Source: Candidatus Sulfopaludibacter sp. SbA3 (lineage in GTDB: Bacteria > Acidobacteriota > Vicinamibacteria > Vicinamibacterales > UBA2999). From it: DNA of 64,000 bases. The notes under the pieces were generated by a model. That model saw nothing but the letters and a program-made list of their open reading frames with translations. It did no database searches and was not told the DNA's origin. The first letter of the stretch is position 1. Every line of letters starts with the position of its first letter. Both the position numbers and the translations under genes were made by a program. This document shows positions 1 to 64,000 of this stretch, one piece after another. The stretch is taken from assembly GCA_945903265.1 (NCBI GenBank), contig CAMDNQ010000016.1:6075-70074 (forward strand), given 5' to 3'.

Positions 1-118
1 CGGTCCGGGTGACCTGCTGAGCTGAGGCGACCGTCGCAAACCCCGCGACAATGAGCGCCGTCAGCGCTGGTCGGCTAAGGAACCGCGTCAAGTGGTTCCG
101 GTAGATAGCGCAAATCAT
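1..118 (-). CDS. 5' end (partial) of a secreted/outer-membrane protein, possibly BamA by synteny
   Basis: ATG at 118-116 is preceded by GGAGGAG. It translates to MICAIYRNHLTRFLSRPALTALIVAGFATVASAQQ, which looks like a signal peptide. It lies directly downstream of rseP, as bamA does in the classical uppS-cdsA-rseP-bamA order. The ORF runs off the window. Confidence 0.35.
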   Translation of the reverse strand, partial: MICAIYRNHLTRFLSRPALTALIVAGFATVASAQQVTRT

Positions 119-149
119 AGGGAAACTCCTCCGTTGAGGTGTGGTTGCA

Positions 150-1469
150 CTAATTGCGCCAGGGCATGAGGTTCTCAATCCAGGCGATCCGCGTCAGATC
201 GTTATAGATGACCGTGACCATCAGCATCATCAGGAGCACAAACCCGGCGAGCAGCATCTTTTCCTTGACCGCCATGCTGAAGTCGCGGCGTGCGACGCCT
301 TCGATCGCCATGATCAGAATGTGACCACCGTCGAGCACCGGAATCGGCAGCAGGTTGAGCAGCCCGAGATTGAGGCTGATCGAGGCCATGAGCGTAAACA
401 GCGCGATCCAGCCCGCCTCCGCGGACTCCCCCGAGAGCTGGGCGATCGCGACCGGTCCCATCAGCTGGCGCGGCGACGTCTCGCCCACGAAGAGCCCGCC
501 CAGCGTCTTGAAAATGAGGCCGCTGAACTCGATGTTGCGCTCGACGCTCATCTGAATGGCTTCGAACGCATTCGGATCGAACCGGCGCGTCGGCTCGGTG
601 ACATACACGCCGAGCATGCCGCGTTCGCCCTGCTGCTCCGGCGTCGCATCGACATGCATCTCGGTCCCGTCGCGCTGAATCGTGAGATCGATCGCGCGGC
701 CGCCGTTCCGGGAAATCGCTTCGATGAGCTGCGTGCGGGTCACCATGCGCTCGCCATTGACCGCAAGGACGACGTCGCCGGCCTTCAAGCCGGCACGCTC
801 CGCCGGCTGGCCGGCAATCACTGAGGCGACGATCGGATTGATGTCGGGAAGCACGCCGATGTTGCCGATCTCGAACCGCGTCTGCGGCTCGGGCCGCACC
901 TGGACGGTGCGGGTCTGTCCGCCGCGCAGCAGCGTCATCGCGACGTCACGGTCGGCCCGCGTGCCGACGGCAAGGAACAGGTCGTCCCAGGTTTCAACCG
1001 GCTCGCCCGCGATCGAAAGGACTCGATCGCCCCGCTCGACCCCGGCGCGCGCCGCCGGCGAGCCTGGCGACACGGCGCCGACAACCGGCGGCTGATCCTG
1101 GTAGATCGGCACTTCCGCGCCCTGCGCGAGCACGACGGCCATCACGACGACCGCGAGGATGATGTTCATCGCCGGCCCCATGATCAGGATCTGGAACCGC
1201 TCCCACTTGGTCTTCGACAGGAACTCGTCGGGCTTGCCGGTGCGCGGATCGTCCGGATTCTCGCCCGCCATCTTCACGTATCCGCCGAGCGGAATCGCGC
1301 TGACGCAGTACTCCGTGTCGCCGCGGCGGAATTTGAGCAGCTTCGGGCCGAAGCCGAGCGAGAAGGTGAGCACGCGGACGCCGAGGCGGCGCGCGGCCAT
1401 GAAGTGACCGAGCTCATGCACGAACACCAGCACGCTAAGAACAAAGAGAAAGGCGAACAGCGTATTCAC
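150..1469 (-). CDS. rseP: RIP metalloprotease RseP (site-2 protease, M50)
   Basis: HELGHF zinc motif near the N-terminus, PDZ-like middle region and multiple TM segments. Follows dxr/cdsA/uppS in the conserved order. Confidence 0.9.
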   Translation of the reverse strand: MNTLFAFLFVLSVLVFVHELGHFMAARRLGVRVLTFSLGFGPKLLKFRRGDTEYCVSAIPLGGYVKMAGENPDDPRTGKPDEFLSKTKWERFQILIMGPAMNIILAVVVMAVVLAQGAEVPIYQDQPPVVGAVSPGSPAARAGVERGDRVLSIAGEPVETWDDLFLAVGTRADRDVAMTLLRGGQTRTVQVRPEPQTRFEIGNIGVLPDINPIVASVIAGQPAERAGLKAGDVVLAVNGERMVTRTQLIEAISRNGGRAIDLTIQRDGTEMHVDATPEQQGERGMLGVYVTEPTRRFDPNAFEAIQMSVERNIEFSGLIFKTLGGLFVGETSPRQLMGPVAIAQLSGESAEAGWIALFTLMASISLNLGLLNLLPIPVLDGGHILIMAIEGVARRDFSMAVKEKMLLAGFVLLMMLMVTVIYNDLTRIAWIENLMPWRN

Positions 1470-1479
1470 TGGGTCAATT

Positions 1480-2649
1480 CTAACTCCCGGGCTGCCGTAA
1501 CTCGCCGGCTACGGTCCGGGCGTGGGCGCGGGCCCACTCGTCGACGCGGCGCACGACATTGAGGGCCGAGACGTCTTCCTGCGTGTGCGCGTCGAGCGTC
1601 TGTTCAATGACGCAGGGAATGTCCATAAAGCCGAGCTTCCGGTCGAGAAATGCTTCCACCGCCACCTCGTTGGCGGCGTTCAGCGCCACGGGCGCCGTGC
1701 CGCCGGCCCGGAGCGCGCGATAGGCAAGACGCAGGCACGGAAACCGCTCGTCGGGCGGCGGCAGGAAATCGAGCCGGCCGGCGCGCGTCAGGTCGAGCGA
1801 CGGCAAGGACCCGCTCCAGCGCTCCGGATACGAACAGGCGTACTGAATCGGCAGCCGCATGTCGGTGACGCCCAGCTGCGCGAGGACCGACCCGTCAATC
1901 ATCTCCACCATCGAGTGCACGATCGACTGTGGATGAATGACGACGTCGATCTGATCGGCGCCGACGCCGAACAGCCAGCGTGCCTCGATGACCTCGAGCC
2001 CCTTGTTCATCATCGTGGCGGAGTCGATGGTGATCTTGCGGCCCATCTGCCACGTCGGATGGCGCAGCGCGGCATCCGGATCGACCAGCCGCAGCGCGGC
2101 GGCATCGTAGTCGCGGAACGGTCCGCCGGAGGCCGTGAGGATGAGGCGCCGGATCTCGGATGCCGGACGCCCGTGCAGGCACTGATGGATGGCGTTGTGC
2201 TCGCTGTCGACGGGCAGGATCGCCACACCGCGCCGGTGCGCGGCGTCCGTCACCAGCTGCCCGGCCATCACGAGCACTTCCTTGTTGGCGAGCGCGATGG
2301 TCTTCCAGGCTTCGATGGCGGCAAGCACCGCTTCGAGTCCCGCGGTCCCTGCGGACGCGCAGATCACGATGTCGGCGGCTGGATGCGTGGCGACCGCCAC
2401 GAGCCCTTCGGTGCCGGCCGACATCCGCGGTGCACCCGCGCCGCAGAGATCCTTGAGCCGATCGAGGCCGGCGCCGTTGGCCATCGCCACGACGTCGGGA
2501 CAGTACCGCGAGACCTGCTCGGCGAGCAGCGCCGCATTGTCGCCGGCGGCCAGCGATACGACCTTCAGGCGATCGGGATGCGCGTCCACGACCGCAAGCG
2601 CACTGCGGCCAATCGAGCCTGTCGATCCGAGAATGGCGACGCGTTTCAC
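1480..2649 (-). CDS. dxr: 1-deoxy-D-xylulose 5-phosphate reductoisomerase
   Basis: VAILGSTGSIG NADPH motif and full-length DXR-like sequence. I prefer the GTG start at 2649, one nt after the cdsA stop, over the longer track ORF starting at 2688. Confidence 0.92.
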   Translation of the reverse strand: MKRVAILGSTGSIGRSALAVVDAHPDRLKVVSLAAGDNAALLAEQVSRYCPDVVAMANGAGLDRLKDLCGAGAPRMSAGTEGLVAVATHPAADIVICASAGTAGLEAVLAAIEAWKTIALANKEVLVMAGQLVTDAAHRRGVAILPVDSEHNAIHQCLHGRPASEIRRLILTASGGPFRDYDAAALRLVDPDAALRHPTWQMGRKITIDSATMMNKGLEVIEARWLFGVGADQIDVVIHPQSIVHSMVEMIDGSVLAQLGVTDMRLPIQYACSYPERWSGSLPSLDLTRAGRLDFLPPPDERFPCLRLAYRALRAGGTAPVALNAANEVAVEAFLDRKLGFMDIPCVIEQTLDAHTQEDVSALNVVRRVDEWARAHARTVAGELRQPGS

Positions 2650-2650
2650 G

Positions 2651-3421
2651 TCAGGACAGCAGATACAGGTACAGAGGCGGTGTGGCAAACAGGAGCGCGT
2701 CGATCCGATCGAGCACGCCGCCGTGTCCCGGAATCAAGGACGAGCTGTCCTTTACGCCCGCAATCCGCTTCAACCGCGACTCGAAGAGATCGCCGCAGAT
2801 GCCGAGGATGACGACAGCGATGCCGACGAGCGCCAGCGGCACCAGCGAGGCGTCCGGCAGCAGGGCCCTGCCGGCAATCATCAGAAACGCCACGGCGCAG
2901 ACGACGCCCCCGAGTGCGCCCTCGACGGTCTTCTTCGGGCTGATCGTCGGGGCAAGCGGCCGGCGGCCAAACATGCGGCCGACGTAGTACTGCGAGGAGT
3001 CGCTGACCACCACCGTCGCGATGAGCAGTAAGGCCGCCATACGGCCGCCAACCGCGTGCACGGCGGCAAGCATCCCGAGCGGCATGCCGATGTACCACGG
3101 TGCGAGAAAGTGTGCGGCCGCGCGCTCGACGGTGAGGCCGCGCCATAACACCTCGAACGCGGCCCATCCCAGCATGATGAGCACGAGCGGCAGGAGGTCG
3201 CCGCGCTCGGGCGCGGACATCCACCAGCAGACGGCCACCACCAGGAGGAGGACGGGCCAGAAGAGCGGCGGCCTGCCGTCGCGGTGCAGGATCGTGAGGT
3301 ACTCGTGCGCCGCCAGCGCCGCCACCGCACAGGCGAGCAGGCGAACGCCGAGCGGGGGCGAATAGAAGATCGCGGCAAGGGCAGCGGCGCCGAGGACGAC
3401 CCCGCTGAGGAGGCGGGTCAT
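2651..3421 (-). CDS. cdsA: phosphatidate cytidylyltransferase
   Basis: SDSSQYYVGRMFGRRPLAPTISPKKTVEGALGG signature, polytopic membrane protein, conserved synteny. Confidence 0.9.
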   Translation of the reverse strand: MTRLLSGVVLGAAALAAIFYSPPLGVRLLACAVAALAAHEYLTILHRDGRPPLFWPVLLLVVAVCWWMSAPERGDLLPLVLIMLGWAAFEVLWRGLTVERAAAHFLAPWYIGMPLGMLAAVHAVGGRMAALLLIATVVVSDSSQYYVGRMFGRRPLAPTISPKKTVEGALGGVVCAVAFLMIAGRALLPDASLVPLALVGIAVVILGICGDLFESRLKRIAGVKDSSSLIPGHGGVLDRIDALLFATPPLYLYLLS

Positions 3422-3464
3422 CCTTCGACCCTGCTCAGGATGACCCTGAGTGCGAATCGAAGGG

Positions 3465-4256
3465 TCATTGCGCGCCGATGGCCGCGCGCGCGGGAGTGAT
3501 GCCGCCGTAGCGGCGCTCCCTCTTCTGGTACGCGAGCAGGGCCTCGAGCATGTGGCGCCGCCTGAAATCGGGCCACAGGGTATCGGTCACGTAGATTTCC
3601 GCGTACGCGATCTGCCACAGCAGGTAGTTGCTGACGCGCATCTCGCCGCTGGTGCGAATCAGCAGATCCGGATCGGGCTGGCCCGCGGTGTACAGGAACT
3701 GCGCGAACTGCTCCTCGTCGAGCGCTTCCGGTTTGATCCCGGACGCGATCGCCCGCCGCGCCGCGTCCACGATCTCCGCCCGGCCCCCGTAGTTGAGCGC
3801 GATGTTGAAGAGCATGCCCGTGTTGCCGGCCGTGCGATCGATCGCCAGATGGAGCTCCTGCTGAATATCGGGCGCCAGTTCGTCCATGCGCCCGATCACG
3901 CGGAAGCGGATGTCGTTTTTCAGGAGGGTCTCGAGCTCGGAACGGAGGTAGCGCTTCAGCAGCACCATCAGCGTGCTGACTTCCGTCACGGGACGCTTCC
4001 AGTTTTCGATGGAGAAGGCGTAGAGCGTGAGCACGTCGAGCCCGAGCCGCGCGCCGGTTTCGACCGTTTCGCGCACCGCGTCCGACCCGGCGCGGTGACC
4101 CTCGACGCGCGGCAGGTGCCGCTGCGCCGCCCACCGGCCATTGCCGTCCATGATGACGGCGATGTGGGCCGGGAGCCGATCGAAATTGACTTCCCGGGCG
4201 AGCGCTTCGTCGGAATGACCCGCCGGAATCACCGCCAGCAGACGCTCAAGACTCAC
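3465..4256 (-). CDS. uppS: isoprenyl transferase / undecaprenyl diphosphate synthase
   Basis: HIAVIMDGNGRWA and RTSGE.R.SN.LLWQ..YAE motifs. Confidence 0.93.
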   Translation of the reverse strand: MSLERLLAVIPAGHSDEALAREVNFDRLPAHIAVIMDGNGRWAAQRHLPRVEGHRAGSDAVRETVETGARLGLDVLTLYAFSIENWKRPVTEVSTLMVLLKRYLRSELETLLKNDIRFRVIGRMDELAPDIQQELHLAIDRTAGNTGMLFNIALNYGGRAEIVDAARRAIASGIKPEALDEEQFAQFLYTAGQPDPDLLIRTSGEMRVSNYLLWQIAYAEIYVTDTLWPDFRRRHMLEALLAYQKRERRYGGITPARAAIGAQ

Positions 4257-4261
4257 CGTCG

Positions 4262-5026
4262 CTAATCATATGTTACCGATACGAGGAACAACCCCTGCGG
4301 TGGGGCAGTCGGGCCTGCCTCCGCGCGGAGGCCACCATCCAGCAGGGCCGGCAGCGATTCGGGGGGCCGCCGCCGGCGCCCGACGTCGACAAGCGTCCCG
4401 GCAATCGCGCGAACCATATGGTGCAGGAAGCCGTTCGCCGTGACGTGATAGGTGATCAAGCCTGGTTGGTAGTTGATAGTTGGTAGTTCGTAGTCAGTGA
4501 GGATTTCGGAGCGCGTGACGGTGCGCGTCGTGTTCTTGATCGTCGTTCCGGCGCTCCGGAAGCAGGCAAAGTCATGCGTGCCCACTAATGTGGCCGCGGC
4601 CGCCTGCATCGCAGCGACATCGAGGCGATCGGTGACGTGCCACACGAACGGATACTCGAACGGACTCACGATCGGCGCGTTCCGGATGGCGTAGCGATAG
4701 GCTTTCGAGCTCGTGCTGAAGCGGGCATGAAACTCGGGGGCGGTCTCCTCGACCTGCATCACCCGGATATCCCGGGGAAGCATGGCGTTCAGTCCACGTA
4801 GCAGCTCGGCCGGCTCATGACCGCCGGCGAGCCGCGCGCTGGCCACCTGCCCGAGGGCGTGCACGCCGGTGTCGGTGCGGCCGGCGCCATGGACGGTCAC
4901 CGGCTGCCCTTCGAACCGCGCCAGCGCCTCTTCGACAAGCCCCTGGATCGACACACCCTCCGCCTGACGCTGCCACCCGACATAGCGGGTGCCGTCATAA
5001 GCGATGGTGAGCTTGATTGTGCGCAC
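4262..5026 (-). CDS. truA: tRNA pseudouridine(38-40) synthase TruA
   Basis: Contains IAYDGT.Y.GWQRQ, GRTD.GVHA (catalytic Asp) and FLHHMVR. GTG at 5026 (VRTIKL) is chosen because the longer track ORF overlaps pyrE. Confidence 0.9.
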   Translation of the reverse strand: MRTIKLTIAYDGTRYVGWQRQAEGVSIQGLVEEALARFEGQPVTVHGAGRTDTGVHALGQVASARLAGGHEPAELLRGLNAMLPRDIRVMQVEETAPEFHARFSTSSKAYRYAIRNAPIVSPFEYPFVWHVTDRLDVAAMQAAAATLVGTHDFACFRSAGTTIKNTTRTVTRSEILTDYELPTINYQPGLITYHVTANGFLHHMVRAIAGTLVDVGRRRRPPESLPALLDGGLRAEAGPTAPPQGLFLVSVTYD

Positions 5027-5078
5027 GGGCAGCAGTTCTGCGTTCCGGGTTCCGGGTGCCGGGTTCGTGTTCCCGGTT

Positions 5079-5648
5079 CTATGTTCGAGAGCCGGGTTTG
5101 ACGATCGGCTGTCCCGCCAGACAGAGAGGGCAGGTTTCCGGCTGATACGTCGGCAGGTCGATCGTGGCCAGGGCATGGAAGGGGACGTCGACCTTCTGCG
5201 TCCCGCCGCTCCGGTCGACAATCGCGCCCGCGCCGACCACCTCGGCGCCTGCTGCCCTCGCGACTTCGATCGTCTCGCGCGTCGATCCCCCGGTCGTGAC
5301 GACGTCCTCGATGACGATGAGGCGTTCGCCCGGCTGGATGGTGAAGCCTCGCCGCAGCGTCATCGCTCCGTCCTGGCGTTCGGCGAACATCGCGCGGACG
5401 CCGAGCGCCCGACCCACCTCCTGCCCAATGACGATGCCGCCTATCGCCGGCGAGAGCACCGCCTGGACGCGGTCTCCCCGAAAACGCCCGGCCAGCGCCG
5501 CGCCAAGCGCCTCGGCGTCCTGCGGGTGCTGCAGGACCAGGGCGGACTGCATGTAGCCGGAACTATGGGTCCCGGAAGTCAGGCGGAAATGTCCTTCGAG
5601 CAGCGCACCAGACCGGCGGAACCGGTCGATGACCGACTGTGCATCCAT
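5079..5648 (-). CDS. pyrE: orotate phosphoribosyltransferase
   Basis: PRPP-binding loop LIVIEDVVTTGGS and N-terminal LLEGHFRLTSG. Start set at MDAQSV (5648) to avoid start-codon overlap with the divergent TolC gene. Confidence 0.88.
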   Translation of the reverse strand: MDAQSVIDRFRRSGALLEGHFRLTSGTHSSGYMQSALVLQHPQDAEALGAALAGRFRGDRVQAVLSPAIGGIVIGQEVGRALGVRAMFAERQDGAMTLRRGFTIQPGERLIVIEDVVTTGGSTRETIEVARAAGAEVVGAGAIVDRSGGTQKVDVPFHALATIDLPTYQPETCPLCLAGQPIVKPGSRT

Positions 5649-5664
5649 ACGCCTAGTATTAATC

Positions 5665-7239
5665 ATGCGTATCCGTCTTCTTCACCTGGCCGCCACACTG
5701 ACCATCGTCTTTCTTGCCGCGACGCCGCCCCCGGCCGCCGCACAGTCGCTGGCGTTTCCGGCACCGGCGCCAGCGTCTCAAAGCGACACGACACGCCGGC
5801 TGACGCTGGAAGAGGCGGTCGCGCTGGCGCTCGAACACAACCTCGGTGTTCAGACGTCGCGCTTCGCACCGCAGATCGAGGATCTGGCGGTGGCGCAGGC
5901 GCTGGCGGCATGGCGGCCGACCGTGAACACCATCGTGGAGGCGAACGGAACCGATTCGCCCAATGTCAGTTTCCTGTCGGGCGCCCTTGGCGCCAGGACC
6001 AGTGACGGCCGCTTCAACACGAACGTCGGCGTCAGCCAGGCGCTTCCATGGGGCGGACACTATTCAATCGGCTGGGACAGCGTGCGGTCGACGACCACGA
6101 ATATCTTTTCGAATTTTTCGCCGCAGGTCCGTTCGTCGCTGGCGCTGAACTACCGGCAGCCGCTGCTTCGCGGCTTTTCCATCGACACCGCCCGCCAGCA
6201 GCTGCTGGTGAACCGCGTGAACCGCGAGGTGGCGGACGTCACGCTGCGCGACGCGATGGCCGCCACGACGCGCGCGGTCCGCTACGCGTACTGGGATCTG
6301 GTCTACGCAATCGCCGCGCTCGAAGTGCAGGGACAATCGCTCGAGCTCGCGAGGCAGTCGCTGCGGAATACGCGCGCACGGATCGACATCGGCACGACGG
6401 CCCCGGTCGACGCCATCGAATCGGAAGCGGAAGTGGCGTTGCGCGAGGAGGGCGCGATCGTGGCGCGTGCGCAGATCGCCACCGCCGAAGATCGCCTTCG
6501 GACGCTGATCTTCGACCCGTCGATGCCGGATTTCTGGACGCTGCGGATCGATCCGGTCTCACCGCCGGCCGCGATCGCCCGGCCGGTGGACCCGGACGCG
6601 GCGGTGCGGAACGCGCTCGCCGGCCGAACCGATGTCCAGCAGACCGTCAAGGCGCTCGAGACAGCCGACATCAACATGCGGTACTTCCGGAACCAGACGC
6701 TTCCCGACGTCACGGCGGCGGTCGACTACGGCGTGACGGGCCTCGGCGGTACGCAGTTCGTGCGCGGCGCCGGGTTTCCCGGTCCGGTGATCGGCCAGAG
6801 TCAACGCAGCTTTGGCAGCGTGCTGCAGGACCTCTTCGCCAACGACTTCCCCACCTGGACGGCGTCGGTGAGCGTGAGCTACCCGCTGGGCACGACGCCA
6901 CAGGAAGCGGGCCTCGCCCGCGCGCGGCTGGAGTACACCCAGTCGCAGACGCGGCTGCGCAGCCAGCAGCTGCAGGTTGTTGCGGAGGTGCGGCAGACCG
7001 TTCGCCAGCTCGCCACGAACCAGCAGCGGATGGAAACGACGCGTGTATCGCGCGAGGCGGCGGAGCGGCGTCTGCAGGCCGAAGAGCGGAAGCTGACGGC
7101 GGGCACGTCGACGAGCTTTTTCGTGTTCCAGGCCCAGCGCGACCTGGCGCAAGCGCGCAACACGGAGCTCCTCGCGCTCCTCGACTACAACCGATCGCTC
7201 GTCGACTTCGAGACGGTGCAGGAAACGCCGCTGCGTTAG
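5665..7239 (+). CDS. TolC-family outer membrane efflux protein
   Basis: Signal peptide MRIRLLHLAATLTIVFLAATPPPAAAQS, two repeated coiled-coil/beta-barrel halves and the typical LTLEEAV.LAL..N motif. Confidence 0.8.
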   Translation: MRIRLLHLAATLTIVFLAATPPPAAAQSLAFPAPAPASQSDTTRRLTLEEAVALALEHNLGVQTSRFAPQIEDLAVAQALAAWRPTVNTIVEANGTDSPNVSFLSGALGARTSDGRFNTNVGVSQALPWGGHYSIGWDSVRSTTTNIFSNFSPQVRSSLALNYRQPLLRGFSIDTARQQLLVNRVNREVADVTLRDAMAATTRAVRYAYWDLVYAIAALEVQGQSLELARQSLRNTRARIDIGTTAPVDAIESEAEVALREEGAIVARAQIATAEDRLRTLIFDPSMPDFWTLRIDPVSPPAAIARPVDPDAAVRNALAGRTDVQQTVKALETADINMRYFRNQTLPDVTAAVDYGVTGLGGTQFVRGAGFPGPVIGQSQRSFGSVLQDLFANDFPTWTASVSVSYPLGTTPQEAGLARARLEYTQSQTRLRSQQLQVVAEVRQTVRQLATNQQRMETTRVSREAAERRLQAEERKLTAGTSTSFFVFQAQRDLAQARNTELLALLDYNRSLVDFETVQETPLR

Positions 7240-7259
7240 GCGGACCTGAAGGTCCGCCT
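7238..7259 (+). terminator. stem-loop AGGCGGACC-tgaa-GGTCCGCCT immediately after the TolC stop
   Basis: Perfect 9-bp stem with a 4-nt loop overlapping the TAG stop. No U-tract follows, so intrinsic-terminator function is uncertain. Confidence 0.4.
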
Positions 7260-7273
7260 CTACACTTAAGCCT

Positions 7274-8026
7274 GTGCCGAAGCTCTCGGTCACGATCATC
7301 ACGCTCAACGAAGCGGACCACATCGCCGCGGCGATCGACAGCGCCTCCTGGGCCGACGAAATCCTCGTCGTCGATTCGAGGAGCACCGATGCGACGGTCG
7401 ACATTGCGCGAGGCAAAGGCGCCACGGTGCTGTCGCGCGACTGGTCAGGCTGGATCGACCAGAAGAACTTCGCGGCCGAGCGGGCCTCGCACGACTGGAT
7501 TTTCTCGCTGGATGCGGACGAGCGCATCACGCCGGCGCTCGCCGCGGAGATCAAAGCGCTTCTGGCCACCGAGCCCGCTCGGCGCGGCTACCGCATGCCG
7601 CGGGTGACGCATCACCTCGGACGCTGGATCCGGACCACCGACTTCTATCCCGACTACCAGACGCGCCTCTACGACCGCCGCGCGGCGCGGTGGCGCGGGA
7701 AGTACGTGCACGAATCTGTCTCAGTGGATGGCGGCGCCGGTCAGTTGCGGAGCGAGATCGAGCATTACTCCTACCGCGATCTCCGCGATCAGCTGGAGCG
7801 GATCAACCAGTACACGACGCTCGCGGCCAGACAGATGCACGAGTCGGGGCGCCGGGCTGGACTGCTCGATCTCATCGTCCATCCGCCCGCCGCGTTTCTG
7901 CGGAACTACGTCCTGCGTCGGGGGATCGTGGACGGTGCGGCTGGGCTCACGATTTCCGCGATGAACGCGTACTCGGTGTTCCTGAAGTTTGCGAAGCTGA
8001 GAGAGCTGCAGAGAAAGGGAGCCTAG
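7274..8026 (+). CDS. glycosyltransferase family 2
   Basis: LSVTIITLNE....I...I.S...ADEILVVDS.STD, the GT2 N-terminal DxD-type fold signature. Confidence 0.75.
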   Translation: MPKLSVTIITLNEADHIAAAIDSASWADEILVVDSRSTDATVDIARGKGATVLSRDWSGWIDQKNFAAERASHDWIFSLDADERITPALAAEIKALLATEPARRGYRMPRVTHHLGRWIRTTDFYPDYQTRLYDRRAARWRGKYVHESVSVDGGAGQLRSEIEHYSYRDLRDQLERINQYTTLAARQMHESGRRAGLLDLIVHPPAAFLRNYVLRRGIVDGAAGLTISAMNAYSVFLKFAKLRELQRKGA

Positions 8027-8028
8027 CG

Positions 8029-8175
8029 GAGAGGGCGGAGGGAACGGGACAGGATCACAGGAGGAACGGAGAAACGGAGGCGAACGGAGAATTTGTCGTA
8101 CCTACTTTCACTTCGTTCGGCTCCGCTCCTCCGTTGCTCCTGTGATCTTGTCCCGTTCCTCTCCGTACCCTCCAC
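8029..8175. repeat. long imperfect palindrome built from AACGGAG-type words
   Basis: Arms 8041-8089 and 8111-8159 are near-perfect reverse complements (GGAACGGGACAGGATCACAGGAGGAACGGAG... versus ...CTCCGTTGCTCCTGTGATCTTGTCCCGTTCC). Further pairing extends outward. Sits between convergent genes. Confidence 0.8.
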
Positions 8176-8188
8176 CGTATGGGGAGCG

Positions 8189-9067
8189 TCAGGCGGCCTT
8201 CCTCGGCCGGCAGAGCCCCCGTAGCGGACAGTGCGCGTCGCGCTGGGCCCGCCCGTAGCCGCAGGCGTTCATCATCCCGACGTGACAGAGCGAGAAGTCG
8301 TAGCGCACCGGGTCGCCGGGGTTGAGGGCGCGCAATGACGCCGTGATCTCGGCCGCCATCTTCCAGCCGGGACTCTTGTAGCGCGTCAGCCGGAGGCATC
8401 GGCCAAGCCGGATGACGTGCGTATCGAGCGGCACGATCAGCCGCGACGGCGAGACGCGCGTCCAGACGCCGAGATCGATCGCGTCCTTCCGCACCATCCA
8501 CCGCAGGAACAGGTTCATGCGCTTGCAGGCGCTGCCTGCCGATGGCCGCGGAAAGAAGTAGCAGACGCCGGCGCGCTTCGGGACACGGCCGTAGGCCGGC
8601 CGGAGGTCGATGTCGAGGGCGCGTGTCGAGAACGAATCGATGGCGGCGCTGATATCGGGCGCGGCCGGGTCATCGCCGGCCATGAAAAACGCTTCAATTG
8701 ATCCCGCCTCGCGCAGCATCCGCTGCATGACGAGCATCAGCGCCGCCAGATCCCGGCCCCGGATCCACCGATGCACCAGCGGGGCCAGCGCCGGCCCGTC
8801 TTTCGCCGGGTCGAAGCGTTTGACGAAGGCCGCGGGCCGTGGCCCCATCACCGCCAGCAGCGACTCGATGGAATGCAGCACGCTCGCGACACGCCCGAAC
8901 GCCAGCCCGGCGGCGCAGAGCCCGACGACTTCGCGGTCGGCCGGATCGGCATAGCGGCGAACGATATGGACAGGGTCGGAGGCGGACGTTTCGTGATCGA
9001 AGGTCGTATAAAGCTCTTCGAGCTTCGTGCTCAGGGCTCCCTCAGGAACTCCACGAACCCTAGGCAC
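8189..9067 (-). CDS. TIGR02757/DUF2400-family protein
   Basis: N-terminal LEELY.....E.....DPV.IV.RY..P.D.E..GL.AAGLAFG pattern recalled from the DUF2400 family. Function unknown. Confidence 0.55.
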   Translation of the reverse strand: MPRVRGVPEGALSTKLEELYTTFDHETSASDPVHIVRRYADPADREVVGLCAAGLAFGRVASVLHSIESLLAVMGPRPAAFVKRFDPAKDGPALAPLVHRWIRGRDLAALMLVMQRMLREAGSIEAFFMAGDDPAAPDISAAIDSFSTRALDIDLRPAYGRVPKRAGVCYFFPRPSAGSACKRMNLFLRWMVRKDAIDLGVWTRVSPSRLIVPLDTHVIRLGRCLRLTRYKSPGWKMAAEITASLRALNPGDPVRYDFSLCHVGMMNACGYGRAQRDAHCPLRGLCRPRKAA

Positions 9068-9068
9068 T

Positions 9069-9560
9069 CTAGGAACCTCGACGAGCGAGTTTTTCGAGCG
9101 AGTCTCCGGTCAGCCTGAAGACCGTCCATTCGTCCATCGGCACGGCCCCGAGACTCTTGTAGAAGCCGATGGCCGGTTCGTTCCAGTCGAGCACCGACCA
9201 CTCCATGCGGCCGCAGCCGCGCGCGACGGCAATGCCCGCCAGGTGCACGAGCAGCGCCTTGCCGATGCCCTGCCCGCGCCATTCAGGCAGAACGAACAGA
9301 TCCTCGAGATACAGGCCGCGTCTGCCCAGAAACGTCGAGTAATTGTGAAACCAGATTGCCAGGCCGACCGGCTCGCCATCCGCATAGGCGATGACCGCCT
9401 CCGCTTGCGGGACGCCGGTAAACATCGTGTCGCGGATCTGGTCTTCGGTTGCCACGACCGCGCTGGCCAGCTTCTCGTAGTCAGCGAGCGCCGTGATCAA
9501 TCGCAGGAGGACCGGGACGTCGCGGGCGGTGGCCGCTGCGATGCGCACGTCCGCGCTCAT
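9069..9560 (-). CDS. GNAT family N-acetyltransferase
   Basis: R/Q-x-x-G-x-G/A acetyl-CoA motif (WRGQGIGKALL), about 160 aa. Confidence 0.8.
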   Translation of the reverse strand: MSADVRIAAATARDVPVLLRLITALADYEKLASAVVATEDQIRDTMFTGVPQAEAVIAYADGEPVGLAIWFHNYSTFLGRRGLYLEDLFVLPEWRGQGIGKALLVHLAGIAVARGCGRMEWSVLDWNEPAIGFYKSLGAVPMDEWTVFRLTGDSLEKLARRGS

Positions 9561-9562
9561 GC

Positions 9563-10183
9563 TCAGAAGGTCGTGATGGGAACGCCGGCCTTGCAGAGCG
9601 GGCAGTGTTCGCCAGGCGTATTGTCGGGCGCCTTGTATTCGGCCAGCGCAATGTTGGGCACGGTGGCATCCACGACCGCTTCCATACGGTCGTAGATCTC
9701 GGCGGTGGCGAGGACGGTCCCGCCTGCCTTCCGCACGAGCTCGGCGCAGAACGCCAGCGTCTGTCCGGTATTGCGCACGTCATCGACCAGCAGTGCTTTC
9801 TTTCCGGCGACGAGCTTGGCGTAATACCGCGTGAGCGTGTGGCCGCAGTCAGCGTCGAGCGTGAACGGCGCAAACAGCGTGGGGGGCTGCGTGATTTCAC
9901 GGCGGCTGTCGAGAAGCCCGGCAATGGTGTGCGCGAGCAGCGCGCCACCTGTGACCGGCCCCACGACAACCTCCGTCTCGTCGACGATGGACGCCGGCAG
10001 CACGTCGAGCAAATCCTGCGCAAAGCGCCAGACCGTCGCCGGGTACCTGAACAGCTGGTGCGGATTCAGATACGCGGAACCGTGAAAGCCGTTCCCGAAA
10101 TCGAAATGCCCGTCGAGCATCAGAACCTCGTACAGCTGCAGGTCCTTCATTGCCTTCTCGCGGATGTCGTCTCGCCGAGTCAT
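9563..10183 (-). CDS. phosphoribosyltransferase, divergent OPRT-like paralog
   Basis: PRPP loop ALLVDDVRNTGQT and a C-terminal CPLCKAGVPI motif that is also present in pyrE (CPLCLAGQPI). ATGA overlap with the pyrC stop. Confidence 0.7.
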   Translation of the reverse strand: MTRRDDIREKAMKDLQLYEVLMLDGHFDFGNGFHGSAYLNPHQLFRYPATVWRFAQDLLDVLPASIVDETEVVVGPVTGGALLAHTIAGLLDSRREITQPPTLFAPFTLDADCGHTLTRYYAKLVAGKKALLVDDVRNTGQTLAFCAELVRKAGGTVLATAEIYDRMEAVVDATVPNIALAEYKAPDNTPGEHCPLCKAGVPITTF

Positions 10184-11490
10184 AAGTTCAGCCCCACCTG
10201 GGAGTTCACATACACCGTCCGGCCGCCGACGATTGTGGCAGCGACCCCGCCCCGCAACTCCCAGCCGTTGAACGGCGTGTTCTTCGAGCGCGACCGCAAA
10301 GCCGCCGCATCGATTGCGACCTTCAAGTCGGGAGCCAGGATCGTGATGTCGGCCGGCGCCCCCTCGGAGAGGGTCCCGCCAGGGATCCGGAGAATTCGCG
10401 CGGGGTTCACCGACAGCAGCTCGACGAGCCGGGGCAGCCTGATGACGCCCGCATGCACGAGCCGGTCGAGCGCAAGCGGAACCGCCGTCTCGAGCCCGAC
10501 GATACCGAACGGGGCGCGATCGAACTCCACGTTCTTCTCGTCATAGTGGTGTGGGGCGTGATCTGTCGCGATCACGTCGACGGTACCGTCGGCGATGCCG
10601 GACAGCATCGCATCGCGATCGGCTGCCTCACGCAGCGGCGGATTCATCTTCGTGTTCGTGTCGTACGGGATCGGCGTACCGAGCGCTTCATCCGTCAGCG
10701 TGAAGTGATGCGGCGCCACTTCGCAGGTGACGCGGATGCCGGCGGCCTTCCCGTTCCGCACGGCCCGGAGCGACGCCCGCGCGCTCATGTGGGCGACGTG
10801 GAACGCCGAGCCGGTGAGCTCGGACATCAGAATCCCGCGCTCGGCACCAAGGGCTTCGCACGCGCCCGGAATGCCGCGCAGGCCGAGAGAGGCCGCATGA
10901 AACCCCTCGTGCGCCACGCCATCGCCCTTGAGCGTCTGGTCCTCGCAGTGTTCGACCACCGGCATGTCGAACATCCCCGCGTACTCCATGGCACGCCGGA
11001 GCAGCAGCGCCGTCGCCACCGGATGGCCGTCGTCCGTGATCGCCACGCAGCCTGCGCGCCGCAGGTCGGCGATGTCCGCGAGCAGCTCGCCCCTGGAGCC
11101 GCGCGACACCGCCCCAATCGGGTAGACACGAGCCAGGTTCGCCTCGGCCGCGCGCGCGAGAATGTACGCGGTCACGTTGGCGTTGTCGTTCACGGGCTCG
11201 GTGTTCGGCATGCAGGCGACTGCCGTAAAACCGCCGGCCACCGCCGATCCCGTGCCGGTGGCCACGGTCTCCTTGTGCTCCTGCCCTGGTTCGCGCAGAT
11301 GCACGTGCATGTCGATCAGACCGGGACAGATCACGAGTCCTTTCGGAATCTCGACAACCTGGGCGCCGTCCACCGGAAGATCGCGTCCGACCCGGACGAT
11401 GCGATCGCCGTCGATCAGGATGTCGTGCACACCGTCGATCCCGTTGACGGGATCCACAACCCGTCCGCCCTTAAGCAGCCGCTTCATCAT
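10180..11490 (-). CDS. pyrC: dihydroorotase
   Basis: [10 protein letters not shown] metal motif, ...TDHAPH..., about 430 aa class I DHOase. Confidence 0.9.
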
Positions 11491-12421
11491 TCGCTCCGCC
11501 CGCCAGCAGGTACAGCACCGCCATCCGGACCGCTACGCCGTTTGCCACCTGGTCGAGAATTACCGAATACGGCCCGTCCGCGACCTCGGACGCGATTTCG
11601 ACGCCACGATTCATCGGACCGGGGTGCATGATGATGACGTCCGATTTCGCCTGCTTCAGCCGCGCCTCGGTCATGCCGAAGACGCTGAAGTATTCGCGGA
11701 GCGACGGGAAGTAGGCGCCCTCCATCCGTTCCAGCTGAATCCTCAGCAGCATCACGACGTCAGCGTCGGCAATCGCCTCGTCGATGACGCTGGTGGCCTG
11801 CACACCGAACTGCGCAATGCCCGCCGGCATCAGCGTGGGCGGTCCGCACACCCACACCTCACTGCCCATCTTGGTCAGCAGCTGGATATTGGACCGGAGC
11901 ACGCGGCTGTGCAGGAGATCGCCGATGATGGCGACCTTCAGCCCTTTCAGCTTTTTCTTGCGCTCGCGAATCGTGAATGCGTCGAGCAGCGCCTGTGTCG
12001 GGTGCTCGTGCATCCCGTCGCCGGCATTGACGATGGCCGATTTGCAGATGCGCGAGAGCAAATGGCACGCGCCTGACGAGGAGTGCCTCAGGACAATCAT
12101 GTCCGGGTTCATCGCCTCGAGGTTCAGTGCGGTATCCGCAAGGGTCTCGCCCTTGACGACGCTCGAGGACGCGACCGCGATATTCAAGGTGTCGGCGCTG
12201 AGGCGCTTCTCGGCAATCTCGAACGACGTGCGCGTTCGCGTGCTCGGCTCGTAGAACAGGTTGACCACCGTCTTGCCGCGCAGCGCCGGAACCTTCTTGA
12301 TCGGCCGCTCGCCGACTTCCTTCATCGCCTCCGCGGTATCGAGAATCAGCGAGATTTCCTCGGGGGACAGGTCGGCAATCGCGAGCAGGTCCTTCCGGCG
12401 CAGCGCCGTGAGGGCCGTCAT
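11471..12421 (-). CDS. pyrB: aspartate carbamoyltransferase catalytic subunit
   Basis: STRTRTSFE carbamoyl-phosphate motif and [12 protein letters not shown] overlap with the pyrR stop. Confidence 0.93.
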
Positions 12422-12960
12422 GCGGCACCTCCCTGCTGCAGGACCACTTCGTCGCGTCCGTCGCTTTCTTCCAGGTACACCTGCACGCTCTCCTCGAGCG
12501 ACGTGGGCAGGTTCTTGCCGACGTAGTCGGCCTTGATGGGCAGCTCACGATGGCCGCGGTCGACCAGCACGATCAGCTGAATGTTCTTCGGACGGCCGAA
12601 ATCAATCAGCGCATCGAGCGCCGCGCGTATCGTCCGGCCCGAATACAGGACGTCGTCGACGAGCAGAATCTTCCGGCCATCGATGGAGAACGGGATCTCG
12701 GTCTTGCGCACGATGGCTCGCGGTCCGACAGCCTGCCGCATCAGGTCGTCGCGGTAGAGCGTGATGTCGAGCGCGCCGGTCGGGATGTCGTGGCCCGCGA
12801 TGTCGCGAAGACTGCGCGCCAGGCGGCGGGCGAGATGGTCGCCGCGCGTACGAATGCCAATCAGGACGAGGTCTTCAACGCCTCGATTGCGTTCGACGAT
12901 TTCGTGGGAGATTCGAGTGAGGGTGCGGCCTATGCGGTCCGCATCCATGACAGTTGGCAT
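12418..12960 (-). CDS. pyrR: bifunctional pyr operon regulator / uracil phosphoribosyltransferase PyrR
   Basis: [22 protein letters not shown] loop, about 180 aa. Start taken at [10 protein letters not shown]. Confidence 0.9.
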
Positions 12961-12971
12961 GTTCACCTCTT

Positions 12972-12991
12972 CGCGGTCTCGCTGGGCCGCG
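12972..12991 (-). promoter_or_regulatory. candidate PyrR-binding leader hairpin just upstream of the pyrR RBS
   Basis: Minus-sense sequence is CGCGG-CCCAGCGAGA-CCGCG, followed by AAGAGGTGAAC-ATG. The loop resembles the CCAGAGAGG core of PyrR binding loops, but the match is weak. Confidence 0.3.
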
Positions 12992-13026
12992 GTTAAAGAG
13001 TCGAACAATTATACACTTCCAGTTGA

Positions 13027-14101
13027 TTGGCACTGTACACGTGGGCGGCTCGTCCAATTCTGTTCGCGCTCGACGCGGAGCGGGCTCATGAATTGACGCT
13101 CGCCGCACTGTGCAGGCCCGCGATCGTCGGGGCGCTGCGGGCCGTGCCGAAACCGGCACGCGACAGCAGGCTTCAGCAAACCCTCCTCGGACTCGATTTC
13201 GCTCACCCCGTCGGCCTGGCTGCCGGCCTCGATAAACATGGCGCTGCCGTGCCGGCATGGACGGCGCTCGGGTTTTCCTTCGTCGAAGTCGGAACGGTGA
13301 CGCCGCGGCCGCAACCGGGAAATCCCCGCCCGCGTCTGTTCCGGCTGCCGGCAGACCGCGCGATCATCAACAGGTTCGGTTTCAACAGCGTTGGCGGCGC
13401 GGAAGTCGCCCGGAATCTCGCGGCCATCGTGCCGGCGTCCATCCGTGTCGGCGTGAACCTCGGAAAGAACAAGCAGACCCCGAATGACGAGGCGGCAGAC
13501 GACTATTGCCGCGCTCTGGAAATGGTGCATGCCTACGCCGAGTACATCGTCATCAACGTGAGCTCGCCGAACACCGCCGGGCTGCGCGATCTGCAGGACA
13601 GCCGGACGCTGCGGACGCTGGTCGAGCGTGTCGTGACACGCGCGAAGGAGCTGACGACCCGCCGCAGGATTCCCGTGCTGGTGAAAGTCGCGCCGGACAT
13701 GAGTCCACAGGACCTGCTCGCATCCGCCGATGCCGCGATTGAGGGAGGCGCATCCGGGATTGTCGCGACGAACACCACGGTTGGACGAGACGGGCTCACG
13801 TCCGGCAGCCGTGCGGCCGCCGAATCCGGTGGCTTGAGCGGCCGGCCGCTGCGCCCGCTGGCCGCAGAGACCTGCCGGCAGTTGTACGCGCACCTGCGGG
13901 GACAGGTGCCGATCATCGGCGTCGGCGGCATCTTCACCGCAGACGACGCCTACGAGCGGATACGCGCGGGCGCGTCGCTGGTACAGTTGTATACGGCGCT
14001 CATCTACGAAGGTCCCGGCGTGGTCGCACGAATCGTACGGGGCCTCGCCGAGCGCCTGGAACGCGATCGGTTCTCACACATGCGCGAAGCGATAGGCACG
14101 A

Positions 14102-14112
<11 letters not shown>
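13027..14112 (+). CDS. pyrD: quinone-dependent dihydroorotate dehydrogenase
   Basis: LDAERAHELTL N-terminus, GFNS.G, VNLGKNK and IIGVGGI motifs of class 2 DHODH. Confidence 0.9.
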
Positions 14113-14810
<698 letters not shown>

Positions 14811-14824
<14 letters not shown>

Positions 14825-15392
14825 ACACAAACGTGCCGCGGCGGTTCCGCTGCCAGCACGCGTCGTTCTCTTCCATGCACTGCGGGCTTTCCTCGCCTCG
14901 GGTGACCGCCATCACGCGGTCGGCCGCAATACCAAGACCGACCAGATAGTCGCGGACCGCCGCGGCTCGCCGATCGCCGAGTCCAAGGTTGTACTCGTTG
15001 GTGCCGCGCGAGTCGGTATGCCCTTCAACACGCACGCGCGTTGACGCCCAGCGGCGCAGGTAGTCGGCGTTCTTCTGCAGCGTCGCCTGACTGGCGGCAG
15101 AAATCGTCGCCATGTCGTAGTCGAAGAACACGTCGGCGAGCGGCCGCTCCGCGTTCAACTGCTCGAGCGTCTTCTGCGCGAAGAGCTCGTCCTCGGTCAG
15201 CGGCTTCGGCGCGGGGGCCGGAGGCGGCGGAGGCGGTGGCGGCGGAGGCGGTGGCGGCGCGGGCGTCGCAGCGGGAGGCGGCGGAGCCGGCGGCTGAGGC
15301 GCGGGAGGCGGCACTCGCCTCGCGCAGCTCGCCAGGACGCTCACCAGGAGCACTGCGAGGATGCACAGCAGCACGGAACGGCGGAGTCTCAT
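14811..15392 (-). CDS. pal: peptidoglycan-associated lipoprotein (OmpA/Pal family) with a long Pro-rich linker
   Basis: AGGAGA RBS 8 nt upstream of the ATG at 15392. Lipobox VLASC, a poly-Pro tract, and the OmpA_C motif VEGHTDSRGT.EYNL.LG.RRA.AV..YL. Confidence 0.8.
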
Positions 15393-15465
15393 CAGCGGAA
15401 TCTCCTGCAAATCCTTACAATTTTCGCGTGGTACCGGGCGAGTTTACGTGGGCAAGCTGATCCTG

Positions 15466-17706
15466 TCAATCGACGCGAACGGGTATGACGCGCGTCTCGA
15501 ACAGGCGGAGTCCCAGCTCGCGCTGGTCTGTCGTGCCCTCCGCTTCGCCCGGCCGGTACACGGGCGTTGTCTCGATCGCAATGGCCCCTGCCGCTCGTGC
15601 GATGTCGGCCGCCGGAACCCGCACCGTCCATTCAAAGTCGGCGGCGGGCTGAAACCGGGCGATGACGCGGCCCCCTGCGGTCACCTGTACATCGGGCGGA
15701 GCATCGAAATACCGTAGGGGCGACTCCCCGCGCAGGACGACGTCGACGTCGGACACCGGGCCTTTGACGCGAATGAGCGCGCGACCGCTGGTCCAGCGCC
15801 AGCCCCGCCCGGTTGCCGGGTCATATTCCTCCTCGTGCCAGCCCTCGCCGAACGCGGAGATCATCCGGCCGGCTGGCTGGACGTCGAACTGACGGACGGC
15901 GACTGCCGCCGGGCGCCGATCACTCCGTGCCTGGCGTGAGGCAATCGTGAGGCGTGCGTAGTCGCCCGCGCCCGCGAGACCATCTGGCAACTCCATGAAA
16001 CGCAGAAAGTTACGGTCGGCGACCGTGACCGTCCATCGATCCCGCACCACCCCGTCGATCGCGAGCTCGAAGTCGGCCGGCGAGTCGCCTGTATCCCCAA
16101 GATGCCGCCCTCCAACCACGAGGTGCATCGGCTCGGCGCGCCGGCGCACCCACGCTTCAATCGGCTGACGATCGGGGCCCCTGGCGGTCGCGAGCGCAAG
16201 GCCGCCGGTCTCCGGCGTCAGCGACCATCCCTCCGAGGCAAACCATCCGGGCGGGGCGAACCGGTACCAGTCCGCGCCCACCGGCCGGATGCCGCTGAAC
16301 TCGGGCCGGCCGTCGACCGCCCATCGATAGGAGACAGCGTCAAGGCGCGACTGCGGATCGATCAGGGCGAGATCGGTGCGGCGCGGGTCCGCCAGAAACC
16401 AGACCGGCCCGCGTCCGCCGGCCTTCCAGTAGTTCACCAGGCCCAGCCACTCGTGCAGCCGCGGCGGCTCCACAGCGGGAAGGCCCGTGTCCGCCACTTG
16501 CACAGCGCGCCAGACACTGTGGTGGGCATACACGGCCTGCGGCGGAGCGACGCGGGCGTACTCAACCGCGTCCGCCAGCGCCTGGAACGCTGGATGCGGC
16601 GCACGCGCGTACGCGATCGCATCCGGGACGGCGACGAGCAATCCCGCCACGACAACCGGCGCCGCGACCAACGGCGTCCATCGCGAGCCTGACGCGGCAT
16701 TCGCCGCAAGCCACGCGACAAGCGGCAGCGTCGGCAGCGCGTACCGCACGGTGATCGTTTCCTGAAACAGCAGGTGCAGCACCGCGTATGGCATGAAGGC
16801 GAGCGCGAACAGACCGAACGTTCTCGGCTGACGAACGGCGGCGAGCACGGCGCCGGCCACAGCCGCCACTGCGACGATTGCCGCGAGAGGCTGCGCCGCC
16901 CACGGCAGGACAAACGTTTCATACAGTGCGAAGGCCAGCCTCCGCGGCGTCGGCTCGAGCCAGAGCATGTTCACCCACGCGAAATCCTCGCCGGCCTGCG
17001 ATCCGAGCGCGAGGAGATATGCGTCGACGCCGCCGCTGTCCATGACCAGCGGCACGGCCCAGGCGAGCACTCCCGCGGCCGCCGCCGCAAGCGGCCGCCA
17101 GGGGAACCGCCGCTCGATCAGCACGAACGCGAACAGCGGCATCGTCAGCCACAGCGTCTGCACGCGAATGCCGGCGGCGAGACCGGCCAGCAGGCCGCCC
17201 GCCATCAGCGCCCGATTCTGCGTTCGGCCTGCCAGCATCAGCGCCTGCGCGGCGAGCGCGGCGGCAAGTCCGGGGAGATCGCTCATGGGACGAAGGCCGG
17301 AGATCCACATCAGCGGCGAGGCGGCAAAGATCGCCGCGGCCCACGGGATGGTGGCCCGCCGCTCCGGCGCAAGGACACGCAGGCAGACGAACGCGAACGC
17401 CACGATCGCGAGTGCGCCGCCTACCGCGGACAGCAGCGCCAGCGTCAGTGCCTCCGTCGCGCTCCGGTCGGCCGCTGGCAGCACGCCGTCGACCACGAAG
17501 AAGACGATGCGGCCGAGCGCGATGTAGACGGGTGCGCCCGGCGGATGCGGCTGGTGGCGCGACGGATCGAAGTCACGGAGGCCCAGCGCGAAGTTGATCG
17601 AGTCGTAATCTTCGAGCGAGGGTGCGAGGAACGGAAGGTGCGCCGCCAGGTATGCGGCGGCCAGGAAATAGATGCTCTTAGGCAGGCCGGAGACGGACAC
17701 CTTCAT
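15466..17706 (-). CDS. GT-C-fold (ArnT/PMT-like) membrane glycosyltransferase with a C-terminal soluble domain
   Basis: About 450 aa of polytopic membrane domain with an early acidic loop (SLEDYDSINFA), then about 290 aa soluble. Family assignment is by architecture only. Confidence 0.45.
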   Translation of the reverse strand: MKVSVSGLPKSIYFLAAAYLAAHLPFLAPSLEDYDSINFALGLRDFDPSRHQPHPPGAPVYIALGRIVFFVVDGVLPAADRSATEALTLALLSAVGGALAIVAFAFVCLRVLAPERRATIPWAAAIFAASPLMWISGLRPMSDLPGLAAALAAQALMLAGRTQNRALMAGGLLAGLAAGIRVQTLWLTMPLFAFVLIERRFPWRPLAAAAAGVLAWAVPLVMDSGGVDAYLLALGSQAGEDFAWVNMLWLEPTPRRLAFALYETFVLPWAAQPLAAIVAVAAVAGAVLAAVRQPRTFGLFALAFMPYAVLHLLFQETITVRYALPTLPLVAWLAANAASGSRWTPLVAAPVVVAGLLVAVPDAIAYARAPHPAFQALADAVEYARVAPPQAVYAHHSVWRAVQVADTGLPAVEPPRLHEWLGLVNYWKAGGRGPVWFLADPRRTDLALIDPQSRLDAVSYRWAVDGRPEFSGIRPVGADWYRFAPPGWFASEGWSLTPETGGLALATARGPDRQPIEAWVRRRAEPMHLVVGGRHLGDTGDSPADFELAIDGVVRDRWTVTVADRNFLRFMELPDGLAGAGDYARLTIASRQARSDRRPAAVAVRQFDVQPAGRMISAFGEGWHEEEYDPATGRGWRWTSGRALIRVKGPVSDVDVVLRGESPLRYFDAPPDVQVTAGGRVIARFQPAADFEWTVRVPAADIARAAGAIAIETTPVYRPGEAEGTTDQRELGLRLFETRVIPVRVD

Positions 17707-18562
17707 TCAGGCTGCCCATCCTATATCCCTGCAGGTCGATTGTGACGTGCTGGTACCCGAGCGCCCGGAGCTCGCTGACAATCCGCTCGCGCACATCCGG
17801 CTCCAGCGCCCGCGCGATTTCGTCGCGGCCGATCTCGAGCCGCGCCAGTGCCTGCCCCGCCGCAGCCTCTGACGAAGGCGCGTCGTGGTGGCGGACGCGG
17901 CACACGCGGAAGCCCATTTCCCGCAGCACGGTTTCCGCCTGCTCAATCGTCCGCAGCTTCTCGGGCGTCACTTCGGAATGATACGGAATCCGCGACGACA
18001 GGCAGGCCGATGCAGGCTCGTCCCACGTCGGCAGGCCGGCCTGCTTCGACAGCGCGCGAATGTCGTCTTTGGTGAGGTCGGCTTCGTCCAGAGGGCTTCT
18101 GACGCCGAACTCCCGGGCGGCCTTCCGGCCCGGCCGGTAATCGGCGCGGTCATCGGCGTTGCTCCCGTCGACGATCACCGGAATGCCGCGCTCCGCGGCG
18201 ACGGATGACAGGACGGTATAGAGCTCGTGCTTGCAGTGGTAGCAGCGATCGACGGGGTTCGCGCGGTACTCGGCGCGCTCCATTTCGCCGGTGCCGACGA
18301 ACTCGTGCCGCAGTCCGAACTCACGCGCGATGCGCAGCGCGAGCTGCCGATGATGGTCGGGATAGCTGGGACTTTCCGCGGTGATGCACTGGGCCGCGGG
18401 CCCGAGGATGCGGGTTGCGGCCCAGGCGAGATAGGCGCTGTCGACGCCGCCGCTGAAGGCGACGATGACGGAGTCGAAGGAGCCGATGACGTCGAGGAGA
18501 CGCTGCTCGCGTGCCGCGAGCGTGTTACGCGTCCTCTTCTTCGTCGACTTCTTCTTCATCTT
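17678..18562 (-). CDS. larE: ATP-dependent sacrificial sulfur transferase LarE / PP-loop ATPase (TIGR00268-like)
   Basis: VAFSGGVDSAYLA PP-loop and a conserved C..C...... Cys region. The nearest usable start is ATG 18562, which overlaps the upstream acidic-tail gene by 38 nt. Start is uncertain. Confidence 0.7.
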   Translation of the reverse strand, partial: KMKKKSTKKRTRNTLAAREQRLLDVIGSFDSVIVAFSGGVDSAYLAWAATRILGPAAQCITAESPSYPDHHRQLALRIAREFGLRHEFVGTGEMERAEYRANPVDRCYHCKHELYTVLSSVAAERGIPVIVDGSNADDRADYRPGRKAAREFGVRSPLDEADLTKDDIRALSKQAGLPTWDEPASACLSSRIPYHSEVTPEKLRTIEQAETVLREMGFRVCRVRHHDAPSSEAAAGQALARLEIGRDEIARALEPDVRERIVSELRALGYQHVTIDLQGYRMGSLNEGVRLRPA

Positions 18563-18773
18563 CGACGAGAGTCTCGTCGACGTCCTCTTCCTCGTCTTCT
18601 TCGTCCTCGTCTTCGTCGTCGTCGTCGTCGAGATCGTCGTCATCGGCGGCGTCGAGCTGATCGGCGCCGTTCATCACGAGCGTCTTTCCGCATTCGGGAC
18701 AGCTCAATTCGTCACCCTCCTCGTTCTCGGTGGTGTCGATCTCGTCGAATTCACATTCGGGGCAGATAGCCAT
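18525..18773 (-). CDS. small zinc-ribbon protein with a roughly 40-residue poly-Asp/Glu tail
   Basis: Sequence is MAICPECEFDEI...ELSCPECGKTL followed by DDDDLDDDDDEDEDEEDEEEDVDETLVEDEEEVDEEEDA. Two CPEC knuckles. Start at the internal ATG 18773. Confidence 0.55.
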   Translation of the reverse strand: MAICPECEFDEIDTTENEEGDELSCPECGKTLVMNGADQLDAADDDDLDDDDDEDEDEEDEEEDVDETLVEDEEEVDEEEDA

Positions 18774-18896
18774 AAAGGAATCAGCTCTCTCCAGCAAAGG
18801 TCGAATTATAGGCCGATTTCCGGGGCTCCGCAACGCGCCTACTCTCCGTGCAACGCCGCACTAACGCCTCCGTGCGGGTCTTCCGATACATGTGAC

Positions 18897-19619
18897 GTGC
18901 CAGTCACGACCGCCGTCGCGTCGAAGTCGGTCATCGTCGCGGATGACACCGCGTTCGTGCGCGACCGGTTCCGATCTGCGCTCGAGTCGGCCGGTCACCG
19001 GGCCAGCATCGTATCGGATGCGGGCACGCTCCTGGCCCGCGTCCGCGAGGATGGCAGCCGCGTCGACCTGGTCGTCGTCGATCTCCGGCTTCCGACGCTG
19101 CAGGGGACGGCGCTCGTGAAGGCGCTCCGGGATATTGCCGGCTTTACGGCCCCGATCGTGGTGTTCAGCGGCACCATCGCAAACGCGGATGAAGTCCGCG
19201 AGCTGTCGCTGCTCGGCGTCGCCGGCTACATCAACGAATACAGCGCCGTGCAGCACATCGTACCGGCGCTGTCGCCGCATCTTTTTCCGGATCAATTCAA
19301 CCGGCGGACGAGCCCGCGCGTGGTCGTGGGCCTGTCGGTCACCTATCGGGTCGCGAACAGCATCGCTGTCGCGGTGACGTTGAATGTCGGCCGGGGCGGC
19401 CTCGCAATCCGGACGACCAGCCCGCTGGAACGCGCGAGCGCGGTCAAGGTTCGATTCCGGCTGCCAGGCGCGCCGCGCGATGTGGATGCGGAGGCGATCG
19501 TCGCGTGGAGCGACCGCCGGATCGGCATGGGCCTGCAGTTCACGCGGATCGATGCGGACGCCCAGGCGTCGATCGACGAGTTCGTCCGCGCGCATTTTTT
19601 CTCGAATCGAAAAGCATAG
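18897..19619 (+). CDS. response regulator receiver domain fused to a PilZ domain
   Basis: Receiver domain (VIVADD...DLVVVDLRLP...VVFSG) followed by a PilZ-type RxxxR...(D/N)xSxxG-like region (RRTSPRVV...NVGRGGLAI). GTG start at 18897; the upstream part of the track ORF is antisense noise. Confidence 0.8.
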   Translation: MPVTTAVASKSVIVADDTAFVRDRFRSALESAGHRASIVSDAGTLLARVREDGSRVDLVVVDLRLPTLQGTALVKALRDIAGFTAPIVVFSGTIANADEVRELSLLGVAGYINEYSAVQHIVPALSPHLFPDQFNRRTSPRVVVGLSVTYRVANSIAVAVTLNVGRGGLAIRTTSPLERASAVKVRFRLPGAPRDVDAEAIVAWSDRRIGMGLQFTRIDADAQASIDEFVRAHFFSNRKA

Positions 19620-19622
19620 AAC

Positions 19623-19642
19623 GGTCCGGCTAAAGCCGGACC
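19623..19642. terminator. GGTCCGGC-taaa-GCCGGACC stem-loop between convergent genes
   Basis: Perfect 8-bp GC stem with a tetraloop, centred between the RR-PilZ stop (19619) and the ATPase stop (19665). Confidence 0.5.
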
Positions 19643-19664
19643 CTACGCACTCACGCAAGCTGCG

Positions 19665-21839
19665 CTAACGCGCGCGCAACAGCCGCAGCGCGTTCCCGAC
19701 CACAATCACCGACGCCCCCGTATCGGCCAGGACCGCCATCCAGAGCGTCGCGGTCCCGGCGACCGCCATCGCCAGGAACGCGGCTTTCAGCGCCAGGGAA
19801 ATGGCGACGTTCACCCTGACGTTCCACATCGTGGCGCGCGCCAGGCGGATGGCGTACGGCAGACGCAGTAGCTCGTCCGACATCAGCGCGACGTCGGCGG
19901 TTTCCAGCGCGGCATCCGATCCCGCGGCACCCATCGCGACGCCGACGTCGGCGGCGGCGAGCGCCGGCGCGTCATTGATGCCGTCGCCGACCATCAGCAC
20001 CGGGCCGCGCGCCTTCAAGGAGCGCACCAGCGCGTGCTTCTCCTCCGGCAGCAGCTCGCCGTGGTGTTCGTCCACCTGCAGCTCCCGCGCAACCCGCTCG
20101 GCGACGCGGCGATGATCCCCGGTCAGCATGACGACGTGACGGATACCCTGCTCGCGCAGCATGCCTATGGCTTCCCGCGCCGTGTCGCGCGCGCGGTCCT
20201 GCAGGAGAATGGCGCCGGCGAGACTCCCGTCAATCGATACGTACACCGTTGAGGCGTCCGAGGCGGCCACAGCACTTTCGCGCCAGGTCGCGACGACCGC
20301 CGCGGCGAGCGGACCCGACTGAAACAGCCGCTCGTTCCCCACGGCGACACGCACGCCGTCCACGTCTCCTTCGGCGCCCATGCCGGGCACGGCCTGGAAA
20401 CCCGCTGCCGACGGAATCGCGGACCCGCGCGCCTGCGCGGCAGCCACGATGGCGCGCGCGACCGGATGCTCGGATCGCGTTTCAATGGCGGCCGCGGCCC
20501 TCAGGACATCCGTGCCCGTCCGGCCGTCCATGGCGATGACGTCCACCACGGCCAGATTGCCGGTGGTCAACGTGCCGGTCTTGTCGAAGGCGGCCACGCG
20601 CACGGCCGCAAGCCGCTCGAGATACACCCCGCCCTTGATCAGTACGCCGTTGCGAGCCGCCGCGGACAATGCCGCCACGATCGAGACGGGCGTCGAAATC
20701 ACAAGCGCACACGGGCAGGAGATGACGAGCAGCACGAGCGCCCGATAGACCCACGTCGCCACGTCGCCACCGGCCAGTAGCGGGACGAGCGCAAGGGCCA
20801 TCGCGAGGAGCAGAACCGCGGGCGTGTAGATACGCGCGAACCGATCGACAAATGTCTGTACGGGCGCGCGGCTGGCCTGCGCGGTTTCGACGAGGTGAAT
20901 GACGCGTGCCAGGCGCGTATCGCGAACCAGTCGGGTCACGCGCACGTCGAGCGCTCCGCGCCCGTTGATGGTTCCGGCAAACACGGCGGCGTCCGGGCTC
21001 TTGTCGATCGGGAGCGATTCGCCGGTCAGCGGCGCCTCGTTGACGTCGCTGTGGCCGGCACTCACCACGCCGTCGAGCGGGATTTTTTCGCCGGGCCGGA
21101 CCAGCATGTCGTCCCCGATGCGAATGTCCTCGACGAGGACGCGCAGCTCGACGCCGTCCCGTCGCACGAGCGCATCTCTCGGCGAGAGCTCGATCAGCGC
21201 TCGGATCGCCTGCCGGGCCCGCTCCATGGTTCGCACTTCGAGCCACTGGGCGACGGCAAACAGGAGCACCACGCTGGCAGCTTCGAACCATTCGCCGAGC
21301 AGCAGGGCGCCGGCGACGGCGATGACCATCAGTGCATTGATGTCGAGCGTGAAGGACCTGACGGCCCGCACTGCCCGCCGCGCGGGGAACACCGCGCCGG
21401 CAATCGCCGCCGTCGTGAACACGATGGCCGCCATGTCCGGACGTCCAGCCGCCGACAGCACGAGCCCGGCGGCGGTGGCGATGGCGCAGCCAACCATGAG
21501 GCGCCAGCGCCACACGAGATCGGCGCCGGCCACAGCCGGTTCCTCATGCTCGAGCCACATCCGCATGCCGGTCTGGCCCACCGCGTCGACCATCGCCGTG
21601 GTCGTCAGTCTGGCCGCGTCGTACTTTACGTACAGGCGCTGGCCGAGCAGGTCGGCTGACATCGCCTCGAGCCCGGTCAGCGGCTTGAGGCGCCGCTCGA
21701 GGATGCGCACCTCCTCGTGGCAGTCCATCCCCTCCACGCGGAAAACGGCTTCCGCGTGAAGCTCGCAGGTCGCGCAGGGCGCCGGCTGGAGTGAAGCCAC
21801 GGTGCCTCCAGCGTACCGGCGGCCGGCCGCTGGCGGCAA
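19665..21839 (-). CDS. heavy-metal translocating P1B-type ATPase (Zn/Cd/Pb-like CPC type)
   Basis: Contains DKTGTLT, SCPCALVISTP, GDGINDAP and an N-terminal HMA-like domain. The exact start is uncertain. Confidence 0.9.
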   Translation of the reverse strand: MPPAAGRRYAGGTVASLQPAPCATCELHAEAVFRVEGMDCHEEVRILERRLKPLTGLEAMSADLLGQRLYVKYDAARLTTTAMVDAVGQTGMRMWLEHEEPAVAGADLVWRWRLMVGCAIATAAGLVLSAAGRPDMAAIVFTTAAIAGAVFPARRAVRAVRSFTLDINALMVIAVAGALLLGEWFEAASVVLLFAVAQWLEVRTMERARQAIRALIELSPRDALVRRDGVELRVLVEDIRIGDDMLVRPGEKIPLDGVVSAGHSDVNEAPLTGESLPIDKSPDAAVFAGTINGRGALDVRVTRLVRDTRLARVIHLVETAQASRAPVQTFVDRFARIYTPAVLLLAMALALVPLLAGGDVATWVYRALVLLVISCPCALVISTPVSIVAALSAAARNGVLIKGGVYLERLAAVRVAAFDKTGTLTTGNLAVVDVIAMDGRTGTDVLRAAAAIETRSEHPVARAIVAAAQARGSAIPSAAGFQAVPGMGAEGDVDGVRVAVGNERLFQSGPLAAAVVATWRESAVAASDASTVYVSIDGSLAGAILLQDRARDTAREAIGMLREQGIRHVVMLTGDHRRVAERVARELQVDEHHGELLPEEKHALVRSLKARGPVLMVGDGINDAPALAAADVGVAMGAAGSDAALETADVALMSDELLRLPYAIRLARATMWNVRVNVAISLALKAAFLAMAVAGTATLWMAVLADTGASVIVVGNALRLLRAR

Positions 21840-21952
21840 TGAAGCGTCGAAACGGGCGACGCCGGTTGCCGAGGCAGCGTGGATGGGCTAGGATTGCGGG
21901 CTGGGCGACGCTAAATTGCTCTGGTTCTAGAAGTTACGAGGAGGAGTCCCAC

Positions 21953-22927
21953 GTGATCGAGGTGCAACACCTCACCAAGCGCTACGGCCCGACGACGGCC
22001 GTCAACGACATCAGCTTCACGGTGGAGAAAGGGGAAGTCCTCGGCTTCCTCGGCCCGAACGGCGCCGGCAAGACGACGACGATGCGCGTCCTGACCGGCT
22101 ATATGCCCGCCACCGAAGGCAAAGCCATCGTCGCCGGCTACGACGTCTTCGAGCAGCCGCTCGAGGCGAAGCGCCGCACGGGCTATCTGCCGGAAACGCC
22201 GCCGCTCTATCCCGAGATGACCGTCCGCGACTACCTGATGTTTGTCTCGCGCATCAAAGGCGTGCCGCGTGCCGATCGGAAGTCGCGGGTGCAGGACGTG
22301 ATGGAACGGACGCGCGTCGCCGACATGGCCGAACGCCATTGCGGGAAGCTCTCGAAGGGCTACCGCCAGCGAGTCGGCCTCGCGCAGGCGATCATCCACA
22401 ACCCGGAGGTGCTGATTCTCGACGAGCCGACCGCCGGTCTCGACCCGAAGCAGATTATCGAGACCCGCCGGTTGATCAAGGAGCTTGGCGGCGATCACAC
22501 GATCATCCTCAGCACGCACATCCTTCCCGAGGTCAGCCAGACCTGCCAGCGCGTCGTCATCATCAACAAAGGGCATGTCGTGGCGGTCGACACGCCGGAC
22601 AATCTGACGGCCCGGCTCCGCGGGTCGGAAACGATGTACATGCAGATCGAGGCGCCGTCCTCGGCGAACGTCAAGGGCGCGCTCGAATCGATTCCGGGCG
22701 TCTCGAGTGTCTCAGTGCCTGATATGCGCGGACCAATTGCGACGTTTGAAGTGAACAGCGGCGCGGGACAGGACGTCCGCCGGCAGCTGGCATCAGCGGT
22801 TGTGTCGAGCGGGTGGGGCCTGCTGGAACTGCGGCCTCTCCGGATGAGCCTCGAGGAAATCTTCCTGCACCTCACTACCGAGGATACGGCGCAGCAGCCG
22901 GTCGTCGAGGAGGCCGTCCATGAATAA
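21953..22927 (+). CDS. ABC transporter ATP-binding protein (GldA-like)
   Basis: Walker A GPNGAGKTT, signature LSKGYRQR and Walker B LILDEPT. GTG at 21953 sits 8 nt after GAGGAGG. Confidence 0.9.
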   Translation: MIEVQHLTKRYGPTTAVNDISFTVEKGEVLGFLGPNGAGKTTTMRVLTGYMPATEGKAIVAGYDVFEQPLEAKRRTGYLPETPPLYPEMTVRDYLMFVSRIKGVPRADRKSRVQDVMERTRVADMAERHCGKLSKGYRQRVGLAQAIIHNPEVLILDEPTAGLDPKQIIETRRLIKELGGDHTIILSTHILPEVSQTCQRVVIINKGHVVAVDTPDNLTARLRGSETMYMQIEAPSSANVKGALESIPGVSSVSVPDMRGPIATFEVNSGAGQDVRRQLASAVVSSGWGLLELRPLRMSLEEIFLHLTTEDTAQQPVVEEAVHE

Positions 22928-23690
22928 CATCGTGGCCATCGCGCAGAAGGAGCTGAAAAGCTATTTCGCCTCGCCGATCGCGTACATCGTCATCGGTTTT
23001 TCGGCGATTCTGTTCGGCTGGTTCTTCATCAACCTGCTCTATTACTTCGACCGCATGGCCATGCAGGCGGCCGGGGGGATGGGCGGACCGCAGGCGGTCA
23101 ACGTCAACGAAACGCTGATTGCTCCCCTCTTCATGAACGTCAGCGTGATCCTGCTCTTCACGCTTCCGCTCATCACGATGCGGACCTACTCCGAAGAGAA
23201 GCGCTCGGGCACCATCGAGCTGCTGCTGACGTCTCCGCTGACCGACGCGCAGATTGTGCTGGGCAAATTCTTCGGCTGCCTGATTCTCTACGCAGCCATG
23301 CTCGGCGTGACGGTCGTCCACATGGGCATACTGTTCGCGTTCGGGAACCCCGAGTGGCGGCCGGTGCTCACAGGCTACCTGGGCCTGCTGCTCATGGGCG
23401 GGTGCTTTCTCTCCATGGGCCTCTTCATCTCGAGCCTGACGAAGAACCAGATCGTCGCGGGCATGATCACCTTCGCGGTGTTCCTGATGTTCTGGGTCAT
23501 CAACTGGATTTCGTCGTTCACCAGCCCGACGACCCAGGCGGTACTGAATTACCTGTCCATAACCGAGCACCTGAACGACTTCACCAGAGGCGTGCTCGAT
23601 ACCAAGCATCTGGTCTATTACGTTTCCTTTATTGCGTTCAGCCTGTTCCTGACCGTGCGGTCGGTCGACAGCGAACGCTGGCGCGGATAA
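22920..23690 (+). CDS. ABC-2 type transporter permease (GldF-like)
   Basis: Six-TM ABC-2 permease with IAQKELKSYF.SPIAY N-terminus. Overlaps the ATPase stop. Confidence 0.85.
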   Translation: MNNIVAIAQKELKSYFASPIAYIVIGFSAILFGWFFINLLYYFDRMAMQAAGGMGGPQAVNVNETLIAPLFMNVSVILLFTLPLITMRTYSEEKRSGTIELLLTSPLTDAQIVLGKFFGCLILYAAMLGVTVVHMGILFAFGNPEWRPVLTGYLGLLLMGGCFLSMGLFISSLTKNQIVAGMITFAVFLMFWVINWISSFTSPTTQAVLNYLSITEHLNDFTRGVLDTKHLVYYVSFIAFSLFLTVRSVDSERWRG

Positions 23691-23693
23691 GCC

Positions 23694-25250
23694 ATGCAGC
23701 AGATTCTCAGCATTCTCGGTTGGATCGGCACGGCGCTCGTCTTCGCGGCCGTCGCGATTCGCTTCATCAGGCCGGAGTACGAGCAGTACGGGACGTGGGC
23801 CGCCTGGGGCGGCCTTGCGCTCGTGGTGCTGTACACGCTCGGTCAGTGGCGCGAGATCATTGCGTATTTCCGGAAGCGCAATGCGCGGTACGGCGCCGTG
23901 GCGACGACGGGCGTGCTCGTCGCCCTGGCCATCGTCATCGCGGTCAATTACCTGTCCACGAGACAGAACAAGCGATGGGATCTCACCGCGAACCAGCAGA
24001 ACAGCCTGTCTGAACAGACCGTGAGGGTCCTGCAGGGCCTGACGGCGCCCGTGAAGTTCACGGTCTTCGATCAGCAGGCGTCGCTCGATCGCTTCCGCGG
24101 CCGGCTCGAGGAGTATCGGTACCACTCGGATCAGGTCTCGGTCGAGTACATCGATCCCGACGCGCGACCTGTCGTCGCGCGGGAGTACGAGGTTCAGGCG
24201 TACGGGACCGTCGTCATCGACTACATGGGGCGCCGCGAGCGCGTCACCACGGACACCGAGCAGGACCTGACCAACGGGCTGATCAAGGCGTTGTCGGACC
24301 AGCAGCGCAAGATCTACTTCCTGCAGGGGCACGGCGAGAAGGAGCCGAACGACACCGAGCGCGATGGCTACAGTGCGCTCACCGGGATGTTGCGGCGCGA
24401 CAACTATCTCGTCGAGCTGCTGGTTCTGGCGCAGCAGAAGGAAGTTCCAGCCGACGCAACGGTCGTCGTGATCGCCGGTCCGACGACGGATCTACTGCCG
24501 ACGGAAGCCGAAGCGCTGAGGGCATACCTCGGCAAAGCCGGAAAACTGATGGTGCTTCTCGATCCGGGCGTCGGGACGCAGCCGGCGCAGCTGGCGAATC
24601 TCGACATGCTGTTGACCGAATGGGGAATCACCGCCGGCAACAACGTCGTAGTGGACGTCAGCGGCGCGACCAACGAGCCGAGCATCGCGGTCGCGGCAAC
24701 ATATCCGACGCATGCGATCACCGAAAACTTCGGGACGCTCACCATCTATCCGCTCGCGCGCACGGTCGAGCCGATCGAGGGTGGGACGAGCGGGCGCACG
24801 CCGCAGACGATCGTGCAGACAAGCGGCGGCAGCTGGGCGGAGAGCAATCTTGCCTCGCTGACGACCGGCGTCCAGATGGAGCCGGCGAGCGGCGATAAGC
24901 CCGGCCCGCTGTCGATCGGCGTGGCGGTGTCGGCCGGCGCGGACAGCACCGCGGCGCCTCCCGCCGCAGGCGACGCGCCAAAGCCGGAAACGCGTGTCGT
25001 CGTCTTCGGCGACTCTGACTTCGGGACCAACGCGTACGCAGGCGTTCCCGGGAATCCGAACTTCTTCGCCAATGCCGTCAACTGGCTGGCGCAGCAGGAA
25101 AACCTGATCGCGATTCGTCCGAAGGAAGCCGGCGACAGGCGCGTCACGATGACCCCGCGGCAGCAGACGGCGGCCTTCTTCACATCCATCCTGCTCCTGC
25201 CGGCAATCGTGTTCGGCGCGGGCATCTACACCTGGTGGCGGAGGCGGTAG
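23694..25250 (+). CDS. GldG-family ABC transport auxiliary protein
   Basis: N- and C-terminal TM anchors flank a large periplasmic domain. Position and sequence style match ABC_transp_aux/GldG. Confidence 0.75.
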   Translation: MQQILSILGWIGTALVFAAVAIRFIRPEYEQYGTWAAWGGLALVVLYTLGQWREIIAYFRKRNARYGAVATTGVLVALAIVIAVNYLSTRQNKRWDLTANQQNSLSEQTVRVLQGLTAPVKFTVFDQQASLDRFRGRLEEYRYHSDQVSVEYIDPDARPVVAREYEVQAYGTVVIDYMGRRERVTTDTEQDLTNGLIKALSDQQRKIYFLQGHGEKEPNDTERDGYSALTGMLRRDNYLVELLVLAQQKEVPADATVVVIAGPTTDLLPTEAEALRAYLGKAGKLMVLLDPGVGTQPAQLANLDMLLTEWGITAGNNVVVDVSGATNEPSIAVAATYPTHAITENFGTLTIYPLARTVEPIEGGTSGRTPQTIVQTSGGSWAESNLASLTTGVQMEPASGDKPGPLSIGVAVSAGADSTAAPPAAGDAPKPETRVVVFGDSDFGTNAYAGVPGNPNFFANAVNWLAQQENLIAIRPKEAGDRRVTMTPRQQTAAFFTSILLLPAIVFGAGIYTWWRRR

Positions 25251-25251
25251 C

Positions 25252-26562
25252 ATGCGCGGCCTGAAGTCGACGGTTGTTCTGCTCGTCATCCTGGTCGGGC
25301 TGGGCGCGTACATCTACTTCGATCGCAACCGCGAGATCGAAGACCCGAACGCAAAACCGAAGGCGTTCACGACGCTGGCGACGGACGACATCGAGGAGCT
25401 GCAGATTCGAAACGCCAGCGGCGAGACGACGAGACTGCAGCGCGCCGGCGAAGAGTGGCAGATCGTGGAGCCGGTGAAGGCGGAGGCGGATAACGGCGTC
25501 GTCGGAACCGTGACGAGCAACATCGGCACGCTCGAAGTCCAGCGCGTCGTCGATGAAAGCCCGACAGACCTCAAACAGTACGGACTCGAACCGGCACGCA
25601 TCGAGGTGGCGTTCCGCCTGAAAGGCCAGAAGGATCTACAGCGGGTCCTGGTCGGCGACAAGACGCCAGCCGGCGGCGATCTGTTCGCCAAGCGCAGTGA
25701 TGAGAACCGGGTGTTCCTGGTCTCGTCGTTCCTGGATTCCATCTTCAACAAGACGGCGTTCGACCTGCGCGACAAGATCGTGCTGGCGTTCGATCGCGAC
25801 AAGGCCGAGGGCGTCGAAGTCGTGTCCGGCACCACGACGACACAGTTCTCGCGCAACGGCACGGACTGGCGCATCGTCCGGCCCGTGACCGTCCGGGCCG
25901 ATTACGCCGGGGCCGAGGGCCTTCTCACCCGTCTCTCGTCGACGAACATGCTGACCGTCGTCGCGGAGGACGGCGACCTCGCGATGTACGGACTCGACCG
26001 GCCGTCAACGACGGCAACGGTACTGATTGGGAGCTCGCGGGCCAGCCTTCTCATCGGCCGAATGGCCGACGGCGGCGGCTACTACGCGAAGGATGCGAAT
26101 CGGCCGATGGTGTTCACGGTGGAACAGGCGCTCGTGACCGACCTCACCAAGGACATCGGCGAGCTCCGGCGCAAGGATCTGTTCGACTCGCGGGCGTTCA
26201 GCGCCACGCGGGTCGAGTTCCAGCGTCCGGGCGCGACGGCCGCATTCGAGCGGACCGACGCGGGCGGCCAGACGACCTGGAAGAACGCGGCGGGGGCAAC
26301 CATCGAGACCGCCAGAATCGAAGAGGCGCTGACGAAGCTGTCGAGCCTCCGCGCGGACGCATTTCAGGCGATGGTTCATCCGTCTGTGAAGGCGCCGGTG
26401 ATCACCGCGACTGTCCGCTTCGATGAAAACAGGACGGAGACCGTCACGTTTGCGCGCGCCGGTACCGAGGTCTACGCCAGCCGGATGGACGAGCCCGGTT
26501 CGGCCCGGGTCGACGCGACGGCGTTCGACGACGCATTGAAGGCGGTGGATGCGTTGAAATGA
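25252..26562 (+). CDS. DUF4340 domain-containing protein
   Basis: N-terminal TM anchor and repeated beta-rich modules. It is the usual fourth gene after GldA/F/G-like genes. Confidence 0.65.
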   Translation: MRGLKSTVVLLVILVGLGAYIYFDRNREIEDPNAKPKAFTTLATDDIEELQIRNASGETTRLQRAGEEWQIVEPVKAEADNGVVGTVTSNIGTLEVQRVVDESPTDLKQYGLEPARIEVAFRLKGQKDLQRVLVGDKTPAGGDLFAKRSDENRVFLVSSFLDSIFNKTAFDLRDKIVLAFDRDKAEGVEVVSGTTTTQFSRNGTDWRIVRPVTVRADYAGAEGLLTRLSSTNMLTVVAEDGDLAMYGLDRPSTTATVLIGSSRASLLIGRMADGGGYYAKDANRPMVFTVEQALVTDLTKDIGELRRKDLFDSRAFSATRVEFQRPGATAAFERTDAGGQTTWKNAAGATIETARIEEALTKLSSLRADAFQAMVHPSVKAPVITATVRFDENRTETVTFARAGTEVYASRMDEPGSARVDATAFDDALKAVDALK

Positions 26563-28097
26563 GCGGAAGGGAAAAGGGTAAAGGGAAAAGGGGAAATCCT
26601 ACCCGTTGGCCGCGTCGGGCTCTATATACCCTTTTACCTTTTACCTTTGCCCTTTTGGCGGGGTGTTCAAAGCCTTCCGTCGCCGTCACCCCGACTCCCC
26701 CTTCCGATCCGCTCGCCGCGCTCGCAGTCAACATCACCAGCACAATCAAGAGTCCCGGTGTGGCGCGCGGCGTCTGGGGCGTCTCGGTGTATTCGCTCGA
26801 TCAGCGCGAGTCTCTCTTCACCCTTAATGACACCACCCTCCTCGTCCCGGCCTCGACGGCCAAACTGATCGCGCTCGCCACGGCCGTTCAGGCAGTGGGA
26901 TGGGACTACCGCTACGAGACGTTCGTGCGTGCGACCGGTCCGATCGCCGACGGCGTCGTTCAAGGCGATCTGGTTGTCGTCGGCTCCGGCGATCCGTCGA
27001 TTGGCGGGCGGGGTGGCGACAGTCTCGCGGCGTTCGTCAATGTCATGCGAACTGCCGGCATCACGCGCATTGAAGGCCGCGTGATCGGCGATGACGATGC
27101 GGTTGATGAACCGCGGCCACAGCTGGCCTGGGCCTGGGACGACCTGGGATACACCACGGGCGCGCTGTTCGGCGCGCTCAACTACGGCGAGAACCGGATG
27201 GATCTCATCGTCGCACCCGGAGCCGGCGCCGGTGAGCGGGCCGAGGTGACCCAGCCGTACCGATGGGGCCGTCCGATACGGATTCGCGCACGCACGGGTG
27301 CTGCGGGATCGCCACAGCTGCTCTGGCCGGAGCAGCGGCCTGGGGAGCCATTCCTCACCGTCGACGGTTCGATACCGATCGGCGCTTCACCCGCGCGGAT
27401 GTCTATCTCGGTGGGCAACCCCACGCTCTGGTTTGCGAACGCGCTTCGCCACGCGCTGATCGAGGCAGGCATCGAGGTAAGAGGCGACGCCTACGACATC
27501 GATGACATCGCCCTCGAGCCGATGACATCGGAGCTTGGCGATGGCATTCTCTACATTCACCGCTCTCCGACCCTGGCCGCGCTGGCGCAGCCGATGTTGA
27601 AAGACAGCATCAACCTTTACGCTGAAGCGGCGCTTCGATTGAACACGCCGGGTGGGACGTTCCCGACGAACGACGCAGCGCTGGCGGGCGTTCGGACGAC
27701 ACTGGCGGGCTGGGATATCGCGACTGACGGCTGGCAGGTCGTTGATGGCTCTGGGCTGTCGCGGCGTGATGCGGTTGCGCCGGGCACGCTCATCGCGGTA
27801 CTTCGGCGCATGTGGGACCCGACCGGCGCCTCGCCATGGATGAACAGCCTGCCGATTGCAGGCGTCGACGGCACACTGGCCGGACGCATGGCCGGCACGG
27901 CCGCAGCGGGCAACGTCCGCGCAAAGACGGGAACCATGTCGAATATCCGGGCGCTGGCGGGCTACGTCCGGACGAAGGACGGCGAGCCGCTGGCCTTTGC
28001 GATCATCGTGAATAACTTCGAGGGAGCTGGCGCGGCGGCGGTCGAGGCGATCGATCGCATCGCCGCGATGCTGGCGAATTTTTCTAGGGTGCCTTAG
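26559..28097 (+). CDS. dacB: D-alanyl-D-alanine carboxypeptidase/endopeptidase (PBP4, S13 family), lipoprotein-type signal
   Basis: SxxK (ASTAK), SGN-like and KTGT (KTGTMSNI) motifs, and lipobox LLAGC. ATGA overlap with the DUF4340 stop. Confidence 0.85.
   Translation: MSGREKGKGKRGNPTRWPRRALYTLLPFTFALLAGCSKPSVAVTPTPPSDPLAALAVNITSTIKSPGVARGVWGVSVYSLDQRESLFTLNDTTLLVPASTAKLIALATAVQAVGWDYRYETFVRATGPIADGVVQGDLVVVGSGDPSIGGRGGDSLAAFVNVMRTAGITRIEGRVIGDDDAVDEPRPQLAWAWDDLGYTTGALFGALNYGENRMDLIVAPGAGAGERAEVTQPYRWGRPIRIRARTGAAGSPQLLWPEQRPGEPFLTVDGSIPIGASPARMSISVGNPTLWFANALRHALIEAGIEVRGDAYDIDDIALEPMTSELGDGILYIHRSPTLAALAQPMLKDSINLYAEAALRLNTPGGTFPTNDAALAGVRTTLAGWDIATDGWQVVDGSGLSRRDAVAPGTLIAVLRRMWDPTGASPWMNSLPIAGVDGTLAGRMAGTAAAGNVRAKTGTMSNIRALAGYVRTKDGEPLAFAIIVNNFEGAGAAAVEAIDRIAAMLANFSRVP
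26567..26658. repeat. inverted arrays of an AAAGGG/CCCTTT word inside the 5' end of dacB
   Basis: Left arm GAAGGGAAAAGGGTAAAGGGAAAAGGGGAAA, right arm CCCTTTTACCTTTTACCTTTGCCCTTTTGG, separated by about 32 nt. Confidence 0.75.
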
Positions 28098-28140
28098 GTG
28101 CCTGGAGTCCCGGTCATTGGCACCCAGGCACACCAGGCAC
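28088..28140. repeat. inverted arrays of a GTGCCTGG word between convergent genes
   Basis: GGTGCCTTAGGTGCCTGG ... GGCACCCAGGCACACCAGGCAC. The left arm overlaps the dacB stop codon. Confidence 0.7.
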
Positions 28141-28201
28141 TCTCAGGGCGACTTTGGGCTGATTAGCCTGCTCTATTCCGCCCCCGGTGCGCCCCCCGCC
28201 C

Positions 28202-30514
28202 TCAGAACCGGAGCAGGCGGTTGATTTTGACGATGAAGGCCCGGTTGGCGAGATCCGGGAACCGGCGCCCCAGCGTATCTCGCTCCTCGTTGTACACCAC
28301 GAAGAGCTCGCTCCCGGGCTGATACTCCCAACGCAGGCGCACGTTGGCTGCCATCGCATGAGTGGTCGAGCTGTACTGCACCAGGCCGCTCGCGAACATC
28401 ATCGGCGTCATGGCGTAGGTGAGGCGCGATCCAGGCAGATGCGTCGTGAACGAGCCCTGCGCCAGGTCCACCCAGTTGATCGAGTAGGTGGGTTCGATCG
28501 AAAGCTGCGAGGTCACGTTCACCCGGCCTCGGCTGACGCCAAGCGCCGTCTTGTGACCGTTATAGAACGTGCCGTGCTCAGCCGACAGGTTGCCGAAGAA
28601 CGTCCGGTGCCGGCCGAAGTTCATCGCCACGCCCAGGTTTCCAAAGTTGTATCCCGCGACCGGGAGGGTGACACCGGGCGTGATCCGGAACGGGCGCGGG
28701 AGAAATTCGTACGTGTCGCTGTAGCTGACGCCGAGTCGATCGCTGCTCTGGAACTCGATGGCGAACTCACCGGTCACGTCGCGCGTCTCCAGGCGGCCGG
28801 CGCCGTTCTCGAGGTAGGCCAAGGAGCCCGTCCAGGAGAACTTGCGGACCAATCCGATCGAGCGCGGCCTGGGGCTGAACCGGAACTGCCCGAAACTGCG
28901 GCGCACGTCATCCCGGCGTACGAATCCGATTTCGGGATTGAAATTGTCGCCAATCACGAGGCGCTCCATCTGGATGCCGTAGCGATCGCCCGCGTAATCC
29001 AGCTGCGCACGATAGCTGGTGTCCTTGCCAGACAGCCCCTCGGTGGCGGTCCGCGCCCAGTAGGTGTTGATAGTCAGGTTGTCGTAGAAACCGAACGTCC
29101 CATCCACGCCGTACGCTTCGTTTGTGCCGGCGCCGCTCCGTGCGACGGACCGCCCGGTAAACAAGAGACCGACGCTGCTCCGGCGCAGCAGGTCCCGCTT
29201 CACGCGTATCACCGAAAAATTTGTCGCGCGCGCTCCGGCCACATCGTCCGACTGAATATCGAGGAAGCCGAGCGTGTACCGCCCGATCCGACCCGTCATG
29301 CGGCCGCCAGCCTCGATTGGAACTTCACGGCCCTGATCGAGCCCGATGCGGCGGCTGTAAAACAGAATAGGGGTATCGCCTCCGCCGCCCAACCCGCCGG
29401 CCGCCGCCCCGCCGAAGGCAAACGTCCCCTGATTCTCGAGAAAGAACTCACGCTTTTCCGGGAAGAACACGTTGAAGCGAGTCAGGTTGACCTGTTGTTC
29501 GTCGGCCTCGACCTGCGCAAAGTCGGTGTTGTACGTGAAATCGACGGTGAGGTTCTGCGTTAACCCGTATTTCAGATCGAAGCCGAGGTCTCCTCCCGCG
29601 TCGTTCGAGACCGTCGGTGCGGCCGTCCGATCGGTCGTGAGATCCGAGATCGCGTACGGTTTGAGTTCCAGGTTTTTTGATCCCGATGGCGCCTCCAGGC
29701 CGACGACCGTTGCCGCCAGCGAGCCCTGGAACAGTCCCTGCTGTCCACGCGGGGCCGGGATGCGCGTGATGTACGAGATCTCGTTCTTCCACCGGTTGGT
29801 GCGGAACGCATTGAAGCCCCAGATCTGGGCCCGGCCCGGCCGATACCGCAGCGACTTGAACGGAATGGCAATCTCGGCCGTCCAGCCGTTCTCGAACCGG
29901 CCGGCCTTGACGTCCCAGACCGTGTTCCAGTCGCCGTTCCACTGCCGTTCGTTGGTGACGTGCCCGTCCTGCCGGCCGCCAATCGCGTTGACGGTGAAAT
30001 TGAAGGAATTGCGCCGGTCATAGAAGGTATCGAACATCAAGGACACGATGTCATTGCCGCTCCACATGTTCGTGCCGTCACGGCGCATTTCGTTGGCGAC
30101 CACCCGTTCCGGCTGGCTCTCCCAGCAGCGAACCGACACGTAGACATGGTCGCGATCGAAGGCGAGCCAGATCTCCGTCTTCTCGGTCGCCGGCGCGCCC
30201 TCCCGCGGCTCCTGCTGAATGAAGTCCGAAATCGGCGGCACGCTGGCATAGAAGGGCTCGTCGAGCCGCCCGTCGAGCCGGAGTGGCGTTGTCAGACGCA
30301 CGGCGCGGATCGTGGCGCGGCCCGACTCGTCCCGGGAGATGACCGCCGGCGCGACGGGTGGAGGAGGGCCATCGAAGGCGAACGGAAGCTCGAGCGAGCC
30401 GGTCGCGTCCGCTGGCGGTGTGGGCGATGCCAGGGCCGTGGCGGACTGGCCGGCTCGAGCCATACCGGCACACAGGACGAGTACGAGGGACGTGTTCAGA
30501 AACGTTGACAGCAT
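28202..30514 (-). CDS. DUF5916 / CBM9-like domain outer-membrane protein
   Basis: Signal peptide, N-terminal RLDG.LDE..Y......DF.Q.EP..G (CBM9-like), then about 550 aa of beta-barrel-like sequence ending in ...INRLLRF. Confidence 0.65.
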   Translation of the reverse strand: MLSTFLNTSLVLVLCAGMARAGQSATALASPTPPADATGSLELPFAFDGPPPPVAPAVISRDESGRATIRAVRLTTPLRLDGRLDEPFYASVPPISDFIQQEPREGAPATEKTEIWLAFDRDHVYVSVRCWESQPERVVANEMRRDGTNMWSGNDIVSLMFDTFYDRRNSFNFTVNAIGGRQDGHVTNERQWNGDWNTVWDVKAGRFENGWTAEIAIPFKSLRYRPGRAQIWGFNAFRTNRWKNEISYITRIPAPRGQQGLFQGSLAATVVGLEAPSGSKNLELKPYAISDLTTDRTAAPTVSNDAGGDLGFDLKYGLTQNLTVDFTYNTDFAQVEADEQQVNLTRFNVFFPEKREFFLENQGTFAFGGAAAGGLGGGGDTPILFYSRRIGLDQGREVPIEAGGRMTGRIGRYTLGFLDIQSDDVAGARATNFSVIRVKRDLLRRSSVGLLFTGRSVARSGAGTNEAYGVDGTFGFYDNLTINTYWARTATEGLSGKDTSYRAQLDYAGDRYGIQMERLVIGDNFNPEIGFVRRDDVRRSFGQFRFSPRPRSIGLVRKFSWTGSLAYLENGAGRLETRDVTGEFAIEFQSSDRLGVSYSDTYEFLPRPFRITPGVTLPVAGYNFGNLGVAMNFGRHRTFFGNLSAEHGTFYNGHKTALGVSRGRVNVTSQLSIEPTYSINWVDLAQGSFTTHLPGSRLTYAMTPMMFASGLVQYSSTTHAMAANVRLRWEYQPGSELFVVYNEERDTLGRRFPDLANRAFIVKINRLLRF

Positions 30515-30521
30515 GAGGAGG

Positions 30522-32315
30522 CTACTGAGCCGCGGGCAGATCGAAGTAGAACACCGCGCCGCCGGTCGCGGAGCTGCGGTAGCCGATGTGACCGCCGAGC
30601 GAGTCGATGATCCCGTAACTGACCGAGAGTCCGAGTCCTGTTCCCTGACCGACAGGCTTGGTCGTAAAGAACGGCTGGAACAGACGAGGCTCGTGATCGG
30701 GCGGCACGCCCGGGCCTGTGTCCTCCACCTCGAGGACGACGCGGCCGTCGCGGTCGAGCGTGCGCACGGTAATCCGTCCCGGCCGCCGCCCTGACATCAC
30801 AATCGCCTGCTCCGCGTTGACGACGAAGTTGAGCACGACCTGCTGGAGCTCGGTCATCACGGCGGCCACAGGCCGGACGGACGAGTCATCGATCTGCAGC
30901 TCGATGCCCTCGGACTCAATCCGGCGCTGCCTGAGCTCGGCCACCGATCGAATGACATCCGCCAGGCGCACCGGTTCGGCATCGCCCGTCTGCTGCCGCG
31001 CGAACATGGCCAGGTTGCGGATAATCCCGCAGGCGCGCGCGCTTTCCTTCTGAATCAGCACGAGGTCGGTCTTCACCGCGTCCGGAACGTCCTTCTGCAT
31101 CTGGAGCAGTTCGGCAAATCCGAGAATCGCCTGCAGAGGGTTGTTGATCTCATGCGCGACGCCTGACACCAGCTGGCCGACGGCTGCCAGCCTCTCCTGG
31201 CGGATGATCTGCCGCTGCAACGACTCGACTTCCTGCCGCATGCGCCGCTCCTCGGCCATCTGCGTGTCGAGCGCCAGGCGCGTCTCATTGAAGCGCAGCA
31301 GCATCTGGTCGAACGCCTTCTGCAGCTCCGCGAACTCGCGCGTCGGCATTGGACGCGGTGGGATGGGGCTGAAGTCACCGGCGGCGATCCGCTGGGCGGC
31401 CGATTCGAGATGGGCGACCGATCGTGTCAGCCGGCGCGAGAAGACGAACGCGATGACCATCCACCCTCCGAGGGTCAGGGCCAGCACCGGGAGTGTCCGG
31501 AGCCAGAGCGCCATCGCCTTCTCCGTCGCCACGGACATCGGTATCCCGACGGTCACAAGCCAAGGTCCGCGCTCCACGAGAGCCTGGCCGAACATACGGC
31601 GAACGCCGTCGACGCCGTCGTCCTGCCAGGGAATCTGCTGTTCGTCGCTCAGATCGACGTCGAGGATCCGGCCGACGTAGCGCTCGGGTTCGAGGTTGCG
31701 GGCCAGCACACGGGCGTCGCTATCGAGAAGGGCCACGATCGTGCCTTCAGGCAACAGTCGGTGGTCCAGCGCATCCTGCAGCAGCTGCGGGGCAACGTAG
31801 TACGCGAGCGCGCCGGTGGTCGCCCCCGACGCGTTCTTGACCGGGTACATCATCGCCACGTACGGCTGCGCGGAGCCTTCTGGCTGAATGGTGGAGACCA
31901 CCCGTGCGTCGGCCTGCGTAACGCGCGCGACGATGTCCTGCCCCGAGTGGGCGATCGGCTTTTCGATCTCTCCACGGGCCACGAGACGGCCCTCGAGATC
32001 CACGAGTGTGAGATCGAGCACTGACGGCCGCTGCAGCCGCTGTGGCCGCAGCAGCGCGACCGCGGCCGGTTCGACATTCTGGACGGCGGGATGGCTGGTG
32101 AGGTTCATCGCCATGCGATCGAGGCCGGTCAGCTCCCGTTCGATCGCCGCCGCACTGCGGACGGCCGCCGCCTGCGTCAGCTCGGCGAGTTCGTCGGACG
32201 TCTGCCTGAACTCGTCGACCGCAAGCCAGGCAGCCGCCAGGATCGTCGGCGCGACAAGCAGCGCGATGACCAGGACGAGTTGTCGCCGAAGTGGCTGTGC
32301 CCGGGCGGTACTCAT
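30522..32315 (-). CDS. sensor histidine kinase (periplasmic sensor, HAMP, HisKA, HATPase_c)
   Basis: H-box VAHEINNPL, N-box and G-boxes (DTGPGV, GTGLGL), and two TM segments flanking a roughly 250-aa sensor domain. Confidence 0.85.
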   Translation of the reverse strand: MSTARAQPLRRQLVLVIALLVAPTILAAAWLAVDEFRQTSDELAELTQAAAVRSAAAIERELTGLDRMAMNLTSHPAVQNVEPAAVALLRPQRLQRPSVLDLTLVDLEGRLVARGEIEKPIAHSGQDIVARVTQADARVVSTIQPEGSAQPYVAMMYPVKNASGATTGALAYYVAPQLLQDALDHRLLPEGTIVALLDSDARVLARNLEPERYVGRILDVDLSDEQQIPWQDDGVDGVRRMFGQALVERGPWLVTVGIPMSVATEKAMALWLRTLPVLALTLGGWMVIAFVFSRRLTRSVAHLESAAQRIAAGDFSPIPPRPMPTREFAELQKAFDQMLLRFNETRLALDTQMAEERRMRQEVESLQRQIIRQERLAAVGQLVSGVAHEINNPLQAILGFAELLQMQKDVPDAVKTDLVLIQKESARACGIIRNLAMFARQQTGDAEPVRLADVIRSVAELRQRRIESEGIELQIDDSSVRPVAAVMTELQQVVLNFVVNAEQAIVMSGRRPGRITVRTLDRDGRVVLEVEDTGPGVPPDHEPRLFQPFFTTKPVGQGTGLGLSVSYGIIDSLGGHIGYRSSATGGAVFYFDLPAAQ

Positions 32316-32342
32316 GCAGAAGGGAGTGGAATCCTAGCAGGC

Positions 32343-33017
32343 TTATCGGCTCGCCACCGGGTCGGGAATACCGGCCTGCGCGAACCCGGCCGCGCGCAGC
32401 ACGCAGCTGTCGCAGCGCCCGCACGGCCTCCCTCCCGTGCCCGGGTCGTAGCAGCTGTGGGTCAGTCCATAGTCCAGGCCCAGCGCCTGGCCTTTCCGGA
32501 TGATGTCGGCCTTGGTGAGGGTCTGCAGAGGCGCATGGATACGGACGCGCGCGCCCCCCACGCCTGTCGCCGTCGCCAGCGTCGCGAGGTCCTCGAATGC
32601 CGCGATGAACTCGGGCCGGCAGTCCGGATATCCGGAGTAATCGAGCGCGTTGACACCAATCACGATGGCCTCGGCCGACAGCGTCTCCGCCCACGCGAGT
32701 GCGAGTGCCAGCAGCACGGTGTTGCGGGCCGGGACGTAGGTCGACGGAATGTCGCCGCGGTCGAGCGGCCGGTCCTTGGGCACGGGTGCGCTGCTGGTGA
32801 GCGACGACCCGCCGAACGCGGCCAGATTGACGTCGAGCTCGATGTGCCGCGCCACGCCAAGCGCCTTCGCGACGGCGCGGGCCGCCTCGAGCTCCTGGGC
32901 GTGCCGCTGACCGTAATGGACCGTGAGCGCGAACAGCCGGAACCCGTCCGCCTGCACAAGGGCCGCGGCCGTGTAGGAATCGAGTCCGCCGCTGAGCAGA
33001 GCCACTGCGTCGCGCAT
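32343..33017 (-). CDS. queC: 7-cyano-7-deazaguanine synthase
   Basis: [10 protein letters not shown]-loop and a C-terminal Cys cluster C..C..C. Start at MRDAVALL, 5 nt inside the queE end. Confidence 0.9.
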
Positions 33018-33022
33018 GGTGC

Positions 33023-33664
33023 CTACACGCCCCGCGTGCCCGGATCCCAGATGTACTTGTGGAGTTGCGGCTGAAGGGAGACCGGCAGCCGGTCCGCCAG
33101 AATCCACTCGGAGAGCGTGCGAAGGTCGAGCACGCCGTGCACCGGCGAGACGTGGATCGCCGCCGCGCGGTCGGCCAGCCGATGCGTGCAGATGACGTCG
33201 CGCGCGAACTCATAGTCGGCGCGATCCTGTACGACGAACTTCACCTCGTCATGCGGGCGCAGCCGGTCGAGATTCGTCCAGTCCGTGCGATGTGATTCGC
33301 CGCTCGCCGGACACTTGACGTCCAGGACGATGGTGACCGCCTGAGGGACGCGCTCGATGCTGCGGTGGCCGCCGGTCTCCAGCAGGACGGTCCGGCCACG
33401 GTCGAGGAGCGCCTGCATCAGCGGGTAGACGTCATCCTGGAGCAGCGGCTCGCCGCCCGTCACTTCGACAAGGGGACAGTTCACGCCGTCGACCTCGGCC
33501 AGCACGTCGTCCAGCGACTGCTTGCGGCCTTCATGAAAGGCATACGGCGTATCGCACCACGAGCAGCGGAGATCGCACGCCGTGAGCCGGACGAAGACAC
33601 AGGGGCGGCCCGCGTAGCTCGATTCGCCCTGAATCGAATAGAAGACTTCGTTAATCGTCAGCAA
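33023..33664 (-). CDS. queE: 7-carboxy-7-deazaguanine synthase (radical SAM)
   Basis: [10 protein letters not shown] radical-SAM cluster motif and [10 protein letters not shown]-terminus. Confidence 0.9.
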
Positions 33665-33690
33665 TCTCTTTATTATCGTTCCTGCCGTTT

Positions 33691-34677
33691 ATGGCCGTAC
33701 ATATCGGGACGTCAGGCTGGAATTACCCGTCGGGACGGGGGACGTGGAACGGACTCTTCTATCCGAAGACCCGCTCGAAGAAGGCCGGCACCCACACCTT
33801 CGACGAGCTGCGCTTCTACGCCGAGCATTTCGACACCGTCGAGGTCAACACCACCTTCTACGGGCAGCCGAGGCCTGAGGTCACCGCGGATTGGGCCGCG
33901 CGGACGCCTGCGGCATTCGCCTTTTCGCTGAAGCTCTATCAGAAGTTCACCCACCCGAAGATGTTCAGGGAGGCCGCGCTCAGGACGGCACCCGGATCCG
34001 AGGGGACGCTGCTCGACCTCCTGGCAACGGTCACCCAGAGCGACATCGACGACTTCCGTTCCGGCATCGAGCCGATCGCCAGGTCTGGAAAACTCGGGGC
34101 GCTGCTCGCCCAGTTCCCACCCAGCTTCAAGTCAACGGACGCGTCGCGCGACTATCTCGCCCAGTTGTTGCGGGCGTTCGCCGACTACCCCGTCGCCGTC
34201 GAACTGCGTCACCGAAGTTGGAGCGACGCCTTCGGCGAGACGCTCCAGCTGCTGAACCGCTTCCAGGCGGCGTGGGCGCAGATCGATGAACCGAAGTTCA
34301 CGTTCTCGATCCGGCAGAACGCGCTGCCCAATGTCACCGGCTTCTACTACATGCGCCTGCACGGCCGGAACGCTGCCCAGTGGTGGCGCCACGACAAGAG
34401 CGAAGATCGATACAACTACCTCTACTCCGCCGATGAACTCAGGGAATTCTCCGACACGGCATCGGCCGCGAAAACGCTCGTGAAGAAGGCGTACCTGTAC
34501 ACGAACAATCACTTCTCGGCGAAGTCAGTCGTGAACGCGGTGATGCTGAAGGCGCAGCTCGGTGAGCCGATTGACGGTGAGTACCCGCCGGAACTCGTGG
34601 AGCACTACCCGGAGATCAAGGATCTCGTCAGCTCCACACGGAAGCCCGTTACGGTTTCACGGTTATTCTCCGGATGA
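33691..34677 (+). CDS. DUF72 domain-containing protein
   Basis: IGTSGW.Y and YAEHFDTVEVNTTFY hallmark motifs. Confidence 0.85.
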   Translation: MAVHIGTSGWNYPSGRGTWNGLFYPKTRSKKAGTHTFDELRFYAEHFDTVEVNTTFYGQPRPEVTADWAARTPAAFAFSLKLYQKFTHPKMFREAALRTAPGSEGTLLDLLATVTQSDIDDFRSGIEPIARSGKLGALLAQFPPSFKSTDASRDYLAQLLRAFADYPVAVELRHRSWSDAFGETLQLLNRFQAAWAQIDEPKFTFSIRQNALPNVTGFYYMRLHGRNAAQWWRHDKSEDRYNYLYSADELREFSDTASAAKTLVKKAYLYTNNHFSAKSVVNAVMLKAQLGEPIDGEYPPELVEHYPEIKDLVSSTRKPVTVSRLFSG

Positions 34678-35203
34678 CGTCATTGATCGCGAGCTTCTGC
34701 GCGACGTCCATTCCGGAAATGACCTGACCGAACACCGTGAACTTGCCGTCGAGGCTCGGCTGCGGAGTCAGCGTGATGTACATCTGACTGTCGCCGGTGC
34801 GCGGATCGTTGAGATTGGCGAGCGCGACCGCGCCGAGACGATGCCGCCTCTTCGGGTTGACTTCCGACACGCCGACCGGCCGTCCGCTTCCATACGATCC
34901 CCAGCGATCGCGCTTGGTCATGTCCCGGGTCTGCGGGTCGCCGAACTGCACGACGAACCCCTTCACGACACGATGGACGCGGTGGCCGTTGTAGAAGTTC
35001 CGCTTCACGAGGGCGAGGATGTGCTCGACCGTTTTCGGCGCTTCGACCGGGTAGGTTTCGATCTCGATCATGCCCTTCGCGGTCTCGACGAGCAGCACCG
35101 GCCCGGCGCCGGCCGATTTCTGTCCGCCGGCCTGGGCCGCGAGATCGCCGGCCAGCGGCGCGATCACGATGAGCGCCAGCAACGCTGTGAGCATCCGAGT
35201 CAT
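34649..35203 (-). CDS. cyclophilin-type peptidyl-prolyl cis-trans isomerase, secreted
   Basis: FHRVVKGFVVQFGDP and ...FGQVISGMDV motifs plus a signal peptide. ATGA overlap with the nth stop. Confidence 0.88.
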   Translation of the reverse strand: MTRMLTALLALIVIAPLAGDLAAQAGGQKSAGAGPVLLVETAKGMIEIETYPVEAPKTVEHILALVKRNFYNGHRVHRVVKGFVVQFGDPQTRDMTKRDRWGSYGSGRPVGVSEVNPKRRHRLGAVALANLNDPRTGDSQMYITLTPQPSLDGKFTVFGQVISGMDVAQKLAINDVIRRITVKP

Positions 35204-35871
35204 CTCGTCCTCCGTTGAACACCCATTCTTGGACATTCATCATGGATCGCGCAATCGCCGCAGCGCGGTGACAGCGGCCGGCAGACGTTCTGCCCCCACG
35301 TCACGAGGTAGAGGTTGATGTACGGCCACCACCGCTTATCCGTGGCCCGATACAACGCCCCCTCCGTCTCGTCTGGTGTCAGCGTCTTCACCCACCCGAG
35401 GCGGTTCGAAATGCGGTGGACGTGGGTATCCACGCAGATGTTCTGGACACTCTTGAAGCCGAGGATCAGCACCAGGTTCGCCGTCTTGCGCCCCACACCC
35501 GGCAGCATGAGCAACTCGTCCATCGTCGACGGCACTTTCCCGGCGAACCTGGTGACGAGCATCTCGCAGCACGCTTTCACGTGCCGCGCCTTGTTCCTGT
35601 AGAAGCTCACCGGGTAGATCAGCTTCTCGATCTCCTTCACCGGCAGCTTCGCCATCGACTGCGGCGTTCGCGCGCGACGGAACAGGCGTGTCGATGCAGC
35701 GTGGGTCGTCGCATCCTGCGTCCGTGCAGACAGGATCGTGGCAATCAGGATCTGAAAAGGATCCTCGGCGTGTTCGTCAGAAATTTTTTCGACCGCCGGA
35801 AGCTCGAGGCCGGTAATGGCCCTGGCAAGGCCGCGCATGACGCGCTCGACCGTGCGTGGACGCGGCTTCAT
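35200..35871 (-). CDS. nth: endonuclease III
   Basis: HhH-GPD region (LPGVGRKTANLVL), DTHV.R...RLG, and a C-terminal 4Fe-4S loop C......C..C.....C. Confidence 0.92.
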   Translation of the reverse strand: MKPRPRTVERVMRGLARAITGLELPAVEKISDEHAEDPFQILIATILSARTQDATTHAASTRLFRRARTPQSMAKLPVKEIEKLIYPVSFYRNKARHVKACCEMLVTRFAGKVPSTMDELLMLPGVGRKTANLVLILGFKSVQNICVDTHVHRISNRLGWVKTLTPDETEGALYRATDKRWWPYINLYLVTWGQNVCRPLSPRCGDCAIHDECPRMGVQRRTR

Positions 35872-35874
35872 CCG

Positions 35875-36822
35875 CTACGGCACTGGCGTCAGGGGCGGCT
35901 GTCCCGTCACGACGGCTATGGCGTTGCGGGCCGCCAAGTCCGCCATGGCTGTCCGCGTCTCCATCGTCGCGCTGCCCAGATGCGGCGCCAGCACGACGTT
36001 CTCCATCGTCATCAACTCGGCGTTGATCTCGGGCTCCCGCTCGTACACGTCCAGCGCCGCGCCGGCAATGAGATGGTTCTTGAGGGCCCACGCGAGCGCC
36101 GCTTCGTCGACCACCGGCCCGCGCGTCGTGTTGATCAGAAAAGCCGTTCGCTTCATTCGGGCCAGCTCCGGCTGTCCGATGAGGTGCTTTGTCTCCGGGG
36201 TGAGCGGCACGTGCAGCGAGACGACATCGGACGTCGACAGGAGCCGATCCAGCGGCATGCCGCCCGACCGTGTCGTGTGCACGACCGTCATCCCGAATGC
36301 CTCCGCGCGCGTGCCAACCGCGCGGCCGATGCGGCCGGGGCCGACGATGCCCAGCTGTCGCCCGCCAAGCTGCATCCCGAGCAGTTGATCCAGCGCCCAG
36401 CCTTTCCAGGCGCCCCGCCGGACCATGCGCTCCCCTTCGCCGAGGCGCCGCGTGACCGCGAGGATCAGCGCCATCGTGAAGTCGGCCGTGGCGTCGGTCA
36501 GGACATCAGGGGTATTGGTCACGATGATCCCGCGGGCGCGCGCCGCCGCGACGTCGATGTTGTTGTAGCCGACGCCCACATTCGCAATGACCCGAAGATC
36601 CGTCGCGGCGTCAATTACGGCGCGATCGATGGCTTCCGTGACGGTCGACACGAGCGCCTGCTTGCCGGCAATGCGCGCGACAAGCTCGTCGTGGGGCATC
36701 GCACCTTCGCCGTCGAAGCGGTCGACATCGCACGCCGCGTCGAGCCTCGTCATCACGGACGAAGGGAGCTTGCGCGTCAGCAGGAGGGAGGGTTTAGTGT
36801 CCGTACGACTTGCAGTAGCCAC
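35875..36822 (-). CDS. D-isomer-specific 2-hydroxyacid dehydrogenase (glyoxylate/hydroxypyruvate reductase-like)
   Basis: GIVGPGRIGRAV NAD motif and a catalytic R/E/H arrangement (..NT.RG..VDE.AL, ..PH.GSAT). The GTG start lies 29 nt inside the upstream small gene. Confidence 0.85.
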   Translation of the reverse strand: MATASRTDTKPSLLLTRKLPSSVMTRLDAACDVDRFDGEGAMPHDELVARIAGKQALVSTVTEAIDRAVIDAATDLRVIANVGVGYNNIDVAAARARGIIVTNTPDVLTDATADFTMALILAVTRRLGEGERMVRRGAWKGWALDQLLGMQLGGRQLGIVGPGRIGRAVGTRAEAFGMTVVHTTRSGGMPLDRLLSTSDVVSLHVPLTPETKHLIGQPELARMKRTAFLINTTRGPVVDEAALAWALKNHLIAGAALDVYEREPEINAELMTMENVVLAPHLGSATMETRTAMADLAARNAIAVVTGQPPLTPVP

Positions 36823-37018
36823 AGTGATTGCACATGACGGCCGGCTCGATCACGCAGGGACCGTCCTCCGCCGCGCCGTCGGTCAGCGTGGAGAACATGC
36901 CGTGGCTGGCGTGCAGGCGCAGTGACGCCACCGGCGGGTGGACGTGGGCGCGTGTCGAAGGGCCCATCTGCCTGGCGATGGCGTCGCGCACGATCGCCCG
37001 CAGCTGATCGTCGTTCAT
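36794..37018 (-). CDS. 74-aa Cys-rich protein with an amphipathic N-terminal helix (BMC-associated)
   Basis: Sequence is MNDDQLRAIVRDAIARQM...CVIEPAVMCNHCGYCKSYGH. ATGA overlap with the BMC-P stop, and its 3' end overlaps the dehydrogenase start. Confidence 0.6.
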   Translation of the reverse strand: MNDDQLRAIVRDAIARQMGPSTRAHVHPPVASLRLHASHGMFSTLTDGAAEDGPCVIEPAVMCNHCGYCKSYGH

Positions 37019-37287
37019 TCGCTGATGTCCACGGTGTCGATGATGCCCACGACAGCCGCATCCACCGGCGCAAACTTCCGGCCCAGTGCCTCGCCCGCCG
37101 CGCGGCCTTCCATGACGACCAGCACCTTTTCATCGACACCCGCGCCGAGCGCGTCGACGGCGAGGAGCGCCGGTCCGCGCGGCTTGTCGTCCATCGTGAG
37201 CGGCTGCACCAGGAGCAGTTTGGCGCCCTCGAACTTTCTGTGCTTCTGGGTGGCGACGACCGTGCCGATCACGCGGGCGATCTGCAT
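37015..37287 (-). CDS. BMC-P pentameric vertex protein (EutN/CcmL family), copy 1
   Basis: MQIARVIGTVVATQK...LVAVDALGAG..E.VLV..G, the PF03319-type pattern. Confidence 0.9.
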   Translation of the reverse strand: MQIARVIGTVVATQKHRKFEGAKLLLVQPLTMDDKPRGPALLAVDALGAGVDEKVLVVMEGRAAGEALGRKFAPVDAAVVGIIDTVDISE

Positions 37288-37553
37288 CAACCGAGATCCC
37301 AGCGATCGACGATACCGACGATGCCGGCGTCCGTCGGGACCTCTGTCGGGTAGAACGGAAAGCTGGCTTCCTTGCCTCGCACGAAAAACACGGTCTCGCC
37401 GATCCCCGCGCCGGCCGAATCGACGGCCACGAGTGTGCGTCCCGCCGGCGATCCGTCCGCCGTGATCGGCTGCAGGACGAGCAGCTTCATGCCATGGAGA
37501 TTCTCATCCTTGCGCGTGGCAATGACGTCGCCGATGACTCTGGCGAGCTGCAT
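37287..37553 (-). CDS. BMC-P pentameric vertex protein (EutN/CcmL family), copy 2
   Basis: MQLARVIGDVIATRKDENLHGMKLLVLQP...VAVDSAGAG.GE.V. The internal ATG at 37553 lies 1 nt after the copy-3 stop. Confidence 0.88.
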   Translation of the reverse strand: MQLARVIGDVIATRKDENLHGMKLLVLQPITADGSPAGRTLVAVDSAGAGIGETVFFVRGKEASFPFYPTEVPTDAGIVGIVDRWDLG

Positions 37554-37554
37554 G

Positions 37555-37830
37555 TCAGTTGCCGCCGGGCACGTCGATCGTGTCGATGATGCCGACGATC
37601 GCGGCATCCACGGGACAGTCCTTGAGGCCGGCCGCCATACGCGCCGAGCTGCCGCTGACGATGAGCACCGTCTCGCCGACGCCGGCGTCGACGGTGTCAA
37701 TGGCGACGAGATAGTTGCCTTCGCTTTTGCCGTGGGGGTCGATCGGACGGGCCACCATCAGCTTGCTGCTGAGGAGCCGTGGATCCTTGCGGGTAGCGAC
37801 AACGGTCCCGACGATACGGGCCAGGATCAT
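37555..37830 (-). CDS. BMC-P pentameric vertex protein (EutN/CcmL family), copy 3
   Basis: MILARIVGTVVATRKDPRL...VAIDTVDAGVGETVLIV. Confidence 0.9.
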   Translation of the reverse strand: MILARIVGTVVATRKDPRLLSSKLMVARPIDPHGKSEGNYLVAIDTVDAGVGETVLIVSGSSARMAAGLKDCPVDAAIVGIIDTIDVPGGN

Positions 37831-37848
37831 CGGGGACCGTAACCTCCG

Positions 37849-38148
37849 TTAGGCCTTGGCCGCGCCGGACGAGGCCTTGCCGATGGGGAGCGCGTCTTCG
37901 AGGTTCGCGTGCGGCCGCGGGATGACGTGCACCGACACGAGCTCACCGACCCGGCGGGCAGCGGCAGCGCCGGCATCAGTGGCGGCCTTGACGGCCGCGA
38001 CGTCGCCGCGGACGATCGCGGTGACGTACCCGGCGCCAATCTTTTCCCAGCCGATCAGCGTGACCTTCGCGGCTTTGACCATGGCATCGGCCGCCTCAAT
38101 CATGGCGACCAGCCCTTTGGTCTCGATCATTCCCAGCGCCTCTCCCAT
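37849..38148 (-). CDS. BMC-H hexameric shell protein (PduA/EutM-like, PF00936)
   Basis: [28 protein letters not shown]......[21 protein letters not shown], the canonical BMC domain. Confidence 0.93.
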
Positions 38149-38161
38149 TCGGTCCTCGCTT

Positions 38162-39007
38162 CTAATCCTTCAGGGTCTTGACGGCATCCGCGATGAGCGC
38201 CGTCAGTTCGGCGTATGTTAGCCGAATTTCGCCGTCCCTGCTCGCCCGCGCGAGGGCGTCATCCGGCACCAGCCGGCGAGCGGACTCTGGCGATTCGAGC
38301 ACCTGGCACAGCACTTCATCGCCCGTCACGTCGTTGGGATCGGCGCAGAGCGGCGCCGGCGACGGAATCCCGTAGAAACCGCGGAGGCCCTGGAGCCGCT
38401 CGACTTCATCGCGCGAAATCAGATTCTCGCGGCCAAGCAGGCGCGCCACGAGGCTGATGTTCGCAAAGTGCTCGATGGTTTCCATCTTGTAATACGCGCT
38501 CAGCACGTCCGTCCCGCACGTCACGGCGCCATGGTTCGCGAGCAGCATTCCGTCGTGTGCCTTGATGTACTTCCGCACGGCGTCGGGCAGCTCCCTCGTC
38601 GAGGGCGTTCCGTATTCCGCGATGGGGATGCTGCCGAGCGTCGTAATGACTTCCGCGAGTACGGCTCTCGTCAGCGGAATGCCCGCAACCGCAAAGCCCG
38701 TCGCGACAGGGGGATGCGCGTGGACGACCGCGTTCACGTCCGGCCGGTTGCGATAGATCTCGAGATGCATCGGAAGCTCGGTCGACGGATCGCGATCGCC
38801 GGCGATCTTGTTGCCGTCGAAGTCGACGATCACCATCATGTCGGGCGTCATGAAACCCTTCGAGACGCTCTTCGGTGTGGTGACCAGCCGTTTCTCGTCG
38901 AGCCGTGCGCTGATGTTGCCGTCGTTCGAGGCGATGAACGAGCGGGCGTACAGACGGCGGCCGGCCTCGACGATATCGGCGCGGATCTGTTCCTCGACTC
39001 GGGTCAT
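38162..39007 (-). CDS. class II aldolase/adducin-family enzyme with a C-terminal encapsulation-peptide-like extension
   Basis: Aldolase_II motifs ([21 protein letters not shown]). A roughly 65-aa tail ends in the amphipathic [25 protein letters not shown] overlap with the YHS gene stop. Confidence 0.88.
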
Positions 39008-39255
39008 GGCTGTGCGAACTTGGCCTTGCACGCTTCGGAGCAGAAGTAGTGCGTCGTGCCCGCGGCGGTCGCCGACAGTGCTGCGCGGGCGGGCACGTAG
39101 GTCCCGCAGACGGGATCACGCACGAGCTTGACGGCCGGAGTGGGACCTCCGCTTTCGCGCGGCGATCGGGCGGCTTCGATCACTGAATCCACCAATCGCC
39201 AGAACATCCGCGCGATGATGATGAGCAGGATGGCGAGAAGGATGAACCTGATCAT
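39004..39255 (-). CDS. membrane-anchored YHS/TRASH-domain protein
   Basis: N-terminal TM segment (FILLAILLIIIARMFW), then VCGTYV......HYFCSEACK.KF, a YHS-type metal-binding motif. Confidence 0.7.
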   Translation of the reverse strand: MIRFILLAILLIIIARMFWRLVDSVIEAARSPRESGGPTPAVKLVRDPVCGTYVPARAALSATAAGTTHYFCSEACKAKFAQP

Positions 39256-39267
39256 CGACTCGCGCCG

Positions 39268-39897
39268 TTAACTTCCCGGAGTCGCGGCGCCGGCGGCGCC
39301 GCCTGTCGAATGGCCGGCCGCAGCGATGCCTTCAAGGGCCTTCTGGGCCGCCTGTCCCTCTGGACTGCCCGGTGCAAGCGCCACGACCTGCTTCCAGGCC
39401 GTTTCCGCCCCCGCCAGATCGCGCTTGCCGAACGCCAGCACGATGCCCTGGTTGAGGAAGGTCTTCGTGTGCTTCGGGTCAATCTTCAGCGAGCTGTCGA
39501 ACTGCGCGAGCGCACGGTCGGTCTGGCCGGTGTAGTAGTAGCTGATACCGAGATCCGTGCTCGCATCCGCGTTCTTCGGATCGAGCCGGACGCCCTCCTC
39601 GTACCACTTGATGGCGTCCGGATAGCGCTCGGCGTCGAAGTACACATTTCCGAGCTGCACGGCCGCGCCCGCGTTCGTCGGATCGCTGGTGATGACGGTC
39701 GTGAGCGCCTGCACGCGAGCTTCGTCGAGCGGAGGTGTTGCCTGCTGCTGGCCGGCGCCCTGCGGCGGCGGGGCGGCCGCGGCCTGGGGGACGGGGACGG
39801 CAGGCTGGTTCTCGGCCTGCTGGATACCGATCACCCATCCGAGGATGATGCCAAAGCACATGCCGGCGACCGCGAACACGATGGATTCAGCTTTCAT
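39268..39897 (-). CDS. tetratricopeptide repeat protein with an N-terminal TM anchor
   Basis: TM anchor, an Ala/Pro/Gln linker, then three to four TPR-like units (LGNVYFDAERYPDAIKWYEEGVRLDP...). Confidence 0.75.
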   Translation of the reverse strand: MKAESIVFAVAGMCFGIILGWVIGIQQAENQPAVPVPQAAAAPPPQGAGQQQATPPLDEARVQALTTVITSDPTNAGAAVQLGNVYFDAERYPDAIKWYEEGVRLDPKNADASTDLGISYYYTGQTDRALAQFDSSLKIDPKHTKTFLNQGIVLAFGKRDLAGAETAWKQVVALAPGSPEGQAAQKALEGIAAAGHSTGGAAGAATPGS

Positions 39898-39928
39898 GAG
39901 GGACTACAGACCAGAGACTACCGACATC

Positions 39929-40696
39929 TTATGACACGGTCAGCGTCAGCTGAAACCACTCGATCAGGGACCGGACAAGGTCCGGATCGCGCGACAGGAG
40001 CACCGTGCCGTGCGCAGGGGTTGTCGACCAGCGCATCTGCCTCGGACCGGACGCATCCTGAGCCAGCGTCCTGACAGAGCGGGCGGCATAGGGGTCCTGC
40101 AGGCTGGCCATGAGCAGCGCCGGACGCGCGCCGTACTGGGCCAGCGCCGGTTCGATCCCGACCCCCCGGTAGTCCAGCGAGGGCGACACCAGCGCGAGCG
40201 ATCGCACCGCAGGATTGGTCGCAGCCGCCACGGCTGCGAGATTGGCGCCCAGCGAGGCGCCTGCCACGCCAATCGCCGCCGGATTCACCTCTCCCGGTCT
40301 CACGGTGAGGTACGCCACGGCCGCGTCCACGACCGCCGGCCAGCCGGCGAGTTCGGCCGGGTCCGCAGTGGCCGTCGACGGCAGGTCAATCGCGAGAGCG
40401 GTGATGTTCGTGTCGGCGAAACGCTGCGCCACCGCCTGCCAGTCGTCTTTCGTACGGCCCAGCATCGGAACGAGAACGACGGCCGGCGCGGGTCGTTCAC
40501 CGGCGTCGAACATCAGGCCGGCGACGGTACGTCCATCGCTCGTGCGCAACGTCACTCCGCGGCCCGCCGCATCGACGGGGGGTAACGGAAACAACGCGGC
40601 CGCGACGAGAACTCCCAACGCCCAAAGACCAACGCCCAAAGGGACTCTGGGCGACGCATTGGGAGTTGGACGTTGGGCGTTAGGCGTTGATGTCAT
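39929..40696 (-). CDS. secreted alpha/beta hydrolase (dienelactone-hydrolase-like)
   Basis: Signal peptide, nucleophile elbow GASLGA, about 250 aa. ATG at 40696 is 4 nt after the pdxJ stop. Confidence 0.65.
   Translation of the reverse strand: MTSTPNAQRPTPNASPRVPLGVGLWALGVLVAAALFPLPPVDAAGRGVTLRTSDGRTVAGLMFDAGERPAPAVVLVPMLGRTKDDWQAVAQRFADTNITALAIDLPSTATADPAELAGWPAVVDAAVAYLTVRPGEVNPAAIGVAGASLGANLAAVAAATNPAVRSLALVSPSLDYRGVGIEPALAQYGARPALLMASLQDPYAARSVRTLAQDASGPRQMRWSTTPAHGTVLLSRDPDLVRSLIEWFQLTLTVS
40611..40692. repeat. inverted arrays of a CAACGCCCAAAG word inside the 5' end of the hydrolase gene
   Basis: ACTCCCAACGCCCAAAGACCAACGCCCAAAGGG ... TGGGAGTTGGACGTTGGGCGTTAGGCGTTG. Pairing is possible in several registers. 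Confidence 0.7.
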
Positions 40697-40700
40697 GGCC

Positions 40701-41435
40701 TCACGACAGTACGGCCAGATAGTTCCTGACGCTCTGTTCAAGGCCCACGAACAGCGCCTCGCTGATCAGCGCATGGCCGATCGAGACTTCATCCAGATGA
40801 GGCAATGTGCGGAAGAGCACGAGGTTCTCGAGGTCGAGATCGTGTCCCGCGTTGATGCCCACGCCGAGTGAATGCGCCATCTCCGCAGCCGCCGCATAGG
40901 TGTCGAACGACTGGCGGGCGCTGGCGGCGTCCCGTTCCCACGCACGGGCGAACGGCTCCGTATACAGCTCGACCCGGTCCGCGCCGACCGCCGCCGCCCA
41001 TCGGATTGCCTGTTCGTCCGGATCCACGAACACGCTGACGCGCACGCCCGCCGCCTTGAGACGGGCAACGACACGCTCAATCTCTGCGCGCGGCGTCCCT
41101 GGCGCCCAGCCGGCCTGACTGGTAATCTCGCCGGGCTTCACCGGAACGAGCGTGCATTGATCGGGGCGAACGTCTGCGACGAGGTCGAGCAGATCGGGCC
41201 GCGGATCGCCTTCGATGTTGTATTCGACACGCCCCTTCAGAGGCTCGAGATACGCGGCGATCTCGCGAACGTCGCGCGCGGTGATGTGCCTGGCGTCGGC
41301 ACGCGGATGCACGGTAATCCCTGGAGCGCCGGTCTCGACACAGACGCGCACGGCGTCCATGACCGACGGGTTCGCGCCGCCGCGCGAGTTGCGCACGGTC
41401 GCAACTTTATTCACGTTGACGGAGAGCCTGATCAC
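40701..41435 (-). CDS. pdxJ: pyridoxine 5'-phosphate synthase
   Basis: LSVNVNKVATVRN.RG and ITVHPR.D.RHI motifs. The GTG start overlaps the glmM stop (GTGA). The upstream part of the 475-aa track ORF is discarded. Confidence 0.9.
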   Translation of the reverse strand: MIRLSVNVNKVATVRNSRGGANPSVMDAVRVCVETGAPGITVHPRADARHITARDVREIAAYLEPLKGRVEYNIEGDPRPDLLDLVADVRPDQCTLVPVKPGEITSQAGWAPGTPRAEIERVVARLKAAGVRVSVFVDPDEQAIRWAAAVGADRVELYTEPFARAWERDAASARQSFDTYAAAAEMAHSLGVGINAGHDLDLENLVLFRTLPHLDEVSIGHALISEALFVGLEQSVRNYLAVLS

Positions 41436-42766
41436 CGGACGTGTTCGCGCACCGCCTGCGCGATGTCCTGTGCCCATTGGCGGATCTCGGTCTCGTTCTT
41501 GCCCTCGAGCATGATCCGCAGCAGCGGCTCCGTGCCGGAGTACCGGACCAGCAGCCGGCCATCGCCGGCCAGCCGGCGCTCCACCGACTCCATCACCGCG
41601 GCCACGGCCGGAACCGTTCGCAGATCGGCCTTGCGAGCCACGCGCACGTTGAGCAGCACCTGCGGGTACGTCGTGATGTCCGAGGCCAGATCGGCGAGCG
41701 TGCGCCCGGTCGCGGCAACGGTTCTCAGGACGTTCAGCGCGGTGGCGAGGCCATCCCCGGTGAACAGGTGGTCGGAGAAGATGATGTGTCCCGATTGTTC
41801 GCCGCCCAGCGCAAGGTCGCGGCTGACCATCTCTTCCATGACGTACTTGTCGCCAACCGCGCACCGGACCATGTCGATGCCCGTATCCCGAAGGGCGATC
41901 TCCAGGCCGATATTGCTCATGACGGTGGCGACGATCGCGTTGCCCTTCAGGCGGCCTTCCGCTTTCATCTGCTTGCCGCACATCAGCATCACGGCGTCGC
42001 CATCGACGATCGTGCCGCCGGCGTCCACGAAGATCGCGCGATCGCCATCGCCGTCGAAGGCCACGCCGAGGGGAAATCCTCCGGCCACAACCGTTCGCGC
42101 GAGCAGATCCGGCGCCGTCGACCCGCATTGCAGATTGATGTTCCGGCCGTCCGGTTCACACCCGATGCAGGTCACCTCGAACCCGAGCTCCCTGAACACC
42201 CGCGGCGCCACGCTCGTCGTGGCTCCGTTGCCGCAATCGATCGCAATCCGGCGCGCCGGGCCGGACGCGGCCGGCAGAATCCGCAGCAGATGCGCGAGGT
42301 ACTCGCCGCGGTAGTCGATCTGCTCGATCGGCAGCGACGCCGTGTCGACGCTCGTCTGCCACGACGTGTCGAACACGATCGCCTCGATCTGATCCTCCAG
42401 CGTCTCGGTGAACTTTGCTCCGCTGCCCGAAAACACCTTGATGCCGTTGTCCTCGAACGGGTTGTGGGATGCAGAAATAACGACCCCGGCGGTGTAGCCC
42501 ATGCGGGGCGTGAGAAACGCCACCGCGGGAGTCGGTATGACGCCGGCGCTGACAAGCTCGCCTCCGGCGCTTCGGATCCCCTCCGCAAGCGCGCGCTCAA
42601 TCCAGGGGCCTGATTCCCGCGTGTCCCGGCCGGACAGGAAGCGCGTCGGCTTCCCGCCGCCCAGCGCGCGCGCGAGGGCGGCCCCAAGCCGCTGGATGGT
42701 CGGAGGATCGAGTGGATATTGACCGGCCTTACCACGCACCCCGTCGGTGCCGAACAGTTGTCCCAT
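41432..42766 (-). CDS. glmM: phosphoglucosamine mutase
   Basis: ISASHNPFEDNGIK active-site Ser loop and GVAFDGDGDR metal loop. Confidence 0.93.
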   Translation of the reverse strand: MGQLFGTDGVRGKAGQYPLDPPTIQRLGAALARALGGGKPTRFLSGRDTRESGPWIERALAEGIRSAGGELVSAGVIPTPAVAFLTPRMGYTAGVVISASHNPFEDNGIKVFSGSGAKFTETLEDQIEAIVFDTSWQTSVDTASLPIEQIDYRGEYLAHLLRILPAASGPARRIAIDCGNGATTSVAPRVFRELGFEVTCIGCEPDGRNINLQCGSTAPDLLARTVVAGGFPLGVAFDGDGDRAIFVDAGGTIVDGDAVMLMCGKQMKAEGRLKGNAIVATVMSNIGLEIALRDTGIDMVRCAVGDKYVMEEMVSRDLALGGEQSGHIIFSDHLFTGDGLATALNVLRTVAATGRTLADLASDITTYPQVLLNVRVARKADLRTVPAVAAVMESVERRLAGDGRLLVRYSGTEPLLRIMLEGKNETEIRQWAQDIAQAVREHVR

Positions 42767-42793
42767 GGATTTTTGAACTCGTTCCCTACTGGG

Positions 42794-43690
42794 TCATCGA
42801 ACCTGGACGCGCACGATTGGCGGCTCGACGCTCACGACACCGACTCGGGCCGGCGGCGTGATGTGCACAGGAAGCTGGAACGTCCCAGCCTGGAGACCTT
42901 CGGTATCAATCGTCGCCTCGTAATCCTCGGCGCGCGACGACCGCAGCTCGCGCGGACCTCGAACAAACACGGTGACTGTCGAAGGCGTGATCTGCACCGC
43001 TCCGGTCTTCGCGTTCACGCCGATGCCGGTGATCGCCCACTCCGCCGGCGCCGGCCCGATCGTGATCGTCACCCGGGCGCTGCCGGGAGACACAAGACGG
43101 ATCGACGGATCGGCGACACCCATGTTGACACTTTCGACGATCGTCGAGCCCGCTTCCGTGATCGTGACCGGCTCGGTGATCGCCTCGGTTAGGCGCATCA
43201 TGGCGCTGGCCGGTCCGATGACTTCGACCGTCGATGGATCCGCCGACACGGTGCCAACGACGAACCCGTCAAGCGGTTCGCCATCGAGCTCGGGCACGAC
43301 GGGCACGACTTTCATGGCCGACGGTTCGAACACCATCGAGACGTTCGATGGGGCGATCTGGACGACTTCGATTCCGAAGGGCGCGCGCACATCGGAGCCG
43401 GTGAGATTGAACAGCCGCCGGCCGGGCCGGGCGCCTCGCAAATCCAGCACCGCGATCAGCTCACCCGCGGCAACCCGGCTGAGCGCCCCTGAAGAACCGC
43501 GGACCCGGACGTCCACGAGATCCGGCGTATCGCCCACCAGTTCGAGCTCCGCGGGGAGATTGGTGAACTCGAGCGGAATCCGGAGCGCCCGCTCGACAAT
43601 CTGTTCCCCGGAGACAAGGAGCCAGATCAGCGACGCCAGCACGATCGACAGGAGCTTGAGGCCGATGTGGCGGAATCCCGGATATGGCAT
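42794..43690 (-). CDS. cdaR: YbbR-domain protein, CdaA regulator
   Basis: N-terminal TM segment plus repeated YbbR-like beta modules. Conserved cdaA-cdaR-glmM order. Confidence 0.75.
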   Translation of the reverse strand: MPYPGFRHIGLKLLSIVLASLIWLLVSGEQIVERALRIPLEFTNLPAELELVGDTPDLVDVRVRGSSGALSRVAAGELIAVLDLRGARPGRRLFNLTGSDVRAPFGIEVVQIAPSNVSMVFEPSAMKVVPVVPELDGEPLDGFVVGTVSADPSTVEVIGPASAMMRLTEAITEPVTITEAGSTIVESVNMGVADPSIRLVSPGSARVTITIGPAPAEWAITGIGVNAKTGAVQITPSTVTVFVRGPRELRSSRAEDYEATIDTEGLQAGTFQLPVHITPPARVGVVSVEPPIVRVQVR

Positions 43691-44508
43691 CAGGCCAGCG
43701 AGCCGGTTGTTTCGGCGCGGAAGATGCGCGGCCGGCGGCGGCCCAGCAACGTGCGGAGCTCCGTACGCAGCGCGTCGGGCGAGAGGCCCCGTTCAATCTT
43801 GCCGTCGCGGACGAGCGAGATGCTGCCGGTCTCTTCCGACACGACCACGGCTATGGCGTCGTTCTCCTCGGTGAGGCCGAGCGCCGCGCGGTGCCTCGTC
43901 CCGAATTCGCGGCCCAGCCGCGGGTTCACCGAGAGCGGGAGGAAACAGGCCGCCGCCGCGACCCGGTCGCCCTGAATGATCGCGGCGCCGTCGTGAAGCG
44001 GCGATCCAGGGTGGAAGATGCTCGCCATCAGATCGTAGGTGACCATGGCGTCGAGCGGAATGCCGCCCTCGATGTAGTTCCGCAGGCCGATCTGCCGTTC
44101 CAGCACGAACAACGCCCCCGTGCGCCGGGCGGCCAGGTTGGAGGCCGTCGCCACGAGCTCCTCGATCGTTTCATCGGCGCTCTGCGCCCGCTCGAAGTAG
44201 CGGAAGAAGGGGGCGCGGCCGAAGTGCGCGAGCGCGCGGCGGATGTCGGACTGGAACAGCACGATGATCGCAAAGACGACGTACCCGGCGAGGTTGCGAA
44301 TGACCCAGTTCACCGTCTCGAGCTGCAGCCACTGCGAGAGGAAAAACAGCCCGATCAGGAAGCCGCCGCTCAGCGCCATCTGCACGGCGCGCGTGCCCCG
44401 GATCAGGAGCAGCAGTTCGTACACCAGGATCGACACCAGCGCGATGTCGAGCAGGTCCCACCATGCGATCGTCGGCCGCCGGAGAAGGTCCGTGAGCCAG
44501 GTCAGCAA
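43690..44508 (-). CDS. cdaA: diadenylate cyclase
   Basis: Three N-terminal TM segments and a DAC domain (DGAAII.GDR, RHRAALG.TE..DA..VVVSEETG.IS). Confidence 0.9.
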   Translation of the reverse strand: MLTWLTDLLRRPTIAWWDLLDIALVSILVYELLLLIRGTRAVQMALSGGFLIGLFFLSQWLQLETVNWVIRNLAGYVVFAIIVLFQSDIRRALAHFGRAPFFRYFERAQSADETIEELVATASNLAARRTGALFVLERQIGLRNYIEGGIPLDAMVTYDLMASIFHPGSPLHDGAAIIQGDRVAAAACFLPLSVNPRLGREFGTRHRAALGLTEENDAIAVVVSEETGSISLVRDGKIERGLSPDALRTELRTLLGRRRPRIFRAETTGSLA

Positions 44509-44511
44509 GTT

Positions 44512-45354
44512 TCACGCATGATAGCGCCGAATCTCCTCGGCGACCCGAACGACCTGCGCCATCTCGCGGACGGCATGGACGCGCACGATGTGCGCGCCGC
44601 CCAGGACGGCGGCGGTGACCGCGGCTGCCGTGGCCCAGTCGCGTTCCGACGCGGCGACCGTCCCGCCCAGCGGCTTGGCGAGAAACGACTTCCGCGACGG
44701 GCCGATCAGAATCGGACAACCGAGCTCGGTGAAGGCGTCGAGCCGCGCGAGCGCTTCGTAGCTGTGGCGCGCCTCCTTCGCGAATCCCAGACCGGGATCG
44801 ACGATGATGCGGTCCGCGGAGATGCCCGCGGCCGTCGCGAAGGCGATGCTCTCACGCAGCTCGTCGAGCACTTCGGCCACGACGTCGTGATAGGTCGCCT
44901 GCGCGTACATGTCGTGCGATCGCCCCCGGGTATGCATCAGAACGATGGCCGCGCGACGCGACGCGACGATCCCCGCCAGCGCCGGATCGTACCGAAGGCC
45001 GCTGACGTCGTTGACGAGAACCGCGCCCGCGTCCAGCGCGGCCTCGGCCGTGCCCGCCTTGTAGGTGTCCACGGAGATTGGGACCCGCACCTGCGACACA
45101 AGGCCCGCGATCACCGGAACGACGCGCCGCCGTTCCTCCTCGTCGTCCACCTGTGCCGCCCCCGGCCGTGTCGATTCACCTCCGACATCGAGCAGGTCGG
45201 CGCCTTCGTCGACCATGCGCACGCCCGCGGCAATGGCCTGCGCCGGATCGAGCAGCCGGCCGCCGTCTGAGAAGGAATCGGGAGTGGCGTTGATGACGCC
45301 CATGACCAGGACGCGGTCGCCGAGGGTAAGGCTGCCGCCGGCCGCAAGCGGCAC
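44512..45354 (-). CDS. folP: dihydropteroate synthase
   Basis: MGVINATPDSFSDGG and DVGGESTRPG motifs. Confidence 0.92.
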   Translation of the reverse strand: MPLAAGGSLTLGDRVLVMGVINATPDSFSDGGRLLDPAQAIAAGVRMVDEGADLLDVGGESTRPGAAQVDDEEERRRVVPVIAGLVSQVRVPISVDTYKAGTAEAALDAGAVLVNDVSGLRYDPALAGIVASRRAAIVLMHTRGRSHDMYAQATYHDVVAEVLDELRESIAFATAAGISADRIIVDPGLGFAKEARHSYEALARLDAFTELGCPILIGPSRKSFLAKPLGGTVAASERDWATAAAVTAAVLGGAHIVRVHAVREMAQVVRVAEEIRRYHA

Positions 45355-45380
45355 GGTGAAGCGGCGGCGGGGATCCAGGA

Positions 45381-47285
<1,905 letters not shown>

Positions 47286-47320
47286 GCGTTATTCCTACCC
47301 TTCACTCAGATTCAAGAGTA

Positions 47321-48310
47321 TCACCTTACCGGGACCGCCTGATGGAGTAAGACCAGCTTTCCACGGCGAAGTTCCATGCGGCAACCGGGCAAATCGACCC
47401 CTCCTTCGAGCCCTCCCAACAGCGCCAGTACGGACTCGACGTGTTCGAGCCCGATTTCACGGCCGCCGCCGTGCTGACGGAGGGTTTCCAGGAGGACCCG
47501 GCGTAGTAGCGGCCGGGGCATCGCCGCCAGGGCCCGGGCATCGAGCGCGGGACCCTCGTCGGCGGAGGCTGCGGCGACGGTCATCTGCTCGCGGGCCAGC
47601 TCATCAAGCCAGTCGCCATCCTCGCGGGCAAGCGCGGCTGCCCTGGCGATGGCCGGGCTCGTCGGCGCGCCCGCCGCGCGGTTCAGTTCGGGAATGACGT
47701 TGTGGCGAATTCGATTGCGAGGGTTACTGACGTCGTCGTTACTCTCGTCGTCGATCCACGTCTCACCCGCCGCACTGAGATAGCCCCGCAGCTCCGCGCG
47801 AGACACGTCGAGCAGCGGCCGAATCACACTGTCGCGGCGCGGATAGATGCCCGCGAGACCCGTCAGCCCGGCGCCGCGGATCAATTTGAGCAGAAGCGTT
47901 TCCGCCTGATCGTCCTGCGTATGCCCCACGGCAATCCGGTCGCCCCCGAGGGCACTCGCCGCGCGCTCCAGGAAGCTGTATCGAAGCCGTCTCGCCGCAT
48001 CTTCCAGCGAGAGACGGTGGGCGGCTCCAAACGCACGTACATCCGCAGCCTCGATGATGATGGGCAGCGATACCCGCCTCGCGAACTCGTGGCAGAAGGC
48101 CTCGTCACGGGCCGCCGACGGGCGCAAGCCGTGGTTCAGGTGCGCAACACCCGCCACCGTGAAGCCGCCATGTTCCGCGAGCTCCAGGAGTAGCCGTGTC
48201 AGCCCAATGGAGTCGGAACCGCCAGACAGACCGACCACGACCTTCGCGCCGGGAGGCAGGAGGCCGTGGCGCCGAATCGTCCGCCGGATCTGTTGGTGAA
48301 GGGAAGTCAT
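47321..48310 (-). CDS. tilS: tRNA(Ile)-lysidine synthetase
   Basis: SGGSDS PP-loop (VGLSGGSDS). Short form, about 330 aa. Confidence 0.88.
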   Translation of the reverse strand: MTSLHQQIRRTIRRHGLLPPGAKVVVGLSGGSDSIGLTRLLLELAEHGGFTVAGVAHLNHGLRPSAARDEAFCHEFARRVSLPIIIEAADVRAFGAAHRLSLEDAARRLRYSFLERAASALGGDRIAVGHTQDDQAETLLLKLIRGAGLTGLAGIYPRRDSVIRPLLDVSRAELRGYLSAAGETWIDDESNDDVSNPRNRIRHNVIPELNRAAGAPTSPAIARAAALAREDGDWLDELAREQMTVAAASADEGPALDARALAAMPRPLLRRVLLETLRQHGGGREIGLEHVESVLALLGGLEGGVDLPGCRMELRRGKLVLLHQAVPVR

Positions 48311-48367
48311 TTTCCGGTCGTATGGCCTGCCAACCGTAGCTCACCCGTTAGCAGGGTGAGCGAAGGT

Positions 48368-48444
48368 TGGTGCCGGAGGGCGGACTCGAACCGCCGACCC
48401 CGCGCTTATGAGACGCGTGCTCTAACCGGCTGAGCTACTCCGGC
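48368..48444 (-). tRNA. tRNA with CAU anticodon (elongator Met or Ile2), CCA-encoded
   Basis: Folds by hand as GCCGGAG-TA-GCTC-AGCCGGTTA-GAGC-A-CGCGT-CTCATAA-GCGCG-GGGTC-GGCGG-TTCGAGT-CCGCC-CTCCGGC-A-CCA. G1:C72 is paired, so it is not an initiator tRNA. Confidence 0.9.
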
Positions 48445-48461
48445 AGGAAGCGATTATTTTA

Positions 48462-49409
48462 TCAGTCCTCTTCGACCAGCGCGGCCGCAAGAAGGGGAAT
48501 CAGCACTTCATGGTGGCCGATCAGCGAGATCCCGGCCCCGCGGGTCCCGGCGACCGGCCGGGCCACGACGTTCGTCTGGGGACGATACATCCGGAGAAAA
48601 TCGAGATTGACCGTGGTCAGGTCGTCGAGCGGGATGCCCTGGTTGCGCACCAGCGCGACCGCCTTCAGGAACACCTCGGGCAGGATGACAGCCGATCCGC
48701 AGTTCAGATACACCCCCCCTTCGAGCCGCCGCACGCACGACGTGAAGTACCGGAAATCGCGGAGGCTTGCCTCGCCAATAGCGGCACCCGACGCTGCCGG
48801 ATGCATGTGGATGATGTCTGTCCCGATGGCGACATGGACCGTGAGTGGGATGCCGTGTCGATGAGCGGCAACCGCGATGCTGTGATCGGCATGCGGCGCG
48901 TTGCGTTGCGCGAGAAACGCCGCAACCGCCTGCCCGAGCCCCTGCTGCCGCTCCACGCCGCGTCGAATCGCCTCGTTCAGCAGAAGCGCGGTTTCCTCCG
49001 CCATTCCGAAACGGCCGGGGCCGAGCGCCTCGTCCACGTCCTCGGACGTCCCCCCGGACAGCGCAATTTCGAAGTCGTGGATGATCCCGGCGCCATTCAC
49101 CGCGATGGCGGAGACCCAGCCGCGCCGCATCAGATCAATCAGCACGGGAGAGAGACCGGTCTTGATGACGTGTGCCCCGAGCCCCCACACAATGCCTGCA
49201 CCCCTCCGGCGCGCCTCGACGATTGCGCGAACGACCTTCCGCAGATCGCTGCCGCCGAGAATCGCCGGCAGCGACTCGAACCAGTTCTTGAATGTGCCGC
49301 CCCGCTCGACGGGCCTCGCACAATCGCTGATCCGCGTCTTGCTGACCCTCGACTGCAGTGGATAGGTGCGAACCCCCGACAGGTCGAACTCCTCATAGGG
49401 GAATGGCAT
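48462..49409 (-). CDS. deoxyhypusine-synthase-like family protein (tentative)
   Basis: The G.G..I..GL......L...G.V..I..NGAG.IHD pattern resembles the NAD-binding core of DHS-like proteins. Recalled similarity only. Confidence 0.35.
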   Translation of the reverse strand: MPFPYEEFDLSGVRTYPLQSRVSKTRISDCARPVERGGTFKNWFESLPAILGGSDLRKVVRAIVEARRRGAGIVWGLGAHVIKTGLSPVLIDLMRRGWVSAIAVNGAGIIHDFEIALSGGTSEDVDEALGPGRFGMAEETALLLNEAIRRGVERQQGLGQAVAAFLAQRNAPHADHSIAVAAHRHGIPLTVHVAIGTDIIHMHPAASGAAIGEASLRDFRYFTSCVRRLEGGVYLNCGSAVILPEVFLKAVALVRNQGIPLDDLTTVNLDFLRMYRPQTNVVARPVAGTRGAGISLIGHHEVLIPLLAAALVEED

Positions 49410-49416
49410 AGGGCCA

Positions 49417-50463
49417 CTAAAGTATCAGCATCGCGTCGCCATAGCTGTAGAAGCGGTACCCCTGCTCCACCGCTGCGCGGTACGCATCCAGAATCCGCTC
49501 GCGTCCGGCGAACGCAGCCACCAGCACGAGAAGCGATGACTGCGGGAGGTGAAAGTTCGTGACCAGGCCGTCGACAAGGCGGAACTCGTGGCCAGGCCGG
49601 ATGAAGAGATTGGTTTCGCCGGCACGAGGTTGTATCTCCCCTCCGCCGCTTTCGCTCAACGATTCCAGCACGCGCACCGTCGTCGTCCCGACGGCAATGA
49701 TGCGGCGGCCCTCGGCGCGTGCCCGCGTCAGCGCAGCGGCTGCCTCCGCGTCGACGGTGTATCGCTCGGGATCGACGACGTGCTCTTCAATCCGCTCCGC
49801 GCGAATCGGCTTGAACGTGCCGTAGCCGACATGGAGCGTGATTTCAGCGCGCTCGATGCCGCGCGCGGAAAGGTCGTCAAGCACATCGTCCGTGAAATGA
49901 AGACCAGCCGTCGGAGCCGCGATCGAGCCGGTCTCGCGCGCGTAAACCGTCTGATATCGCTCGCGATCGGACGGGCGGTCGTCACGCCTGATATACGGCG
50001 GCAGCGGAATATGGCCTATCCGCTCAATCGCCGCGCCGATGTCCGACCCGTCTTCGGTCCAGAGCCGGACGCTCCGTCGCCCGAAGAATCGCCGCGCCAG
50101 CACTTCGCCGAACAGGCGCGACCCGTCGCGTTCCAGAACGATGCGTGCACCTTCCTTGAGCCGTTGCCCGGGGTGCACGAGCGCTTCCCAAGTGCCGTCG
50201 CCTTCATCGCGCAGCAGCAGGCATTCGACAGCTCCGCCGCCGGGCAGCCGCGTCCCCAGTAGCCGCGCGGGAAATACCTTCGTATTGTTCAGGACGAGGA
50301 GATCGCCCGGGCGCAGGTGCTCTGCGAGTCGCCGGAACCGCGAGTGTTCCAGCGTCCCACCCTGGCGCGCCACCACCATCAGCCGCGATTCGCCCCGTTG
50401 CGCTGGCGGTTCCTGCGCGATCAGCTCATCAGGAAGATCAAACCCGAACTCCACGACGTCCAT
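49417..50463 (-). CDS. queA: S-adenosylmethionine:tRNA ribosyltransferase-isomerase
   Basis: FDLPDELIAQEP N-terminus, TAGLHFT and VGTT..R.LES motifs. Confidence 0.92.
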   Translation of the reverse strand: MDVVEFGFDLPDELIAQEPPAQRGESRLMVVARQGGTLEHSRFRRLAEHLRPGDLLVLNNTKVFPARLLGTRLPGGGAVECLLLRDEGDGTWEALVHPGQRLKEGARIVLERDGSRLFGEVLARRFFGRRSVRLWTEDGSDIGAAIERIGHIPLPPYIRRDDRPSDRERYQTVYARETGSIAAPTAGLHFTDDVLDDLSARGIERAEITLHVGYGTFKPIRAERIEEHVVDPERYTVDAEAAAALTRARAEGRRIIAVGTTTVRVLESLSESGGGEIQPRAGETNLFIRPGHEFRLVDGLVTNFHLPQSSLLVLVAAFAGRERILDAYRAAVEQGYRFYSYGDAMLIL

Positions 50464-50521
50464 CCGTCACGACTGTATCTCAGCCGCTTTCCGTGGTTCT
50501 GCTCTTGCAACCGAGCCGTAT

Positions 50522-51433
50522 GTGTACGACACCGTTATCGTCGGGGGAGGCCCCGCGGGGCTGAGCGCCGCGCTGATGCTCGGCCGCTGCCGCCGACGGG
50601 TGCTGCTATGCGATACCGGCACGCCGCGTAACTCACGCGCCCGCGCGCTTCATGGCTTCCTGACGCGCGACGGCGTGCCGCCGCTCGATCTGCTCGCCAT
50701 GGGCCGTGAGGAGCTGAAACAGTACGGCATCGAATCCAGGCGCATCGCGGTGACGGGGATCAAGCCTTCGTCAGAGGCCTTCGAGGTCCAGCTGGCCGAC
50801 AACTCGACCGTGCGTACGCTGACCGTCCTGCTGGCCTCCGGGATCTGCGACGACCTCCCTGGCATTCCAGGGCTCGCCGATTGTTTCGGCACGTCAGTGC
50901 ATCACTGTCCCTATTGCGACGGCTGGGAGGTACGCGACCGGCCACTGGTGGTGATTGGCCAGCGTTCAAAGGCGGCGGGCCTCGCCCTGGCCTTGAAAAC
51001 GTGGACGGACTCGGTAGTCCTCTGTTCGCACGGGCCGGCCGGCCTTCGCCGGGCGCAGCGGGAGCAACTTGCCGCTCACGGGATCGAGATCGACGAGCGG
51101 GTGGTCGCGAGCGTCGATCATGCTGATGGGCGCGTTCGGCAGCTTCGCTTCGACGATGACGCCAGCCGTCACTGCGACGCGATCTTCATCGCCGGCGGCC
51201 AGCGGCAGCAATCCGACCTCGCGGGTCAGATCGGATGTTTGCCCACGCGCGATGGACTCGTGAAGACCGACCACCTGGGACAGACGTGCGTACCGGGCGT
51301 CTACGTGGTCGGCGACGCCTCACGCGATGTGCAGTTCGTCGTCGTCGCGGCTGCCGAGGGTGCGAAGGCGGCGGTCGGGATCAACAAGGCGTTGCAGGCA
51401 CGGGCGGGCCTCGCGGTGAAGAAAGACGGATAA
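50522..51433 (+). CDS. thioredoxin-reductase-like NAD(P)/FAD-dependent oxidoreductase
   Basis: DTVIVGGGPAGLSAAL FAD motif and a redox CPYC motif. GTG start at 50522; the upstream part of the track ORF is antisense to queA. Confidence 0.8.
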   Translation: MYDTVIVGGGPAGLSAALMLGRCRRRVLLCDTGTPRNSRARALHGFLTRDGVPPLDLLAMGREELKQYGIESRRIAVTGIKPSSEAFEVQLADNSTVRTLTVLLASGICDDLPGIPGLADCFGTSVHHCPYCDGWEVRDRPLVVIGQRSKAAGLALALKTWTDSVVLCSHGPAGLRRAQREQLAAHGIEIDERVVASVDHADGRVRQLRFDDDASRHCDAIFIAGGQRQQSDLAGQIGCLPTRDGLVKTDHLGQTCVPGVYVVGDASRDVQFVVVAAAEGAKAAVGINKALQARAGLAVKKDG

Positions 51434-51437
51434 CGGG

Positions 51438-52580
51438 ATGCGGGAACGCCTCAAGCAGGTCTTTCAGGCGCCGGCCGATCCGGATGTCGCGACCGCGCGA
51501 ATCAGACATTCCCCAGCCGACATCTCGCTGGTGATTCTCGCGGTGTGCGGCCTGATGGCGGTTCTCTACTGGGCGCAGGAGGTCTTCATCCCCATCGTGC
51601 TCAGCATCCTCATCAGCTATGCACTCGAGCCGCTGGTCCGTGGACTGACCCGGCTATGGGTGCCGCGCCTGATCGCGTCGGGGCTCGTCGTGCTCGCCTT
51701 TACCGGTGCGCTGGCGTACGGCGCGTACGCGTTCTCCGATGACGTGGCGCGGCTCGTCGCGGAAATTCCGGAAGCCGCGGTCCAGTTGCGGCAGACGCTC
51801 CGCAGCGACGAACCTGGTGCGATCCAGAAGGTCCAGGAGGCGGCGCGCGAGCTTCAGCGCACCGCGGACGAAGCGGCCGGACCGAATCCGGCTCCTCGCG
51901 GCGTGCAGCGCGTCCAGATCGAACAGCCGGCCATTGACCTGCGGGCGTACGTGTCGTGGGGATCGGCGGGCGCGATTGCCTTCGCCGGGCAGGCCACGCT
52001 CATCTTTTTCTTCGTGTTCTTCCTGCTGGCGTCGGGCGATCTCTTCAAGCGCAAATTCGTGAGCATCGCAGGACCGTCGCTCGCCGCGAAGAGAGTGACG
52101 GTCCAGGTCCTGGACGACATCAACCGACAGATCGAGCGCTTCCTCATCGTTCGTGTCGTCACGAGCGTCGTCGTCGCGCTGGCGACGTGGGGAGCCTTCG
52201 TATTCGTCGGACTGCACCAGGCACTCCTCTTTGGCATGGCGGCCGGCGTTTTTAACAGCGTTCCGTATTTCGGACCGGTGATCGTCGCCGCGGGAACTTT
52301 CATCGTGGCGTTTATTCAGTTCGATTCGATCACCATGGCGTCCTACGTGGCCGGCATCTCACTGGCGATTACCGCGCTCGAGGGCTGGCTGCTGACGCCG
52401 TGGCTCACGAGCAGGACGGCGCGCACCAATGAGATCGCGGTGTTCGTGGGACTGATCTTCTGGTCGTTCGTGTGGGGAATCTGGGGAACACTGCTGGCCG
52501 TGCCGATGCTCGTGGCGTTCAAAGCCTTCTGCGATCACATCGAAGGCCTCAAGCCCGTCGGGGAGCTGCTCGGCGAGTAG
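51438..52580 (+). CDS. AI-2E family transporter (PerM-like)
   Basis: Eight-TM profile with a conserved C-terminal ...GL.G..LAVP... region. Confidence 0.8.
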   Translation: MRERLKQVFQAPADPDVATARIRHSPADISLVILAVCGLMAVLYWAQEVFIPIVLSILISYALEPLVRGLTRLWVPRLIASGLVVLAFTGALAYGAYAFSDDVARLVAEIPEAAVQLRQTLRSDEPGAIQKVQEAARELQRTADEAAGPNPAPRGVQRVQIEQPAIDLRAYVSWGSAGAIAFAGQATLIFFFVFFLLASGDLFKRKFVSIAGPSLAAKRVTVQVLDDINRQIERFLIVRVVTSVVVALATWGAFVFVGLHQALLFGMAAGVFNSVPYFGPVIVAAGTFIVAFIQFDSITMASYVAGISLAITALEGWLLTPWLTSRTARTNEIAVFVGLIFWSFVWGIWGTLLAVPMLVAFKAFCDHIEGLKPVGELLGE

Positions 52581-53532
52581 ATTTCGCGGGCGCCTCGGGC
52601 TGCAGGAACGACTGCAGATCAATCCGGCCGCGCGCTGCAAGGAGCGGCTTCCAGAGATCGCCCAGTTCTTCGACGCGCGCCGGCATGTTGTCGAGTCGAA
52701 AGTCCTCCGTCCGGGCCCCCTGCGCCACTTCGTCCCACGTCAGCGGCGCCGACACCGTGGCGAGCGGCGTCGGACGAACTGAGTACACGCTGGCGAGCGT
52801 GCTCCCCCACCGATTCTGGTTGTAGTCGACCAGTACGCGGCCCGCCGGCCGCTTGGCCACCTTATACGCCGACGTCATCAGCGCCGGATGCCGGCCCGCG
52901 AGCTCGATGGCCAGCGCTTTGGCGAAGGTCCAGACCGCCTTCTGCACCGGACCACGGACGATAGGCACGTAGACGTGCATGCCTTTTGAACCGCTGGTCT
53001 TCACCAGCGGCCGCATGCCGAGCGTTTCGAGCGCCTCACGGACGATCAACGAAGACTCACGGACGCGCTCGAACGGCGCGCCGCCCGGGTCCAGATCGAA
53101 ATGCACGTAGTCCGGCCGATCGATGTCGTCACATCGGGCGTACCACTGATTGAGGTCGATGCAACCGAGGTTGATGACCCAGAGGAGGGACGGCAGATCG
53201 TCGATGACCGGGAAATCGATGATGTTGCCTGAGTCGTGCTCGATCGCGTGGGTGCGAATCCATTCGGGCCGCGGCACCGGCGCGCGCTTCATGAAGAAGA
53301 ACGGACCTGAGGCGCCGTTCGGATACCGCTTCATCACCATCGCCCGGTCGCGAATATGCGGCAACAGCGCGGCCGAGACGTCGGCGTAGTACTGAATCAG
53401 CGCGCCCTTCGTAATCCCCCGCTCCGGCCAGAACGGCTTGCGGAGGTTCGTCAGGCGCACCTCGCGGCCATTCACCGTGAGGGTGGCGTTATCGACGTCG
53501 TCGGGAATCTGAACGCGCGGGCGGCGCGGCAT
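52549..53532 (-). CDS. stand-alone LigD polymerase (primase-polymerase, AEP) domain protein
   Basis: AEP motifs VHFDLDP and TSGSKGMHVYVP, about 327 aa. No ligase or nuclease domain is attached. Confidence 0.85.
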   Translation of the reverse strand: MPRRPRVQIPDDVDNATLTVNGREVRLTNLRKPFWPERGITKGALIQYYADVSAALLPHIRDRAMVMKRYPNGASGPFFFMKRAPVPRPEWIRTHAIEHDSGNIIDFPVIDDLPSLLWVINLGCIDLNQWYARCDDIDRPDYVHFDLDPGGAPFERVRESSLIVREALETLGMRPLVKTSGSKGMHVYVPIVRGPVQKAVWTFAKALAIELAGRHPALMTSAYKVAKRPAGRVLVDYNQNRWGSTLASVYSVRPTPLATVSAPLTWDEVAQGARTEDFRLDNMPARVEELGDLWKPLLAARGRIDLQSFLQPEAPAKSTRRAAPRRA

Positions 53533-54193
53533 AGGCCGGTGTAGTGAGTGGTTCGAGTTTCGGGGGCCGCGACCCATGGCGGACGGCCCCTTCAATTGGA
53601 ACATAGTCCAGTTCGAGACCCGCGGACACGCAGCGCAGCATCAGGCCGCCGCGGCTCATGTCGCCTCTGCCGACGAAATGGATCGGGAACGTGAGCCGGC
53701 GGCCGAAGATTGGCAGCAGCACGTCGACGTACTTCCCGGATGCCACGCTGCCGAGCAGGACCACCTCGCACTCCGGACCAATGGCGTCGAGAAGGGCGAC
53801 CGACGCATCCTCGAGCGGTCTCCGGTACTTCGGGTTACGGGCATCGACATCCGCGGCAGCGAAGTCCTGGATTGAGGCGACCGTCACAAGGGTATCCACG
53901 GCGCGCAATCCTGCGTTCGGCGTGATGACCAGCACGCCGCCGGCCGCGATCGGATCCGCAGGATCTGGAGGCCTGGCAAAGCGGCGGGCATACGCGAGCT
54001 TTCCGCGAAAGTAGAGGCCGCTGACGAAACTGAATACGTCCCCGAGCGGCGCGCCCGTGCGGCTCTGGAGCGCTCTCGCCAGGTCGAATCCAGCGCGCGG
54101 CGACAACATCAGCTGTGCCCGCCGGCCGGAACAGTTCGCGGGTGAGAGCAGAAATATGCGGGAGGCTGCCGCCCTGGTCTTCCGCTTCGCCAT
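53489..54193 (-). CDS. conserved hypothetical protein (234 aa)
   Basis: Starts MAKRKTRAAASRIFLLSPANCSGRRA. TGATG overlap with the DUF4112 stop, and its 3' end overlaps the LigD-pol start by 44 nt. I recognise no family. Confidence 0.5.
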   Translation of the reverse strand: MAKRKTRAAASRIFLLSPANCSGRRAQLMLSPRAGFDLARALQSRTGAPLGDVFSFVSGLYFRGKLAYARRFARPPDPADPIAAGGVLVITPNAGLRAVDTLVTVASIQDFAAADVDARNPKYRRPLEDASVALLDAIGPECEVVLLGSVASGKYVDVLLPIFGRRLTFPIHFVGRGDMSRGGLMLRCVSAGLELDYVPIEGAVRHGSRPPKLEPLTTPAYAAPPARSDSRRRR

Positions 54194-54693
54194 CAGAAAA
54201 GACGCCCGCCAATCGCCGCCAGCGCCCAACCCGCTACGACGAACGGAATGGCGGCAACCGCGATCACGAGCAGCGTCAGGACCACGACGAACAACCAGTC
54301 TCCCGCCGACGCCCGATAGCCTTGTTCCGAGTGACGCTCCAGCAGCGCGAGATTCTTGAGGTTCGCCTTCCAGACAAAGTCGAAGAGATCTCCGAAGAGC
54401 GGCACGGCGCCGACGATCGCATCGATGGCGATGTTGAACAGCATCCGTATCTGGACGATCTTCGGGACGCCGAGGTCGTAGGCCTGCCACAGGATGCCGA
54501 GGCCGAAGATTGGCGAAATCAGGTCTCCGAGGCCGGGGACCAGACCCAGCACGGGATCGAGACCGACGCGATAGGACGTGCCGGGAACGGTGACCGCGGA
54601 GTCGAGAAACCGGGCGACGCGGCGAAGGACCTCGAGCCGTGCGAGTTGCGCCGCTGAAAGTGGTTGCGTCCGGGCAGCGCGGGGCGAGGCCAT
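54193..54693 (-). CDS. DUF4112 domain-containing membrane protein
   Basis: LD....VPGT..R.GLDP..GL.PG.GD and F..VWKAN..N..LL motifs. Start is either 54693 or 54750. Confidence 0.7.
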   Translation of the reverse strand: MASPRAARTQPLSAAQLARLEVLRRVARFLDSAVTVPGTSYRVGLDPVLGLVPGLGDLISPIFGLGILWQAYDLGVPKIVQIRMLFNIAIDAIVGAVPLFGDLFDFVWKANLKNLALLERHSEQGYRASAGDWLFVVVLTLLVIAVAAIPFVVAGWALAAIGGRLF

Positions 54694-54740
54694 GCCCCCA
54701 GCGTAACGCGTCCCTTTGCCTTTTGACCTTTGCCCTTCGC

Positions 54741-55751
54741 CTATCCCCACCTCATCAGCACGGATCCGACGGTGTACCCGGCCCCGACGGACACGAGTAC
54801 GAGGAGATCGCCCTTCTTCACACGGTTCTGTTCGATCGCGTCGTTGAGCGCCAGGGGAATTGTCGCGGCGGTCGTGTTGCCGAACCGTTCGATGTTGATG
54901 ATCACTTTCTCGGGGGGCACGCTGAGCTTCTCGGCGGCCGACATGATGATGCGGCGATTGGCCTGGTGGGAAATGAACAACGCCACATCGTCGGCGCTGA
55001 CATTATTGCGTTCCATGATCCGGCGGCAGGCCTCTTCGGTGTTTCGCACGGCAAACCTGAACACCGCCTGCCCGTCCTGCTTCACGTAGTGCATCCGCTG
55101 ATCGACGGTCTCCTTGCTTGCCGGCCGGAGGCTGCCGCCGGCGGGCATGCACAGCGCCTCGCCGCCGTGGCCGTCGATGTAGTTCTCGAAATCGAGCATG
55201 CCGATCCCGGGCTCGTCCGTCGCCTCGACAATCGCGGCACCGGCGCCGTCGCCGAACAGGACGCAGGTGGTGCGATCCGTGTAGTCGATGATGCTCGACA
55301 TTACGTCGGCGCCAATCACCAGCGCGCGTTTGCTGCCTCCGCTCATGACCAGGTGGGCGGCAGTCGTGAGGGCGTAGGTAAAACCCGAACAGGCGGCGAA
55401 CAGATCGAATCCCCACGCGGAGGTCGCGCCAATCTTGTCCTGCACGCGGCAGGCGGTGCTGGGGAAGAGCGTGTCAGGCGTGGTGGTGGCCACGACAATG
55501 AAATCGATGTCGGCGGCCGTCAGACCGGCTTTGGCCAGCGCCCGCTTCGACGCTTCCGCGGCGAGATCAGAGGTGGCCACGCCTTCGTCAACGATATGGC
55601 GCTCGCGAATGCCGGTTCGCTGCAGGATCCACTCGTCGCTCGTGTTGACCATCTTCTCGAGCTCCGCGTTCGTCAGCACGCGCGGCGGGACGTACGTCGC
55701 GAGGCTTGAGATTCGCGCGCGAAGCGGGATGTGCGGCTTGACGCTTACCAC
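54741..55751 (-). CDS. fabH: beta-ketoacyl-ACP synthase III
   Basis: Active-site AACSGF Cys, HQAN and GNTSAA-like (GNTTAATIP) motifs. Confidence 0.92.
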
Positions 55752-56761
55752 AGACGGGAATCCTTCTCTGGAGGCTGGAGTCCGAAATATTCGTAGGCGC
55801 GCGCGGTCGCCACGCGCCCGCGCGGCGTGCGATCGAGGAACCCGGCCTGTATCAGGAACGGCTCGTACATGTCTTCGATCGCGTCTTTCTCTTCATGAAT
55901 CGCCGCGGCAAGGCTGTTCACGCCTACCGGCCCGCCGCTGAACTTGTCGATGATGGTCCGCAGCAGCTTGCGATCGACCTCGTCGAATCCGTGATCGTCG
56001 ACTTCGAGCAGCTTGAGGGCGGCGTTCGCGACGTCCAGCGTCACCCGTCCATCCGCGCGCACCTGCGCGTAGTCCCTCACCCGGCGCAGCAGCCTGTTGG
56101 CAATGCGTGGCGTGCCCCGCGATCGGCGCGCAATTTCCCGGCCGGCGTCTTCGTCCACGGGAATGTCGAGAATGCGGGCCGAGCGGCGCACGATCTCGTG
56201 AATGTCACGTTCTTCGTAGAAATCGAGCCGATGCACGATGCCGAACCGTGCGCGCAACGGGGCTGACAGAAGTCCAGCGCGGGTCGTGGCGCCAATCAGC
56301 GTGAATTTCTGCAGCGGCACCTTGACCGATCGCGCGCTCGGACCCTGGCCAATGACGATGTCGAGCTCGTAATCCTCCATGGCGGGATAGAGGATCTCTT
56401 CGATCGCCGGCGCCATCCGGTGGATCTCGTCGATGAACAGCACCTCGTGCTGCTGCAGATTGGTCAGCATGGCTGCCAGGTCGCCGGCCTTTTCAATCAC
56501 CGGACCGGCGGTGGCGCGCACCGGTACGCCCATCTCGTTGCCGATGACGTACGCGAGCGTTGTCTTGCCGAGGCCGGGCGGTCCGTACACCAGCACGTGA
56601 TCCAGTGCCTCGCCGCGCCCGCGCGCGGCCGCGATCGATACGGTGAGGTTGTCGCGGACGCGGTCCTGGCCGATGTACTCGTTCAGCGTGCGGGGGCGAA
56701 GTCCCGCGTCGTACTGCGCGTCGTCCTCAGCCCCTGCGGCGGCGATCACCCGGTCGGTCAC
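55745..56761 (-). CDS. ruvB: Holliday junction branch migration helicase RuvB
   Basis: GPPGLGKTT Walker A, FIDEIHR, and the C-terminal winged helix. Confidence 0.95.
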
Positions 56762-57360
56762 CGCATCAGCTCCCGCAGCGCACCTCGAAGGGCCTGCTCG
56801 AATGTGGGGTCTTCGGACTTCGCCAGCGTCGCGTCGACGGCCTTCTCAGCAAGCGGCCGATGATAGCCCAGATTCTGCAGCGCGGAGAGCAGGTCGTCGC
56901 GCAGCCGATTGCCCGTCGCCGCGGCGGCCGACGCGGCGCCGACAGGAACGGCAGCCATCTGAGAGAGACGATCCTTCAATTCCAGCACGATGCGCTCGGC
57001 GGTCTTCTTGCCGACGCCGGGAATGGTCGTGAGCCGCGCGACGTCAGCACGCTGAATTGCCGAGACGAGCTCGACTGGCTCGATTCCCGACAACACCGCG
57101 ATGCCAAGCTTGGGCCCGATGCCGCTGATGGAAATCAGCCGCTCGAACAACTGCTCTTCGAGGGCGGTGAGAAAGCCATACAGCTGAAGGGCATCTTCAC
57201 GCACGTGCGTGTGAATCCGCAGCGCCGCTTCAGCCCCCGCTTCGCCGGCGTCGTAGTAAGTGGACAGCGGCACGTGGACTTCGTAGCCGACACCCTGGAC
57301 GTCGATGACGATCAGATTCGGCTGCTTGTCGATGATCTGGCCACGGAGGAATGCGATCAT
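56758..57360 (-). CDS. ruvA: Holliday junction DNA helicase subunit RuvA
   Basis: MIAFLRGQI....[13 protein letters not shown] and HhH motifs. ATGA overlap with the ruvC stop. Confidence 0.9.
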
Positions 57361-57914
57361 CCTGCCGTCGGAGGGCGGTACTCGCGCCAGCTGCGCGCTT
57401 TGCGGCCGGAGGGCGACGGCACGGAGACGGCCTTCAGCCCCGCCGGTGCCATCGAATGCAGATGACAGATCGCGACCGCCAGCGCATCGGCAGCATCGTG
57501 CGGCGATGGGGGCTGCGCCAGCCCGAGCAGCAGCTTGATCATCTGCTGCACCTGGTGCTTCTCGGCACGGCCGTAGCCGACGACGGCTCGTTTGATTTCT
57601 GCAGGGGTGTACTCGACGACCTGGCACCCGGCCTCGACCGCGGCCAGCACCGCCACGCCGCGCGCGTGTCCGAGCTTCAGCGCACTGCGGACATTCACGG
57701 AATAAAAGAGGCTTTCCACGGCGACGCAGTCGGGGTGGCAGTCCGTGATGACCTTGAGCAGTTCACGATGGATGCGGGCGAGGCGCTGGGGAAAGGGATC
57801 CGCAGCCGATGCTGAAATTGCGCCGCAGGTGACCAGGCGAGTGACGCGGCCGTCCGTCTCCACGCAACCATAACCGGTGCGCTCGGAGCCCGGATCGATG
57901 CCGAATATTCTCAC
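57357..57914 (-). CDS. ruvC: crossover junction endodeoxyribonuclease RuvC
   Basis: RIFGIDPGS..TGYG catalytic Asp motif. GTG start at 57914, just after the yebC stop. Confidence 0.9.
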   Translation of the reverse strand: MRIFGIDPGSERTGYGCVETDGRVTRLVTCGAISASAADPFPQRLARIHRELLKVITDCHPDCVAVESLFYSVNVRSALKLGHARGVAVLAAVEAGCQVVEYTPAEIKRAVVGYGRAEKHQVQQMIKLLLGLAQPPSPHDAADALAVAICHLHSMAPAGLKAVSVPSPSGRKARSWREYRPPTAG

Positions 57915-58660
57915 GCGAGCGAGGCCTCGATCTCCTTCTCTTCGACGTCGAAGTTCGCCCACACGTGCTGCACGTCGTCGTGGTCCTCGATGGCTTCCAT
58001 CAGCTTCAGCATCTGCTGCGCTTCCTTGCCGACGAGCTTCACGTAATTTTTCGGCACCATCGCGATCGCCGCACTCGCCGGCTCGATGCCCAGCGCCTTC
58101 ACCGCGTCGCGGACGGCTTCGAACTGCTCGGGGGGACTCACAATTTCCCAGACGCTGCCGTCGTCATTCATATCGTCGGCGCCGGCGTCGAGCGCCGCGG
58201 CCAGCAGCTTGTCCTCGTCAACGGTCCCCTTCTCGACGATGACCTCGCCCTTTCGGGAGAACAACCACGCGACGCTGTTCTCGGCTGCGAGGTTGCCGTT
58301 GTGCTTGCCGAGCATGAAGCGGACCTCGCCCACCGTCCGGTTCTTGTTATCGGTGAGCGTCTCGATCAGCAGCGCCACGCCACCGGGACCGTACGCTTCG
58401 TACGTGACCTCCTCGTACGTCACGCCCGGTTCCTCGCCGGTCCCGCGGCGGATCGCTCGATCGATGTTTTCGCGCGGCATGTTGTTCGCCTTGGCATCGG
58501 CGACAATCGTGCGCAGGCGCGGGTTCATCTCAGGATCGCCGCCGCCGCTGCGCGCGGCGACCGTCAGTTCCTTGATGATCCGGGTGAAGACCTTGCCGCG
58601 CTTCGCGTCAGCGGCACCCTTCTTGTGCTTAATCGTGTGCCACTTGGAATGGCCAGACAT
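57911..58660 (-). CDS. YebC/PmpR family DNA-binding transcriptional regulator
   Basis: MSGHSKWHTIKHKKG..DAKRGK.F N-terminus. Confidence 0.93.
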   Translation of the reverse strand: MSGHSKWHTIKHKKGAADAKRGKVFTRIIKELTVAARSGGGDPEMNPRLRTIVADAKANNMPRENIDRAIRRGTGEEPGVTYEEVTYEAYGPGGVALLIETLTDNKNRTVGEVRFMLGKHNGNLAAENSVAWLFSRKGEVIVEKGTVDEDKLLAAALDAGADDMNDDGSVWEIVSPPEQFEAVRDAVKALGIEPASAAIAMVPKNYVKLVGKEAQQMLKLMEAIEDHDDVQHVWANFDVEEKEIEASLA

Positions 58661-58688
58661 GTCAAAACTCCAGAAACAAAGCTGAATT

Positions 58689-59468
58689 CTAACTCACGGG
58701 ACGCTGCGCGAGGATCATCCATACCTCGGCACGCTTGTCCCAGGGACCGCCTTGATAATCGCCCAGAAGTGCCCTCACTTCGAACCCGGCCTTCTCCAGC
58801 CGCCGGACCATCTGCGGGACGGTGAGCGTCCTGAACGTCAACGCAAACCTGCAGGTGCGCCGCTTGCGGCCCCGGCGCTCGGTGAACTCCTGGTCAAAGA
58901 TCGTCAGGCGGCGCGCACGGTCCTGCCGGACGGTCTCGACGAGTGTGACATGCGCGCCTCCCTTCCGCCCCTTCCATCCCTTCAGGCTGATTCGCTTCCG
59001 GTATTCCTCCCATGAGGGAAGGTCCGCGACCAGTTCCAGGCCGAAGGTGCCGCCGGGGCGAAGCGCACCATGGACGGCCGTCAGTGTCGCGGCGAGGTCG
59101 CGTTCTCGAATCAGCGACTGAAGAATCCCGTACGGCGCAATCACGGCTCCGAACGTCCCGGCAGGAAAGGGGAGATGGCGGATATCGCCGCGAATGAGGG
59201 TGAGCCGCCGGGCCAGTTTGTTCCGCGCGAGGCGCCGGCGTGCCCGCGTCAGCATCTCCTCGGATCGGTCGATCCCGATGATGCCCTTCCGCGCCTTCCC
59301 GAGCGGAACGGCGATCCGTCCCGTGCCACACCCGAGCTCGAGCATGGGCCCGGCTGTCTCGAGCGCGAGCTTCGTCCAGAACGGCACGTCCCTGCGGCCG
59401 AGCGTTCGCGCGTTCTCCCAGTCGTAGAACGGCGCGTACTCGTCCCATCCCTCGTAGCCTTCCGCCAT
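58689..59468 (-). CDS. class I SAM-dependent methyltransferase
   Basis: Motif I LELGCGTGR, about 259 aa. Confidence 0.8.
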   Translation of the reverse strand: MAEGYEGWDEYAPFYDWENARTLGRRDVPFWTKLALETAGPMLELGCGTGRIAVPLGKARKGIIGIDRSEEMLTRARRRLARNKLARRLTLIRGDIRHLPFPAGTFGAVIAPYGILQSLIRERDLAATLTAVHGALRPGGTFGLELVADLPSWEEYRKRISLKGWKGRKGGAHVTLVETVRQDRARRLTIFDQEFTERRGRKRRTCRFALTFRTLTVPQMVRRLEKAGFEVRALLGDYQGGPWDKRAEVWMILAQRPVS

Positions 59469-60310
59469 TACGCGGCCTTCTGTCCGACCGTGGCGAAGAG
59501 CATCGTGTTCTGAATTTCAACGAACGCTGACCCGGCGGCGTCCGCCTCGCGCGCGTAGGCGTCCAGGGCATCGAGATAGGTGCGGCCGATTGCGCGGACC
59601 GCAGGCGTTGGGGCGGTTTCGATCGATTGTTCGACGTCAGCCTTGCGACCAGTCCAGAACGACTCCGGCGGCGTGCCGAGGATTGTCGTGGACACGGGGA
59701 ACAGCCTGACCGACAGCGGCTCGATGCCGTGCGCGTCGAACAACGTGGGCAACCGAGGGCCCACGGTCGCATCCGCTGCATCGCCTCGAGCTGACGTGAG
59801 CTCGCGGAAAAACTGCGTCGAAGCGTCGGCCGCGCGCCGACCTGCCGCCGTCGACGAGTACATGTAGCGTCCGCTGTTATCCGGTTCGACGGCCACGACA
59901 CGGCCGCCGGCGGCCGTGACGCGCGCGAACTCGCCGATGGCCTGCGCGACGTCCCCGATGTGCTGCAGGACGGCCACACAAAAGGTGGAGTCAAAGACCG
60001 CGTCGCGAAACGGAAGCGCACACGCGTCGGCCGTGGCAAAGCCAACCTTCTGGTTGTGCGCCGCGGTCTCATGGCGACCAACCATGACGCGCTCGATCAT
60101 CAGGTCGACGCCGACGAGACGAATCTGTGAGAGATGCAGGCGGCCTATGTGAATCTCGGCCAATCCTTCCCCGCATCCGACGTCGAGGATGCGATTGCCC
60201 GCGCGAGGCCGCAGCGTCTCGACCAGAAATTCGGTGAACTCGTCGTTCCACCAGCGCTCGCGCAGATGTTTGAGCGTCGGTGACGTGAACGCGTCGATGG
60301 CGATCGGCAT
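59468..60310 (-). CDS. class I SAM-dependent methyltransferase
   Basis: Motif I ILDVGCGEG, about 280 aa. Its stop overlaps the start of the next methyltransferase by 1 nt. Confidence 0.8.
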   Translation of the reverse strand: MPIAIDAFTSPTLKHLRERWWNDEFTEFLVETLRPRAGNRILDVGCGEGLAEIHIGRLHLSQIRLVGVDLMIERVMVGRHETAAHNQKVGFATADACALPFRDAVFDSTFCVAVLQHIGDVAQAIGEFARVTAAGGRVVAVEPDNSGRYMYSSTAAGRRAADASTQFFRELTSARGDAADATVGPRLPTLFDAHGIEPLSVRLFPVSTTILGTPPESFWTGRKADVEQSIETAPTPAVRAIGRTYLDALDAYAREADAAGSAFVEIQNTMLFATVGQKAA

Positions 60311-60313
60311 AAG

Positions 60314-61045
60314 CTAATCGCTGACCGCCAATTCTCCAGGAACGATCGGCCGCGTCCGGGGTAAGACGCCCCGGCGGGAGAGATGGGCGACGAACGCAAG
60401 AACACCCACGAACACCGCAAGCTTGATGGCGTCACTCGCGCGGCCCATCGGCAGCACCTTCCAGAGGAGCCACAGCACGGGCTGCGCGATCGTCACCGCC
60501 CAGACTGACCCATAGAAGTAGCGCCGCTCGTGCCCCTCTCCCTTGGTCGAGTGCTTCACTCGCGGCAGACGCCCGAACGCTCCCATGAGCCAGACTGTTC
60601 CGGCGATCGGAAAGTAGGCTGCCTCGTACATCTGCTTCAACCGCCACTCACCCGTCACGACCGCAAACGTCAGACCCGCGACGTTCAGCACGGCAAAGGC
60701 GACGACTTCACCCCAGGCGGTCGTGTAGCAGACGCGGCGGTACAGGGGATTGGGACGGTCCTCGGTAAACCGGATGATGTACGGCCGCGGCTCGCACCCG
60801 GGCAGACGGCCGCGAAGACCGGCAATCCCGGTGGCGGCCAGCACGATGCCAAGCCATCCGAGCAGCCGTGCATCGAATCCGCGCTCGAATAAGTCGAAGG
60901 TCAGCGGCCCGGGCGCGATGAAGAAGACGAAAATCCAGATCGGCCAGTGGTTGAACCGGTAATAGAGCTTGTTGCGATACCGGATTTGTCGATCGGTGTC
61001 GAACTCGATGTAGCGCGCATCTGTGCGCACGGACGCGTCAGGCAT
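60314..61045 (-). CDS. hypothetical polytopic membrane protein
   Basis: Five to six hydrophobic segments. I recognise no family. Lies 3 nt upstream of the methyltransferase pair. Confidence 0.5.
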   Translation of the reverse strand: MPDASVRTDARYIEFDTDRQIRYRNKLYYRFNHWPIWIFVFFIAPGPLTFDLFERGFDARLLGWLGIVLAATGIAGLRGRLPGCEPRPYIIRFTEDRPNPLYRRVCYTTAWGEVVAFAVLNVAGLTFAVVTGEWRLKQMYEAAYFPIAGTVWLMGAFGRLPRVKHSTKGEGHERRYFYGSVWAVTIAQPVLWLLWKVLPMGRASDAIKLAVFVGVLAFVAHLSRRGVLPRTRPIVPGELAVSD

Positions 61046-61112
61046 TGGGACCGCCTGCTATTTTAGTGGCATCCGTACGGCGGTGCGCGCCGCGTACGAT
61101 CGTGAGGTCGGT

Positions 61113-62015
61113 CTACGGGCCGCGGCGCTTCTTTTCGAGCTCCTCCAGTGTCCGCGGCCAATCGTCGTGCAGCAGACGCGAGAGCGATCGGTCCGCGAGC
61201 AGCTTTCCACCTGTCTGGCACTGCGCGCAGTAGTTCGCTTCATTCGACGCATACACAATCCGCTGCACCGGCGCGCCGCAATCCGGGCACGGCTGCCCGT
61301 ACCGCCCATGGACGGCCATCCCCTCGCGAAACGCGGTGACTTTCTCGGGAAACTCCCCGCCGGTTTCGGTTTGAAGCCGGGCGATCCATCCCGTCAACGT
61401 CAGGCGAGTGGCGTCGTACAGCCGGCGGACTTCCTCGTCGGTCATCGATTCCGTCTGCTTGAAAGGAGATAAGCGCGCGGCGTGCAGGATCTCGTCCGAG
61501 TAGGCATTGCCGATGCCGCTGAAGAGATGGGGGTCGGTCAGTGCGCGCTTCACGGTGTGGTTGTCGCGCTGAAGGACAGCCTGAAAACTCGCGAGATCGG
61601 CGTCGAGCACCTCCACGCCTCCGCGATCATGCTGGGCGAGCGCTCTCTCCCCGCGCACCAGATGCAGCGATGCCTGCCGCTTGCTTCCGGCTTCGGTGAG
61701 GATCAGCGCAGCACAATCGAAGTCCAGCGCAAAGAGGCCCACCCTGCCAGGGATCGGCGCACCGGTCGGCTTCCATCGGAAGCGTCCCGCGATCATGAGA
61801 TGAAACACGAGGAAGAGGTCGTCGTCGACAGCAAACACGATGCGTTTGCCCAGGCGCCTGAGGCCGGTCACGGTACGTCCCGCGATCGCCGCCAGCGGGG
61901 GGTCGACGGAACGAAGGAGGAATGGACTCGTCAGCCGGGTGCCGATGATCCGATGCCCGACGACGCGCGGCGTGAGCGCATGCAGGTAGAGAGTGATATC
62001 GGGGAGTTCGGGCAT
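61113..62015 (-). CDS. Fpg/Nei family DNA glycosylase
   Basis: N-terminal MPELPD (catalytic Pro2/Glu3), H2TH region and a C-terminal zinc finger CPDCG...CAQCQ. Confidence 0.85.
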   Translation of the reverse strand: MPELPDITLYLHALTPRVVGHRIIGTRLTSPFLLRSVDPPLAAIAGRTVTGLRRLGKRIVFAVDDDLFLVFHLMIAGRFRWKPTGAPIPGRVGLFALDFDCAALILTEAGSKRQASLHLVRGERALAQHDRGGVEVLDADLASFQAVLQRDNHTVKRALTDPHLFSGIGNAYSDEILHAARLSPFKQTESMTDEEVRRLYDATRLTLTGWIARLQTETGGEFPEKVTAFREGMAVHGRYGQPCPDCGAPVQRIVYASNEANYCAQCQTGGKLLADRSLSRLLHDDWPRTLEELEKKRRGP

Positions 62016-62062
62016 CGGAGTAGCATCGAATTCTGGCGGATTACAGCTGGCTGCGCTGGCGT

Positions 62063-62100
62063 ACAAAGAAAAAGCCCGTCGTGATTTCTCACAACGGGCT
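62063..62100 (-). terminator. rho-independent terminator reading leftward out of the AT-rich element
   Basis: Minus-sense AGCCCGT-tgtgagaaatcacg-ACGGGCT followed by TTTTTCTTTGT. Sits exactly at the composition break. Confidence 0.6.
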
Positions 62101-62134
62101 ACAAGAATAATCCAGGCAGCGACCTACACACGCA

Positions 62135-62492
62135 ATATCAAGTAAATACTGAATGAAAACTGGCACTATGTCATATGTTGTCCAGTTTTTGTCCGGTTAT
62201 GTCTCTAAACTGGCATAACTCGGTCACTTATACCGTTTGTCTACTCTGCGCGTGCGTTGGAACCCTCACAACCACTCCACGACGACATCTGTCACGCCCC
62301 TAATAGTGCGAGATAGTCGCTGAACTATGCCCTACACAGACGCCTGCCTGACCGCCTAAACACTGTCCAAAATACCTCTTTTAGGGGGGTATGTGAATAT
62401 CTCGATGAAACAGTATAAATATAACGATATCAAGTAGTTACAGGTATTATATGGGGCATTTGCGCTCTCGCAGCACACTTTTCACTTGATAT
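62135..62492. repeat. three copies of the 9-mer ATATCAAGT (two direct, one inverted)
   Basis: Copies at 62135-62143 and 62427-62435 (direct) and 62484-62492 (inverted, overlapping the -35 box). Confidence 0.7.
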
Positions 62493-62514
62493 CACTACCC
62501 ATTATTAGTATAAT
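62486..62514 (+). promoter_or_regulatory. near-consensus sigma70-type promoter upstream of the integrase
   Basis: TTGATA (62486-62491), a 17-nt spacer, then TATAAT (62509-62514). A second TATAAT lies at 62520-62525. Confidence 0.55.
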
Positions 62515-62600
62515 ATGTGTATAATGATGGTTCAAAAACGCGAGAACGCAAATACGCGAAATAAAAGCGAATCTCTTGCGGGTTTGGACGGGAGCACCCG

Positions 62601-63248
62601 ATGACTGGACTCGCCAAACAAGCGAAAACCCTGACCGACACGCAGGTGCGCGCACTTGTCCGTTATGCGGAAACCGAAACCCGGTTCCCCGAGCGGAACC
62701 GCGTCGTCGTCCTCCTCAGTTTTAAAGCGGGACTCCGCGTCAAGGAGATCGCTGGGTTGACGTGGGGGATGGTGACGGACGCAGAGGGAACCCTGACCGA
62801 CGCGATCCGACTGACGAATGTCGCGTCCAAGGGGAAACGCGGAGGACGCGAGATCTACCTGAACCCCGAACTGCGTGACGCACTCGTCGTCCTGCTGGAA
62901 CACGAGCAGAAATGGAGCAGGACGACCCCGACGCGGGGAACCGCTGACGGATATGTCGTCACCCTCGCCAAAGGGAATACCGACCTCCTCTCCCGTGCGC
63001 GTTCCGTCCAGTTCCTGTTCAACGGGAAAGGGAAACAACTCGGGTGGTATGAGCAGTTGGGATACGCGGGTGCGACGAGCCACAGCGGACGACGAACGTT
63101 CCTCACCAAAGCGTCACGGATGATCCACTCGCTTGGGGGAAACCTCAAGGATGTTCAGCGACTTGCTGGACACGCAAGCTTGACGACGACGCAACGCTAT
63201 TTTGACGAGAACGAGCACGCAAAAGCGGAGTTGATGAAAAGGATTTAG
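62601..63248 (+). CDS. tyrosine-type site-specific recombinase/integrase (short, catalytic-domain-only form)
   Basis: Catalytic signature R (AGLRVKEI), H-x-x-R (HSGRRTF), H (LAGHASL) and Y (TTQRY). 215 aa. Confidence 0.85.
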   Translation: MTGLAKQAKTLTDTQVRALVRYAETETRFPERNRVVVLLSFKAGLRVKEIAGLTWGMVTDAEGTLTDAIRLTNVASKGKRGGREIYLNPELRDALVVLLEHEQKWSRTTPTRGTADGYVVTLAKGNTDLLSRARSVQFLFNGKGKQLGWYEQLGYAGATSHSGRRTFLTKASRMIHSLGGNLKDVQRLAGHASLTTTQRYFDENEHAKAELMKRI

Positions 63249-63275
63249 CGACAGTAAGCAACACCCTGAACACCG

Positions 63276-63478
63276 AGGGACGACGGATACACCCGTCCCT
63301 GTGCTGCCGAACACCAGCAGCACGAACGAGCACTGGAAACACTCCCCGCTGTAGTCCCTGTCGCTGAACGCGAGCGACACACTCTCCGCAGTTCCCCCAG
63401 TCGGTATTCCACCGTTCCCGCAGGAATGCGTAAGACCTGCGGACACTAAATAGTCGTCAGACACCGAACCTGTCGGTG
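63276..63478 (+). other. five consecutive 6-7-bp stem-loops in the integrase-downstream spacer
   Basis: Stems at 63276-82/63294-300, 63301-06/63318-23, 63360-65/63373-78, 63419-24/63436-41 and 63462-67/63473-78. Three of the loops are 11 nt. Confidence 0.5.
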
Positions 63479-63564
63479 CCTCTCGTGCCTGTCCTCAGCG
63501 GACGCCACGCGAGGTATGAGCGTAGTTCCTCAGCATTTCCGTTGATGCCCTATGCCTTTGGTGT

Positions 63565-64000
63565 ATGCGAATGAGCACAGAGAAACCAATGTCCCTCAGA
63601 GAACACGTGATGACACCTGATCCCCAGAGAACACAGAGAACACCAGAAGCCGACTGGATCAGAGAACTCTTTGACCACGACGAGCAGCACGGAGCGTCCT
63701 GGTATTGGGTGACCTTGATGCCCAAGACGACTGCCTATCCAACACTTTCAACCAAAGAACGCGATCGCTCAACCGCGACAGTGACTGATGCCGATCTGAT
63801 CCAGAACACCGCCAGACAGACAGTCCGCCTCGTCAAAACCGCGATCCACAACACCCTGACGGAGGTAGACCCGCGCCACTCTCGCAGCAACCCCGAACGC
63901 ACGGGAGCCAACGCGAGGATCGCTGTCCTGGTGGTGCCCGCCCTCGCCAAGCGAACGACGACGAGTTCAAAACGCGATGCCCGAGTGCTCCACTTTCACG
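63565..64000 (+). CDS. open-ended ORF of unknown function (at least 145 codons, no stop in the window)
   Basis: Hand translation: MRMSTEKPMSLREHVMTPDPQRTQRTPEADWIRELFDHDEQHGASWYWVTLMPKTT...ARIAVLVVPALAKRTTTSSKRDARVLHFH. Absent from the ORF track because it lacks a stop. Confidence 0.45.
   Translation, partial: MRMSTEKPMSLREHVMTPDPQRTQRTPEADWIRELFDHDEQHGASWYWVTLMPKTTAYPTLSTKERDRSTATVTDADLIQNTARQTVRLVKTAIHNTLTEVDPRHSRSNPERTGANARIAVLVVPALAKRTTTSSKRDARVLHFH

Follow-up and report, generated by a model that had tools for sequence, protein, structure and literature searches.

An aldolase-centred microcompartment operon as the probable main locus of an ACI-type organelle in a Vicinamibacterales-like acidobacterium

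What kind of organelle is encoded by a bacterial microcompartment (BMC) operon that has an aldolase but no aldehyde dehydrogenase (AldDH) beside it? The question is raised by a gene cluster in the 64-kb stretch of a metagenome contig analysed here (the window). A sequence-only reading had described an eight-gene minus-strand string and proposed a compact organelle lacking an AldDH core, or else a satellite of a locus elsewhere. The organelle is instead of an already known type, not a new kind. The best explanation of the whole, and one that we consider very probable, is that the cluster forms the main locus of a BMC of the ACI type in a Vicinamibacterales-like acidobacterium; ACI is a type catalogued by Sutter, Melnicki, Schulz, Woyke & Kerfeld (2021, Nat Commun 12:3809, Supplementary Data 2; PMC8217296). 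The string itself was confirmed, with every gene in place and Pfam matches far beyond chance: eight tightly packed genes occupy window positions 35875-39255 on the minus strand, from a YHS protein through a D-2-hydroxyacid dehydrogenase.

39004-39255, minus: YHS membrane protein, 83 aa (PF04945, 6e-10)
38162-39007 (ATG start) or to 39031 (GTG start), minus: class II (FucA-like) aldolase, 281 aa, signature enzyme (PF00596 Aldolase_II, 1e-49)
38165-38386, minus: aldolase C-terminal extension, residues 208-281 (aligned across 78 species plus 34 database homologues)
38171-38230, minus: aldolase putative encapsulation peptide, residues 260-279 (conservation, hydrophobic spacing)
37849-38148, minus: BMC-H, 99 aa, single copy (PF00936, 2e-30)
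37555-37830, minus: BMC-P paralogue 1, 91 aa (PF03319 EutN_CcmL, 6e-32)
37287-37553, minus: BMC-P paralogue 2, 88 aa (PF03319 EutN_CcmL, 8e-29)
37015-37287, minus: BMC-P paralogue 3, 90 aa (PF03319 EutN_CcmL, 2e-30)
36794-37018, minus: Cys-rich protein, 74 aa (no Pfam or NCBIfam match)
36968-37012, minus: N-terminal helix of the Cys-rich protein, residues 3-17 (predicted structure)
36797-36856, minus: C-terminal knot of the Cys-rich protein, C55 to H74 (conserved Cys/His)
35875-36822, minus: D-2-hydroxyacid dehydrogenase, 315 aa (2-Hacid_dh and 2-Hacid_dh_C, PF00389/PF02826, 1e-30 and 6e-53)

Adjacent genes overlap by 4 nt at three junctions (YHS/aldolase, where the YHS stop and the aldolase start share ATGA; BMC-P2/BMC-P3; BMC-P3/Cys-rich protein) and by 29 nt between the Cys-rich protein and the dehydrogenase; the remaining neighbours are spaced by at most 18 nt. 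A promoter and terminator scan gave no signal better than shuffled sequence, so the operon boundaries are drawn from spacing only.

BMC-H proteins form the hexamers of shell facets and BMC-P proteins the pentamers of vertices. Profiles PF00936, PF03319 and PF00596 matched one, three and one genes, as anticipated, at 1e-49 to 8e-29. The single BMC-H was 76% identical to E. coli EutM, with a median identity of 95% across 79 related loci. The three adjacent BMC-P genes were 38–45% identical to E. coli EutN and ~47% identical to one another (47–48% for paralogue 1 against the other two), and median identities to their own orthologues were 84%, 74% and 76% for paralogues 1, 2 and 3. Three anciently diverged BMC-P genes and the one BMC-H supply the shell; the 64-kb window yielded neither a BMC-T nor any further shell gene. 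The 3:1 ratio of pentamer to hexamer genes had been remarked on from the sequence. The count stands, but such triplets are already known from PVM, HO, SPU, FRAG and ACI loci (PMC8217296).

The reported lack of AldDH, phosphotransacylase (PTAC) and BMC-T nearby held over the window and the flanks of 80 relatives. Queries with E. coli EutE, EutD, EutG, EutS and EutL gave no tblastn match in the window or in the 80 loci (flanks up to 10 kb). EutE, AldA, GabD and BetB were combined into an ALDH profile, which had no match within the window; over 1.43 Mb it returned only two fragments, at the ends of loci L051 and L060, and these were rejected as the missing AldDH, being ALDH7-like or otherwise unrelated. 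A PF00171-like gene was absent within ~10 kb in 78 of the 80 species, and no AldDH was found in the 10 kb beyond the window start or in any context of the exact BMC-H sequence. Pfam scans and precomputed Pfam labels together cover nearly all sizeable window ORFs; PF06130 and PF00871 were absent from the labels, which outside the cluster named only housekeeping genes. No regulator was seen in the locus. The shell genes are thus found with neither the classical AldDH/PTAC/AlcDH core nor, in this acidobacterial host, the AldDH/PTAC/kinase core of PVM and PVM-like loci.

These results could be taken to indicate a self-sufficient minimal organelle without any AldDH, with the aldolase, the Cys-rich protein and perhaps the dehydrogenase as cargo, whose chemistry might be aldol condensation or metal/Fe-S redox. 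The absence of a PF00171-like gene and the unrelated nature of the two ALDH fragments agree with this, as do the conserved cysteines of the aldolase tail (C221 and C234), of the small protein (four) and of the YHS protein. However, the absence of AldDH, EutD-type PTA, Fe-ADH and BMC-T from the window and from flanks of up to 10 kb in 80 species fits a satellite arrangement, and AldDH missing from the flanks is exactly what such an arrangement predicts. According to the catalogue, most ACI genomes have an AldDH (PF00171) that bears an encapsulation peptide (EP) and consistently lies on a satellite locus (PMC8217296). We therefore regard an AldDH-free organelle as distinctly unlikely.

The catalogue entry lists 125 ACI loci, in Acidobacteria only and mainly in subdivisions 4 and 6. 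It describes a main locus that encodes a PF00596 aldolase carrying a C-terminal EP alongside a PF00389/PF02826 dehydrogenase; the shell genes are a BMC-H and a BMC-P triplet, and a further protein of ~80 aa combines an N-terminal EP with conserved cysteines. On account of the satellite AldDH it groups ACI with the AldDH-containing metabolosomes (PMC8217296). The cluster corresponds to this description gene for gene. It has the aldolase with a putative C-terminal EP (whose helix is only weakly supported by structure prediction), the dehydrogenase, three BMC-P genes side by side, a BMC-H whose interface motifs, PRPH among them, are standard, the 74-aa ORF in place of the ~80-aa cysteine protein, and no main-locus AldDH, in an Acidobacteria subdivision 6 host. 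An Acidobacteria-specific catalogue class had been suggested from the sequence, and that suggestion proved right. The satellite idea is reversed: in the scheme of the catalogue the cluster is the main locus, since the signature aldolase lies in it together with the BMC-H and the BMC-P triplet, and the AldDH is the satellite.

Some differences from the ACI entry were noted. That entry gives the main locus three proteins of no known family, one with three conserved histidines (PMC8217296). Only the Cys-rich one is recognizable here, which suggests that the locus may be a reduced sub-variant; three conserved histidines were not seen in the neighbouring ORFs (YHS, TPR and hydrolase-like at 39929-40741, ~240–270 aa). 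The small protein has four near-invariant cysteines where the entry gives three, the BMC-H has KAAK instead of KAAN, and 65 of 74 related loci have a YHS membrane protein gene immediately upstream. Other systems are less similar. The BMC-H and BMC-P identities and a EutE-like helix pattern in the small protein recall Eut/Pdu, whereas the AldDH/PTAC/alcohol-dehydrogenase core, BMC-T, lyase or dehydratase signature enzyme and regulator of those systems are lacking. HO (Haliangium ochraceum) shares the BMC-P triplet but has BMC-T and a main-locus AldDH, a comparison drawn at the level of gene content. In the catalogue the closest aldolases to that of ACI are those of HO and MIC3 rather than that of PVM, and the ACI AldDH is nearest to that of MIC3 (PMC8217296).

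The aldolase core extends from residue 1 to ~207 (of 281), where homology to solved fuculose-phosphate aldolases stops; the best of these were 6BTD (2e-26) and 4C24. Identity to E. coli FucA is 28%. Residues E77, H96, H98 and H159 are invariant among aligned homologues and align with what we take to be the metal-ligand histidines and catalytic glutamate of FucA. Counterparts of FucA Tyr113 and Tyr209 were absent from the alignment, and no NCBIfam equivalog cutoff was reached, all FucA and RhaD equivalog scores being far below theirs; any substrate is for these reasons a guess. One such guess would make the locus a PVM or PVM-like fucose/rhamnose metabolosome (PVM for Planctomycetes and Verrucomicrobia), cleaving L-fuculose- or L-rhamnulose-1-phosphate and handling the lactaldehyde in the PVM fashion. 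PVM likewise combines a class II aldolase as signature enzyme with a BMC-P triplet, the best solved relatives carry a fuculose-phosphate aldolase annotation, and making the aldehyde inside the shell is probably a common logic; the catalogue also suggests a carbohydrate-related role for ACI (PMC8217296). Against this, PVM loci carry an AldDH/PTAC/kinase core according to the catalogue, and here neither the members of that core nor a lactaldehyde reductase are within reach, the phylum is Acidobacteriota, and the aldolase is distant by its FucA identity, its missing tyrosines, its equivalog scores and its catalogued neighbours. A PVM-type metabolosome is very improbable.

Beyond the core, the extra C-terminal region that had been put at about 65 aa is real but longer, ~75 aa, given where homology ends. 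It consists of two conserved blocks, PAPxC(221)AD and C(234)QVxEAP, then a linker (from RLVP to the final block) that varies in length and sequence, then the putative encapsulation peptide. C221 and C234 are invariant in 78 species and 34 database homologues. Residues 260–279 are at least 90% conserved across the 78 species and contain no Pro or Gly; the hydrophobic residues L268, L271, I272, A275, V276 and L279 fall at i, i+3, i+4, i+7, i+8 and i+11, which points to this end of the tail as a candidate encapsulation peptide. Structure prediction, proposed earlier as a check, did place a helix at 265–278, but only at low confidence in a poor AlphaFold model (34-sequence alignment, mean pLDDT 42), so tail helicity has weak structural support. 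Ranking by hydrophobic moment did not single out the encapsulation peptides; they were recognized by the i/i+3/i+4 pattern together with conservation.

The same pattern as in the amphipathic segment of the aldolase tail recurs in the Cys-rich protein. Its N-terminus, MNDDQLRAIVRDAIARQM, mirrors that of E. coli EutE, MNQQDIEQVVKAVLLKM, with a hydrophobic pattern common to both. This EP-like helix (residues 3–17, pLDDT 80–92, the rest of the predicted structure being of low confidence) is followed by a linker of variable length and a C-terminal knot, C55-x7-C63-x-H65-C66-x2-C69-x4-H74, whose four cysteines are at least 99% conserved among 147 representatives clustered at 50% identity. The protein matched nothing in Pfam, NCBIfam or PDB; when a profile of the family was run against PDB, the best E-value was 0.16, which is not meaningful. 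The family comprises 269 representative clusters; all of the 150 representatives listed are of at most 183 aa, and the long members were checked and are not AldDH fusions. Two divergent members were examined: both adjoin BMC-P genes, and one has a BMC-H on the same contig. Identity as a RiPP precursor was set aside, since there is no maturase nearby and the members examined adjoin BMC-P genes.

The last gene of the cluster is, by sequence, a D-2-hydroxyacid dehydrogenase of the glyoxylate/hydroxypyruvate-reductase type. Among solved structures it is closest to glyoxylate reductase 6BII (8e-78), and the GxGxxG motif and expected triad residues are conserved, presumably the Arg/Glu/His catalytic triad of the family. 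The alignment to 6BII starts at residue 10, indicating that there is no N-terminal extension, and the protein has no encapsulation peptide. Of 65 related loci, 61 carry the gene and 4 lack it; with no encapsulation peptide either, its place inside the shell is uncertain. Also uncertain is the membership of the YHS protein in the BMC system. It has one transmembrane helix and a YHS domain, with Cys50, 72 and 76 conserved; nine of the 74 related loci lack the gene and retain the shell genes.

For the ACI main locus we can propose a pathway. The aldolase tail and the small-protein helix would act as encapsulation peptides bringing both proteins into the lumen, where the Cys4 protein may bind metal or Fe-S. 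The aldolase would cleave a ketose-1-phosphate to DHAP and a short (hydroxy)aldehyde, perhaps lactaldehyde, glycolaldehyde or acetaldehyde. Held in the shell, the aldehyde would be oxidized by the EP-bearing AldDH that the catalogue places on the satellite locus. The dehydrogenase might either stand in for the usual alcohol dehydrogenase by recycling NAD(P)H, or process a 2-hydroxy- or 2-oxo-acid product.

Because the locus contains neither a regulator nor a complete pathway, the cluster could alternatively be a decaying remnant, or its shell genes could have been co-opted for a non-compartment role. Yet all its ORFs are intact. The same gene string occurs, collinear and in the same housekeeping context, in 80 related species genomes, and among those with at least 3.3 kb of downstream sequence, to which the count was limited (65 of 80), the BMC-H, the three BMC-P and the Cys-rich protein genes are kept in 65 of 65. 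BMC-H identity is 95%, versus 56–75% for neighbouring housekeeping genes, and the EP-like segments are among the best conserved parts of their proteins. Decay or co-option is accordingly extremely improbable.

Between the dehydrogenase and nth, the relatives have heterogeneous insertions, mostly on the opposite strand; on inspection no conserved extra BMC genes were apparent in them.

We also considered a bolder reading of the ACI organelle: in Vicinamibacterales, a vertically inherited compartment embedded in the core genome, with chemistry built on a metal or Fe-S centre that the Cys4 mini-protein and aldolase-tail C221/C234 would form and the YHS protein possibly feed, perhaps independently of AldDH. 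This is unlikely, although if true the lumen would host redox or metal-dependent chemistry that differs from the NAD/CoA recycling seen in known metabolosomes.

ACI compartments are very common among the Acidobacteria of soil and groundwater, and we found no follow-up paper on ACI substrate or function in the literature searched; the locus marks the question of what an abundant soil phylum encapsulates. Beyond the catalogue description, the analysis shows that collinearity with housekeeping genes is strict throughout an order, that the small cargo protein has a motif of four cysteines, and that two cysteines of the aldolase tail are invariant. Proteins identical to those of the window were found on one metagenome contig and in MAG GCA_947445835.1. 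The closest homologues and the 80 related loci are from Acidobacteria or Vicinamibacterales MAGs (Vicinamibacterales being within Acidobacteriota), with aldolase identities of 66–87% and collinear flanks, and the relatives' taxonomy marks the host as acidobacterial. Close relatives of the aldolase occur in at least 427 species-level genomes, and metagenomes contain thousands of near-identical proteins.

Eight tightly packed genes occupy the minus strand at window positions 35875–39255, as found by a Pfam scan and by reading the ORFs:

39004–39255, minus strand: YHS-domain protein, 83 aa, one transmembrane helix (Pfam)
38162–39007, minus strand: class II aldolase, 281 aa from ATG (Pfam)
38165–38386, minus strand: conserved Cys blocks of the aldolase, residues 208–258, between core and encapsulation peptide (EP); C221 and C234 invariant
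37849–38148, minus strand: single BMC-H, the hexamer shell protein (Pfam)
37555–37830, minus strand: BMC-P pentamer paralogue P1 (Pfam)
37287–37553, minus strand: BMC-P paralogue P2 (Pfam)
37015–37287, minus strand: BMC-P paralogue P3 (Pfam)
36794–37018, minus strand: 74-aa Cys-rich ORF (Cys-protein), no Pfam or NCBIfam match
35875–36822, minus strand: D-2-hydroxyacid dehydrogenase (Pfam), from a homology-supported GTG

Pfam E-values for the locus genes ranged from ~1e-10 to ~1e-53. Spacers between the genes are at most 18 nt, with several 4-nt overlaps, and the YHS gene stop overlaps the aldolase ATG. The sequence-only reading had described this string gene by gene, correctly as judged from the eight genes found and their tight spacing. 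The dehydrogenase is closest to glyoxylate/hydroxypyruvate reductases (8e-78); the alignment begins at residue 10, so the enzyme carries no EP. The gene-caller start (ATG 36753, 292 aa) removes the beginning of the catalytic domain (36753–36822, minus strand). Homology to glyoxylate reductases favors the GTG at 36822, giving 315 aa and a 29-nt overlap with the 74-aa gene.

MAG GCA_947445835.1, a 132-kb metagenome contig from ENA and further metagenome contigs also carry the exact aldolase and BMC-H sequences, in identical context in every case. Aldolase homologues of at least 83% identity, full length including the tail, fill the top of the 8000 candidates listed, and the named ones among these matches are labeled Acidobacteria or Vicinamibacterales. 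Scanning one genome per species gave at least 427 genomes with an aldolase relative, of which the best 80 are nearly all labeled Vicinamibacterales or Acidobacteriota. Vicinamibacterales belongs to Acidobacteriota, and the class Vicinamibacteria corresponds to Acidobacteria "subdivision 6". Gene order was uniform across the 80 loci: pdxJ-(hydrolase)-TPR-YHS-aldolase-BMC-H-P1-P2-P3-Cys-protein-dehydrogenase-nth-PPIase-DUF72. Counting only loci long enough to tell, BMC-H, the three BMC-P genes and the Cys-protein were present in all 65, the dehydrogenase in 61 of 65, and the YHS gene in 65 of 74. Some species have insertions between dehydrogenase and nth; these are heterogeneous and mostly on the opposite strand, indicating that the functional unit stops at the dehydrogenase. 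Median identity in the related loci was 95% for BMC-H versus 56–75% for flanking housekeeping genes. The BMC-P proteins share only 47% identity among themselves, versus 74–84% with their orthologues, and are therefore old paralogues.

In the window (28162–49007) and in the related loci (L005–L084), the BMC genes are embedded in a long, mostly co-directional housekeeping run (tilS, ftsH, folP, dacA, ybbR, glmM, pdxJ ... nth, PPIase, queE, queC) whose order is kept across Vicinamibacterales. This suggests that they are vertically inherited rather than a mobile island. Record titles of nine loci name other taxa: Acidimicrobiia (L007, L037, L043, L056), Bifidobacteriaceae (L022, L032, L057, L083) and Cyanobacteriota (L047). 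These loci and their flanks are collinear with Vicinamibacterales loci, with aldolase identity of 70–86%, and are probably mislabeled or mis-binned MAGs. In seven loci from long-read MFD MAGs (L009, L026, L061, L062, L066, L068, L076), single-gene tblastn matches were broken across adjacent frames, which looks like sequencing indels, not pseudogenes.

The core enzymes were not in view. By tblastn with E. coli proteins, EutE, EutD, EutG, EutS and EutL had no matches in the window, and EutM and EutN matched only the four shell genes. An ALDH profile (EutE, AldA, GabD, BetB) likewise gave no window match, and Pfam labels, which covered nearly every ORF of appreciable size in the 64 kb, were for housekeeping functions only (including ftsH, folP, glmM, pdxJ, nth, PPIase, queC/E/A, pyrimidine synthesis, dxr, rseP and ruvAB). 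By these three measures the 64-kb window holds no AldDH, PTAC, acyl kinase, BMC-T, sugar kinase/isomerase or regulator. Across 1.43 Mb of related loci, the sole ALDH-superfamily fragments were in L051 (19825–20832, plus strand) and L060 (20465–20833, plus strand), each ~10 kb from the aldolase and cut short where the locus ends. With 29–32% identity to GabD/AldA versus 21% to EutE, the one in L051 looks ALDH7-like and so is unlikely to be the BMC enzyme.

The aldolase core aligns with solved fuculose-phosphate aldolases to about residue 207. E77, H96, H98 and H159 are invariant and align with what we take to be the metal ligands and catalytic Glu of FucA. Identity to E. coli FucA is only 28%, Tyr113 and Tyr209 have no counterparts, and no NCBIfam equivalog threshold was reached. 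Two conserved blocks in the 75-aa tail, PAPxC221AD and C234QVxEAP, each have an invariant Cys; they are followed by a variable-length linker and a nearly invariant end, EIRLTYxELTALIxDAVxxL, with hydrophobics at i, i+3, i+4 and i+7 as in EPs. The AlphaFold model was poor and added little on the tail.

The 74-aa protein starts with MNDDQLRAIVRDAIARQM, very similar to the N-terminus of E. coli EutE, MNQQDIEQVVKAVLLKM; a structure model predicts this starting segment to be helical (pLDDT 80–92). After the helix come a variable linker of 20–80 aa and the motif C-x-IEP-x-V-x-C-x-H-C-G-Y-C-x-S-x-G-H, in which each of the four Cys is conserved in at least 99% of 147 representatives clustered at 50% identity. 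The family totals 269 clusters at 50% identity; all 150 that were listed are short, with no enzyme fusion among the members inspected. The two divergent members examined adjoin BMC-P genes, one on a contig that also has BMC-H. Together with the aldolase-tail Cys, the Cys-containing YHS protein and this Cys4 protein lend the locus a metal- or redox-related character.

These features identify the locus as an already known BMC type, ACI, and not a surprising new organelle. The sequence-only reading, which had offered a poorly characterized catalogue class (PVM-like or Acidobacteria-specific) as one alternative, is partly supported in that this alternative is the right one. As the catalogue describes it, ACI comprises 125 loci exclusively from Acidobacteria, mainly subdivisions 4 and 6, with a PF00596 aldolase bearing a C-terminal EP, a PF00389/PF02826 hydroxyacid dehydrogenase, BMC-H, a side-by-side BMC-P triplet, and a very short (~80 aa) protein with N-terminal EP and conserved cysteines; the EP-bearing AldDH of ACI is placed on a satellite locus, and satellites occasionally carry PduS/PduT or extra BMC-H/BMC-P (Sutter et al. 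2021, PMC8217296). The window locus fits feature by feature except for two further ACI proteins of unknown family, one with three conserved histidines, which were not recognizable; we take their absence as sub-variant variation. The catalogue's text on ACI does not mention the C221/C234 blocks (PMC8217296). Our literature search found no later paper characterizing ACI.

The shell gene set, the EP-like conserved segments on two proteins, the conserved FucA-aligned residues and the lack of core enzymes nearby are shown directly; the mechanism is inferred. The aldolase and Cys4 protein would be packaged via their helices. Inside the lumen the aldolase would release DHAP and a reactive aldehyde, the latter to be oxidized by an AldDH that bears an EP and is encoded elsewhere, and the reductase-type dehydrogenase would recycle NAD(P)H or convert the acid product. 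The Cys-rich elements may bind metal or an Fe-S center; the catalogue authors likewise suspect a metal-binding role (PMC8217296).

Elsewhere in the window, a 746-aa ORF (15466–17706, minus strand) is coding-like (GC3 0.82) and has no Pfam match. Pfam matches are also lacking for ORFs of 243–333 aa at 17678–18643, 53489–54490 and 60314–61045 (all minus strand), the 333-aa one adjoining a LigD primase-polymerase gene (52549–53604). A phage-integrase-family ORF (PF00589, 9e-15; 62601–63248, plus strand) lies exactly where GC drops from ~0.65 to 0.55 (profile over 62001–64000), and may mark the boundary of an integrated element at the window end.

Follow-up and report, generated by a model that had tools for sequence, protein, structure and literature searches.

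ACI-type microcompartments (BMCs) have been described in Acidobacteria, mainly in subdivisions 4 and 6, with AldDh encoded at a satellite locus outside the main locus (Sutter et al. 2021, PMC8217296). The same catalog records in ACI loci a protein of ~80 aa with an N-terminal encapsulation peptide (EP), conserved C-terminal Cys residues, and no known homologs (PMC8217296, Supplementary Data 2), for which its authors suggest metal binding (Sutter et al. 2021, Nat Commun 12:3809, Supplementary Data 2; PMC8217296); the entry gives no function, structure, or distribution. A literature search for papers on this protein later than 2021 found none. Cys-rich modules also occur in other BMC types. In MIC3, which lacks EPs, AldDh ends in a four-Cys domain of ~40 aa that follows a long flexible linker, while MIC6 has a 4xCys extension and MUF2 a six-Cys EP protein (PMC8217296). 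A class II aldolase accompanies a BMC-P triplet in MIC3 as well as in MUF2, and the nearest counterparts of the ACI aldolase and AldDh are reported to be those of MIC3 (PMC8217296).

An ACI-type locus with a small gene behind the BMC-P triplet

Within the window (the whole stretch of 64,000 nucleotides analyzed here), an operon on the minus strand has the order TPR, YHS, class II aldolase with a C-terminal EP, BMC-H, three BMC-P, small protein, and 2-hydroxyacid dehydrogenase. All five locus components had Pfam matches, which bears out an earlier note, made from the DNA letters, in assigning the small gene to a BMC locus, with the BMC-P triplet on one side and the dehydrogenase on the other, and the gene order was the same in ~60 of 81 related loci. 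The class II aldolase, the signature enzyme (38162..39031; PF00596, 1e-49), ends in an EP of 22 residues (38165-38230) that is conserved in related loci. Downstream lie the BMC-H shell hexamer protein (37849..38148; PF00936, 1.7e-30) and the BMC-P triplet, of which the first (37555..37830; PF03319, 5.9e-32), the second (37287..37553; PF03319, 2.7e-28 over residues 50-132 of the longest ORF, with MQLARVIG as the likely start), and the third (EutN/CcmL, 37015..37290; PF03319, 2.4e-30) follow one another. Directly upstream of the aldolase is the conserved gene for a membrane-anchored YHS-domain small protein (39004..39255; PF04945, 6.4e-10, and synteny), whose ORF runs, in the window, into the start of the aldolase gene and whose motif C-x20-C-x3-C was retained in 75 of 77 loci. 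The last gene encodes a glyoxylate-reductase-like D-2-hydroxyacid dehydrogenase with no EP and an uncertain start codon (35875..36822; PF02826/PF00389); its match to the NCBIfam glyoxylate reductase (2.7e-97) fell under the curated cut-off.

In related loci the small gene was always directly 3' of the BMC-P triplet, and these loci were almost all labeled Vicinamibacterales or Acidobacteriota, which fits the ACI host range. The scanned large ORFs of the window included no AldDh, and a tblastn search with an approximate PduP query found none in the ±10 kb around 81 loci. The ACI AldDh carries a domain of ~50 aa behind its EP. By gene content, the locus is an ACI-type microcompartment of Sutter et al. 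2021, and the 74-aa product of the small gene is the small EP-Cys protein of that catalog, with the same locus type, size, N-terminal EP, and Cys-rich C terminus; the finding of the protein is not new. The two descriptions differ in the number of invariant Cys residues, four here and three in the catalog, and the present analysis adds a C-terminal Gly-His, found almost universally, and the H-x-S-H patch.

The small gene is genuine and under purifying selection

The small EP-linker-Cys4 protein is encoded on the minus strand at 36794..37018, where, as the earlier note had described, an ORF with an ATG start specifies 74 aa (MNDDQLRAIVRDAIARQMGPSTRAHVHPPVASLRLHASHGMFSTLTDGAAEDGPCVIEPAVMCNHCGYCKSYGH). 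Homologs formed 475 protein clusters at E ≤ 0.01, the matches listed all being ~71 to 80 aa long, and a filter-free HMM search returned 271 clusters at 50% identity. The gene was found in 257 species genomes, with nearly all carriers labeled Vicinamibacterales or Acidobacteriota. A degenerate DNA scan of 185,579 species genomes for I-E-P-x-V-x-C-x-x-C-G-[YF]-C gave at least 120 matches; among the 120 listed, 119 were ordinary ACI small genes, and the sole Planctomycetes match (L117) was discarded, having a stop codon inside the motif.

Across the last 23 codons of 78 distinct DNA versions, codon entropy was 0.37, 0.31, and 1.07 at positions 1, 2, and 3, respectively, and each invariant residue of the tail showed synonymous variation. 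This codon pattern shows purifying selection, and 36794-37018 is a genuine gene. That the ORF is translated, which the earlier note had argued from its overlaps with neighboring genes, is upheld by this codon-level selection and by the 475 clusters of homologs. No Pfam family matched the small protein at E ≤ 0.01, and an NCBIfam 'Protease inhibitor' match (E = 0.027; 14.6 bits against a cut-off of 292) was rejected as noise.

An encapsulation-peptide-like helix on a variable tether

Metabolosome cargo EPs, such as those of PduP, PduD, and EutC, are amphipathic helices of 15 to 20 residues joined to the cargo by a flexible linker. The small protein is like them in its 16-residue terminal helix, its variable disordered linker, its place in a BMC locus, and its profile match to the aldolase EP. 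The EP-like helix (residues 3-18, DDQLRAIVRDAIARQM; 36965..37012, minus strand) was modeled by AF2 as a helix over residues 3-17 or 3-18 with pLDDT ~90, and hhalign aligned it to the profile of the aldolase C-terminal EP with P = 3.5e-5 over 14 columns, the consensus M-t-e-x-E-L-R-a-L-V-R-x-a-I lying on L-T-Y-x-E-L-t-A-L-I-e-d-A-v of the aldolase. Model and profile thus both agree with the EP-like N terminus that had been read from the window. A hydrophobic stripe (L6-I9-V10-A13-I14-M18) is conserved along the helix; its Eisenberg moment (0.25, shuffle mean 0.31) was not above that of shuffles because three Arg residues flank the stripe.

The helix, which falls in the 15 to 20 residue class, is joined to the remainder of the protein by a flexible linker that is poorly conserved and of low pLDDT (residues 19-35; 36914..36964, minus strand). 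Across the family this linker measures 11 to 75 residues and is rich in Pro, Ala, Ser, and Gly, with His at just 3.6%, hence the 'His/Pro-rich' label of the earlier note describes the window's own sequence but not the family. Unlike EP-bearing cargo enzymes, the small protein has a 'cargo' of only ~35 to 40 residues that is no enzyme.

A near-frozen four-cysteine module

The C-terminal part begins with an H-x-S-H-G-hydrophobic patch (residues 36-42, HASHGMF; 36893..36913, minus strand), in which H36, S38, and H39 were invariant in close relatives; across the family, 216 of 263 members had H-x-S-H. The Cys4 module then runs to the C terminus (residues 52-74; 36797..36865, minus strand) with the pattern DGPC-x-IEP-x-V-x-C-x-H-C-G-Y-C-x-S-x-G-H. 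The Cys motif of the earlier note, C55-x7-C63-x2-C66-x2-C69, proved invariant, with exactly four Cys residues at the window's spacing in all 120 homologs listed, and Cys4 unchanged in 73 diverse representatives. Conservation of the ORF (475 clusters) and of its Cys residues, as the note had asked to be checked in related loci, was confirmed. Among nonligand residues, I57, E58, P59, V61, G67, Y68, and G73 were extremely conserved, and the terminal Gly-His was near-universal.

With a diverse alignment, AF2 gave pLDDT 83-87 for residues 51-70 and bridged residue 41 to residues 54, 62, and 71, a model that predicts one compact module formed by residue 41 and the Cys tail; with a shallow alignment the Cys tail had pLDDT <50 and was not modeled. 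Foldseek of the AF2 model against the PDB returned zero matches, and Pfam searches of 50 isolated tails at E ≤ 10 produced scattered chance matches (Herpes_UL49_1 in three tails, Fer4_2 in one). The tail profile matched only the structural-zinc lobe of MDR dehydrogenases (5vm2_A positions 89-101, E = 6e-4; 1e3j_A positions 90-103, E = 9e-3), a match that spans 13 to 14 Cys-rich residues, so that the E-value may flatter it. The alignment of IEPxVxCxxCxxC places C63, C66, and C69 on the CxxCxxC cysteines of the MDR lobe, presumably its zinc ligands. The small protein and these dehydrogenases (PDB 5vm2, 1e3j) share the local motif I/V-E-P-x-V-x-C-x-x-C-x-[YF]-C. However, the MDR structural-zinc site is C-x2-C-x2-C-x7-C within an ADH_N (GroES-like) domain, whereas the small protein has the reversed order C-x7-C-x2-C-x2-C, with the fourth Cys seven residues upstream instead of downstream and no ADH_N domain around it; ADH_N (Pfam) matched neither the small protein nor the 50 tails. 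The likeness to the MDR lobe is at motif level and may be convergent.

Coupling to the shell genes rather than to the dehydrogenase

The earlier note held that the small gene overlaps both neighbors and is tied to them stoichiometrically. Its upstream half stood, in that the ATG of the small gene (37018-37016) does overlap the TGA of the third BMC-P (37017-15) as ATGA, and a 4-nt overlap with BMC-P3 was found in 52 of 80 related loci, with 77 of 80 within 10 nt. In L128 and L065, BMC-P3 and the small gene share one open reading frame, either as true fusions or through indels or faulty assembly. The claimed 29-nt overlap with the dehydrogenase did not fare as well. It arises because the dehydrogenase start was taken as the GTG at 36822, a codon that exists only because Cys66 uses TGT. 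Such a GTG start was needed in only five loci, the window included, whereas in 58 loci a canonical dehydrogenase start lies at or after the stop of the small ORF; conservation therefore does not extend to the 29-nt overlap. Moreover, 13 of 77 loci have no adjacent dehydrogenase, yet the small gene is kept there with every invariant tail residue unchanged. Tight coupling of the small gene is conserved with the upstream BMC-P gene but not with the dehydrogenase. Distance-matrix (mirror-tree) correlations with the small protein were 0.52 for P3, 0.52 for the aldolase, 0.48 for P2, 0.49 for the Nth control, and 0.44 for the dehydrogenase, and singled out no docking partner.

Proposed role of the small protein

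Our preferred reading, to which we assign a probability of roughly 0.45, is that the small protein serves the ACI metabolosome as a docking or accessory module and not as an enzyme, being present in few copies and consisting of a metal knuckle, probably for zinc, tethered to an EP. The N-terminal EP, of the same sequence type as that of the aldolase, would recruit the protein, on the luminal side, to the assembly of cargo and shell, and a disordered Pro/Ala-rich tether of variable length would join it to the metal module. Comprising ~35 to 40 residues (the H-x-S-H patch and C-x7-C-x2-C-x2-C...G-H-COOH), this module is probably too small to fold alone and would fold around one metal ion bound by the four invariant Cys residues, most likely in a structural tetrahedral Zn(Cys)4 site with the terminal His as a possible extra or alternative ligand. 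Since its start codon overlaps the BMC-P stop, the protein would be made at roughly the levels of the vertex protein. We infer its luminal location, its metal binding, the preference for zinc over iron-sulfur, and its docking role from these features.

Doubtful, though the strongest of the rivals, is a luminal electron carrier, in which the four Cys residues would hold a [4Fe-4S] or rubredoxin-like Fe center on an EP-tethered shuttle serving, for example, cofactor recycling. Its C-x2-C-G-x-C core with a remote Cys is ferredoxin-like, the Fer4_2 match noted above was weak (E = 0.099, one of 50 tails), and short [4Fe-4S] peptides (ferredoxin maquettes) also show C-x2-C-G-x-C with a remote upstream Cys. 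This reading further gains from the occasional PduS/PduT pairs at satellite loci of ACI genomes, from the Cys-rich extensions in the uncharacterized types MIC3, MIC6, and MUF2 (catalog, PMC8217296), and from the 13 of 77 loci without the adjacent dehydrogenase, otherwise the presumed NAD+ recycler. Yet no Fe-S family was significant in Pfam for the small protein or the 50 tails, and the fourth Cys and its Pro that mark ferredoxins are missing: Fer4 ferredoxins have C-x2-C-x2-C-x3-C-P, whereas here the chain ends five residues beyond the third Cys without a Cys-Pro. Rubredoxins and zinc ribbons place two C-x2-C knuckles on a pair of beta-hairpins, unlike the single C-x2-C-G knuckle, lengthened to C-x2-C-x2-C, of the small protein, for which Foldseek found no PDB match. 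The conserved operon (±10 kb, ~80 loci) encodes nothing readily recognized as a partner oxidoreductase, a flavoprotein, or an Fe-S shell protein; BMC-H, BMC-P2, and BMC-P3 are without any Cys, and the single Cys of BMC-P1 (DCPVDAAIVG) is unlike a pore residue. A cluster on an exposed tail of ~20 residues would also be oxygen-labile in an aerobic lineage, cultured Vicinamibacteria being aerobes. With no Pfam match at E ≤ 0.01, no shell-pore Cys, and no obvious operon partner, the Fe-S or electron-carrier role put forward in the earlier note is not sustained, and we regard it as possible but unsupported.

It is unlikely that the protein is a metal chaperone or buffer that reversibly binds Zn, Fe, or Cu and supplies the class II aldolase or another luminal cargo enzyme, and that may form a relay with the membrane-anchored YHS protein at the operon head. 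A metal theme is also suggested by the catalog (PMC8217296). The aldolase retains apparent class II metal-ligand motifs (VVHAHPP, LANHGAV), a YHS/TRASH-like metal-binding protein is conserved upstream of it, and the small protein has the conserved H-x-S-H patch and terminal His besides its Cys residues. However, class II aldolases to our knowledge need no chaperone, the conservation of nonligand residues from I57 to G73 is more readily explained by a fixed fold or interface than by a labile carrier, and the linkage of YHS to the BMC genes may be mere conserved housekeeping synteny.

Similarly unlikely is a two-headed tether, in which the Cys4 knuckle would be an EP-independent anchoring module homologous to the four-Cys domain of the MIC3 AldDh. 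The EP would then sit on the cargo condensate and the metal knuckle on the shell, most plausibly on the translationally coupled BMC-P vertex protein, and cargo loading would be linked to vertex closure. Compared by description only, the modules of MIC3, MIC6, and MUF2 are like the ACI protein in being small Cys-rich domains on flexible linkers or EPs; the MIC3 module is fused to AldDh, whereas the ACI module is a separate EP-bearing protein. No fusions of the Cys4 tail to enzymes were found among the best 150 of 271 representative clusters, all of 49 to 183 aa, in which the longer members had long linkers, upstream mis-starts, or came from chimeric short contigs.

Quite improbable, in our judgment, is an adaptor that binds the EP-less 2-hydroxyacid dehydrogenase through its Cys4 knuckle and the shell through its EP. 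Such a role would recall CcmN (ApN, the beta-carboxysome shell adaptor), likewise a small nonenzyme with an EP, a linker, and a partner-binding module, although the two share no sequence relationship and carry the EP at opposite ends. Pfam domains fill residues 14-314 of the 315 of the dehydrogenase, which leaves no terminal extension; its gene comes next in most loci and possibly overlaps the small gene in the window's lineage. Against this, the overlap is limited to the five loci, the invariant tail residues persist where the adjacent dehydrogenase is missing, and the distance correlation of the dehydrogenase lies below those of P3, the aldolase, and the Nth control. Lastly, a spurious ORF, of a kind abundant by chance in GC-rich DNA, or the leader-plus-core precursor of a Cys-modified RiPP, to which a short ORF with a helical N terminus and a Cys-rich C-terminal end might point, is effectively refuted, the former being ruled out by codon-level purifying selection and presence in 257 species and the latter opposed by a conserved neighborhood of shell genes, aldolase, and dehydrogenase without radical-SAM, YcaO, LanM, or peptidase genes, the queE ~3 kb off in the window lying outside it.

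Implications for ACI metabolosomes

ACI microcompartments occur only in Acidobacteria, one of the dominant phyla of soil. As the ACI locus has no evident phosphotransacylase or alcohol dehydrogenase, each conserved accessory gene is a clue. The small protein is among the most conserved parts of the locus, its last 22 residues having hardly changed across 257 species. Being a natural minimal 'EP plus tiny metal module', it may find use in loading cargo or cofactors into synthetic shells. The identity of its metal and its contacts would tell whether these microcompartments need electrons to be transferred inside them, metal to be delivered, or an additional tether for assembly.

A Small Constrained Gene Coupled to the Third BMC-P Gene

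Since chance ORFs are abundant on both strands of the GC-rich window, the reality of the small ORF had to be questioned. The ATG-initiated frame of 74 residues reported by the earlier note was present on the minus strand (36794..37018). A search of 5.8 billion proteins matched 475 clusters at E<=0.01, and in the best 120 of these every homolog was 71 to 80 aa long and carried exactly four cysteines at the same spacing (120/120). When 1.84 billion representatives were searched with an HMM and no filter, 271 clusters matched, the best 150 of which were all small, and scanning one genome per species recovered relatives in 257 genomes, bearing out the conservation of both ORF and cysteines on which the earlier proposal depended. 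The last 23 codons occurred in 78 distinct DNA forms, across which codon-position entropy was 0.37, 0.31, and 1.07 at positions 1, 2, and 3, and all of the invariant residues (C, I, E, P, C, C, G, Y, C, G, H) showed synonymous variation; hence, the small ORF is a real, translated gene under constraint. Long antisense ORFs, including one of 473 aa (35416-36837, plus strand) that faces both the dehydrogenase and small genes, and many others, were rejected as high-GC by-products.

On the minus strand, the gene string comprised ORFs encoding a TPR protein (39268-39897), a small membrane-anchored YHS-domain protein (39004-39255), a class II aldolase (38162-39031), BMC-H (37849-38148), three BMC-P proteins (BMC-P1, 37555-37830; BMC-P2, 37287-37553; BMC-P3, 37015-37290), the small protein, a D-2-hydroxyacid dehydrogenase (35875-36822), and endonuclease III (35200-35871). 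This order was common to ~60 of 81 related loci and also found in a lower-GC marine metagenome member. The TPR protein, which has an N-terminal hydrophobic helix, headed the string in ~75 of the 81, and the C-terminal 22 residues of the aldolase were kept across related loci. The YHS protein, a second small Cys-motif protein of the operon, combines an N-terminal membrane helix with a YHS domain (weak PP0621 family match); its ORF immediately precedes that of the aldolase and overlaps the start of the longest aldolase ORF, and its motif KLVRDPVCGT[YF]V...THYFCSE.C (C-x20-C-x3-C) was retained in 75 of 77 related loci. Neither the scanned large ORFs of the window nor the 10 kb flanking any related locus contained an aldehyde dehydrogenase. 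A P-type ATPase with a heavy-metal-associated domain, a metal transporter, was encoded ~15 kb from the operon (19665-21839, minus strand).

The BMC operon looks like an old, vertically inherited insertion, being embedded in a housekeeping block of conserved order (40701-47285 and 35200-35871, minus strand) that, by comparison with the related locus L001, comprises ftsH, folP, cdaA, ybbR, glmM, and pdxJ upstream and nth downstream. The small gene also occurred in MAGs labeled Acidimicrobiia (L010, L019, L081, L096, L098, L114), Bifidobacteriaceae (L027, L150), and Solibacteraceae (L097, L153, L161). Where flanks were examined (L010, L019, L027, L081), a Vicinamibacterales-type operon was present, and errors in binning or annotation probably account for these labels, rather than true occurrence outside the group.

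The ATGA junction with the upstream BMC-P gene was verified (ATG 37018-37016 and TGA 37017-37015, three bases in common). This 4-nt overlap with the BMC-P3 stop recurred in 52 of 80 loci, and the start lay within 10 nt of that stop in 77. Given this coupling, small-protein output should track that of the vertex protein, at tens of copies per shell. In two genomes (L128; L065 = L185), one continuous frame without an intervening stop runs through BMC-P3 and the small protein, and the junction was frameshifted in two others (L060 = L166; L090). Such junctions may reflect either true fusions or indel or assembly errors in the MAGs, and they were given no weight because the assemblies may carry indels.

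Two Modules Joined by a Low-Complexity Tether

We are highly confident of the identity and architecture of the small protein, which is two modules joined by a low-complexity tether; the EP-like helix, linker, and Cys4 tail of the earlier interpretation stood, whereas its dehydrogenase coupling was not conserved. A helix was predicted at residues 3-18 in both AlphaFold runs (pLDDT ~90), and its consensus, M-t-e-x-E-L-R-a-L-V-R-x-a-I, aligned with the aldolase EP consensus, L-T-Y-x-E-L-t-A-L-I-e-d-A-v (hhalign P=3.5e-5, 14 columns, 43% identity), in support of the proposed EP-like N-terminus. Judged by this alignment, both proteins bear the same kind of putative targeting helix. A simple hydrophobic-moment test of the helix was not significant because arginines flank the hydrophobic stripe. 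The linker spans 11 to 75 residues across the family and contains 19% Pro, 17% Ala, 10% Ser, 10% Gly, and only 3.6% His, so the His/Pro richness claimed earlier describes the linker of this one sequence rather than that of the family.

The tail carries the cysteine pattern originally noticed, C55-x7-C63-x2-C66-x2-C69, and ends in G73-H74-stop, with the consensus D-G-P-C-x-I-E-P-x-V-x-C-x-H-C-G-[YF]-C-x-S-x-G-H. Among 73 diverse sequences, C55, E58, V61, C63, C66, C69, and G73 were invariant and I57, P59, H65, G67, and H74 were at least 90% conserved. An H-x-S-H-G-hydrophobic patch was invariant among close relatives, and H-x-S-H was found in 216 of 263 family members; H36 and H65 were not universal across the wider family, which leaves the four cysteines as the core and the terminal histidine in second place. 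AlphaFold left the tail unmodeled with a shallow alignment; a diverse alignment gave pLDDT 83-87 at residues 51-70, bridges from residue 41 to 54, 62, and 71, and a short helix at 68-70. Because residue 41 bridges into the tail, patch and tail look like one compact module of ~35-40 residues in this model. Foldseek returned no PDB analog of the predicted fold.

Metal Binding and Candidate Functions

The small protein matched no Pfam family at E<=0.01 and NCBIfam only at chance level. A profile built from 50 diverse tails matched only two PDB sequences with any weight, the medium-chain dehydrogenases (MDR) 5vm2_A (E=6e-4) and 1e3j_A (E=9e-3). Their residues 89-103, aligned as I/V-E-P-G-V-P-C-x-x-C-x-[YF]-C, are what we take to be the start of the structural-zinc lobe, C-x2-C-x2-C-x7-C. 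C63, C66, and C69 land on the CxxCxxC cysteines, presumably three of the zinc ligands of the lobe, whereas the fourth cysteine lies seven residues upstream in the small protein and downstream in the lobe. The match covers only 13-14 Cys-rich residues, with no ADH_N domain around the tail, and we read it as a pointer to a tetrahedral Cys4 site, not as evidence of homology.

Putative metal binding is likely. A C-x2-C-G-x-C core with a remote cysteine equally resembles a small [4Fe-4S] peptide, so sequence alone cannot decide the metal. We give a probability of 0.35-0.45 to a zinc-docking role of the Cys4 knuckle, whereby the EP would lead the protein to the luminal cargo or shell assembly, the tail may fold around one metal ion, with structural zinc favored, and the folded knuckle would act as a docking or accessory module at vertex-like stoichiometry.

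A luminal electron carrier with an Fe-S or rubredoxin-like center is unlikely: BMC-H, BMC-P2, and BMC-P3 contain zero cysteines, the single cysteine of BMC-P1 does not resemble a pore residue, and the conserved operon lacks a flavoprotein or Fe-S partner. The aerobic lifestyle of cultured lineage members also argues against a redox role. PduS/PduT pairs are noted occasionally in ACI genomes (PMC8217296), and this leaves the redox reading some probability. Less probable again is a metal chaperone acting together with the upstream YHS protein.

A dedicated dehydrogenase adaptor is the least probable of these functions. The earlier note tied the small gene to both neighbors, and only the BMC-P3 side of that coupling was conserved: 13 of 77 loci lacked an adjacent dehydrogenase gene yet retained every invariant tail residue, the canonical dehydrogenase start lay at or past the small gene's stop in 58 loci, and the internal GTG, which gives a 29-nt overlap with the small gene, was needed as a start in only five, window included. 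This loose link therefore argues against an adaptor, and the presence of the small protein is independent of the dehydrogenase. The internal GTG exists only because Cys66 is encoded by TGT; it is the sole in-frame dehydrogenase start in the window's lineage (36794-36822, minus strand), where no canonical start occurs between the small gene's stop and the conserved first strand (KPSLLLTRKLP). The dehydrogenases of L003, L019, and L025 had no canonical in-frame start at all, suggesting that translation begins at a non-canonical codon or by reinitiation. Endonuclease III directly followed the small gene in most loci without an adjacent dehydrogenase (L009, L027, L035, L040, L053, L058, L059, L063, L070, L075, L077, and also L042 and L061, in both of which a dehydrogenase lay ~3.5 kb away); a locus variant without the dehydrogenase would need alternative NAD+ recycling. 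Distance-matrix comparison with the small protein was not discriminating (BMC-P3 0.52, aldolase 0.52, endonuclease III as control 0.49, BMC-P2 0.48, dehydrogenase 0.44). A RiPP precursor or artifact is effectively excluded.

Relation to Described Microcompartment Types

The gene content of the locus is that of the ACI type defined by Sutter et al. 2021 (PMC8217296), whose main locus encodes an aldolase with a C-terminal EP, a hydroxyacid dehydrogenase, and three proteins without homologs, and for which metal binding could matter (PMC8217296, Supplementary Data 2). The small protein is thus already known as an uncharacterized ACI component, and its entry in that catalog (PMC8217296), ~80 aa with an N-terminal EP and conserved cysteines toward the C-terminus, was rediscovered by the earlier note from raw sequence; it is no discovery and still a worthwhile experimental target. 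No later paper characterizing it was found, with incomplete coverage of the literature.

The related MIC3 type of Planctomycetes has an aldolase and a BMC-P triplet and lacks EPs; its aldehyde dehydrogenase carries a ~40-residue C-terminal domain with four conserved cysteines, set off by a linker that can reach 120 residues, and in ACI a ~50-residue unknown domain lies behind the EP of the aldehyde dehydrogenase (PMC8217296). Compared by description, four cysteines and a linker occur in both the small protein and the MIC3 domain, the latter being fused to its enzyme. A degenerate DNA scan for the tail motif gave only ACI genes among the matches listed. Homology of the ACI tail to the MIC3 domain, if real, would make the Cys4 knuckle a recurring tethered module, one that could even serve as an EP-independent anchor.
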